Part shown: positions 1 through 64,000 of the stretch, piece by piece | How the letters are laid out: the number at the start of each line of letters is the position of its first letter | Numbering within the stretch: position 1 is the stretch's first letter | Assembly: GCA_023515725.1 (NCBI GenBank) | Contig: JALDTO010000098.1 | Coordinates: forward strand, 1,080,164 to 1,144,163 | Source: Amoeboaphelidium protococcarum X5 | Taxonomy: Eukaryota; Fungi; Aphelidiomycota | Direction: 5' to 3' | Length of the DNA stretch: 64,000 bases | Program-made: the position numbers and the translations under genes | Notes under the pieces: model-generated | Database searches by the model: none | Told to the model about the DNA's origin: nothing | The model's input: the letters and a program-made list of their open reading frames with translations, nothing else

Positions 1-318
1 GTAGTCCAAATTATGTGCCATTTATATATGAGGGAAGTTCTGCTCCTTCTGATGATTTGAGAAAGTCATCCACTCAGTTGTAGCTTCTGTATGAAGATTT
101 TTATGCTTCACTACCTATGGATAGTAAGTTTCATCGCAATTTCGCATACTCTGCAATGACTGGTGGTTCTGACTTTTACTCCTTCCTGGAGGGTGGTATT
201 GCATCTGGTGGCCTGGCTACTGGAGCGGGCGGCCTAAAGACTGTGGAGTAGAGGGAGAAGTTTGGTGGTCTGGCTAATGCTCCTCTTGATCCGTGTTACC
301 ATCAGTATTGTGATACAT
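1..318 (-). CDS. Hypothetical protein, N-terminal part; runs off the window start
   Basis: With TAR=Gln, ATG at 318 opens a frame without TGA to position 1 (MYHNTDGNTDQEEHQPDHQTSPSTPQ...AHNLDY). No family recognised. Confidence 0.4.
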
Positions 319-526
319 TGCTGAACATTGACCGTTAAGTTCTCGAGGTTAATGCAAAGGCGGTGGCTTTTGTCACTCAGAGATTGGGATAGATGGACAA
401 CTTGAGACTGGTATTTGGCGCTTGATCGCATAGCTGAAATAATATCAGTCGTTTATGATTAAAGTAAACTGATTATCTTTAAATTGAGTTTATTTACCAC
501 TTTTAATTAGTTCTTTTATGGGAAAT

Positions 527-3070
527 TCACTTCTTTTGAGTCTCGATGTGCTTTCTCAACTTCTTCTACTTATCTCTCAAGGACATTTTCTTCTTTGACG
601 CGATACTTCTCTTGTGCACCATCATCATAAAGTTCTTGGACTTCTTTTTCTACTTGTTCGTCGTACTGCCCTTCTCCAAATTGTGCTACCCCTTCCTGCT
701 ACCATGCTTCTTCGTATCCTCGTTCTGATCTTGCTTCATATGAGCAACACGTTCTTCTTTAGTCTACTTACGACGCCTCTGATATCCGAGAATATCTGCG
801 GTTGATACCACGTTGGTGTTGACTCTCTTATATCCATCCTATTCATCTAGATCACCGGCCATGTTATTACTCTTTCTCTTACGCACCGCAGGACCTTCCA
901 CCAGTCGTTTGGCCTCCTTCTCAGCTTGAATCTATCTAATCTTTTCAAAATCTTCCTGAGTTAGGATTCTTTCAGATTCCACTCTTGAAAACATACTTGT
1001 AGCAGTGACTGGCTTGGTTTAAACTGCTTCTTCATCGACGCTATTATTACCTTCGGAGTCTGAGCCTAAGTCGAACTCTACATCCTCCCCATCATCTTCA
1101 ATCTCAAGATCAGATTCAACGTCATCTTCCTCTTCTTCAACAGATGAATCTTATCCACCAATAATATCACCTTCGACATCAGAACCTTCTCCCTCTCCAG
1201 CAATCTCATTACCAGCATCACCTTCCTCGTCATCACTAGCCTGATGAAGTGCCAGACCAAGATGAAGCTGTTTACGGCGCCTGCCTTTATTCGATTCCAT
1301 ATCCTAATTATCATCTGACTCATTGCCACTTACACCATTTAAGTCACCAAAATCCTCGCCATCACTTCCCGCAAGATCCAAGTCTTGATCCAACAACTCT
1401 GTGCCATCGATACCATCTATAACTTTCTGCTCACCAAATCTGACACCAATTTGAGCTCTAGAATCTCCATGAATAAGTTCCATCTGAGCCAGCTTACCGC
1501 GCTCTTTACGAGGCAACAAATCTGGCTGCACCTCACGGAACAAGTTGATCAATCCTCTGCACGCCATCTGGACACCCTTCTCACGATGGCTCTTGAATGT
1601 ACACAAATAATGCAGAATCTCCTTGTCCATGGCAAGAGAATTACGACTGCATATTTCTCTAATTGAATTAATACCGGCCTAAATAACTTCGCCACTGAAA
1701 CTGTCAGTACAAAAATTGTTAGCCAAAGTCTTGACCAATGGCTGCAGACACTCCTCCGGTGGTACGAGAGAATGGACAGACTGAGCAAGTATCACCAGAA
1801 TGGATGTGATATCCTACTGCTTAGGACGCAGATACTTCATCATGTATGGATAGAAATTGAGTACCAGCAACTAATGCAAACCAATCAATCGCGACATTAA
1901 ATTCATCACCATCAACTTGAGTTCAAACTTTAACTCAGTATGACTCTTCATTGCAGACTACTATTACTGGTTCTTCTAGGACTAAACACCAGTAGATTAT
2001 CCTTTAGTTAAAAGTTTAAACAGCCGCTCACATAAAGTTTATGGATCATTCAGCAAATGCAGGGCAGAGAAGTTGAAGCTTTCAGCCTTGGATTACGCAT
2101 TCTGCTTCCTCTTCACCACCTTCATCGCCTTTTATAGAGCTTTCTTATTACCTTTAGCCTTCTTGGATACGATACTTCTAAATTTGAGCTGCTTAATATC
2201 AGGCAGATTGTTTCCACCATCAGAATCCTCATCATCGCTGTCATCGTCATCAGAGTCTGTACCTAGAAAGAACTTCAGGGCCTGCACCAACACCTTCTTA
2301 TGGGGAGAAAATAGAGCATCTGCAATAACATTCACAGTCTTGGCATCATTCCATATCTACTTCTTGTACAACTCTACACAAATATCCAGAGAGTACTTGG
2401 CTGCAATATCACTGGCATCTCCACTTTCAATCGCTCCGTATTATGCTAATAACGCGTCTGACTAATTACCACCATTCTAAGCCTTGGCAATCATCTATTG
2501 CTAATGACTGGCTGCATCCTCTGAGATCATTGAGAACATGAAACTCTGCAGCGTTCGATTGACTTTATTATTCTTACCGGAGGAGTTGAGTTACTTGATA
2601 TCATTGATAATGAACTTCTTTAACACTTCTCTAAGATTCTTATCGCGGCACTTGAGCAAAAAGAAGGCCAGAGAGAGTAGTGGCGTAGCATCTTGCATCA
2701 GACCTTTGCCACGCTGTGGACCATTAGACTACCCACCCGCACCTCTCACAGTCGATTTACTCCTTACCAACATCAGAGATGAGACTAGAGATTTACGCGT
2801 CATTGGATGCATGGTAGTATAATTATTCTTCAATAACGATATTATTTTATCAACAAAACCATCTTTAATCAAATCCTGAGAGTAACAACTGCTAACGTGA
2901 GCCAGAAAGTGTACAACTTCAGTGAACAGATCATTCTCTTGCGATGGATCAATCTTGACCAGCGATAAAAGATTGTTGAAATGAGACAGTTATCTCAAGA
3001 AATCATCTTTGTATCCCTCAGGATCCCTCTTTACAAGATTCTACAACTACTAAATGGTGAGTTCTGTCAT
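527..3070 (-). CDS. SDA1: SDA1, 60S ribosome biogenesis protein (~847 aa)
   Basis: Starts [25 protein letters not shown]; contains [33 protein letters not shown], an acidic linker, RILTQEDF and a basic C-terminus ([15 protein letters not shown]). Ends TGA at 527-529. Confidence 0.93.
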
Positions 3071-3336
3071 ACTTTTTATTATTTCAGTTTTGCGTTATTT
3101 TCAGAATCAGGCTGATCTGGTTTACTGTTAGTTGTTGATGATTTCTCTCTCTCTCTCTCGCTCGCTCGCTCTGACTGAAACGCGCTTAGTTACTTCACTT
3201 ATCACGCGTGTTTCACCTCTTTCTTTCCTCGAACGCGGGCCAATGTGCTTGGTGAGACTTTAGTGCAGCAATAAATAGTAAGATTGAAGCAGAAATTTCA
3301 ATTTGAACTATGCAAACAACTTGTAAAAGTGCTTCA

Positions 3337-3963
3337 TCATGATAGACGTACAAAACATCCTAGTGTGCCATGACCATCCCATTGATGAGGCGCTAATTTA
3401 AACTACAAAAGATCAGAGTTCCTCAACACGGCCACTGGGATTCTTTAGTCTTGGTTGTCGCGAACCAGATCGGCAATCTTTTTCAGTTTATCACCACTTG
3501 ACTACTATTTAATATCCCCAAACGACACAATTCTGTCACCATCTCTCAGTCCACATTCCCACGCAGGGGAATCAAAAACTACTCTCTCAATTACAGCAAA
3601 AGTTAAGGTGTTGTGTCCTGATGAGATATCCCCTCCAGCATTTTTGTTGTTATTGTTGTTGTTGTTATCTATGTCGTTGATTTAGCCCGACTAAGTTCCC
3701 ACTCGAGTTGTAAAATGCATTTACAGAGCCAGATCAATCTACTTCATAAGAGCTCTTAAGTCATTCTGCAGCTCTATGGTCTACACACGCATCTACCTGA
3801 TTTGCATAATATCCATATCTGCACGCGGATATCCATCACTGTCTATGAGTGGTTCGTGCATCCCAATTTGCTGGCCATCCACAGTCACCATTTGCTGTTC
3901 CAACAATCTCAACTAAGATTCTAGCTACTCCTTCTATCTCAACAGTGCATCCATCAAAGTCAT
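3337..3963 (-). CDS. PSMD9: 26S proteasome assembly chaperone p27 (NAS2/PSMD9), PDZ-like
   Basis: EPLIDSDGYPRADMDIMQIR...ELQND and C-terminal WDGHGTLGC. Ends TGA TGA. Confidence 0.92.
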
Positions 3964-4125
3964 AATAATACTATTATCCTTTCAACTCAACTAAATTAAT
4001 ATCTTTGGGTATAAGTGATTGTTTTAAGAACGATTGTTTAAAGAGGAAAGAAACGCGTCAATAAGAAACTCCAAGAGCTTTCAATAGAAATTGCACTGAA
4101 TATTTAGAGTTTAAATGTAAGATAA

Positions 4126-5166
4126 TCAAGCCATGTTTAACAAATAGTCAAGTTCAAACATCTCAGTCTCCTTGGCATAGTGGAAGCTGATGGGCCGAGA
4201 TGAGAAGAATATCGATTCCATCTTGTCCCAGCCGCGCCATTCATTTATACTTCTAGGCAGGTACGGATTCAGTCCTTAGTTATTAGTCAGAGTGACGTTG
4301 TAATGATAGTAGAGACACCAAGAGAGGAGTACATCTTCACCCCAAGACTCATCAGCTCGTGCTCCATTTATTTCATCACACCTGGACATGTTGGCGGCGA
4401 ACATATTCAACATCTGTGATGAGAAAAGATATCCGGCACCACCAGACGCCAGAGGGACAGGTTCATCATCGCGCGACTTGATCTGCCTGCCGACGAAGTA
4501 CGGTGTCTTCATAGGATCCTGATATTGACGCAATGATTTTACCAGATTAGGAATCAGCACAAATGTATCATCATCTACTTTAAAGAACCATTTATACTTC
4601 TTCTTATTCTTATTATTGCTACTCTATTTTGCATTGATACTCTTAAAATCTGATGAAGATTGATGTTCATACAAATATCGCCAGGCAGCGAGAGTCTTTT
4701 TTGTTATGTGATGAGTATTACCCTCTTCCACATCCAATTAAATCACCTCATCCAGAGCAGGACTAGTCAAATTAACATCCAGGAAGGGATGTTTAATAGT
4801 TTTCGCCTATTACTGTAAAATAAAACTGGTCAAATTAAAATCCTAATTCTAAGATTTTCCAATCATATAGCGAATGGTTGATCGAGATTTGTTCGGATTT
4901 CCCCATGTGTTGTGAATATTCCATATCCTGTTAATAGTCTACGGCGATGTAATTACAGCTATGAATATATCATCTTCAAGGACGTGGCTCCTCTAGCGAA
5001 AGGAGAGGGACAGCGAGGAGTCTTCATTGGGCACGAGTGATGATGGATCAGCATCTGTTCGGTACCAGCGCACAAGAATATACAGATTGATCATCACCAG
5101 CGAGAAGGCCAGCATCTTGGCCACATTACCAGATAATAGGCTCATTAATTAGAATCGCTTCATCAT
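4126..5166 (-). CDS. GT31 glycosyltransferase (C1GALT1/Fringe-like), type II membrane protein
   Basis: N-terminal hydrophobic anchor; NTWG, WFFKVDDDTFV (DxD), SGGAGY, EDV and ISFHY motifs. Confidence 0.85.
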
Positions 5167-5495
5167 CCAGCTAATGCTTTTCTGTCTTATGATAAATGAT
5201 AATGAGCGCAAGTCTAAGCGATAATATTTTTATGCCAATATTTTTATGCCACTGACAGAGAAAGAGGATGAGCTGCTGGTTACAGATGAGGAGAAAACAC
5301 GGAGGAGGAAGGGAACGAGTGCGACAATCAATTGAGGCCAAGCTTCTCACAAATTCATTTAAATAGAGATTGTAAAACTATAATATTTATTTATCTTTAG
5401 GCATTTATAACTCTTTATGTATCGCTTTAGTATATATTTATATAGTACAATTACCAACCCATGACAAAGTGAGGAACGGTACGCGTAACCAACTA

Positions 5496-7961
5496 TCAAC
5501 TTCTCGTCTACTTCACCTGGACATTATTGCGCCCATTGCCAGTATTTTTCTCCTGATTCAAGTCTGTGTGAAATCTAAAACTATTGCCGCCATCCAGAGC
5601 CTCGACTTGGTGCAAGTCTAGAGCAAAATTTAACTCTTACTGCTTAGCAAGTAAATCAGCAGAATCAGCACCATCAGAACTTATTCCAAGATCTTTATGC
5701 AGCTGATGAACAAACTTTTCGCGATGATGAGCACGCTAGTTCTATCTAGATTACTAATCTTCCATCTAGCCAGGATCACCAGACGCGCCATTGCCTCCAT
5801 TCAGCACATTTGTAAAAGGTCCACTATGACTGGTGGGCTTCACGTTGTCTTTATCCACACAATACATCCAGATGCGAGTGCGATAAATCTGGTACAAATC
5901 CCTGACCAGAGTGCGGAAGTCAATTCTCGGCGCTGGTTGATTAGGATAAAATGTTGGCAGAGTAACGGTGAAGAAGTACGTCAACTTTCTTCGATCCCAT
6001 TAGTACTCGGCATCAATGATAGCCATTGGTAGTTTCCACTCTTGCACCTTGTACTATCCAACTGCGATCGCATTCAATTCATCGCGAATCTTGGACTGCA
6101 GAGATTCGATTTCCACTGCCGAGGCCAGTCTATAAATCTTCTTTGGCATGCCATTGTTACCACCATTACCGCTCGCAGACTATACACACTACTACCCGCC
6201 AAACATTTACAAACCGCCACCTGAATAGTTGAAATCAAATTGATCATCCATGCCCATTCCCAGACCATAATGCTGCATCTAGCTGTGCTATAACATTTGA
6301 TTATTCTTCTATCCGCCATGCGCAACTGGATTCTTTCTAGGCAACGGAACATTAATATTATCCATCAAAACTCGGCCCAAATCTTCACCGCGATCAGCTT
6401 CTACCACAACATAGTCGCCAATTTTGATTTTAAGATTTGATAGCTCTTCGTACCCATATACATTTATGGACGGAGCTATGTAAAATGTGTCAGTGCGGCC
6501 ACTGGTAAACTGAACTAGGTAACAAGTCAAAGATTAGGGAGTACCGCTATAAGGAATACTCGACTGGGCATCAAAATAATTACCACTCCCTGCACCATAT
6601 TGAGACGATAGACCGATACCATTGCCACCATTCATCAAAGACCCGACATGCGCATGAGCTGCAGCAACACTCTAAGAGGAACTGCCACTAGGCATAAACA
6701 CTGGTGCATTCAACAGAGAACGATCAAACATTGAAGACTTTTGCTCACTGTGTCCATATGGAGAATTGACAGCATCATCAGTTTGCTATTAAAATTAATA
6801 AATAGAATCCGTTCTACCAGTTGAATATGATTCTTCATCAATCGGAATCTATTAACGGAAATTAAAAGAGTCACTTCCAAATAGAGACTAACTACCAAAG
6901 GTGCTAGGGAGGGAGAACTTGCGCTGTGATGGATGACTGTTCTATGCAGCCGGTTTCCAATCAATAGGGTCTTAAAACTCATCAACGCCAGATTAGTTCA
7001 AAGACGACGCGATGTTGCCGCGCGAACCAGCAGATCTTAAACCAGTGAAAGCATTAAACGCACTACCGCCTGCGGGAAACAACTGACTGGTGCTAAGAGA
7101 AGACGAGCTCTGGGCAATATCAGAATTGGACGAGCTGATGTTAGAATCACAAATGGCACTAAGATTAGCGTTAGACGACTATGCGCTACTTCCAATTACG
7201 GACAGCTTCTCAAAAGCAGAATTAAAAGGATTGTCAGTGAATAAAGAATTGGAGACGGTGTGGCGTCTTGCTTTAGTTCTACTATTCGCACCATGAGCGC
7301 TTGTCTTTTCATCACCGGCAGGAGAGCTATGAACAGACTTTCCAATCGGACCCACAGCCAAATTTCTTACAGACATCGAGCTAGGCAAAGTAGAGGCTTT
7401 AACAGGACCGCTCTTGCTCATCCCACTGACCATACCAGCGTTTTGATTGCTTTAAGTTAAAGAAGAGGCCGGTCTTCTCTCTGAAGGTCCCATAGACTAA
7501 ATGTCAGACATCAAGCTCCTAATCATGTCTGCAGCATTGACATACGGCGCACCGCCAAGGCAGCTATCCACTTATTGACTGCGAACACCACACTTATCTT
7601 CATCACGGCTAGAGCTGACTTAAGAGCCATTTTATGAATCATTCGCATAGTAAGACTTGTTACTGGAACGTGTAGACACGGACTAGTTCATAGAATGCTC
7701 AGGAGTTGGTGTTGTTGAATCTACAGGTGTGGCCTCATTAGACTAAGACTGAGGAGGAGTGAATAGACGGTCTTCGCCATCCTTACGATCGCCTCCCTAT
7801 CTTTCAGATTTATCAGAAGTGATGAGCTATTCAGCACTCAGTGGCTCATCAATGTCCATTCTATTACTCTACGACTGCATCTCAGCAGATTCTTATTTCT
7901 TCTAATCAAATTCAGCTCTCTTTTACGCCAGAATAGACGCATATGTTTTACTCGTTTCCAT
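5496..7961 (-). CDS. PSP1: PSP1 C-terminal domain protein with long low-complexity N-terminus (~821 aa)
   Basis: GDYVVVEADRGEDLG, DAEYQWDRRKLTYFF, RIDFRTLVRDLYQIYRTRIWM. One continuous frame under TAR=Gln; start codon not certain (7961 or 7880). Confidence 0.85.
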
Positions 7962-8840
7962 CTCAAATACGGCAATCTTTACTATTCAATCTATCTACAA
8001 GCGCGAATATGATAATAAATAATGTCAATATTTATAATGAGTTTAATACATACATGCAATATATATATACACTTTTATCCAACAAGACGTATAATCTGAT
8101 TAACCGATGTATTTTATTACAAATGATCTCGCCGATGACAAGAACAGCAGACGAAGACGTGTACAATCTATTTAGTGTAAATACGGGCTAAATGAGATCT
8201 ATATATACAGTATATACAATGAAAAGTGACACCAACAGAGACGCCCTATACAGAAACAAAGTGTGACTGAGTGAGGAGAGTGAAATGTGGCTTTTCCCGT
8301 TCGTTGTTCTTCTTCTGCGCACACAAGAGAGCGGAAGAGAGAGAGAAAGGGGCCTCACAAAAAACAAAGAGGCGCGGCGTTTATTTCAAGTGTGGCTGAG
8401 CATCGCCTGTCGTTTCAGTCATGTCGTTGTTCCCAAATAGGAAATTCCTTCTCGTATGATTAGAATTTCATCTCACGCACATGTTTCTTTAAAGATAGCA
8501 TTGTAGTACCTAAGTTTATTGGCTTCTAGTATCTGCAGTGGGGCAATATTCTTGACTCGCGATATGCATGGCGCAGCAAAGTGACTTTTTGCAATTTTCT
8601 CCGGTAGATGCTCAGTGCTTTGTATAATGAAGACTGTAAGTAAGGTGGCACTGCAAAAGAGTCCCTCAGACACCGTGTTTCAGTCATACCAATTAGTCTT
8701 TTGCTTAAGTGAAATATCTACCGAATTAATTCTTAAATAGCTTGTTTGATTGCCGAGTTATCTCCATAGCTTTGATTCCTCAAAACTCAACTCGCGGTCT
8801 ATTTTCCACACTACATTAAAATCTCTCAAAGGGGAAAATA

Positions 8841-11800
8841 ATGAAGCACGTCAATTTGAGAGAGTACTCACGTCTGCAGAAGTTGTATATCGCGTAAATT
8901 CGCAGTTAGACGCGTGATATTAAAGTTTCGGATATCTGTGTTGATGTTTAGGAGCTGCTTGACACGTTAAACAATTATGATATACAAGCCATGCTGCCTG
9001 GTCTTTTGATATTGCATTATAAGCTTATTGCAGTGTTTCTCTCTAGAAGTACTAATCAAGATATAAATGATGATTATATGAGTTAATTGCGGTATGCCTG
9101 GGATAATGATCATCATAAGTAGGATGTGTATTTTAGATTGGTATAGATACTTGTGGGCCGTGATATGAAGCAGAACTTTGGCTGCGATTAATAGGAATTT
9201 GATAGTCTTGTGAGCTTATTTTAATAATTGGAAGCGTTTGAGTTTAAAGAGCTTTGGATTGAACTGTTCATTAAATTGGACTTGTCTGTAGTTGGATCCT
9301 CTTAAATCTAATCATTGTTGGTAATTTTGATAGAGCAGGTGTAATGCGAATCTTCTGCAGTGACTCGCCAGTTGTATGTAAAATGTCTCGGTCATGTTCT
9401 GAATTATCTTGATCTGCACGGGTTGATGCTTCTTCAGGACTGTATCAATAGCATGCCCATTGGACACAAGAGCCGCTTATAGTTTAAAGCTTTAACTGTA
9501 AAGCGCGCTTAGATATTGAATGTTGAAGTTAAATTGGAGGATTTTTAGTAGGTTCTTACAGAAGTTGCTATCTCTCTTTAGTCCGATGTTAAAGCCATTA
9601 ATGCTGCCTCGGATTATCTTCTCGAGGTGATAAATGTTATTCACTAATAGCAGGCGTAGTTGATGTCAAAAGATAAGAATATTTAAGAGTACTGGAATGA
9701 GCTTCACGACCGTTTATTGGAATTGGTGTGTAACATTGTCGATGACGATCATTTGTAGCGTGTATCTTCGAATGTTCTAAACAGGCTGGTCGACGCGCAT
9801 TCTGGGTTCTGGATGGTCATGGTCGGAGACTTCGCGTCAAGTTCATCATCTTTAGAAATTGATAAGGCTTTACTCATCGTCTTGGTATGTAGCCATCTGG
9901 CGTTGAATGATTTCTATCGTCTTGCTGCATGCGATGTCCTTAGTGAAGATAATATCTAATGTCTAGCTGAAAAGTGTGTTGTACTGCTTAGACATGACTT
10001 CTTTTTCGTTAGACAAGCTGCTCTGAAGGTTATTATAACGTGTGCATCAGTAATATAATGCGCTATTATTGAAAAACAATGTCAGGCTGCTATAATCTTG
10101 AGCATTAAACTCAATGGACGCGTTAGTGAAAGTAAAATTTAAAAGTTCATTCGCTTACTGTAAGAACATTTTACCCCAAGTAATCGTGCCATGGGATAGA
10201 GAGGGAAGGTTTTGGCACTTGGTGGGAACACCATTTCATTGAATATCGATCTAATATGCGAAATATTGGAGGTTCTATCTCCCTTTATGCTTCCCGGTGC
10301 ACTCTAGTCTTAGACTTTACTTGCGCTCAAGTTGTTGCTGCTTTTGAATTCCATTTCGCGTTAGAATCTCATGGAAGCTTTATCGTCAAGGAAGTCAAGC
10401 ATAAGGTACATCTAAGAATTTGCAGATAGAGAACTTTGGGCATTGCCGTAGGAAACTCGATCTACTGCTGCATAGCTCTACGGTGAATTTATCTCTGCGG
10501 AATCCTTGACGGTAAATGAACTTGTGCGTTAACTATCTGAAAGCTTAAGGCCTAATAAAGTCGAGTCCTATATGGTTAAAATGTCTTTGTTGTAAATTTA
10601 ACAGCCTGAGAGGGTACAAAAGTGCATTATTGATTGCTTTGTCGATACAGTTAAGCGTTATGATTCTAATGACTATAAGAACAGTATTTTGCAGAAACCG
10701 TTGTTTGGTATAGTTATGGTTATGGAAAAGTTTTGTGATAAGAGGGATTTGAGTGCAGTAAAGTATGAAATTTGGATATATTTATAATTTGCTTAATAGT
10801 GCCTCATAGAAGTAGAGTCAAGTTCTGCCCTGGAACATAAGTCAAACCTACTGTCTTCTAATAAATTATCGCTTCTCAAGGACGATTAAGAGCGAGTTGC
10901 TTGGCGCTGTGTTGAATAAGCGCTGAAATTGATAGTTTCTCTGTGCAGCTTTGAAATATCGAGTCTCTCGGTTCGTATCGCTGAAGTTTCTAAAGTTTAG
11001 TAACAATTGATGAAGGTGTCAACTGTGTTCTCTCATTGGGGCGTAGCACAAGTCAGTGCTTAACTGCTCTCATAGTTAACGACATCTTGTCTCTCTTAGC
11101 AAATGTATGCCCATTTACCGCAGGAGTGGACTGAGCAGATTATTTATGGCGTTCTGTCCGGTTAGTATCAATTTCTCAAGATTGATGGCCGATTTTCCGG
11201 AATACCTGGCTAGATCAAAGCTATACTGCATGCTTTCAATGGTGATGAAAGGAGAATGATTTTGATTTCAATAGTACGACGGCTCAGCGCGGAACTGAAA
11301 TGTGGCGAATACGCATCTGATGCTGCCTTTGTCCTCAGATACATTTATGAAGATAATTCGCTATCTGAAATGGTTCAGTATTTTGTGCCCGAGATAACAT
11401 GCTCCATCATAAAGATGAAAATATTGGACTTGAGCGCCATGGCGAGAAATACAATGCAGAGTCTATTTTCATTGCTGTGCAAAGAGTTAGTCAACCGGTA
11501 TACTACCTTGAAGAATCTCAAAGCCCATTTATCATAACTTTACACTTTATTACTAGAGTCGTTGGAGACCAACAATTAGTATTTGTGCATGCTCATGATT
11601 AAAGGCTTGTTAGATAACGATGTGTAAAGACGATTTGGATATCGATACGAAGAATTAGAATCTGCTCTGATAAGAAAATTGGGATCATTTATGTGGCATG
11701 TGCGTTCTGCCGCGGTAGATTGCCTTACAATGATGAATGTTGGTGCTGGCCGTGTCAAGAGTGTCTTATTATCCTCTGATGGCCAATAGTCTAGTAATTT

Positions 11801-12674
11801 GTGGCATGGATTGCTTTGCTTGAATAGATCCACTTATCGGGCGAATCCTCATTAGAAATACAATTCACTTATGAATAATTTTAGCGAGGGACCTCAAGAT
11901 CAAAGTGGTATATTTCGAAACCCTGCTTTACTTGGCGATGAAGTCAGTTATGATTTTGATGACGGTAATAAAGTTGCATTGCAGGATCTGTCTATGGTTG
12001 AGTATTTGAGAATGACTTCCTGTAAAAGGTAAGTCATCCTTTCTGCTTTACTTTATAATCCTGAAGTATAGAAGGACAAGTTAAACGATCTGTTGCTTAC
12101 TGACTTGACTCTTTCCAGTGGAAATGAAGATTTATCATTGACCATGGTTTAATTAGCTTGCAAATGTTACCATTCAATGTTCTTAAACTAGTGCGTATCG
12201 CCTCTTCTTGTAATGTTGAGTGCTCTACTCTCAGCTGATGTTCGTCTATAAAATGCTGCGATTGAATCTCTACAAGTTAAGACTGGCATTCCTGAGTAGG
12301 TCGATTTGCTTATCTCTGACATATTCTGCTAATTAAGGTAGTGTCAGCTCAATGAAGATGGCTTGACGATCGTTTAGAAGTATATAGCTAAAATTCTTGG
12401 CGATGGGCTGGTTTGCATTGATGCGATAAAGATACAAGATATGCTTACAAATCCAGATTCTTACAATTAGCCCATTGAAGTTAATTGGCATTTGATCTTA
12501 TCAGAGATTGACAGGTTAATTAATGAACGCCCACTGAAACTAGAGGTTCCGCTTGTTGATATATGTCGACAAATGCTTTCGGTTATTGAGGACTATACCG
12601 CGTAAAATGAGCAAATATTGTCGTACGCACACGTCTATATAATGCGAGGAAGGCTTTAGTCACTATGTCAGTGA
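8841..12674 (+). CDS. Large HEAT/ARM-repeat protein, probably THADA/Trm732-like (~1277 aa)
   Basis: Single frame, ATG 8841 to TGA 12672; helical composition. GRFSGIPGQIKAIL resembles the THADA RRSAGLP motif and LGSFMWHVRSAAVDCL resembles the later conserved block. Match is weak. Confidence 0.6.
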
Positions 12675-12788
12675 TTTCAAAAGTTTAATGATACTCATGA
12701 TTAGATTCTATATAGACAATTCGTAAAGTTTTTCGTACCTCTTTTGACTGCAGTACTTGGCTTGTACTTTTGACTGCCTTTGAGTTTT

Positions 12789-12937
12789 TGATATGAAGTG
12801 GCACTTAATGGACTGTTGATTGGCGACCGTTTACTTTAGAGCGCGTGTACAAGCTTTCTAGTTGATAATGTGACCATAAACACCAACTTGCCATCATGCT
12901 CGCCAATCAACAGTCCATTAAGTGCCACTTCATATCA
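12789..12937. repeat. Perfect 38-bp inverted repeat with 73-bp spacer
   Basis: TGATATGAAGTGGCACTTAATGGACTGTTGATTGGCGA (12789-12826) is the exact reverse complement of 12900-12937. Confidence 0.95.
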
Positions 12938-13084
12938 CACGCGAGTTTCAACCAGCGAATCACATAACGTTCTCAGCCGTGGGAATTCAGGAGCCGTAAA
13001 CTCGTGCTTTTTATTTTTTTTATGGACTGAATATTTTTGATCTTCGTCATTCCAATAAGAAATAACAAAATATCATAATTGGAA

Positions 13085-15493
13085 ATGGCTTTAATTACGT
13101 AGACTTTCATTGTGGCATTTCTAATTTCTCAATTTTTGGGATGGACAGCTGCAATGAAGAATCCTTTCGCCAAATAGTAAGCGAAGAGCCCCAGCCACGG
13201 AGATATTTACTCTCTGTACCAGACTGCGATGCCTTCAGATGAAGACATGCATGTCAATGACGACACTGTGTAATACGCTCCGCTCGGTTCGCTGATTGAC
13301 GCTTAGAATGTGCAGCAGGTGCCACCAGGTTTCAAGATTGCAATGATCGCAGACACTGGTCTTAATGTCTACTCCGAGAGATTATGGCTGAAACTAAGAT
13401 CTGAAAAGGTGGATCTGGTGCTCCATCCGGGCGATTTCGCGTACAGATTCGACGAAGCGCGAAATTTCGCCAGTAAGATCAATCAAATATTTCCACCTGA
13501 TTAGATTCCATATGTAACGACTACGGGCGATCATGACATTAGAGAATTTTTGGTTTATCGTAATCTGCTGGTGAAGAGGGATTTGCAAAACAAGGAGCTG
13601 TAATGTGAAGGCAAGTGGGGATATTTCCATGTTTGTACGTACCGCGGCATTGTTATGGTTGGCGCTGGTCTGGCGCTGAAGGATATTCCCAAGAAGGTTG
13701 GCGAGAATTATGCTGCTCTATTCCACTAGCAATTGAAGCGATTTGAGAAATGGTAGTGGAAATTCTGCTTTTGGCACAGAAATGCAAATAGATTTCAGGT
13801 TGGTGGTAAGAAAGATGGTATAAGCGAGATATTCTATGATGTTTGCAAGGAGCACGGCGCCACTATAGTTACTGGTCATCAGCATACCTACTCGAGAACT
13901 CTTCCGCTGACTGATTTTAAGAAAGGCATTGTATCTAAAGGTGTCACCATGAATCCTCTTAATCGCTATGGGCAAATTACTCGCGTGTTCCCCGGGTAAT
14001 CATTCTGTATTGTGACTGGTCTTAGTGGAGCTCAGCCTCGTAATTGGATAGCGCCCAGAATCAAAGATGATTTCTGGGTCTCTGTGCTGGCAAAGTAGAA
14101 TTTTTAGTCTGTCGGTGGACTGACATGCACTCTCAATGATGACCGATAGTTTGATTGTGATTATAGAGATCTGGAGAATGTTCTCGTGGATAAGTTTACT
14201 ATAGTGTCTGAAAATTCCGCTGCCCTTCCTGGATACTCTCAGCAAGATCCAAATGATGTTCCCCGTGTGTCCAGAGTGAAGCACACATACTGGTGGAGTC
14301 AGGCCACTGGTATATTTGCTAGTAGCTATCATTATCTACTCAAAATGATAATGGCTTTGAGATTTCGTACTTATGCCATTCAGCCGTAACAGAATTTACA
14401 GGAAGAGAATCTGGACATGTCTGTGAAGATTGATGCGGCTTATCGCTCCTATTTGATTGAAGCTAATTTCAGACTATTATCCTCTGGAGATTAGATTGAG
14501 GGCTCTCACGGTAACAAAATTCATAAGTTACAGGTGGATATACCTGGATTCACTGTGCCAGAGAATGTGGATTTCTTTAGATTGCGTCTGTAGTTGACTG
14601 GTCCTGATGCAAGGACGATAGAAAAGATGGATCAATTAATGTCTAGCAGACGAACGTGGCCAAAGTCGGTTCACTTTGTATTCAGAAATCATAATATCCA
14701 GCGGTCAGCGTCTCCATTGAGCATGATCAAGGAAAAGTCGACTGCATATTTTAGATCTCTGAGCATCAACAATCCCGCGAGAGATGGTTATCGCAGAGTG
14801 GTGAGTGACTCGGATTTCTCTTTCGATGGTGATCAAGATTAGGCGGCTCCTCTTATGGGGAATTAACGTCCAAAGCAAGGCTTCAGTACTAGGATGAAGA
14901 ATGCAAAGACTTAGTTGCGTCAAATGTTTGATAAAACATAGTCCAAGTTCAAGTAGATGTTTACTCCTAAATAGAGATAGTAGAAGCCAAAGTTACAGCG
15001 CGTCGATAGTAACAGCAAGAGATCATCTTGGAGTCTTGATTACGATCATGTAAAGGAGGCATCCACCAAAGTTGTCTGGGTGTCCAAAAACTTGGTGCAG
15101 CTGTCAAAGGAGTGTTTGAATGAGAGGAGACAGCAGCGGCGCAAGACTTTATCCACGGATAGACGAGGTGATACTGAGATTGGCTTTTATAGAAGTGATG
15201 AGGCGGAACCGTGCTCCATCTATCTGTATACTGATGAAGTTGGCAAACTGATGCTCGAGTCTGCAACCAGCAGTTATACTAGATTGGCACCGCGATGGAT
15301 TGTTGAGTTCTAATACACTGACTACTTTACGCCTAAGAACAACAACAACAAGAATAAAAATAATAAAAAGCAAGATACTACTGAAGAAGCATAAGGATTG
15401 AGTAAACGTAGATCATTTTTGGATTTGGAAGCTCTCCGTTGGTCTCTCAAGAAGGATCCAGATTAGTCATCTCACAGCAAGAAGGAGTTATGA
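13085..15493 (+). CDS. Secreted or ER-luminal calcineurin-like metallophosphoesterase with C-terminal extension (~802 aa)
   Basis: Signal peptide MALITQTFIVAFLISQFLGWTAA; motifs ADTG, HPGDFAY, GDHD, WH, GHQHTYSR; ends KKEL-TGA. Confidence 0.8.
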
Positions 15494-15587
15494 TTTCCTT
15501 TATTTTGATTTATTAAAGATGTTTTAACTATACTATTTTATTTAAGTAAGTCTTAAACCAACTTGAGCACTAGAGAGAGAGTGATCA

Positions 15588-16640
15588 TCAAATTGTTTTC
15601 TAATCAGATGAAGAAGTCCAGTAGTTTGGGTTAGAGCGCAGCCAGTCTATAGTCAACCTCAAGCCCTCTTCAAATTCATATCGCGATCTATATCCCAGAC
15701 CTTTTAAAGCATAGCCATCAATGTAGTAGCTAAAATCATTTACAACTCTATCTTTGACGAATTATAGATTAAGCGTGTGATCAGGCAGAAGCGTAGATAT
15801 TCGATTAATCACATCTAGATTAGAGAATTCACTATCACTTGCAATGTTGAACACTTTTACTCCGCCATCAGCCTAATCTGGAGGTTGTTCCATTATTAGG
15901 AGGATAGCATCGATATAATCTTGGATGTAAATGTATCTCCTTTTGCATGAACCATCGCCATGTACAGGGACAGGCTAACCAGCGAGTAGACGCGTAATAG
16001 TCATTGGAATCAGTTTATCAGTCGATTATCGAGGTCCATAGATATTGTTAGATCTTACTATGGTGTATGTATTCATCTATAATATAGCAGCGTAAGAGCG
16101 AACAATCATCTCACACTAAGCCTTACTCGCAGCGTATGGGTTGGTGGGATTAAACACAGAGGGATTGTACGATGATGAAGGAGAGCCAGGTCCTAATACC
16201 TCATCTGTGGATATATGAATCAAATGTACAAGTTACCGCGATGGATGTTCAGCTAAAGTCTATAAGAGATTCAGAGTGGAGTCGATGTTATTCTTCATTG
16301 TCTCATACGGGTGGGTGAAGGAGTAATCGACAGACGCCAATGCAGCCGCATGAATAACATATTCCAACCGAGTGATTCGCACCAACTATGCTTTCAAGTC
16401 TTTTAAATCAACCATATCGCACTATAGTAGTACTATGTTCTTATACAGCGTAGAACACTCTTTGTAGAAAGTTTACGGGAACGAGACCTTGTCCAATGCT
16501 ACAATGCTCATGTGAGGATATTACGCAGCGAGTCTTAGTACCAAATTTGATCCAACAAACCCAGCAGCTCCAGTTACGATTATAGATGCATCTTAACTAT
16601 TTTGGAGACTAAATTTATCTTTAACTTTATTCATTTACAT
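15588..16640 (-). CDS. dTDP/UDP-glucose 4,6-dehydratase (RmlB/TGDS family, extended SDR)
   Basis: VTGAAGFVG, HAAALASVDYSF, HISTDEV, PTNPYAASK, RSNNIYGPRQ, HGDG, DRVVNDFSY. Start 16640 or 16634; ends TGA TGA. Confidence 0.9.
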
Positions 16641-16860
16641 TTAATCGGCGTATCCATTAAAGTTGAATGTTTAAATTCTGCTTATCAAATTAATCTTAAA
16701 AATCGCAGGGATTGCTCCTTGTTCGCTTTATGATGCATTTAATATACAGAACGCGTAAAGGCTCATCCATCTATTCAACTATAGAAAGTTGGGCGATGAT
16801 TGAATCTTAATCAAAATTTAAAAGTATTTAGATCAATATTTAATAATCTCTGTATTGTAT

Positions 16861-19809
16861 TCATCTATTCAATTAAGTGCCATCTTCTGAAATGAAATCG
16901 CGTAGGAGATAATCAACGCAGTAAACGTCAGTGATCATACCATCAATGCGCGCAAAATGCTTCTCAGTGTAAGGTATCAATGCCGCTAGTAGATTCCTAA
17001 TACCAGGCAGCTTGCTTATTGATTCAGTACTTTTAGTGTCAAGTATACTGCAAAGCACTGCCTGAGCTACTTGGACGTAATGAATATTTGTATTCCAGTC
17101 GCGAATAAACGTCAGCATCTTGACAACATCAGAGTCAGTGTCGAGGGATAGCACAATCTCATTCAATACCTTCTGATATGAATCACCATTCTGAGCAATT
17201 AGACTTCTTAAAACTTGCGCACACTTTACATTCTTATCCATACTGAACGCCAATCTGAATGCCTTGAGCCAATCTTGATTGTGCAAGTGATTACTAAGCG
17301 CCTACTCTTCCACCAACAACTGTTCAGCCTTGGCGTGCTCAGCCTCCAACTATTCCGCAGTCTGATCTATAAGCAGACTGATGGATGCATCTGAACTGCC
17401 CAGTGCAATAATACACTTCTTCCCACCTTGTTCATCTTCACCGAGTACAGAGTTGGCCCATATTTTGTCCTGGTGCTCATCCAAAGTCAGTGCACAGTCA
17501 CCAGTCTTGACATTCCATAACTTTGACAAGCCATCAGACCCACTGGATAATAACTGCTGACCACCAGACAAGAAATTAAGTTTAAGTACAGAACCAGAAT
17601 GACCTTCTAATGTTCTCAGACAACTATAATCTCTCATGGACCATATGCGAACTGTTTTATCACCAGATGCAGAGGCCATCAGTAACTCACCATTCACCTA
17701 ATGAGATTGGAATGTAATATTCCACACACCACGTCGATGACCTTTAAGAGTTGCAATGTTAGAGCCCAACTCTGAATTCCAAATCTTTATAGTCTTATCC
17801 TGACTTCCAGTGGCGAAGACTTTACAATCATTGAAAGGGTATATTCTAACGCAATTAACATCCTTGTCATGAGTCTTTACCGTATATAAGGAACTTAGCT
17901 ATTGCGGTACACTATCATTAGAAGAGCCAATATCAATGCAGAAATTCCATCTCTTTACGGTACGATCGTCACTGGCAGTAAGCAGGAAGCCTTTAATTAG
18001 TTTCTGAGACTAATCAATAGAGAGACAGGTACTCAGAGATACGGAAACAATAGCACCAGCATGACCGACGCATTTACCGCACAATCTATACTTGCCTGTT
18101 GAGTGATCAATAAGCCATACAAGAGCCACATTATCTTTAGAACCAGTTGCAAACAAAGTATAATCACCTGCCTACTGCTAATCAATGCACAAGATTGGCT
18201 TCCTATGTCCTTGAAGCAATTCAACTCTACCCATAGCCATAAGCTTTTACTACTATTACTTGATCAAAGAACGTTAAGCATCATCCTCTTCTACGTCATC
18301 AATTGCCGTTAAATCTTAAGATTTCACATTCAACAGCACCAGGTCATTGCTAGATCCACATGCAACCAGCATATAATGCCCCTCATTGCCATTTGAACGG
18401 ATCTACCGAGGCAACAGAGCCAAATCAACTATTTCATCCCAAGCACCAATCCATCTAGACTGTAGACTGAGAGCCAAGGTTGATCTTGTAGATATATGAT
18501 CCAACTTTAATTAGTAAACATTCAACAGCGTGTTGGTGACTATAAATTGCTAATTCATCTAATCAAAGAACACGTTATTAATCATAGATTCCCCATCCTG
18601 ATCATTATCGCCAGCAATCAACGGGTAACTATGAACCTTCTCGAAGCTATCCATAGACCAGATGGCAACCTCATTCTTTGAACCGGCAATGTACATGTAA
18701 AGTTGACCATTATCTATTCGGAATAGTCCGCCACATTCAACAGAGTCCATAACGGCAAAAGAGTGTACATGCTACACCTGACTATTATTGCCATTAACAG
18801 CGCTGCGATCCAACTCATCATCAGCATTGAACTTCAACAATGAAACTGTCTAATCTCTACTACCAGTGAGCAGCCACTAGCCACACGGACTCCAAGCCAA
18901 AGTTCTAATGATAGATGAATGAAGTCCGTCGATATGAGCAACTAAACATTGAGTATCATTTCCCTTTTTCTTGCTTTTACTCTTATTCTTCTACTTACAT
19001 GTTTACGATTCTTTAAGCATATCGGTACCCATAAATGCTTAAGGAGAGCCATCGCCCCTATGTACTCTCCAATTCAGCCCATTATCACTCTTTAGTACAG
19101 CGGCTAGATCCCAAACTCTGACATTGCCATATTCATCAGCAGTCGCCACTACCCAGTCACTCTATGCATAATCATTATCTCTATACATATCCATATAATC
19201 AGACAGTGATGGAATAAACTTTACAGCAGTCACTAGTCCTCGATGTCCTTTAAACTAATGAGTACAGAAGGGAATTGATTACACTTGAGGGGAAGACACA
19301 GCTTTAGATATATCCCAGCACTTGACAGTAGAATCAGCACTACCCGTACATAGAATAACGTGGGCGCCCACTATCTTTACGTCCATACACAACACCGGTG
19401 CTTCGTGACTCTTCCACTTACATACGGTCTTCTGTGTTCTAAGACTGAATAGACGCGTCCAGCATGATCTATATGACACCACGACTATTCCGTTATGATG
19501 ACTTATAGGATTTGCACTAGATGTATTCACAGCGAGATTCTCTTCACTCTAAACATCAGACTCTGCACTACATGGAATATAATGAAGAGCGGCAATAGAG
19601 TCATCCTCATCTACATCGAGGTTAATGTTATCCCCATCCGCCGCGTCCAGATTATCCATCTCATAATACTATCCTGATGCGGTATCACATATAGAGACAT
19701 TCGCACCATTCGCTGCCAGCAACAGTCCATTAGAGTCAGAATAGTGGGCAGCATATCCATTATACCAACTCTTGACCTTTGTACTAACCTTAAAAGAACT
19801 CTTCAACAT
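16861..19809 (-). CDS. UTP13: UTP13/TBL3, WD40 component of the SSU processome
   Basis: Many WD repeats (HDKDVNCV, FATGSQDKTIKIW, LKGHRRGVW, LEGHSGSVLK) and the Utp13 C-terminal domain (RDWNTN...VAQAVL, LIPYTEKHFARID). Confidence 0.93.
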
Positions 19810-20124
19810 TTTATTTCACGCGCTTCTTCGATATAATTACTCTATTCTATCAAAATAAATAGGAAGCGACTAACATAAACTTTTAAGAATTAAATAAAAG
19901 ATGATAATCGTAAGGAATATCTATTTGGCCTTTCTATCTATCTCAATCTCTTCTATTGTTGATGAAAACGAATCAAAAGTTCAAGAGGGAGAGAAACGCG
20001 CTTTGAACAGATTAGAGTTTGACGCGTTTTCACCAACAGTCGCTTCACTTATTAAGAAAAGAGATTCTAATCCAAAGTATACCATCTTGAATACTATAAA
20101 GATATTATATAGCGAAGTAATAAA

Positions 20125-22068
20125 ATGATTAGTACAGTAGCTTGGGTTGGTAAAGGTGTCGCGAATGAGAGAGCGGTAAAGTAGGAGCTAGATGATGAAG
20201 AGTATCAGAGAATATGTGAATTGACCAATATGAATCTGGAAGATGCCAAGCAGTAGATGGAGCAGTCCATGACTTAGATGGCAGATGAGGATGGAGATGA
20301 CAATACGGCTTAAGATTATGATGCATCTATGGGTAGCGATGGTGCTGAGTAGAGTGATAGCGATATCAGTGTACGCGACACCGACGATATTGAAGAGCTG
20401 TTCGACATGAAGAATTATGATCAGGAAGTGACAACCGTGGAGGATCAGCTATTCAATCCAATGGGCCAGGATCTTAAAGTATTTCGCCCGGATGGTGAAG
20501 ATCCTTATATTAAGCTGGATGATCAGATGGCTGATAGCGATGAAGAGGAGGACCTGGTTATTGATTAGAAGGAGGATAATCTGATTCTGGTCGGCAAGAC
20601 TGAAGATGATATATCAGTGTTGGAGTGTTATGTGTATAATGCTCACAGCGACTCTCTCTATGTCCATCACGATCTCATGCTTCCCTCATTTCCACTCTGT
20701 ATTGAGCCTGTCAATTTTGCTGGTATAAAAAGTTAAGCTGGCTAAGAGAATGCACCTGGTATTACCAATAATGGTAGAAACTATTGCGCCGTGGGAACTT
20801 TTAACTCTGAAGTTGAGATTTGGGATTTGAATGTTATCGATGCCATGTATCCTTAGATGATACTCGGTGGATAATAGTAGTCGAAGTAGGTTGCTGAGTA
20901 GTTGAGCAAGTCCAAGAAGAAGAATAGTAAAAGTGCTAAATCTAAGTTGAGTACTAAGAACAGCGGATAGATCAGTGGACATTCTGATGCTGTATTGTCC
21001 ATATCGTGGAATAGGTATGCTCAGAATTTCCTAGTTACTGGATCTGCTGATGGTCGTATCATCTTATGGAATCTAGCTAGTGATGAAAACAATGCTGGTG
21101 GTAAAGTATTAAATGTTTATGATCGCGTTCATGGCGGTGATAAAGTGTCGTGTGTCAAATTCAAAGATGGTTGGTACATGAAGTAGGCTGGTGATGATAA
21201 AAATAACCAATAGCATTTATCTGACGCGTCATTGCTCCTCACCGGTGGATATGATGGTCGTGTATGCCTTCTAGATGTTCAGAAGCCGGTTGATATTTGC
21301 CTACTCTGTTCTTACGATCTCAAGTCTGATGTAGAAAGTATAAGTTGGGATCCTTTCTATCCGTAAAGATTTGTGGTTGGTTGTGATAATGGTAGAATCT
21401 ATGTCTTTGACATTGATATGAAGAGTGGAGGTGGGTACATGTTTGGTGCACCAAGTCTCACTATTGATGCTCACTCTAGTTCTATAACTAGTGTGGACTT
21501 TAACTAACATATACCAGGTATGATTCTTACTTCATCTGCCGTGAGCAGTGCAGATGGTGCACTCAAGATTTGGGATATCGGAGTATGTATTTAGGAGAAT
21601 AATGGTGGTGATTCTGAAGCCTAGTACGTGTCTGGTAAAAAGAAAACAGCGTACCTGGCCAATAGAGATACCGGTGCTGGTAAGGTGTTGAGTGCCAGCT
21701 TCTGTCCTGATAATCCATTCATGATTGCCGTGGGTGGATCTAGCGGATAACTGTCTCTTTGGAATGTCAGTGAAAGTAAAGCGGTGAGGGAACACTTCCA
21801 TGGCCGCCGACTACCATCCTATTTGAGCCGTGATTAAAAAGATGTTTAAGTGGTGAATATGAACAATGAGTATAGCGTTACTATGAGCAGCGGAAATGAG
21901 GAGAATGACGAAAAGTAGAAAGAGTCGGAGTTATCATCATAGTAGTAGTAGTAGTAAACTTAAAGTGACGATGACGAAGAAGACGATGGTTATGACGATG
22001 AAGCTGAGTTGGAAGAGACTATAATGGAGATGAAAGGCGTCGTTGTCGGTGATAGGTAAAAGGAGTGA
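20125..22068 (+). CDS. PWP1: PWP1, periodic tryptophan protein 1 (WD40)
   Basis: MISTVAWVGKG, DPYIKL, DNLILVGKTEDDISVLECYVY, LYVHHDLMLPSFPLCIE, NYCAVGTF, GHSDAVLSISWN. Confidence 0.95.
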
Positions 22069-22115
22069 GATAAATATATATTTAGAGCGAGTATCTCGTG
22101 TAATCACAGCATAGT

Positions 22116-24422
22116 TCACGCATTTTACTTTTTCCATTGCTTTGCTTTAGACAGCAGTGCTGCTAGGCCAGTACCGCCAGAGGCCGGCGGCCTTTCATGA
22201 TCTTCTTTAGCAACTTCTGCGACCACGACAGTGTCCTCAGGAAACTCATAATCATAATACTCCAACATTGTATAGTCAGCGTCATCATCTGGATTCTAGC
22301 GCTTACGTTTCTTGACTTGCTGAGGCATATTCTACTAAAGTGTGCTGCGAATATCTTCCACTCTAGTACTGGCATCCAGTTCATCATAAAACTGCTGCTC
22401 AAAGTCTAGCCAAGTGATGTAAAGCAATCTCCTCTCTTCGCTTTGACCGCTCTATTTAAACGACTCGCAGCCCCTCTTGAACGTGGACCTTGCATTCTAG
22501 TAAGCCTTCTCTTATGGTGTAAGATCTGTCTCGTTTTATTGATCATGAGCAAGCAAGCACTAATGTTCAAACTCTGCCAAAGATACCCAAACTTTGGGAT
22601 GACTACTTCTCTATAATAATCTCTCGTATAATGCACGAACTCTGTCCACACTCTTTAAATCATCTGGCGTGATATTGTCAACTTCAAAATCAATATAAGC
22701 CTTCCACAACACCTCGGGCATGTCCAAGTACTCTTATCTAATCCCCAGTTCAAATATACCACGAGCGCGTTCAGTCTCACCCAGTAAAGATTCAAGCTCA
22801 GCATACTTGCACCAACCATAGACATTAGCAGCATCGTGCTAAATAAACTTCTCGTACAATATTCTACAGCGGGAGAACTCACGCAGACACAGCTCAAGTT
22901 CAATGTATCCTTTAAACAACTTCGGTGTCGGATGAACACCCAGAGCTTTGCCCAACAGTTTCCTCGCATCAGCCAAAGTTCCATGACGGATTTCAAACTT
23001 GGCAGCCAGTAGCCAGATTTTGGCAAAAGTAAAGTGTTAATGTGGAATAACTCTAAGACACGTTTAATATACCTATCTCGCACGGTCAAATTCTTTTACC
23101 ATGATCTCTTCAAAAATCGCATACTTGATCCACAAATATATGTAACGTCTCCACTATCTCTTATCATCAGAAGATGGTGGTACTTGGGCAATTGCACGCT
23201 CATACACCTCTCTACATCTATCGACAACTTGCTTGAATTACTTATCGTTCACCATCGAGGACTACTTCATGTGAGACGTGGTAGATTAAGCACCTCGAGA
23301 CAAAGACTGTAGAATTCCCTCTTCCAAGTTGATATAATCAAACCACACGTCATAGTCTTGTTATTACAACATGGCACTAGAACTAGTCGATAAAACTTTA
23401 ATCCACTGCTCATACTCTTGACGCTTCTTCAGAATAATAACAGATTCTATATCCTCCTTGTTACCATGCTACTATTCAAATAGAACATAGTCAGATTACA
23501 ACAACTACAAAGACTTTTTACAATCATTCAGTAATTAGAGAGCTTTTTCATCAAACCGCTGAGCCAACAACTATTCCACCTCAGCAATTCTACGCTACAT
23601 ATCCTCAATACCATACTTGAAGATGAATCTGGCACGTTCAATCTCTTTAAGACTAGATTCAAATTTAGCAAATTAAGAGCACAACTTTACCGAATCAGAG
23701 CTATAATACTCGTCAAATAGCAGTTCCATTGCATTAGTATACACTGCTCTAGCATTACCAACCTACTTACTTTCCATCTCCCACTGCGCCCACTAGATCC
23801 AGCACTCAACCACACAATGTACTCTACACATATCGCCATAAATTTACCTAATCTTGGCACTATTCTTCAATCTACTCTCAAAACTAATGTACAGATTATA
23901 AGCATTAATAGATGGCTCCCACTTCATCCAGCGATCGAATACCAGACGCGCACTGCTCACATTACCCAGAGACTCTTCCATAAACGCATACTTGTACCAG
24001 AAGTCATCCACTCGAGGCAGAAGAGCAATGACGCGTTCATAAAGATTTCTAGCGTGATTAATAAATCCATTCCTGGTCTCGATCAGAATATACTCTTTCC
24101 AGAACTGGACTGCATGTGGGTGAACACTAAGCGCCCTCTCCATCACGGAGCGACAACGACCAAATTCACGCTGAGACTCTTCAAATCTAGCATACTTGAG
24201 CCAATTCTAAATAGACTGAGGATTAAGACGGACGGCATTCTCATGATACTTTCTCTATTTAAGCTGGAAATTGCGCAGTTCCTCAACATCCAGAATGTCA
24301 GTCTACTTGGTGATTTTCTTCACAGGTCTCAAGAACTTGGACTTATCAACAGCCTCCCTCAGAATTTACTCTGCCGTAATCTGCAACGGAGCAATACTCT
24401 TATCTTTCACTGTAAAAGACAT
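22116..24422 (-). CDS. CLF1: Crooked neck/CLF1, HAT-repeat splicing factor
   Basis: [85 protein letters not shown]. Confidence 0.95.
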
Positions 24423-24528
24423 AAAATTTCTTTTAGTACAATTGCTTTATAATTGAATATAAAAAATAGAATAGTTATGATGTTATGGTCTTCTGCTGAA
24501 TCGAAGTGGTAAGATGAAGTTTAGTAAA

Positions 24529-24646
24529 AGAGAGAGAGAGAGAGAGAGACAAAGAGAGAAAAGACGTGACGAGTTTCTCTCTCAGGCGAAAGAGTAAGGA
24601 GAGCGCGTTAATAGGGAGAGGGAGAGAGATGGAGAGAGCGACGCGT
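24529..24646. promoter_or_regulatory. (GA)n tract plus CGCG boxes in the CLF1/PHS1 divergent promoter
   Basis: (GA)n 24529-24549, GCGCGT near 24603, ACGCGT 24641-24646. Confidence 0.5.
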
Positions 24647-24750
24647 TTGCCTTCAAACTGACCATTGCAGATCCTATTGAACAGTCTTACATCATCGTTG
24701 CTTAAACTTTAATCGCTTTAACGGAAGGATTAAAAGGGAAAAGGTTGACA

Positions 24751-25545
24751 ATGATCAAGTATTATTTGGTGGCTTATAATGTTGTGAGTATGGCGCTGTG
24801 GACCATAGTGTTGTTGACCACTCTGCCTAAGGAATGGGTTCAGATTCCGGGATTTACTGCCTAGTAAAAGACTGCCGTGTCCCTGGATTATGTGCGTGTG
24901 GTGCAATCGCTGGCAGTACTTGAAGTCTTTCACGCCCTGTTCCGATGGGTAAAGAGTCCTGTGAGTAGTACCGTGATTCAGGTGAGTAGTCGCTTGTTCA
25001 TAGTGTGGGCTGTGTTGTACCTGTATGCTCAGCGTCTGTTTGGCAGTGCTCGCCTGAACGTTCTCCCACCATAGAAATTGATTCAACCATTTTTGGGTGG
25101 TAGCGGTGCATGGTCCGCCTCATTATCCAATCTTAGCGGTAGTGCAGCGAATGAGTTCAACATGTCTTTCTATGTCATGATGGTGGTTGCTTGGTGTCTA
25201 ACTGAGATTGTCCGGTATGCTTACTACGCCTTATCGCTGCTCAATAGCGAGTCTTACATTGTGACCTGGCTTAGATACACGCTCTTCTTTGTCCTCTATC
25301 CTATTGGTGCTGGTAGTGAGGCGATGTTGTTATACAGAAGTCTTCCGTTGGTTTAGAATCAATGGTAAAAGTATGCCTATGTCGTTGTCTTGTGCACTTA
25401 TCCCGCTGGATTTATCATGCTGTACTCTTACATGATCAAGTAGAGAAGAAAGTAACTAAGTCCAGGTGGTGCCTCTAAGCGTAAAGTAGTGCCTTTGAAT
25501 GTGAGTAAATCGTCTCCACGTAAAGGCTCAAAAAAGGCTCAATGA
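24751..25545 (+). CDS. PHS1: Very-long-chain 3-hydroxyacyl-CoA dehydratase (PHS1/HACD)
   Basis: YLVAYN, VQSLAVLEVFH, QVSSR, AWCLTEIVRYAYY, WLRYTLFFVLYPIG; C-terminal KKAQ fits a dilysine ER signal. Confidence 0.93.
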
Positions 25546-25704
25546 TTATTTTTATCAGGCTATGACATTCCTGGTGTTGTATGCTGACACTGGTATATGC
25601 ATATGGTATTAAGCACTTGAATATTGAACAATACTAAAAATTCCTATAAGATTGCCATTTATTTCAATTGTCAAATTTTAAACAGCTTATATGTATGTAT
25701 ATTA

Positions 25705-27882
25705 TCAGCCATAGTTGAGTTCAACGTCTTGCTACTAAGTACCGCCCACTGTAGGCTATACACTGTCCAGGTCGCGATAACTTCTCAACTGGCGACCACC
25801 TCTGCGACCGCGAGACCCGCCTCTTCCACCTGATGCAGTTGAAGAACTTTAACCATCACGTCCACCTCTTCCTCCATATCCAGATGAACTATTTCCACGG
25901 GATCTGCCGCCGCGTCCGCGACCACGTCCACCGTACGGATTATGTCTCGCTCCAGCGCCACTCCCATGATATCCTTGCTGATACTACTGTTAATGGTATG
26001 GCTATCTAGCAACTTGATGAGGTAGAGGCACGCCATATTAGTCTCGATCGGCGGTGGCGAAACTTTCCAATCTACCAAAGACGGTCTGCTGGAGATCCTG
26101 TGAAGTAAACTGCGGCATATTGTAGTCCGTATACTAAGGATAACCTTAATAATACTACTGCTGCTGCTACTGTAACTGGTACTGCTATTATTAATACGGT
26201 TACTACTAATATTGCTGCATTGACTACTGGTGCACTGATTGCTATCTATTCTTATGAGCGGCTCTTCCTTTGGATTACTAAATGTCAGATGCAATCCACT
26301 TGAGAGCATCACACATGTACATTGTCCAAATTTTAATCAATTACTAATACTACTCGATGACATCCTAGTGTTTATTATTCAAATGCTTCTCCACAAACTC
26401 ATTTCCTTTAAACATCTTGCCACACACGGAACATCTAAACTTGCTAGCCTCAACCTTGACAGTCTTAAATCGCAGATAGTCCTATAGCAGATCCTTTACC
26501 TACTCTTCAGATGGTCCTTACAGATTACCAGCCATCTACAGCTTCTTCTCTAATGCTGCCACTTTCAATTTCCACCTATCTTTCTACCTGCCACCCTAAT
26601 ACTACACTCGAAAATATCCTTCACCAAATCTGAGCAGCTACTCCTACACGCTACTTACACTGCAAGCACCAGCATAATACTCTACCAAAAAGACTTTTCT
26701 CAGAGTTGTTATCAAGAGATCTAGCAGAAACTTTAATTGGTTCTACTCCAATGATTGCAGTACTTCAAGGGATATATTCTCTAATTAAGCTTTTGCCAAC
26801 AATACAGATAGTAAATTGTCAACCGGGACGTTATTCTATAGACACTGCAAGCGGAGTAATTCCAATGCAACTTCAATATCCTTCCTCAGACGGTCAGCAT
26901 CATTCGCCGAATAATCAATATAATACTTGTACTAGGAATACTTGCGGTAATTGAATGGATACATCCTCAACTCGTAATCCATCTACTAACCACCAACATT
27001 ATCAGAGCTTTGAGAGTCACCCAGTACAAAGCCTTGAAAAAGATTAGCTTCATTCAATGTGGTATCGACGACATTGAGCAGAGAACCATTGAATTGGTTA
27101 CAAAATGCACGCGCATCCGCACCACTCTTCAGTACGACAAACGCACAGCGATGAAATGCTTTAAAAGGACTAGCGTTGCCCATAATTAACTGCTCAAAGT
27201 CTGGTGACGATGAAAATACATTCACCAGCTACTGATATCCGATATTAGGATGAACCGAGCCGAGCATTACCGTAGGTGGGTACTCTAAAAAAATGGACTA
27301 TTGATCACCAGCTTGCTATTTCTCTCCTTATTACAAATCTTACTCATCCGCATTCTTATCATCAGCAGTGGCAGCAGTATGATCAACATTGCCCATTTCT
27401 TTCTCTTCACCAATCTGCTCATTTTCATCCAGGACGCCTTCATTAGCATCACCGTCACCATCTTCCCCGTCTCCTTTAGTCTAAGCAACAGCCTATTCAG
27501 ACGCACTTCTGCTCAAAGACGCGTCAAAGGAGACATTATCGTATTTACCAGCATTTAAATCCAGAAGAAATTAATCCAAATTAGATTTAATAGTCAACGC
27601 ATGCTATTCCCTCCTCTAAACATACTGATCGTCTAAAGAATATAATTCTTTAAACCATTCAGTTTATCCCTGAGACTAATAAAACAATTTCATTGAATTC
27701 TACGCATAATTAGTCTTGTACTCATCATAGTATTTAGCGAGTAGATCAGTGTCATTATTAGCACCGGGAGGAGCCCATTGCAGAAACTGAGTGAACACAA
27801 TCGGAGTATCAGACTTGTACAATCTGCCACTGCTCACATACTATTGCAGAAGAGCTTCTGAATTCCCAGACGCCTACTACAT
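25705..27882 (-). CDS. SRRT: ARS2/SERRATE RNA effector (~725 aa)
   Basis: EWFKELY, RRM-like core, C2H2 finger KFRCSVCGKMFKGNEFVEKHLNNKH, Q- and RG-rich tail ending RSYRDLD...LNYG. Start codon approximate. Confidence 0.85.
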
Positions 27883-28306
27883 TATGGACAGAGACTATGG
27901 TCCTTGATGTTTTAAAGTGTATTTCAGTCGACGAGACCTTCTCTCTCGCTTTGAAGAGAGAAAGAATAGGTCGAAAAGCGTTAAGCAATTCTCTGCCGAG
28001 CTTCGTGTAAACTCTTTCACTGACAGAAGACCAAACGCACGCACTACAATGACTCGCGCGAGGTTGATTAGCGAAACTGCGACTCGGCACTGTTTTAAGT
28101 GGACGCTCAAAGGCCCTCTCTCTCTCTTTGTTGATAAATGACGCGTCTTGAATACTGTGATGTTTGAGTTCAGAGAACAAGATACTTTTAAAGCACTGAC
28201 CCATGATTAAAAGCGAATTAGATCAACGCGGAACGTAGATGAATAGCCAAAAGAATAGTATTTAGTATATGGAGAATGTAAGTTTATTTTAAGGTAGATG
28301 AAAGAC

Positions 28307-28642
28307 TCAGAACAATCCACCGAAGCCCATGTCATCATCAGACTCCTCCTCCTCTTCCTTCTTCTCCTCCTTCTTCTCTTCAGCAGCAGCACCAGAGTCA
28401 CCAGAAGCACCACCGGCAGCAGCTGGAGCAGCGACAGCAGAAGCGGATCCAATGTTACCGATCAGATCGTTAATGTCCTTACCCTTCAGAGCCTTGGCGA
28501 AGATGGTTGGCCAGATGGACTCAACATCCAAACCTGCAGCGCTGATCAACTTGGACAGCTTATCAGCACTAACCTCCTGACCCTCATCAGCCAGAATCAA
28601 AGCGGCATAAACACAAGCCTTCTCGTTAATTTCAGTAGACAT
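28307..28642 (-). CDS. RPLP1: 60S acidic ribosomal protein P1
   Basis: [20 protein letters not shown], Ala-rich hinge, [14 protein letters not shown]; TGA stop. Confidence 0.97.
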
Positions 28643-28992
28643 TTTATTATTATAAAAATTATTATTAAAGATATAAATTTACTATTCGCGCGATTTAGTC
28701 CTCTTTAAGCGGAAGCAAAATAGTTTACTGTTAAAATTAAAGAATCTGCTGGTTGGAGGATCAGTTCCCGAAAAGTTTTACGCGCGCCGCGATCACATTT
28801 CGGTCAGTTTAAGGTTGTCATTGGCACTCAACGTGTCTCCATTTACAGCTTAGATCAAGCGGTTAGTTTCAGCATTAAGACAAGAATAATGTGCAAAAGA
28901 AAGAGTAAAAATACGCGTTGTGAATAACTCAATTTATAATACCACAATATTTTCTCAAAAATAATCACAAATATGCCATAAACAGAAAGGTA

Positions 28993-30927
28993 TCACTGAC
29001 AAGACTGTGGAAGGCCGATTAGCAAATTATCAAAGTCAGATCCCAGACCGCTCCATCTGCGCATAGATCTCACGATTGCTGGATCACGATGTACTCTTGT
29101 ATAGACACCTTCTACCCACGCTCCTTATTCGTTCTTCACGGTATATCCGCATACATCATTTCTGTGGGCTTTGGAATAAGGAACGCTCTTGCATTGCTGG
29201 TTTGATGGACCCGTGTAGCGACTACAATCACTATAACCATCAGGGTATCCTTGAGCTCCATTTTGCATAAATGTGTATCCACTCATCACCATCTTGATTT
29301 TCCAGTCGGCATCGTTGCGATCAAATAACTACTGCTCAAAATGTCTATGCTTCTCTACATCCTTGTCCTTCACCAAGACTGAGCCTTTATCAGCCATGTC
29401 ACGAGATGACGAACCACCATTCTACTGATCATGGTCGTCATTCTGGATGACAAAGCGAGAAGCAGGCAATATCCAACTACCGCATATTGGATGCTCCTTA
29501 GGATAGTCTGAAGACCAAATCTTGACTTGCTCAATTTCAGCATCCGATAGTCCATTTGCCTTCATTTGATCATCTAGATACTAGTAGAAATTGTAGTTAT
29601 TATACTCACAAGCAAGCAGATTTCTCTCTCCGCCCATAATAACTTCCAGCCAGGTGATGAAATCCTATGGAAAGTTGCCACCAAGTTTCTACTTAGTTTT
29701 ACCTAAGATGGCAGCCAAATCATCCGGACGTGTATGCTTTGCAGCATCAATTCGGAAACCTGAAAATCCGATACTTATCAGGTTGGTCAAATAAGTGGCA
29801 ATTCTGTCCCGCACATACTCCTTCTCCGTATTCAAATCGGTCAATCCAACTAGCCAGCCATAGTTCAAAGAGAATCCAGAGGCCCAGTCATTGAGCGTAC
29901 GTTCGCAATGGAAGTCTTCGGCATGATATGGAACAGCAGGGAACTCCAAGGCTGGTCTCATCCCAGTAAATGGATTGTTCTCATAAGTCCATGAATGCGT
30001 AAAGTATGGAGAGTCGGCACTAGAGTTCTTGGCTCCCCAATACACGCAACTTCCACCAGCCTGATTTCTATGAGTATACACATCATTTCCACCACCAGTC
30101 ATATGATTGATCACGGCATCGGCATACACTCTGACGCCAGCTCGGCGACATCTGACAATCATATCACGCAACTGAGCCTGACTTCCCAGTCTTGAATGAA
30201 GACGATAGGAGACTGGCTGGTAAGCAAAGTACCATGGATTCAATTCACCATTTTGTAGATAGTAATCGGAGATGACATGCTCTTGAGGAGGATAGATCTT
30301 GACACCCATGTATCCAGCTTTGCCTAGCATAGATTCACATTCCAGAGCGACATCTTCATATGGCCATCCAAACAGCTCAACAATAGCACCTCTCTACCCA
30401 TTTTCTGTATGCGGCGAGTGAACAGAAGGATTCTACCAGGCGAAGTATATTGGATCCAACAGCAGAGTTGCATTACTGTCCGTTCTGACAGAGATGGTCA
30501 GTCCATCTTCCGACAAGGACTAAGACTCACTACTGAATTTTCTCGTTGGATTTTAGTACCACGGATTATCGCCAAACTTGAACTCCAGCTTCACATCAGC
30601 ATTTCTGGTAAATGTGCGAACAGTAACTTTAGCTTCGCTCCTATCCGGATTATACTAAACATCAGCGTAGCCTTGCAAGTCGCCATAATCTTGCCAGCTA
30701 GGTGATGCGTATTGAGGACTCGAGCGCGGAGGAGTCTGCCACATGCGACCGCTCACCTGCGATTTGTCATATGAAGTCTAATCACCACGACAGGAATCGA
30801 GACCTTGAAAGTTACTGCAGCTCTCTGCAGCACTGAATACATCATTGTCTTGAAAGCGGATGTAACTGGAACTTACCAAAGTGAACGTCGCAGCAGAAGC
30901 AATAACAAAGAGCGGAGATAGCTTCAT
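28993..30927 (-). CDS. Secreted GH13 alpha-amylase with N-terminal extra domain (~644 aa)
   Basis: Signal peptide; GAIVELFGWPY, YQPVSY, YADAVINHM, GFRIDAAKH (nucleophile), WLEV (acid/base), NDDHD; C-terminal YTRVHRD. Confidence 0.92.
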
Positions 30928-31020
30928 ATTAAACGACTAGATTATCTGCTACAATTTCAAAAACAGAGACTTAAGAAGCGCAGAGTATAAGTAAATGCAG
31001 ATAAGCTGAAAGTTGTTATC

Positions 31021-31251
31021 GCGGATCGCGTTTGAAATGAGTCCTCGATTGCTCAAAACGATCGCGCAGTTATCTCTTTCAGTCAGTCAGCAGTGAGTCG
31101 ACAGTTTCAACGCCGCCTGCTATGGAGTTAGATGCGGGCTCACTTCTCGTGTGAAGTTTCTTATGCGGCGGAGTGAGCCTTGCCTGCACTCTTTACTAGA
31201 CGGCCTCCGTTTCACTCAGCTGTTTCTCGTATAACGTTTCAGAGGAAAACA
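31021..31251 (+). ncRNA. Putative structured RNA or structured 5' leader; long G.U-rich hairpin at 31088-31222
   Basis: Hand folding: GGCTCACTTC/GGAGTGAGCC core, extended by TCGTGTGA/TTATGCGG, GGAGT/ACTCT, GCCGCCTG/TAGACGGC, AGTGAG/TTCACT and CAGC/GCTG. Many pairs are G.U, which work only on the + strand. Confidence 0.45.
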
Positions 31252-31352
31252 TCAGTCGTTCTTTGTTGTAACTTTACTGTTTTATACATCCATAGGCGTG
31301 CTGATATCGATTAGGCATCACTTCTTTAGTAAATTTATTTAGAATCAACTTT

Positions 31353-34300
31353 ATGAGTAAGGTATTGGGTAAATTGAGTGCTGATGAAAAAGGGAGAAGA
31401 ACGAGTGTAGTAAGTGTCGATGTCAAGGCTACTCCGTCCTCTTTGGCAAAGACTACTGGTGTCCTATCAAAAACTGAGTCTGCTATCATTGGCTAGGCTA
31501 ATGCGGTTCTACAAGAAAGTATCTATTTAACTGAGACTGCTGTTTCTCAGCATAAACTTTCTCTCAGATCTGCTGCCAGGCTGGATCCGAGTGTAGACCT
31601 TGATAGATTGCAGCAGCTTACCGTCGAAACAGGGCCGACAAAAGCAGAACTGAAGGCTTAGAAACTGAGAGAAATTAAGGATCGTGTTTTGCTTGAACAT
31701 GGTGTTGTAAAGATATTTGATAGAGGTCTTGATTGTAATGAGTCTATTAAGGAGCTGAAGTTGCTGTTCTCAAATTTCAAAAATGTTCAAAAAATGCCTA
31801 TGCTATCTGTGATTCTTCTAAAGGCGAAGGAATGGTTGTCTAATGAATCGCAGGCGCAAATTGTTCAAGAGGTGTTTTCGTTTATTGAATATGTCTATGT
31901 GAGATTTCAATGTGATATTGATCCCCTAAGTAATGTGTCTGTTCTGGGGTTTGCCTGTCAATTGCTGTCTGGTAATAAATCTGCTTCTGAAGACGCTGTC
32001 ATTGATCTGCTGGAAACTATTATGCCATCGCTATGCAAGCAGTCTTCATAAGATTCTCTACTGCTGAAGAACGTTATTAATATCCTTGTTGACACTCGTT
32101 ATCGTCTGAGAAATTCGAGTACTGTACTGTTCAAGATTTAGTCACTCTTAGCCATGCTGCAGGATATTGGCGTGTAAAATGTATCATCTAGTAAGAGATC
32201 GTCTCATGTGGATCAGATTTAGATTTCTGCATCATTTGACAATTGTATGCCGCAATTACTTAAAAGTTCTAATCCTGTTTGCAGATATGGGATGATAAAG
32301 TTTTTAAGTCAAGACATATCTGTGAATAGCGCTATTGAGATGTCGTTTGATTCTAAAAGGTAAATTGATTTAACTATCTTACTCTAGGACATATGCTTGT
32401 TACTGTCCGATAAACAAGTGAAGACACAGTATGCATTAGCTGCTAATATTCTACGCTTCCCGCCTTAGACTAATTTAGGTCGGATGATTCTAACTATTGT
32501 CTCTAACAAGGTGTCTATTCAGTCTATAGCCTCTCTGTTGCCAGAGCTCAAGTAGGCTCTATGTAGTGTGATTTTGAATCTATTTCTTTTTGGAGATTAC
32601 TTTCAGGCAGGTAGAGAGGGAGCGTCAGATCCAGATGTTTTGAATGACAACCTGTCTCCTCCTATTAAAGAAGATACCAAGTCTGATAAGAACACAGCTC
32701 CCACCATTGACCGCAAGATTCATTCTTTGATGCCTTAAGTGGACGCTACCACCTTGTGTGATATTCTCAATTTTGCACAAGATTTTATGGCTGATAGCTT
32801 AGTCGCCGCCATTATGGCTGATGAGTTTTGTAAGTTTTGCATCACTGAGAGCTCGTGTTATAAAGTCACATTTGCGTTTAAGCGTTTGATTTTGGATGGA
32901 GAGATTCCTTCTCGATAGTTTATTGATGCCACTCTGCCCACTTACTTGCAGAAGATGGCTGATAACGGCATCAATGCCATGTCAAATTAAGAGTTGGAAC
33001 ACATCAAGTACCTACTGTATGCCATTCACATCAATTTTGAATAGTCGCTCTATTATCCCTTCATTAATCTTTTGAGTGCGTCTGATTATCTTGAAGTGGC
33101 GGGTAATGTCAAACTTGTCAGTTTCCTTGATGAAGTTCTTGGTGAAGTGAAGCTATGGTTTGGATTAGACGGTTGGTTTTTAGAGGGAAGTTAGGTAAGT
33201 ATGAAGTCTGACACATCTGAAGCTGGCTCCAAGTCAAAGGCAGACAAGAGCTTGACGGTCCCTAAAATTCCGCAATTGCTACGTGCCAAGGCTAAGGAGT
33301 AATATGTGGAGCTGATGAGTCTAATACTGCTTGGTGCTGAGGCTGATTGCAAAACCTCATCGAATATCACTTTGGGGAGATTTGCTCTGTATTTGGAATT
33401 GATATCCGTCATGCGTCAAATCAGATTGGCTCTCAAGTAGAAGGGTATTATTGCTGAAGTTAGAGAAGCTATAAAGTCTACTTTAATGGATATTGAATTG
33501 AGAGTCTATGCTTATTTGAAGATAGTTGAAACTTCTGGGTGTGAACTTTGTCCAGATTTGAAGTGCATGTTGTCAAAGTTTTTAGTGGAGGTAAGTCAAA
33601 TTAAAGACCATTATAGTCGCTCCTAGTGGATTCCATTTATTGTAAAGTGGGTACTGATGCATTTTTAAGGACTGCATAAGCTCAGCTTCAATAGATTTGA
33701 GAATGTGGATGGCGACGCGCAGAATTTGTTAAATCTTGCACTCTAGTTGCATGGAGCTTTTGTCCGTTACATGATGAAATACCAAAAAACTTCAGACATC
33801 TCCGCGCTGTAGACTCGAATTGATATTCTGTTTCCCTATCCCCCCGATGTGGCTGTTCCATTCACATTTATCGATACTGATCTGCTGTAGGTCTTGACTA
33901 CACTGTTGGCCTCTCAGTTGTTATTTATTGAAACGCCAGAGATTGTTGTCTTAATGCCAGAGGTCTGGCAAATGTTGCCTAATGCAACTGGAGATTTACT
34001 GAATAAACTTGTTTTGCTCTTTATGTATTTTGCGGATAATGCTCCTGCTCAAGTAAAGCAGATGGTTTACTCTCAGCTGTATCACAATAATCCTGAGATT
34101 AGAAAGAATGCGCTTGCATGTGTTGGACGTCTGTTCAACCATAGAGACTATATTTAGTATCAGAGTATCAACGATAAGAATTTTATGAGAATTTCTTCGA
34201 AGCGAACTGTCAAGTCTGGTATTCGTAACATTGCTGATACATTTAAGGTGCCAACATTAAATTTGCCGTTTGTGATTTCAGAGCACGGAGAAGATGGTAG

Positions 34301-36671
34301 TTTACTGGTTAACGAATCCGAATGGGTGTCTCTGTTTTAGAGGGCTATTAGTCAACGAAATGCGCAGTCATTCATCGACTTTAAGAAGGAGAAAGATCTG
34401 AGTGCAATGCATCACACTGTGAGAGAATGGGTAAAGTTGAACTAGGAATCGATGAATGATGATAAAGAGAAGAGAATTGAGACAAAGCTTACCATGTAGC
34501 CTACCACTGCTGTTGCTGACCGTGGAAAGCTGGGCTCCATGCGCTAGAAAAGATTTGGAGCTCTGTTTCCGATGGCCCTGAATTTAATCAGTTTTGCTAT
34601 CGTTGATTTGACGTTGGATCACGATGTTGTTGTGTAATAGTCTGCTTATGAGTTTTTGCACAAAATGATCAGAGATGACCCTGGTACGTTCTTGCGTATG
34701 TATTTCAGTGAAATGATCGCGTCTCCTCCATAAAAGTAGCTGGAGTTGTTGTCTCGTTTAAAGCGCATTGTATTTCATAGAAAGAAGCTGTCTTATGGTT
34801 TTGCGTACTTGCTTCTAAACTTTTGCATTGGATATTGCCAGTATCTAATTTAGAAGCATCGTGTCACCCATTATGAAGTTATTGCCGGTCTGTTACCTAT
34901 TATGTCTCATATTTACACCTCCGTGAAAGGACTGACTTTTGCCGATTTGAAAAGAATGAAACTTGATCTGGTGTTCACTCCATCCATGGACTTTTGGTAT
35001 GGTGAGAAATAGATTGAGTTTTATTCGGCAGAGTTTGAGTAGAAATTACCTAAAGATAAGATTACCAATTTGTCCCTGTGCGCACATCGTCTGCAGACTT
35101 TAAGATTGGCTCAGTACATGCTTACGATCAACATTTTGAATAAGTATCCATCTGAGTCTGATCGCGTACATAACTACTTCTTAGCCGAGTTCAATGGCAA
35201 GTAATCTTTTGGTTAGACTATCACGAGATCTTAGTCTAAGCAGGCAAATCTTGATCAGTTTGCGTTCCAATAGTCGGTCAAGGATGTTTCTTGGATCATT
35301 AGAACAGTTTTATTTGAGAATGTCCCCGTCAAATTGCCTCATGATTCTACACAGAGATTGACTGCTAATATTAATCGTAAAGTGTGGTTGAATTTACTTG
35401 AGGTTTTGTATTTGGATATCGATCAGGCAATTGTTGGTAGCAAGTACTTGACTTAGCTGATGAGTCATGTAAGCGCACTGTTGTTTATGTATTCGTATGA
35501 TTACGAGCTGGTTAAAAATTGTCTCAACTTTTACGCACTGGTAGTGACCAAGTTTGTTGGTAAGTTCGCCAAAAATGGTTACAACACATTAATTAAAGAA
35601 CTGTTCTTATACTGTGTGCTCAAACACGCTCATGCACGTAATGATGGCTCTGAGATTCAGAAAGACATTTACTTGACTTGGAACACCATGTTTGCCATCC
35701 ATAGAGAGTCATTTGTGATGCAATGCATTAACGCTCTTGTCCCGATGATCAATGATTGGAAAGAGATTTATCAAGTCACAAAGAATAATTTGATCTCTAC
35801 TTTTAATTGGCTGTTCTCTTCACTGAATGCGCGCAATGGAAATATTCTTGTTGAAGGATTTGAGGAGTCTCTCTCCAGCACGTCTTAGTACTATGCGTTT
35901 GATTCTGAGGAGATGATTAAATTACTGATGACATTGATTTCCAAAAATTTGGATTCTGCTCGCTCCTATGAGCTGTTGTAATTTATACAGTCGTATTCTC
36001 TTGCCACTGCTTAGGAGCAAGGCCAATAGAATCTGCTATCTCATTTCACGTTCGCCTACGTCACGATGTTGGAAGTGTTTGCAAAATCTGGTGGAGCTGA
36101 TAGTTTTCTGATCGGAGTCACAAAGTAGTTGTTGAAAACCTCTTTTGATAATGATAACACTGCTATTATTTCTTATATTATATGCCGAGTGAAATTGATT
36201 GAGAGTTTTGGCCTATTTCTGCTGTAATTGAGTCCGATTCAAATGGCCCTAGTGAAAACTTACGTCTCGTCCAAATGTATTAATGACGCTGTGAAAATTG
36301 CATTTGGTGTATGTAGAGTGGCCTATCTCAACAAGTACACTGGATTGAATGATTCTTTCATCGCCACTCTTGTCGATGGTGTTAGTCAGGTGTGTGGGGT
36401 CCTGGCTCCTATCCAGTCTCGTTATGTAATTGAGGTGATTCTTCAAAAGTCCTTCCTGTTGATTCGCGACTATGACAAGCTGTTGGACTTTAAAACCTTG
36501 TGGAAATCGCTGGTCTCAATGGTTCTTGATGCGCGTGATTCTAAACAGTACTGGCCAATGTTTAAGTAGAAGAACATCAAGCCTCTGTTTGATATTTATC
36601 TTGACTCCAAAAGTGTGCCGGAGCAAGTACTCGAGATTTTTCGTGGGTTTGAACAGGATTATTAGATTTGA
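31353..36671 (+). CDS. UNC80: UNC80-like HEAT/ARM protein (NALCN channel-complex subunit homologue), ~1772 aa
   Basis: Single frame. Ordered blocks PEVWQML...LYHNNPEIRKNAL, FKVPTLNLPF, LFPMAL...MIRDDPGTFLR, VKGLTFADLK, FAKNGYNTLI...MFAIHRESFVMQ match my recollection of the UNC80 C-terminal region. Confidence 0.75.
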
Positions 36672-36711
36672 AGTGGGATTATGAAGTTGTTGTAATTAAG
36701 TTGATGTTTTA

Positions 36712-36734
36712 TATGACTATGACTATGACTATGA
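36712..36734. repeat. Short (TATGAC)n tandem repeat just after the UNC80-like stop
   Basis: tatgac-tatgac-tatgac-tatga. Confidence 0.7.
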
Positions 36735-37132
36735 ATGTTGGATTTTGGTTTACCGAGTATATATCGCCCAAAGATTTAATGTTTTGATGTTTTATCATCA
36801 TCATCAGCATTGGCAATGTAATGTCAGGTTACTACCTGCCTAAAGCTTTCCGGAACTGCCTTTGTAAACTTTTGGTCGCGTGTGAATCAATCGATTCTCT
36901 CCGTTCTCTCAGCCGTTGCTCTGTCTTTCTTACTCTCTTTTTCGTTACCTGATCCATCTGAAGTACAAAACTGTAGTTTAAATTTAACGTTTGTATTATA
37001 TTATACTTCTAGAAGGCCTGGTTTGATTGGATTTATTCTTTAGAGACTCTCTTGTAATTGAAAGAATTTAGATCTCAATTTTATTAAAGCAAACACATCT
37101 TATCTGTTGAATTTTTGTTGAAAGGGAAGGGA

Positions 37133-38398
37133 ATGGTGACGCAGTAATCAATACTGCATGATGATCAAGTAAAGAATCTATTAGCAGGAGCTCTATCAGG
37201 ATGTATAACCGCTATTGTGACATGTCCACTCGATGTGCTCAAGACTCGATTGCAGAATTAGGGAGCTCTGAGGGACACTCAATACAGTGGAATTATACCA
37301 TCGCTGCGACTCATCTGGCGAGAAGAGGGTGTCAGAGGACTGTATAGAGGATTGAGTCCAACGATTCTTGGATATCTGCCAACGTGGACTGTGTACTTTT
37401 GGTCTTATGACAGGTACAAGTTGTATATTGCCGAGTATATGTAAGCTTCTGCTCAAGACTCGCGAGTGCACATACTCGGCGCAATACTCGCAGGTACCAC
37501 CTCAAACATTGTAACTAATCCGCTCTGGTTAGTTAAGACTCGTATGATGACATTTCATCAGTATAAGCAGTTGAATGGTGACTCGTAATACTATAGAAAC
37601 ACGTTCGATGCTTTTCGACAGATTTATGCCACAGATGGGCTATTGGGATTCTACCGCGGACTTGTACCATCTCTGTTTGGCGTGGCTCATGTTGCTGTCC
37701 AATTTCCTTTGTATGAGCGCCTGAAAGCTGATAGATTCGCTGATCGTTTAATGTACACTGATCGCGCGGTATCCTTGATGAATGATCCCTCCCAAGTGTA
37801 GATATTCTTCTCATCCACCATATCGAAGGCAATCGCTTCCATGACCACATATCCTCATGAAGTTCTCCGCACTCGCCTACAATCTTCAAATTAGAATTGT
37901 CAACACAGTCAGCATGTGAGACTACTACCTCTAATGAAGATGATTTATATGCAGGACGGCGTGTCTGGGTTCTATCGCGGAATGGGCACCAATTTAGTGC
38001 GGACTGTACCTGCTAGTGCTGTAACTCTATTGACTTATGAATACATCATGAAGTTTCTTCGGCAATACTAAAATACGTAACAATAGGAATAACAATAATA
38101 ATAAAAGTAGATTTAAAGAGTATACATATTCATTTATTTCAAGTGTCATAACGCTATTCTAACAATACTATCCGTAATCAATGAGTCAAATACCAACCAA
38201 TTGAAGTTATTGCTACAACTTGGACTAGTCAAGAGACAATTTGCGAGTAATCTAATCGTAATTGTTAATCCATTGTTGTAGGAGAAGGGACACGCAACGA
38301 GACAATTCCATCTCGAGGCCAACATTACCATCACATCGAACAAGATTAGGTGCAAATACAATAGACAGATTGGATGCATTCATCTTGGTCTGCTCTGA
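37133..38398 (+). CDS. Mitochondrial carrier, NAD+/folate transporter type (NDT1/YIA6/SLC25A32-like); 3' end uncertain
   Basis: Three carrier repeats: [33 protein letters not shown]; [13 protein letters not shown]. Homology ends near 38065; the first in-frame TGA is at 38396-38398. Confidence 0.85.
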
Positions 38399-39486
38399 AT
38401 GTTTAATCGCAATTATATGCAGCAATTTAGCGGTAAAGGCTAGCAATAGCATCTCATTCTCTTCCAATTGATTAATAACTGATATAATCGCATCAATCGT
38501 CAAATTCTATTAATCAGACACGGATTCCTAAAGAGTCGAATGCAGATCAGAGCTAAACACTGGCTATGGTAAATCTTTAAGGTACACTTTGATAAGCACC
38601 GCGGCGAGATGAACAGGCATGTCATAATCATCAAAATTTATACCACTCTAACCACCTTCATACGAAGCCTTAACTTTCTTCAGGTGTGCACTGTTTGGTG
38701 ATCGTCTGAATACGCCCTCAGTATCTAAACCATTCTTTTAAATGTATTGCACAGCTTCCCTGATCGGCAGTGGAATATCTCCATCTCCCATAATTGTATT
38801 GAGATTAGCACCAAAAATGTTCTTGGTCACTACCACTTGCTGCTTCTACTACAAAGTGGAATTCTTCTAACTACCAGAGGAAGCACCATCTCGAATACTA
38901 TCGTCATGATCCCTGATATCCATACTAATCTACAGCTATGAGAATCGAATGATACCAGCCTGTTCAAACTCTGCCAGACTCTTAAAGTATAAGAGTTTCT
39001 TTGCAAACTTTGGACTGACCACCATCTTGACAGCATCCATTACCCATCTGAACCATGTTGCCGGATGTACGACGACTAGGCTCTTTAAATTCTTTCTAGC
39101 ATGGCGCTGTATCTAATTATAAGTCTTGAACAGGGCAGTCCATGATGGCTTATTAGTACATGGAGACGCAAACAGGATAAGAGTATAATCCGAGTGAACA
39201 GTGTGATTAATGCTCTGCACCACAGCGTTAGTTGATATGATGTACGGGCTGTTTATGATATCCGTCAGTCTGCTAAGCAGATGCTTGTGATCCACTAATG
39301 TACTCGCAGGAATCAGATTAGCATACACAGCAACCGTCGGTCTACTATCACAGTCCGTCCCTACATTTACAATATACATTTCATTTGATATTAATATTGA
39401 TCAATTGTTGTTGAATATCACAACTTACCAGATGGAACCACAAAGTTGGCAATCACACTATCCAGTTAATCGAAATCTTGACTCAT
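38186..39486 (-). CDS. BCH/CRAL-TRIO plus RhoGAP protein (ARHGAP1/Cdc42GAP-like); one intron 39361-39428
   Basis: Exon 1 39429-39486, intron GTAAGT...TGTAG (68 nt). RKNLKSLVVVHP, GLDTEGVFRRSP (Arg finger), [15 protein letters not shown]. Confidence 0.9.
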
Positions 39487-39917
39487 GATACTTAAGATAC
39501 AAAATTCAAACCACAAGAATGTGAAACTTATAGTATACAATATTATAGCAGTATATTGGAGTGAATAATATCAGTTTCCTATAATCGTTTGAAGTAAAAG
39601 AGGAATGAAAATGAAACGAAAAAGATCGATTAATCTGAAACAACAGATGATATTGCATTGAAACGCCCAAAGTACTAAAGTTGACTCATCTTCCCATTTG
39701 AGACTTGAAATAGACGATCATAATGAAACTTGCGATTCATTTCGCGATTTCATCGTTGAATCCGTTTCAGCTGATGAGCAACGAAATATGGAATACTGCA
39801 GATACAGTACGCACTCTGAGGTGAAATGAAGAAAGACGACGACGACGCGAGAGAGAAATCCCACTCCGCTTTAGTCAAAGATCGATTTGAGATTAAGTAA
39901 CCCGTACCTTTAGGATT

Positions 39918-41099
39918 ATGCCTAAACGAAAGCTTAAAGTAGTTATTGACTCTGACTCGGATAGTTCATCGTAGAGCGAGGTGACGTACTAATAGAAAAC
40001 TGTAAATAAGAAAACGCTTGTAACCAGTAGTGATGATGATAAGGATATTGAATAAGATGTTCAGATTAAACGCGCCGCATCTAGGAGGAAGGCCAAGTTG
40101 GCATCAACCATATCCTCAGACAATGAGAACGATGCTGATAATTCAATGCAGAATACGACTACTTCAATTTTATAATAATCTAACATGATAGCTGAGGATA
40201 TGGTTCAGAGAAGGTAGCGATTATAGAGAATGTCTAATAAACTGAATCCACGCGCTAATGGTAGCAAAGATGTATCTGATGCAAATGATTGCACCAGCGA
40301 CTTGGAAGAATCTACCTGTGAAGAAGATCAAGAAGACTTGTCATTTTACGATAGCGTTAATTAATAGCTCAGTTCCACGATTGAGAATCAGATTGATCAT
40401 TGGCAGTCTCCGTTGAGGAATTAAAGTGTTGAATACTTATTCGCGCTGTATGTTCAAGTACTCGCTTGTCAAAGCTATGATCCGCAGTTCATATAATCTC
40501 TGGATAGATGTTCTGAAGAGGACGCGCAATACTTGGTGGCCGTTGATAAAATTGAGAATTCAATCAGAGATGTCAAGGATGGATTTGTCAAAAGTCAAGT
40601 GTGGCGAGGCGTGTTCCTAGAAGATTTGAATTCTCTGCCGTATGTACACACTGTTCCACTGTATGAACGTCTGGATGAAATGTGTGAAATTTGCCATCGC
40701 GATAGAGTTGTCAGCATGGAACTTACTCTACATGGACGGGAATATAACCATCGTACATTTGGCACTTATCATGACCACGTTTCTCAACAACTCAACTCAT
40801 AATCCGATCTTAGTTAGAGTGAGATTGATAACGGTAATGATGAAGACGCGGAAGAAACCTGTGTCTCGTATAAGGGTGGAATCGCGTGTGTCGACCGAGT
40901 TCTGGCGTATCATTGTCTTCAGCATTATTCGTACACGCTGTTTCATGATGTCGTGTAAGAGCTTGCTCGAATCGGCGCCAAAAATCCCTCGCTCGACTTT
41001 GACGCGAAACTCGGCCAGCTGATGGCCAGCAATATCATTGACGTTTGGCTCACTGAATACAAGACTCTCATTGAAGATGTTCGCTACAACACTAATTGA
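39918..41099 (+). CDS. CCDC82/DUF4211-like protein
   Basis: Acidic/basic N-terminus; CEICHR...LTLHGREYNHRTF, YKGGIACVDRVLAYHCLQHY. Confidence 0.7.
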
Positions 41100-41203
41100 T
41101 TCATACACTGATTTAGTAGTAATTTTATCATGGCAATTGAATGTAATTCTAAATTTCATGATTTGAACCTAGACTCGTAATGTTAATCATCGCTTTCTAA
41201 AAC

Positions 41204-41980
41204 ATGATGATCTTTGTTTGGCGTAGTACTTCCTCAACTTTTTAACAAATGAACAGCCAGCAGATCATCAGTAATAATAACAATAACAGCCATGATGAAG
41301 ACGATAACATGGTTGGTATTGAAGGCGGATTTATCAAGTCTATGACTTTGAGCAGCGATGCAATGGTAAAATAACCAGCGAGACAGAAGGACTGGACAAG
41401 TCGACATCACACTGGGATACAGAGACAATCAGTCGAACTTCCCAAAATTAATCAAAATCTTTAGCGGCCGCAATAACTTGTAAAGCTTCCCAGACTGAAG
41501 CTGCTTAATCGAGTCAAGAATCTGTTGAACGAAGAAGAGCATCCAGCTTAGAGAGAAGTGCACGGGGAGTAATAGATTGTTGAAACTATTCGGAATCGAA
41601 TGGATGAAGATGATGTAGACGACTATTATCCATCTCAGCCGTCGCTATTCGACTATGAAGATGACCATCACTCGGCGTTTGATGCAGATAGGTAATCTAT
41701 GAGAGATTCTAGTACTCTTGATGTTAGGGCGAGTATGAGCAAGCGTCGTAGATCCGATGTTGAGAGTCTGTATAGTCGAGCTAGTTCTCCGCGGTATGAA
41801 AGTTCATCCAGTTTGCATGATGTTCGACACTGGCCTGGCAGTAGTGGCGGAGGTGACTCTGAGTAATAGCGAAGAATTGCAAAGAGGAGAAGATTTACTA
41901 GAACATCTAAATTACGAGAATCTGAGATGATGGAATCACCGGATCTTAATTCCAAGTAACTTCCTGATCAACACTATTGA
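41204..41980 (+). CDS. Hypothetical low-complexity protein (~258 aa)
   Basis: Open frame under TAR=Gln filling the gap between neighbours; basic NLS-like clusters (KRRR). Start 41204 or 41249. Confidence 0.6.
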
Positions 41981-42129
41981 AAGAGATTAGCATTTATGAT
42001 AATTTTTAACACGCTCAAGATTGTTACACAAGCTTTAATTGGTTGCCGTAATTTAGAATAGTATTTCATAGTTATTGTATTAATAAAGAATAGAAACTAT
42101 CATATTATATTCTCTATTTCTTTAATCAA

Positions 42130-44031
42130 TCATTTGGAAATGAGTCTTGATTTCTGTATCTAGCTTGAAATTGCAGAGTCGTCTTTGTTAGAACCAAGTT
42201 TAGCTTTGGATGGAGTTGAAATTGTTGATTACACTTTCAGAGGGGTATTGGTAATGGATTTACCACTGCCATTAGAGAGTTGCGACTATGTCTTTTTTAG
42301 AGACTTTTACCTTTTGAACAGTCCAATGCCAATCTCGCTTTTCTACTTGATGACTTGCGGTTGAGGAGCAACTTCCAATTTCTTGATGGATTTGGTAACA
42401 TCAGACACTGAGGCATTACGCGTGCTTGATTTACGTCTTAACGGCTGAGGACTATGCGCAGCGAGAGATACGGATGACTTGGTTTTCGCGTTTACTGACT
42501 AAGTTGATGGTTTCCTTTGCAGTTAAGTCGTGGATCCCTTCTACGGTTTGCCATTTTATGCACCAGAGTATAGATTAGACGTGGATTTGGTCCTGACGCT
42601 TTATTGAGAAGGCTTCCGAGACAGCGGTTTTGTTTGGATGTTAATTGATGTTGAGGAGCGCTACACAGACTTGATAGTGACAACTTTATTATTATTCTAG
42701 CTTTCGCCAGGTACAGCCAGATTATACATGCTCTTCTTTCTCTACTAGTCAACATTAGCCGAGTATTATGAAGAATTGAGAGACTAATTAAGCTCTCCAT
42801 TAACCAAAATTTTTGGCTGATTAAGTACAGCGTCATGATCGCGGTACTCTTTTAACCAGGGATGCTTGATGAGTAATTTAGTAGATGGACGAGCATCAGG
42901 GTCGTATTAAAGCATCAATTCTATAAGATTAACACAATCATCAGATATTCCAGGATAATCGCTAATGTTAAAGAGTTTAGCGGTGCCAGTCATTTTCTGT
43001 CCCTATTGCACAAATCTGTTATAAGATTATGCGCCATAAAGCACGTAGGGAGGAAACGCTGCACGTAGTCCAGTCCCCCTAGACTCTGCAAATGTGAAGC
43101 TCTTCTTCATTATATTCGCTGGCATTGGCTTTGGATTTGGACCAGAGTTGGCCTTAATCATTGCCTGAGTGCCAGCATTAGTCATTGCCGAGATAAGCTA
43201 ATCTGATGGACCACCCAGCACATTATGAATTTTACTCAACTGATCCAGTTCATTATCTCCGGGGAAGAGAGGTATTTTAGTAAGCAGTTCAAAAAAGACA
43301 CAACTCAGTCCCCAGATATCCATCTTGAACGTGTATATACCATCATATAGTAAACACTCTGGTGCTCGGTACCATCTGGTTGCAATATACTCTGTGTAAG
43401 GCATACGAGATTGAATTCCGCGACATGATCCAAAGTCGGCCAGTTTAACAATGAGTGGATACTATGCCAGCGGCTAAGGCTTCTATAAACTTAATGATGT
43501 GGAGTCAGATTTTAAAGTTTCATATGAGTTGAGAGGTATCACAGCAGGTAGAGCATTAACATCGCCATTGACAAGAATATTCTCCGGCTTGATATCTCTA
43601 TGAAATACTCCTTTACCATGAATAAAGTCCAAAGCTTTCATCACCTGCCATAAGATCATCTTTGCGTGCGATTCCCTTACGGGTGGTTAGCCTTTACGCG
43701 ACAGCAATTCATACAGATTAGATTACATCATTTCAAACACAAGAGTAAGCACTGCATACTTGGCATCAAATATCACCTCCTCAAGCTAGACAATATTCTC
43801 GTGCCGATGCAGCCTACGCAGTGCCTAAGTCTCTCTCAACAGCTCAATTTCTTCCACCTTATTGTAACGCTTCTTGAACCGCTTCAACGCGTAAAATCTA
43901 TCACTGATGGTCTGCTTTCGCGCCTTGAACACTTCGCTGAATGCTCCTTCTCCCAATCTCCCGATTATTTGATACTCTCCAATATATTACTACTACTACT
44001 ACTATAATGATGCTTGTTATTGCTATGACAT
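42130..44031 (-). CDS. MOK: MOK/RAGE (LF4-like) RCK-family Ser/Thr kinase
   Basis: LGEGAFSEV, HRDIKPENIL, KLADFGSCRG...PYTEYIATRWYRAPECLL (TEY loop), PLFPGDNELDQ; N-terminal polyQ written (TAG)5TAA. Confidence 0.88.
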
Positions 44032-44275
44032 TATCAACTGGTGAATTTTGGGAATAGAAAAGATGCGAAAGTGGAAGCTTCATCATTATAGCGAAGTACA
44101 TCAATGGGGATGCTCCTCTGAGACAATGATTGGTGCGTAATAAGAGCAATCCTGCATATCTCGGCAACAGGTTGATTTCCTATAATAATGTGGACTCTGG
44201 AAAGAAAGTTATATAAGATGCATGCAGAGCATCATACTGAAACATACAAATCTAATGCCATTAACGATAGTTTAT

Positions 44276-45508
44276 TCACTAATTCTCTGCAATCGGAGGT
44301 AATGTAGTGGATGACTCGTCTTGGGCATCCCAGATGTGTTTAGTCACCACTTTCTGCATTGAGAAGCCATTGACGCGGTTTGATTTAAACAAAGCCTTCA
44401 ACTTATCATCACAAAGGATATAACGACCATCTTTAGGATCTTGTAGTTTATGCTCTTTAATGTATGCCCATAAGTGCTTATTAACATCGAAATTAGATAA
44501 ACGCTCCTTCTGAACTATTGCCTGTAGTTATGGTGATAGCAATTTGGCTTTAAAGCGCTTGGGAGTGGTTGCTCCCAATTTTACAGCAGGTTTACGACGC
44601 TTTTTATTATTGTTGTTATTACTAGAGGTGGACTTCTTGGACCGTCTCCTTTTTATCCGCTCAAATTTATCCACTGCATAATCGCCGCTCGTCATTGAAG
44701 AGATGGATGACGCGACACTACTAGCATCATTATCAACACTATCCATATCTTCTTTATCTGTATCATCATGATCACCATCATCATCATCATCTTCGGTGAC
44801 AGTTGCATTTAAATCATCCAGATCAAACAAGTGCTTAGAAAAGTGAGCATTGATCTTAAACATTGAAATACGCTTGACTTTACATATGGCCTTTATATTC
44901 TCGTCGCATAAAATATATCGACCATCATTAGGATCTTGCAGATTATTAGCCTTCACATAAACATGTAGAGCTTTCACCACCTCAACTCTTGAAGCTGTAT
45001 CAGAGCCTACAATCTTCTACAAGTGCTCACTCAAACGGAGCACCTTATGGAAGCCAGACTTTTTCAAGTGTGTCACTATAGTCCGCTTACCACTCTTTCG
45101 CAGATCCTGATTACGTAGGCGTGAATCCAACTCTTCATCATCAGAGTCATAGATATACTCTGAACTGATGTTTTTACGCTTCTTGCTCTTCTTTGCAGCA
45201 GACTATGATGACTGTCTTGAATCAGATTTAATGTTGAGATTTACAGATTCCTGAGACGCTGATATTTGGGATTAAGTATCATCATCACCCTCTTCAGCTG
45301 TATCTTCCTGAGGTTCATTTTACTTTACTTTAACTGGCTTCTTTGCTTTGGTGTTTTTCAAATTAATTTTAGCCTGTGGCGTCTATTATTCACTAGAAGC
45401 CTTAACAGCCAGTAACAACTTGTTCCTATACAAATCCAACTCTTCGTCATACTCTTCCTCACTAGTCAACACTGAACTACTCTTCGCCGCTACCTGATTA
45501 TACTCCAT
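44276..45508 (-). CDS. Tandem SWIB/MDM2-domain protein (UAF30/TRI1-like)
   Basis: Two SWIB domains: LSEHLQKIVG...SRVEVVKALHVYVKANNLQDPNDGRYILCD and LSPQLQAIV...LWAYIKEHKLQDPKDGRYILCD. Confidence 0.88.
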
Positions 45509-45861
45509 GTCTTTTCTATATATTACTTTCACTATAGATGATTTTGATTTTTCTAATAATAATAACTAGTTTAAGAGAAACTTTGACTATGAGAATTTGA
45601 AACTTTGATCAAATAATAATTAATGATTAGCGATCCTGCTTAAAAATAGCTCAATCGCTCTAATGATGACTCAAAACTGCTAAATCACTATTGGAATCAA
45701 GCAAGGATCAAACTAGAATGAAACGAGTCTCCACTTGCAGATATGTATCACGACATTATGCTATTTAAATATCGCATATTTCAGTTTCGACGTTGTTCTT
45801 CATGAAGATAAATCGTTTAAGAATGGTTCATTTGTTTCGCAATAATTTAATGGCTGTTTCA

Positions 45862-45897
45862 CTCATTCATTCAATCAATCATTCAATCAATCAATCA
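45862..45897. repeat. (TCAT/TCAA)n tetranucleotide microsatellite in a divergent intergenic region
   Basis: ctcattcattcaatcaatcattcaatcaatcaatc. Confidence 0.7.
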
Positions 45898-46029
45898 TAA
45901 CTCCGCTCCAAGAGTGTTCTGTTTCGACTTGGATATTCTTTCCTCTTCCGTAGACATTTGCGAGAGTCTATTACTTTAACATACACAGCTAGTATTGGAA
46001 GCGCCGAATTTTTTATATAGCATTATATA

Positions 46030-49000
46030 ATGGACCTGAATAAGCTTTTTGGACCTCTAGTTAACTAGGATGGAGATGAATTGAGTGAAGAATAGATTAC
46101 GAGTTTAATTAGTTCTGTGGACAGAACGCAGGTGGTCAAGAGAACTGTTATTGCGTGGCGTCTCTGTGCATACATTGAGAAGAATCCTAATGCTTACTTT
46201 TCTGTTCTGAATAAAGTTCAGTCAGACTACCTGATTTAATCTACCATCTTACATTACAATGGCTAGCAGGCTACTAGTTTTGTCGAAGGCTTGGTACAGG
46301 ATCTGTGTAAGGTTTGGAAGACTTTATCGTCAAGTGACAGCTGCGGTCGCAATGAGTGTCTTAAAGCGATGTGTCTCCTGATGCCTCATTGTGTGAAATT
46401 ATCATCCACAGCTGTCCGCGAATTGAATAGAATAGTCAAGCAGGTGTCATCCATCTCTCATGATTGTGAGTGGAAAGCTTAATTTCTTCAGTTATTGTGT
46501 TCAATCTCTAGTTAAGGTGCTCTGTCTATTAGAGTGTTCGCATCTCTAGTGGACGATGATAATTACATAAAGTGCATTATTCGGTTATTTGAAGGTGTAT
46601 CTGGTATTACTCGCAGTCATATATGTTATCTGCTGAAGAATCTGCTGTCTAATTGTGGACAAAAGTTGATGTAGATGCGTTTGAATAAGATTTCATCTCT
46701 TTAGTTTAATGATGAGCTTACACAATCCTTGATTAAGAGTATGTAATTGGATATATTTTCTGTTCAGTAATAGTAGTAGCTCTTCAATGGCGGTGGTGGT
46801 AGCAGTAAGTTTATGAAAGTTTTCCTGATTCTTGCTGCCTACTTGACTAAATTCAGTGACAACAGAGACGTTATCTTGGGAATTTTTGAGGCATTTCATA
46901 TAATCTTGCGATAGAATGGTGTAATTAGTGCTGAAAGTTGGATGTAGTATTTCAAATTCTTTATGAGTTTATTTATTGATTCCAGATTTGATGTAAATTG
47001 TGAATTGTAATTGATGAAGCGTGGACTTTGTAGCTGGATAGTATAAGAAGTGTTGATTAAGAGCTATTCTGGTAGCTTTAAAAGTTAGATTGTTGGCTTG
47101 ATATTTTAAACTTATCTTACTCCAATCTGCCAGCAGCTGAAGTAGCCATCTGCTGAAGGTGGAAAAGTATCGTATGAAGTAGTGTCGTTAATGATATTCT
47201 GTATGGACAATCTTTCATCGTTCCTATCTTTCGGGGCACAATTACAGGATGGTGAGTAATTGCAATGTCTGACGAAAGTTTTATTGGAACAGAAATTAAC
47301 ATTTGACAGTTTAACGCGGTAAAGAAATAATATCAGTTTGCTGGTGTCATTCGCTTGGCTTTGTAAAGCTTATGTAAAGACTTAGCCTTCTGGATGTATT
47401 AATATTCTGAAATATCTCATCGGATTCATGGAATAAGTTGGAAGTTCAGTCACGATGGCTTCCATTGATAGTTATGTGGCATGTGCGGTTATAGTTAGTT
47501 ATGCCATATCTGATCTTAATCCGGTACATTTTACGTTCGATTGGTTGCAAAGTTTGGTTATGATTGCATTTTAAAGTGTAAAAGTGGGCCTTAAAACTGC
47601 AGAAACTTTTCTCCTTAAAGAGAATGCTTTTAAACTGGAGGAGAAGCAAAAGGCAGTATATCTCAAAAAGGCTTGTAGTTTAACTTTTGTCGGATTCTTG
47701 CTTCTATCTGCATTTGTGAATTTGAATTCAGAGTTTGTTAGCTATCATCTACCTCAGATTTTCGCCCACCTCAAGTCTCATCTGGTGAAGATTAACAAGG
47801 ATGGTCTCCCTCCCGCTTCATCTACTGATACTAATAATTTGCCATTGTCTGCAGATGGCTGGTGTTGGGCAGTTTGTTCTCGCAATGCTGCCATGTCTTT
47901 AATGTGGTGTCTCTTGAGTAAGTGTCAATCATTGCTGAATGCCGATATGTACAAGAGACTTATGTCGTGGACTTAGAATACGCTTGTGACTGCTCATAAT
48001 GTCCCGGCTTCTATTGCTCACATATTGTAGTACTCTAATTCTAGTATATAATCTTTCAACAGCTTCAGTCGCCATTTCGTATCCACTGACAGTGCGTTAA
48101 TCAAGTAGTCCGGGCCTGCGTAATTTAATCTATAGTCGCTCAATGTTGTCGAAAATCCATTTCTTATATCATAGATTAGTGGATGCGCTGTCTAACTGAA
48201 AAGTAGAATTTATCAAGTGTATTTTGAATTGCACCCGCTTGTGTTCACTAAAGCATATGTGGCTCGAATGGATAAAGGACAGCTTTAATCTCACTAGTAG
48301 TCCATCTTTCAGATCATGCGATCTGTCATGGAGTTTATAACCTCAGATGTGTATCTGCTAATTCCACAAAATGCAGATTTGAATAAAGTGGTGTCATATT
48401 ATTCCGATTTGCAGAAACGAATTTGCATTCTTCATTCTACGGATGATGGTCAGGTGAAAGCTATACCGGCGTCTTAGGTGATGTGGGACTCTGAAGATTA
48501 ATCCAGTGCGTTGAGAAGAGTTATCCCGGACAATCTGTGTCAAACTTCTTTGATATTATTTTATTCATTGGGCGGTATAAGCGAAAACTAGTCAATCGCT
48601 AGCCAACCCATTAACGTAAGAAAGAAGAGTATTCTGGGTGGTGTTTTTGATGGTGCGGCGTCTTAGTAAGAATCTTCAAACTCCATCAATGAGGGAACAA
48701 GTCCGGCAAGCTCGTTTGGTCAATGTAATATACCTTGGTTTACGTGTGATTTATCTAACGATTTGCATGACGGATTACTGTTCAGTGCTCCTCATTCTTA
48801 GATTCGTAATAAGCCTCTCTTGCTCTCTCTGAATGTATATGCCACTGATGCTGCCATAGGAGTGTTTGCCACTCTATTCTTGGAGTAGGATGATTCCTAT
48901 AAAGAGGTTTTGCTGGATTAGATTGTCAAGACGATAAGGATTTTCAAGTAGCATGCGGCCGTGGTTTCATCGGCTAATGCAACCCAAAATGTTCCCAAGT

Positions 49001-52000
49001 TTGTATCTGGTCTTATCCAGGCCCACCTCTCAAAAGGCATCATCAATTCTATAGTTGCCCTTGAACGATCGCATAGCATGCACCGCGTGGAAAATGTGAA
49101 TTATAGCGCCAAAGCCCTTCAACTTCTGGAAGAATTGTATTTTGAATCTCTGCAATCTCCCATCGGATAAATTAAGTTGGCCAGTTCTGCTTTATCTGCA
49201 TCTATTGCCAGGAATGTTGCTGCAAGTGTAAAAGATGGTACTTATAGTAATCAGCTTTTCGACAATGTGTTGGAAAAAGCTATTTAGTCGGCTTAGAATG
49301 CATAATTAAGAGCTGGAGCTATTTATGGAGCGTCCTGTGTTTTGATAGAGACTCAGCAGTTGAACTCTAGTGCGAATTAATGCAGAAAATTGATTGATGT
49401 TCTGATTCAACTCTCAAAAGATCAGAATCAACTGGTGCATTAATGGAGTCTTATGTCGTTATCCAGGCTTTTTGAAGCATGTGGAATGTAGTTGTTCTCA
49501 GTGGTTGGTCGAAAGTATTTGTGCGATATTATTGCTTAACTGTGCGTTTTTGTGTTCGATTCTCCGGTACATGTACCATGTTGGGGCAGTGAGTAACAGT
49601 AATAATCCAATAGTAATAACATGCCCATATCTTAACTTTCTTAGTCAGATATCTGTCCCTATAATTCTGTATTGCGTATTGTACGCTTCATTATGAATGC
49701 AATCGGCCCTGAGCTCTCTGGTGGATCTGGTAAAGAGTTTGGTGTGTTTTCTTATCTAGTATCTTCATTCGTAGAAGATTTGCTGATTCAAAATGGAATG
49801 GCCATATGTCCTGTGTCTGAGTCAAATTTAGTACAGTCGATCGCTGTACCATTTTAGATCAGGTTCAACCTAAAGTTTATTGCTTAAAATTACTCGCTGA
49901 CTGACATGCAGCCTATTCTTTGCTCATTTCTGTGTAGTCCGAGTCCGTATGAATTTACAATGTCGGAATTGCTGAATAATGTGCACGATATGCTTCTGTA
50001 TAAACTTGCCTCTATTTTTGAACCATCTCAACTTATGTAGAAGCTCCAGCTCCTGCTTTGCGTCGCACCATAGTAAGGTGAACCTTATGAGATGTAGAAT
50101 GCTGTAGTTAAACTACTTTGGTAATAGTACCTGCATCAAGACGACGTTAGCGAATCATCATTCTATAGCTCTAGCTTTGTAGAGATGCTATTGTACTTTG
50201 TTGGTTAATTCTAATTGGTTGATTCTTCTAATGATTTCCCGGCTTCTTAGTCTTAAAGTCTCAGTGTGTAACGGTGCACTGAGATTATATAGCGCATTTG
50301 TCGTAATGACTACGCCAATGGTAAATATAGCACATGGCTGACTTTGTTTAAAGATCTTACGACTAGAGTCCAATCGCTGCAATAGTAGCACGACGATAAT
50401 GAAGAGGATATCGCGTCTACCGTTGATTCTACGCAGGAAAATCAAGCTGGTAGAGAAGATACCAGTTAAGTTAAAAATGATGGCATGGAAGAAGAAATGG
50501 ATGATTTTGATAATGAAAGATCTGATTATAACAATGGTCAAAGGGTGGATGATAAAGCATCTGATACTTAATCAGTACGTGCGAGATCTCAGTCAAGGCG
50601 GTCTAATGTAGATGAAGTTCCAGGAAGCCCCATGAAATTATAAAGTGGAAGAATACTCGGCTCTTAGTTTAATGGCGGCGGTGCAGCGTAGTAGTAATAA
50701 CTGGCAAACGGATTTTTGTCATTTGCGACTACGAAATGGATTCAGCAATGCTCAGTCTTCAGCGAGTCGTCTAAATCAAATGTTGTCCATATGCTCAAGG
50801 GTCTTCTTGGTGGAATTTAAGAATCTCTCAACAACAATAATACATCGCCTTTGCTGACTCTCCAGGTTGACTTGCTCATGGCTCGCTAGTTAGTATCGAA
50901 GCTCAAAGCTGCCAATTCTGCAGATAAGCTGGCCAGCATGACGCCGGTAGTCATGAGATTGTCCGAGTTGATTGGAATGTGTTTCCAGTTGCTTTCTGTC
51001 GCTACCACCACTCAACTTCGCTCTGCCGTCGGTGATCTACTGTGTGCTATATTTCAATTGTATGGCCCTGTAAGAGATCCCGATTTTCCAGAATCTTCAA
51101 TCTTGGAGTAGTATTAGGCTCAGATCAACTCTGGTCTAGCATAGTTCATGCCTAGTAAAGAGCATGGAGGTTAGGTGGAATTGGATACGGTGATTTCTAT
51201 TCTGAAGACTTGTTTTGTTTACTTTACATGTGGCATTGCTTCATCTGCATCATCTGTGAGTCGAATTGTAGAATTGGTAAGTGGATTGTCCAGGATGTTA
51301 AACAAGCCTGATTGTAGTTTTAGTTTGGAATTCTACAGTCTTGCTCGCCTCTAGTATGTTAAATGTATATCTAATCTTTACGCTTTGGCTGATAAGAGTT
51401 CCGTATTAACAGATATTTTGATGCAGCTCAGCTAAGCTGATGTCTATGAATTATGGCTAACAAACTTCTTTTCCGATTACATGCTCCTCCGTCATGGAAG
51501 TAACGCAATGTCTGTTGAGAGTCCAAATTCTACTTCGAGTAAGATTTAGGAATTGATGGCGACTTCAATGGATGTCTATGCCAACAATGGGCTCTCTGAT
51601 TTCTGCTACATTGATTCTACAAGACGCGCTCTTCATGAGGAATATGTTGATGCATGGCCTTAATTATCTATTGCATGTGGTCGCTTCTTGTTGAAGAATG
51701 CTGAAGTGGCCAATAATATGACATCCCTGCGTTGTATGGTTATATTTGGTCAGTGTTTTGAAGTTTCACTCTCTTATAGTAGATCGTTATGTTCCATTGA
51801 CCGATGCAAATCCGCTCTAGTGCTCCTTCAAAGTCTACTGGTATCATAATCTGCAGAAAAGCTGCTGCAATGGCTCGACACTGATATGTTTAAGGAGATG
51901 GTTGATGCCATGTACTTTAGCCTGGAGTAGGAATTATCTCCATCCAAGAAGCGGAAAGAGCCATCTGCTCAGTACATATCACCATCTCTGATCATGCTAT

Positions 52001-52326
52001 TGGCTAATTTTGTGAGATTGAAAACTGAGTACGTGTAATCTAATAACATTGTGTTCCAGATCTTGATATCATTCGTGTACAACACATGGTAAACTTATAT
52101 GAAGTGTGACATTGATCAATGTGATTTGAATATGCTCAAGCCATGCCTCGACTTGCTTGATCGATTGTGGACCATATCATTGTAGCATTAGTCGTAGGGT
52201 GATTAATGGAACAATGATATCAGACTAACTGTACTTTACTTACTGACATCATGCCAAGAATATGGTCTAACCATTGATGATTCTTGCAATGCAACTTGCC
52301 TAAGATTATTAAAGTCAATTAGTTGA
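46030..52326 (+). CDS. LAA1: HEATR5/LAA1, AP-1 accessory HEAT-repeat protein (~2098 aa)
   Basis: Long helical frame; VSYHLPQI, LSKDQNQLVHQWSL, LSELIGMCF and DPDFPESSILEQYQAQINSGL (both EQYQ Gln are TAG). Confidence 0.85.
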
Positions 52327-52363
52327 GTTAATAAAATATGTTGATCTTATTTCGATTTTGACG

Positions 52364-52369
52364 ACGCGT
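52364..52369. promoter_or_regulatory. ACGCGT (MCB-like) box in the 97-nt gap upstream of the RF2 gene
   Basis: About 55 nt before the ATG; the same motif recurs upstream of many genes in the window. Confidence 0.5.
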
Positions 52370-52423
52370 TAAGACACTTTTTCCGTTTAGAGATTGATTA
52401 CTTTAGATTCAATCAATAGATAG

Positions 52424-53683
52424 ATGAATGTGATACTCAATTTGAAGCGATATACTGGATTGAGGTGGTAGCCGCGGATTCTATAACGAATACAAGCAAG
52501 AGGATACCAGACTCTATTGCACAAATACTCCCCTCAGTATATCAAGTATTGGGATATCACGAATAGATTGCTCAAGAATCAGTACAACGTGAAAGATGGT
52601 CAACATCTATTGCCAGCGATGGAATAATAACTCAGATAATTACGCAGTTAAATGGATGATGATGATGGCTAAAATACTCATTAAGAAGATCAAAATTGTT
52701 ATTAAACAGTGATTACTTAATAGAAGGAACTTGCCCGATTAGAAGATCAGATCCGCAATTACTAGAAATGGGACAATTTCCTGCAAGAGAACAATGAACT
52801 GCTAAGCATGGCGATAGCTGATAAAGATGCTGATGGCGGAAAAGATTAGGATCTTCTTGATGAGATACAGTATGAGTTGTAGCAAAACTTGCCTAAATTT
52901 AAATCATATGCTATGTAATAGGCATTGAATAGACCCGAAGATCAGTTGGGATGTTTTCTAGAAATCCAAGCTGGTGCTGGCGGTACGGAGAGTTGCGATT
53001 TTGTAGAGTTTCTTTGTAGAATGTATTAGAAATGGGCCACTCGTTCATAGATCAAGTGCCGCATCGTGGATAAGAGTAGACACGATATCGCTGGCTACAA
53101 GTCGGTCACACTCAAGTTGCTCGGGGAGTATTCGTACGGTTATCTGAGACATGAACAGGGCGTTCATCGATTTACGCGTAATTCTCCGTATGATAGCGCC
53201 AATCGACGGCATACTTCATTCGCTTCAGTCACCGTGTCACCTATTGTCCAAGATGATGGTATTGTTATATAAGACATTAATCCGGGAGATATAAATGTGG
53301 AAGTATTTAGAGCATCGGGTGCTGGCGGTCAACACGTTAATAAGACCGAGTCTGCCGTGAGGATAACACATCTCTCTAGCGGCATAGTAGTCAAGAGCTC
53401 GGAGTCGAGATCCTAGATAGAGAACCGGAAACTGGCTCTAGAGCAGTTGAAGTCGCGTCTGTATTAGTTTGAATAGGAGCAGAGAAATAAAGATCGGTCA
53501 GAGCGCTTTGCCCAGGTTCGCTCAAAGAAGATTGAGTTTGGCAGTCAAATTAGAACTTATTCCATGGCTGGATTTATTGGTGCTAAAGATGCACGAACTG
53601 GAGTTCTTTTAAGTGACATCAACTCCGTGTTTGATGGCAACATTGATGCTTTTCTAGATGCTGCAATTGTAGATTTAGATTGA
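52424..53683 (+). CDS. Mitochondria-targeted peptide chain release factor 2 (PrfB-type)
   Basis: Arg-rich presequence; [36 protein letters not shown] (RF2 SP[F/Y] anticodon), [36 protein letters not shown]. Confidence 0.9.
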
Positions 53684-53741
53684 CAAGTGATAAATTACTG
53701 ATTTTATAGAGTTAGACATTGATTACCTTTATCACGTCTGA

Positions 53742-56700
53742 TCAAATTAAAATCTTGATAGTCCAATCTAATCCAATTCCAACATTTGGCTTCTTGATAG
53801 TAAGGCGGTACGTTCCCACAACTCCTTCAGTCTTTCCAGCCACCTCTTCGCCGTGCAGAGTAGACTATTAGATGTGGTCAATAGTGAGAAGTAGATGGCT
53901 ATCCACAACCTCAATGCTATTACCAACAGTTGACTCGACAATCATCTTCACTTTCTATTCAGCGATAGACTTTTACAATTTCAAGATTGCAGAGTCAGTG
54001 TCCGCTGACAGTAATACAATTCTTTCCACCTAAATTATATCATTAATGCTCTTCTAGTATTCAGGATCAGAGACAAAGGTCATCTGGCGCTCAACATCTT
54101 TAACATTCAGCGGCTAGCCTTGATCATTCACAGCACCATCTTCCATTAAAAATGGTCTCTGATAAGCCTTCATTCTCTTCAACGGCTTTCCGTCATCGCC
54201 GCGATAAACAAAATCTCGACTCTAAATCACCAATTGGGAGGCGGTCAATTTTGTCATTATAGTCTTGTGCACAAATTGCCCTCTGACAGCGTACAGGAAA
54301 CTCTCACCATCGTCATGGTACAGCTCTCCTAGTGATACTCTCTTTGAATTCAAAGCAATGGTCACCGTATAAGGATCTTTGGCCATGAGCAGAGAAGATC
54401 TTCTCACGCGGTCCCTGGTAGCGATAGTATAGCCCGCACGCATCAGCAGCGGTAGTGGAGATTATAATGGTACAGAGAATTGATGTAAACGATTGCGTGC
54501 AAAATCACCAAGCTTCGGCTAATAGGCAATCGAGGTGTGAAAGTTGAACCACAAATTATTGCCAGGCAAGTACATGCTCACATTGTCTCCTCCTTCGATC
54601 AAAGGGATATAGATAGACTTTGTCATCAGTGCTCCACCAACCATAAACTGTTATTCCATCTTGAAAGTCTCTGCGTCATCAGGAAACTCCATGAAAATGG
54701 CTCTCAATGGGGTGACACCCTCATATTGAGCATGTCTGAACAACAAATACCAGTAAGGCAGTAGACGGTAACGAAGTTTAATAGCATCACGAATATTGCT
54801 AACATACGGCTCACCATACACCCAAGGTTCACGGCGTTAAGTATCAATGTGTCCATGAGCACGGAAGAATGGGTAGAATATGCCAGCCTGATACCATCGA
54901 GTAATCAATTCAGCATGCACATCACCGAAAAATCCACCGACATCGGCACCACAGAAACCAATGCCACCCATACTTATGCTGAGCAACATTGGAATAGATG
55001 ACTCTAGATGCTCCCACTTGGCCATATTATCACCATTCCAAATGGCGCCATAACGCTGAGTGCCAGAGAAAAAAGCACGACTCAAGATGAACGGACGATG
55101 TGGAAACGAGCCATGCATTAGATCGGTCCTGTTGGACCATTCTGATGGTGAAATAGTTCCACTTTAGACTTGCTACTACGGCAGACTACGATATACATGT
55201 CCAGCATACGTGGAACGGTGTAAATACAACCCGTAGATATTATGGATTTCGCGGTGCTCCACGTCCTTGTAGTGCAAGTTATCCTTTGGCATTGTAATCT
55301 CTGGACCATTAAATACAGATGGCTCATTCATATCATTCCAGGTGAACAGATTCTCAAAGGAACCGCCATATGAAGAGTAGCTAAACAACCTGGACCATAG
55401 CGATCTTGCCTCAGGATTACAAAAGTCCACGTATGAACTTGCACCAGGCCAACACCATCCTTCGTACTCCTGTCCATCTCTATTACGCACAAATAAACCT
55501 TTACTAGAAAACAAATCCTTCACATGATACCCCTCAATACGCTTGATATGCGGATCAATAATGGTGATCATTTTACGACCGAAAGACGCAATTTTCTTCA
55601 GCATATCCAGCGGATTAGGAAACTTGTCAGTCTTCCAAGTAAAGTACTGCTTTTCATTAGTGTGCTCGATATCCAACCAAATAACATCCATAGGAATCTA
55701 ATGAGTCTCAAAATTGTCATTAACACCAAGAACGTCCTGCTCATCATTATAATTCCATCTACATTAATGATAAGCTAAGCTGAACAGTGGCGGCATGACT
55801 TGAGTTCCAGTAAGCGCGGCATACTATATCTGAACATTACGAGGAGACGGTCCAAGCAGTAAAAAGAAATCAAACACTCCACTCTCGGATATCCAATGCG
55901 CCATGGTATCCACTTCGCTACCAGGTTCAGAAGCCACATCGGAATTGCCAGAATAAAGATCCTGCACAGTCAGCTTGGAGCCAGATCTAACCAATTTCTT
56001 CACATCAACCCAAGTCTCTGCAGAATTCAGCCAAAAAAATCCCACAGTGTTGTGTGAAGTCTTGGTCTTCTTGTGAGCATAAAGTAGTGGCACTGATCCA
56101 TACAAGGCCATCGGAGAGTCGAGATTAAACTCAAACACGTCCAAATTATAAAGTCTATATGGCTCTCTATAAGATTGCTCAGTCTACCCATGAGTATCCT
56201 TCAGAGACAGATTAGTCGCATGCTCAGGCAGACCATAGACATTGTTGGCTCCAGGGAAGGTGACATCCATGGCAATCGATGTAGGACCATATTTTTTAGT
56301 GTCTTGATGCTCCTTGAAATACTCTTCATACTCGCTTTGATGCAGTAAATCTTCCTATGGCGGAGTCGCATAATCTTCCGGCTTCAAACGAGTCTCTTCA
56401 ATGTTCATGTAGCCAAACTTGTTAATCACCGCAACTAGATCGTCATCCACGTAATAGTCAACACGGAACGGCTTGAACTAGATGAAAGCTTTCAATTAAT
56501 TACGCTACCCAAAAGTGAATTATAAACCACCATCCATCTCCTTCTTATCGTACGAGGAAGCTTTCAGACTCTCTTCAATGATTACATCTGGCACTTTATA
56601 ACGCTCTCTCACCCCACCCTTCTCGTCTATACGCATGCGTACAACATTGCCATCTTAGAGGAACTACAGGGTAAACATTAGCTTAACATGAGGCTACACA

Positions 56701-56948
56701 GAAGTCTTCACAATCTCGCCCATCACCTGGTCTTGGGAGAACTACACACTCTGGGGCACCACTTCATACGGACTCTCAGCCTGCTTCTACTCCACGTCAA
56801 CGGCATAGGCCCTGTTACGGGTACAGAACCCACTCTGACTACACTTTTTAAAATCGTGCTCCTTCACTGCAAACACGTGATGAAGAGTTGATATTATTAT
56901 CAGAATATTTGCCAACCAAACACCACCACTATAGTAAGGGTGTCTCAT
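53742..56948 (-). CDS. GANAB: Glucosidase II alpha subunit (GH31)
   Basis: Signal peptide, [56 protein letters not shown]. Confidence 0.96.
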
Positions 56949-56983
56949 TTCTGACGCAAATGGCTCTAATCTTTGTTAGAGAA

Positions 56984-57452
56984 TCTCTCTCTCTCTCTCT
57001 CTCTGTGGATGGGAGAACGATAGAGGAAGAGAGAACGAGAGGCGGACAACGAGAACGCGCAGAGTCGAAATATTCTTACGATGAAACAACATCACTTGAA
57101 ACGCTTCTGTTCGGCTGGTCCAGCACTTCATAACGCCAACATCAATGAAGAAGTAGATATTCAATGTCAGATGGACAGTAGTTACCAATGTACAATTAAG
57201 TCAAGTACTGTGTGACATTGCATGCTCACATACCGAATATTGTTTGATTAAACGCGCTTATTACCAATATTATTCAGTTCTTACGCGCTGAGGCAATCTC
57301 TTAACTTTATATGAATGATCACAAGAAATAAGTTTACTTTAGTCTAATAATGGTCGTTCAAGGCAACTCTTAGTTTCTGTGTAATAGAATCTAGACGCGT
57401 TCATAAAAACGCTTTTTAAGGTTTTGTTTCACTACGGATTTCACAGCGCGTT
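56984..57452. promoter_or_regulatory. Divergent promoter region with (CT)n tract and CGCG-box cluster upstream of thymidylate synthase
   Basis: (CT)n near 56984-57004; ACGCGC near 57055, 57252, 57283; ACGCGT 57395-57400; GCGCGT near 57446. Confidence 0.5.
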
Positions 57453-57531
57453 CGTCTATACTCTCCCTTTCCCTCAATCTTACGATATAAGCATTACATT
57501 GCCAGAATATCGCTCCTTCTACCTACCAAAG

Positions 57532-58503
<972 letters not shown>

Positions 58504-59028
58504 GTGAGTATCTCTGATTAAAGATGAAAATGAAAAGTGATTATTATTTACTTACCATACGCGTGATGTTATGTGTGATTTGTTGTTAAAATCTTCTAAA
58601 TAGGATTTACGTAATGAACTTTCACTCTGTAATTCCTGACTTCATTTGATAATCCGTGTCTAATCAATTGTAAGTAGGAAGTTTTGTATATGAACACCTC
58701 ACCCCAGATCACCATCTCCACTCCGTAAGAGCCTGAAGTACAAAAAAACATAAGAAATGATGAAAATTTGCTGGGTTAAGTGTGAAATAAAATATGTGAG
58801 AAATCTTAATGATAAATAACAGCAAATTCAAGACAAACCATCTGAGATTACAGCCAGTACCTAATGAAAAGGTAACCGTTGTTACCATAAAAGCATCTGT
58901 GGCTTTGTTTGATTTCTGACTTTCCATTTTGCCCTTTTTTATCTCTGAGCGACTGAAACAACAACAAGTATCCTTCATTTACCTTTTCGTTCAAGTCAAC
59001 CAAGTGTACAATTTTGATATAATCAGTC

Positions 59029-62872
<3,844 letters not shown>

Positions 62873-63091
62873 ATAGATGAGAGATTGAATGTGATTATAT
62901 AAAAGTTTACTCTGGTTTGTATAACATAGTTGTTCTTTTATCTAAATTTATAAATGCGTTAAACACCATCACATTGTGTACCAGATGTGTATTAAGTGAG
63001 ATTCTCTCGGACTTGTCTGTTTCCTTTTATTAACCGTCTTGTTTCCGCTGCGATATTTTAGGAAATCTCCGTGAAGTAAACAGCTAATATC

Positions 63092-63500
63092 ATGTCTCAA
63101 GTTACTGTATACTACAGCTCAGTGAGCGGAAATATGTCGGTAAATATTTAATACTTTCGCTGCTTATTGCAATAGTTAAAAAATAAAAATTGTGTAGATT
63201 AAAAAGAACTAATAGGCGGTGCTCAATGTCCTTGATGGCAAGAAAGTTCCGTATAAGGTATCACTTCCCTTATTTAACATTAATTAATAACTAATCAAAT
63301 ATCCAATCGTAAAATAATTGTAGTTGGTTGATGTCGCTGCAGATGAAAAGGCTAGAGTTGAGATGAAGTAGAAGAGCGGTAAGGCCACCCTACCACAAGT
63401 GTTTGTCGATGGTCAGTTCAAGGGCGGATTTGAAGATTTTGAATTGGCCACTGAGGATGGAAAACTCAATGAATTCTTTGGACAATCTGGAGTATTTTGA
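63092..63500 (+). CDS. SH3BGR-like glutaredoxin-fold protein; introns 63140-63197 and 63258-63323
   Basis: Spliced product MSQVTVYYSSVSGNMSIKKNQQAVLNVLDGKKVPYKLVDVAADEKARVEMKQKSGKATLPQVF...LNEFF, 94 aa; the QQ is TAA TAG. Confidence 0.9.
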
Positions 63501-63615
63501 ACAGTTAGTTCTATTGATTATGAGATTATAATAAGATTATAATTATGTTGATCAATTATAAAATCCTTCACAAGAACAGAGTAGCATAATACTCAAAAAT
63601 CACTGAATATAAAAT

Positions 63616-64000
63616 TCAACTATTATTACCTACGTGACCAACAATGGTTAAATCTCTCATCTGCTACAGTGCAGACTCCACGCTGCTTATCGGTCCTCCA
63701 TACTGATGAGCCAGTTCCTCCAGATTGGACATTCTTTCATGAGCATCTTTCACAAAGTTGAGCTAACACTTGACCAGAGCCTCCAACGATGGATCCAAAT
63801 AAGGAACTCGGATATCGATAAGCTTTGGCAAATCCTCAATCAGCTGTTTGTTAAGCTCCTCATAGATTTCTCTACATTCAGCCAGCTTACGTTCAGCAGA
63901 CGGCAACTTATCCGGATCATCATGCGGCTTCTCCACCAACCGCTTCACTTTGGCACGTTGAGAGTCATAGTCGAGTAGCTTCTTTTATCGCTTCCTGATA
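63616..64000 (-). CDS. RVS161: RVS161/BIN3 N-BAR protein, C-terminal part
   Basis: KKLLDYDSQRAKVKRLVEKP...LPKLIDIRVPYLDPSLEALVKCQ; ends after the BAR domain without SH3, TGA at 63616-63618. Confidence 0.88.

Follow-up and report, generated by a model that had tools for sequence, protein, structure and literature searches.

A long reading frame in which TAA and TAG are read as glutamine

Aphelids are a deep-branching sister lineage of the fungi and live as parasites of algae. We analyzed a 64-kb stretch of forward-strand DNA (hereafter the window) from the aphelid Amoeboaphelidium protococcarum X5, in which a single-exon gene encodes a homologue of the channel scaffold UNC80. The features of the locus are as follows (window positions; aa, residues of the encoded protein).

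31353..36671, + strand: coding sequence of the UNC80 homologue, single exon, 1772 aa, TAA/TAG = Gln, TGA stop
31761..35831, + strand: colinear family-profile match, aa 137-1493 (profile built from 23 UNC80s of fungi and animals)
33891..34154, + strand: PF19424 (UNC80 central region) positions 515-581 and a HEAT repeat, weak colinear match on a stop-free piece, 13.2 bits
34560..34955 (G000:C98:1114723-1115118), + strand: UNC80_C (PF20262) positions 20-154, 40.1 bits, E 9.8e-10, cut-off 22.1
35370..35978, + strand: UNC80_C (PF20262) positions 338-545, colinear second segment, 21.1 bits, E 4.1e-4
35457..35885, + strand: longest stop-free piece, aa 1369-1511 (143 aa), query of the unbiased protein search
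35700..35723, + strand: H-R-E-S-F-V-M-Q motif, aa 1450-1457, aligned to helix alpha55 of mammalian UNC80

An earlier note, made from the sequence alone, had proposed a single frame of about 1770 aa with TAA and TAG as sense codons, and the frame is as described: its 1773 codons include 35 in-frame TAG and 12 in-frame TAA, and the lone TGA is terminal. The whole window is covered by long ORFs, each delimited by TGA alone, and TAA and TAG are therefore sense codons in this organism. Three results agree on glutamine as their meaning. Between the two genomic copies of the gene (on contigs C98, the copy in the window, and C249), six TAR codons are altered, four of them to CAA or CAG; in the UNC80 homologues, glutamine makes up 9.6% at the TAR columns vs a background of 3.75%, which is near the 10.4% at the CAR columns; and A. 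protococcarum has been reported to use UAR=Gln (PMC5304391).

The C249 twin has the same ATG and 93.6% amino acid identity to the C98 copy, and because conservation between the two starts exactly at this shared ATG, the start at 31353 is supported. The Mid1 and four-domain channel loci described below are likewise present as two diverged genome copies, and the C98 copy of the UNC80 gene stops five codons short of the point where the C249 copy and those of the other strains terminate, as might be expected if it were decaying or silent within a duplicated genome. We regard such decay as very unlikely, since dN/dS is 0.10 (dS 0.32) over 1788 aligned codons, neither copy has a TGA or a frameshift within the frame, and the frame is unbroken in three further runs, with one 3-nt, in-frame indel as the sole indel among the four runs. 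The gene is real and under purifying selection.

The encoded protein is a member of the UNC80 family

UNC80, a soluble scaffold built of HEAT/ARM repeats, pairs head-to-tail with UNC79 in animals and in Cryptococcus neoformans. The docking partner of the UNC79-UNC80 pair is the four-domain channel NALCN/Cch1, which is contacted at its cytoplasmic loops and bears the extracellular subunit FAM155/Mid1. The identification of the gene as an UNC80 homologue, put forward in the earlier note, is borne out by several lines of evidence. The family profile of 23 UNC80s, made without any aphelid sequence, matches the aphelid protein with 282 bits over positions 245-1548 of its 2344 positions and gave no match to 20 shuffles and the reversed sequence of the same protein. 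A profile of the conserved central region (alignment A2), searched against the genome, returned two loci only, the present one (146 bits) and the C249 twin. The protein keeps 12 of the 14 invariant and 20 of the 28 nearly invariant family residues.

The Pfam models, suggested earlier as a check, gave a divided answer, with UNC80_C above its cut-off, UNC80_N (PF15778) without any match, and PF19424 below its cut-off of 22.7 on one stop-free piece, where it is a hint only. The PF19424 profile had no match when searched against the genome, and most of the fungal UNC80s compared likewise lack it. Since only the animal members among the UNC80s compared have UNC80_N, this domain is a hallmark of animal UNC80 rather than of the family at large. 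Pfam searches of 20 separate pieces yielded just two weak UNC80 hints, and the 143-aa stop-free piece by itself scores 14.7 bits against UNC80_C.

For an unbiased search, the 143-aa piece was compared with 1.84 billion proteins. Among nine matches, eight were UNC80_C proteins, aligned at profile positions 330-560, and these connect to named animal unc-80. The best match is only 31% identical and the aphelid protein itself is missing from the library, which fits a gene overlooked under the standard code, as had been predicted. No UNC80 came up when single stop-free pieces were compared by sequence with the PDB, and the 143-aa piece gave no hit at all; a PDB match to a 52-aa piece was rejected as a chance similarity to a His-tag region.

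The translation with table 6, used for the HMMER, MAFFT and IQ-TREE comparisons, scores 284 bits in pairwise comparison with the environmental sequence P0004 (aa 95-1554), 122 with Basidiobolus, 112 with Mortierella, 97 with Rhizopus delemar, 38 with C. neoformans Unc80 and 21-35 with animal UNC80. Because the direct similarity to the animal proteins is weak, the link to them leans on profiles and fungal intermediates. In the tree, the aphelid protein groups on the fungal side, split from the animals with an SH-aLRT of 100, and forms a separate clade with P0004 and a second environmental sequence, P0001; its own branch is very long, at 1.78 changes per column. P0004, the nearest relative, comes from Logan run SRR32590478, and a word search from it found P0004 alone.

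These marginal pairwise scores against animal UNC80, together with weak matches of single pieces to HEAT, Cnd1 and V-ATPase H, could suggest a generic HEAT/ARM-repeat protein that resembles UNC80 by repeat composition rather than by descent. This reading is already contradicted by the data, and we consider it extremely improbable: the match is colinear over ~1350 residues, retains 12 of the 14 invariant residues and vanishes on shuffling, the unbiased search gave UNC80_C proteins almost exclusively, and the family profile skips other large HEAT proteins of the genome, such as HEATR5/Laa1 9 kb downstream.

Conserved blocks, fold and the docking groove

The UNC80 motif blocks that the earlier note listed are present and align with animal UNC80. 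The FP...IVDL, IRDDPgtFLR, LLNFciGY and VKGLtFaDLK blocks align to residues 1836-1971 of lizard UNC80, and the F..NGY and HRESFVMQ blocks to residues 2214-2265. HRESFVMQ, whose H, F and Q are invariant among all 22 aligned UNC80s, corresponds to H2333-Q2340 of 7w7g chain B. In mammalian UNC80, L2339 and A2343 on alpha55 line the groove that holds UNIM-B of NALCN, and the hydrophobic character of this groove is kept at five of nine positions in the aphelid protein. The UNIM-C contact residues, compared with those of mammalian UNC80, are not conserved.

We compared folds by proxy, using a model of P0001, the nearest relative free of stop codons (250 bits to aa 862-1472). Its best PDB matches are four channelosome UNC80 chains (E 2e-15 to 1e-8, TM 0.56-0.63), and importins come next with much weaker values (E >= 1.5e-4, TM <= 0.23).

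Candidate partners in the genome

The genome was also searched for the other members of the complex, as the earlier note had advised: Mid1 and a four-domain channel are present, and UNC79 was not recovered by PF14776 or by way of C1 domains. Mid1 (PF12929) scores 67+28 bits at C212:422142-422540 and C264:958920-959327. The four-domain Ion_trans channel occurs once per genome copy (C264:782590-787104, C212:615671-620185) and consists of two ORFs with a probable short intron between them; on C264 the spliced gene would span 781963-788586. In the PDB, its domain IV piece is nearest to NALCN (72 vs 63 bits), and its domain III pore piece places CaV above NALCN (52 vs 31 bits). An Atlas search on the channel returned a generic Ion_trans label only, and the domain IV piece, used in a word search, returned two unnamed fragments. 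The pore of NALCN is EEKE. That of the aphelid channel is E/D/E/E, and a Ca2+ channel is therefore likelier than a Na+ leak channel.

For UNC79, PF14776 gave no candidate across the genome, and the UNC80 profile revealed no distant paralogue. The C1-domain loci, considered on the basis of the C. neoformans Unc79 annotation, proved to be a RasGAP, a RhoGEF and an MRCK-like kinase. A 2218-aa ORF 9 kb downstream of the UNC80 gene (45670-52326) was also rejected, since it is HEATR5/Laa1. The UNC79 blank carries little weight because animal-based models miss fungal UNC79, which is undetectable from animal sequences (PMC12412391).

Taken at face value, the same blank would fit a true UNC80 homologue whose UNC79 was lost in aphelids and which acts solo on Cch1-Mid1 or scaffolds something else. 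Compared with other UNC80s the protein is far shorter, and the family-profile match does not extend into its C-terminal fifth (aa 1494-1772); in mammals, the C-terminal heterodimerisation domain is one of three UNC79 contacts. Cch1-Mid1 also operates in many fungi without UNC79 and UNC80. Nevertheless, we consider a loss of UNC79 unlikely, because the best-conserved part of the aphelid protein is the central domain, the largest UNC79 interface in mammals, because fungal UNC79 escapes animal-based models, and because UNC79 and UNC80 share nearly the same species set in every lineage surveyed (Senatore et al., PMC12412391).

A proposed role in calcium entry

We propose, with a probability of about three in four, that the gene is the aphelid UNC80 orthologue and that its product binds the four-domain channel of this genome together with Mid1 and controls Ca2+ entry. 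In this model, the protein would associate with the single four-domain channel and Mid1, and would set the surface delivery and gating of the channel, and hence Ca2+ entry. The short protein retains the central heterodimerisation domain and, as a putative docking site, some of the hydrophobic groove that holds the UNIM-B helix of the channel in mammals, and an UNC79 partner presumably exists. An extended version of this proposal, in which aphelids keep the full Cch1-Mid1-UNC79-UNC80 channelosome in stripped-down form and the 1772-aa protein is its minimal scaffold core, is tentative, and we put its chances a little short of even. If it is true, the minimal UNC80 core would combine the central heterodimerisation domain with a UNIM-B-type groove, the complex would function in the Ca2+ signalling of a parasite that lacks a wall, feeds by phagotrophy and forms zoospores, and an intact complex would lie at the base of the fungal line, with a compact version available for structural work.

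The earlier note had assumed that UNC80 is not known from model Dikarya, which is outdated: the Unc79 and Unc80 of C. neoformans bind Cch1-Mid1, and the four proteins co-purify and have phenotypes in common (bioRxiv 10.1101/2024.10.22.619677). Physical association of the four proteins has been demonstrated only in mammals and C. neoformans. UNC79 and UNC80 have been reported from lineages that include Agaricomycotina (Dikarya), Mucoromycota and apusomonads, with a pre-animal origin inferred for them (Boucher et al. 2024; Senatore et al. 2025, PMC12412391). The second of these studies mapped the pair in fungi, apusomonads, malawimonads, CRuMs and Discoba, restricted it among fungi to Agaricomycotina and Mucoromycota, with the whole complex lost in chytrids, and concluded that the complex is older than the animal-fungal split, so that the novelty implied for this idea in the earlier note does not stand. 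Their proteome table includes an aphelid, whose name is absent from the stored hit files (PMC12412391).

Because UNC80 outside animals was already in print in 2024-2025, the aphelid gene adds one more lineage and leaves the main published conclusion on the origin of the complex unchanged. What is new here is the lineage, since neither Boucher et al. 2024 nor Senatore et al. 2025 reports aphelids. The co-occurrence of UNC80, Mid1 and a four-domain channel in an aphelid supports inheritance of the complex from the common ancestor of the fungal lineage rather than a later, patchy origin. Our result also illustrates that alternative genetic codes conceal genes from such surveys, and a short, fast-evolving UNC80 marks the indispensable parts of the protein.

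Comparison with known systems

The importin-beta family and HEATR5/Laa1 share an all-helical solenoid with UNC80, but have no sequence-profile match to the aphelid protein, and importins are much weaker matches to the P0001 model. Animal UNC80 (human 7SX3 chain E; mouse 7W7G chain B) has in common with the aphelid protein the central heterodimerisation domain, the invariant H..F..Q on alpha55 and hydrophobic positions in the UNIM-B groove, and its fold is matched specifically by the model of P0001, a relative of the aphelid protein and not the aphelid protein itself. However, the aphelid protein is about half the animal length (1772 vs ~3250 aa) at 14-16% identity, is without the animal N-terminal domain, diverges in its C-terminal fifth and does not conserve the UNIM-C contacts, and its likely partner channel differs from NALCN in the pore. 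The closest known system is fungal Unc80 (C. neoformans CNAG_01613; Mucoromycota, Agaricomycotina). The aphelid protein is 300-1000 residues shorter than these members (1772 aa vs 2050-2800), 16-20% identical to them, fast-evolving, and encoded with the TAR=Gln code, unlike the fungal Unc80s compared. Nevertheless, it belongs to the same family, with a colinear central domain; as in most fungal members compared, UNC80_C is its sole Pfam domain above cut-off and UNC80_N is absent, and it occurs alongside Mid1 and a four-domain channel.

A gene read through TAA and TAG codons, present in two copies

On the forward strand of the window, translation gave one frame that is open over 1773 codons (31353-36671; 1772 aa), with 35 TAG and 12 TAA codons in its interior and a lone TGA as its final codon. 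The whole window is tiled on both strands by ORFs with TGA as the sole boundary, and therefore TAA and TAG (TAR) are sense codons in this organism. Three lines of evidence point to glutamine as their meaning: CAA or CAG replaces TAR in four of the six TAR codons that changed between this gene and its second copy; in the homologue alignment, the share of glutamine is 9.6% under TAR codons and 10.4% under CAA/CAG, against a background of 3.75%; and UAR=Gln is the reported code of A. protococcarum (PMC5304391). For the full-length comparisons, the gene was translated with table 6.

UNC80 genes
Window 31353-36671, forward strand: UNC80 homologue (contig C98)
L021:1390-6723 (a stretch of contig C249): second copy, aligned with the window copy

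The UNC80 locus is a real gene under selection. The C98 and C249 copies share 93.6% amino acid identity (dS 0.32, dN 0.032, dN/dS 0.10), and their alignability begins precisely at the common ATG. The gene is covered by contigs from four public runs. One of these contains both copies; the versions in the three other runs, which stem from another sample and from a second coded organism, differ by 5-10%. The sole length change across the four runs is an in-frame 3-nt insertion at window 33239-33242, GCA or GCG, which is polymorphic between copies and strains. The stop TGA of the C98 copy (window 36669-36671) is GAA in the C249 copy (L021 about 6708-6723) and in the three other runs, where the protein extends by four codons (EGKL) to the next TGA. 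The Mid1 and channel genes listed below likewise occur as a diverged pair, and all loci examined on the contig pairs C98/C249, C212/C264, C83/C243 and C192/C235 are duplicated, diverged and on separate contigs. Since UNC80, Mid1 and the channel each occur in two diverged copies, the genome itself is represented twice in the assembly, by copies that have diverged.

The protein belongs to the UNC80 family

The earlier note had proposed a UNC80 homologue from motif blocks, and both the blocks, which align to lizard UNC80 1836-1971 and 2214-2265, and the assignment held up. In a stop-reading profile search of the 23.6 Mb genome, UNC80_C matched with 40.1 bits (cut-off 22.1) at profile positions 20-154 (window 34560-34955) and with 21.1 bits at positions 338-545 (window 35370-35978); the UNC80_N and UNC80 central-region models had no match in this genome-level search. 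Stop-free pieces matched Pfam weakly (central region 13 bits, UNC80_C 14.7 bits). An unbiased search of 1.84 billion representative proteins used the longest stop-free piece (143 aa, window 35457-35885) as query. Eight of its nine matches carry UNC80_C, all at profile positions 330-560, and among these eight are proteins of Rhizopus delemar and Mycotypha africana; the best match is 31% identical, and therefore the aphelid protein itself is absent from this library.

A word search from the R. delemar protein collected 116 relatives from Mucoromycota, Glomeromycota, Mortierella, Basidiobolus, Agaricomycotina, Tremellomycetes (among them C. neoformans CKF44_01613) and animals, the last named unc-80. 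A family profile built from 23 fungal and animal UNC80s, without the aphelid sequence or its relative P0004, matched the aphelid protein with 282 bits (aa 137-1493; profile positions 245-1548 of 2344), while 20 shuffles and the reversed sequence gave no match. In the whole genome, a profile restricted to the conserved part of the family (A2) matched the UNC80 locus (146 bits, E 6e-42), its twin on C249 and nothing else. The aphelid protein keeps 12 of the 14 invariant and 20 of the 28 nearly invariant family residues, and is a member of the UNC80 family.

Closest relatives and genomic neighbourhood

Pairwise, the aphelid protein scores highest with two environmental sequences, P0004 from Logan (284 bits, aa 95-1554) and the metagenomic P0001 (250 bits), followed by UNC80 of Basidiobolus (122 bits), Mortierella (112), R. 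delemar (97), C. neoformans (38) and animals (21-35). A quick maximum-likelihood tree (LG+G4, 1958 columns) groups both aphelid copies with P0004 and P0001 (SH-aLRT 96 and 95) on the fungal side, separate from Basidiomycota and from a Mucoromycota-Glomeromycota-Mortierella-Basidiobolus group, and the animal UNC80s split off at SH-aLRT 100; the aphelid stem is long (1.78), and the tree program warns of long branches meeting.

Genes in the window
28993-31086, reverse strand: alpha-amylase, beside UNC80
36962-38398, forward strand: mitochondrial carrier, beside UNC80
45670-52326, forward strand: 2218-codon ORF, 103 in-frame TAR, Laa1/Sip1/HEATR5 HEAT region (36.9 bits)
53742-57200, reverse strand: GH31 glycosidase, many in-frame TAR
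59018-62872, forward strand: protein kinase C-like gene (C2, two C1, kinase), many in-frame TAR
22053-24569, forward strand, and 22116-24581, reverse strand: TGA-free frames, each >800 codons, in near-complete overlap

P0004 is encoded by a single exon of 2154 aa in the standard code (Logan assembly SRR32590478), and on its contig, L025, an alpha-amylase and a mitochondrial carrier likewise adjoin UNC80 (L025:525-1804, 12700-14778). Between the two organisms, amylase identity is 60.5% over 633 aa and UNC80 identity about 30%. Given these common neighbours and identities, the source of P0004 is a standard-code relative, so far unsampled, in which the microsynteny is conserved, and UNC80 is a fast-evolving protein. 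Scaffolds 3505 and 1642 (L027, L042) of metagenome ERZ19026022 (ENA) hold P0001 and P0132, a four-domain channel fragment that is 57% identical to the aphelid channel domain IV. These scaffolds have a GC content of 51-53%, and their gene calls are broken up into numerous short fragments; a single uncultured relative may be the source of both.

Putative partner subunits in the genome

Profile matches to putative partner subunits
C212:422142-422540, reverse strand: Mid1 (PF12929, 67+28 bits)
C264:958920-959327, forward strand: Mid1 (PF12929, 67+28 bits)
C264:782590-787104: channel, four consecutive Ion_trans domains
C212:615671-620185: channel, second copy

The search for partners returned Mid1 and a four-domain channel, and for UNC79 no candidate by PF14776 over the genome or among the C1 loci. 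All Ion_trans loci besides the channel pair are single-domain. The channel gene consists of two TGA-bounded ORFs (2464-6861 and 6934-9087 of the C264 stretch L022; whole span C264:781963-788586); a short intron probably separates them, lying between domains III and IV. Its pore residues are E/D/E/E. Against the PDB, NALCN is the best match of the domain IV piece (72 bits; CaV 63 bits), and the pore piece of domain III matches CaV (52 bits) better than NALCN (31 bits). We infer that the channel belongs to the NALCN/Cch1 clade, because Mid1 is present and no other four-domain channel was found.

Since C. neoformans Unc79 has a C1 domain (Boucher et al., bioRxiv 10.1101/2024.10.22.619677), all C1 loci were inspected; three of them lie in large ORFs, and these encode a RasGAP, a RhoGEF and an MRCK-like kinase. 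The large ORF downstream of UNC80 in the window encodes HEATR5/Laa1; this second giant HEAT protein lies 9 kb away and is unrelated to UNC79/UNC80. These UNC79 blanks carry little weight because animal queries are unable to find fungal UNC79 (Senatore et al., PMC12412391).

Fold, putative docking site and comparison with known complexes

With a 25-row alignment, we modeled P0001 (764 aa, aligned to aphelid aa 862-1472) as a fold proxy. The model is all-helical (mean pLDDT 74, pTM 0.72), and its top four PDB matches, 7w7g_B, 7sx3_E, 7sx4_E and 7wji_A, are all 'Protein unc-80 homolog' (E 2e-15 to 1e-8, TM 0.56-0.63), followed by importins and condensin HEAT subunits (E >= 1.5e-4, TM <= 0.23).

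In mammals, UNC79 pairs head-to-tail with UNC80 in a HEAT/ARM heterodimer that has contacts at head, joint and tail, and cytoplasmic loops of NALCN tether it via three motifs, UNIM-A to UNC79 and UNIM-B and UNIM-C to the UNC80 middle domain; surface localisation depends on two of these contacts, and one lifts auto-inhibition (PMC9098444). The conserved aphelid region is the counterpart of human UNC80 1139-2386, i.e. the middle domain. The family-invariant H..F..Q motif (aphelid aa 1450-1457) corresponds to H2333-Q2340 in alpha55 of 7w7g chain B, the helix that contributes L2339 and A2343 to the UNIM-B groove (PMC9098444). This groove is hydrophobic at five of nine positions in the aphelid protein and family-wide, and conservation of the UNIM-C contacts is absent, even between fungi. 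At 14-20% identity, this mapping onto mammalian UNC80 is suggestive only.

The earlier note took UNC80 to be unknown in Dikarya and the aphelid homologue to newly date the complex before the animal-fungal split. Both points are superseded by Boucher et al. 2024, who showed UNC80 in C. neoformans (bioRxiv 10.1101/2024.10.22.619677), and by Senatore et al. 2025 (PMC12412391), who report UNC80 along with UNC79 from Agaricomycotina, Mucoromycota, apusomonads, malawimonads and Discoba, add Rotosphaerida and CRuMs for UNC80, and describe a loss of all subunits in chytrids. The text of the latter does not mention aphelids; in its supplement files, the aphelid Paraphelidium tribonemae appears in the proteome table only. 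New here are the aphelid lineage, the compact divergent form of the protein, and a small clade with two environmental relatives. Co-purification and a common calcineurin-pathway phenotype link Unc79, Unc80, Cch1 and Mid1 in C. neoformans (Boucher et al. 2024, bioRxiv 10.1101/2024.10.22.619677). We infer that aphelid UNC80 would enter a complex, through a putative docking site of the mammalian kind, and probably acts as cytoplasmic scaffold for a Ca2+ channel of the Cch1-Mid1 type.
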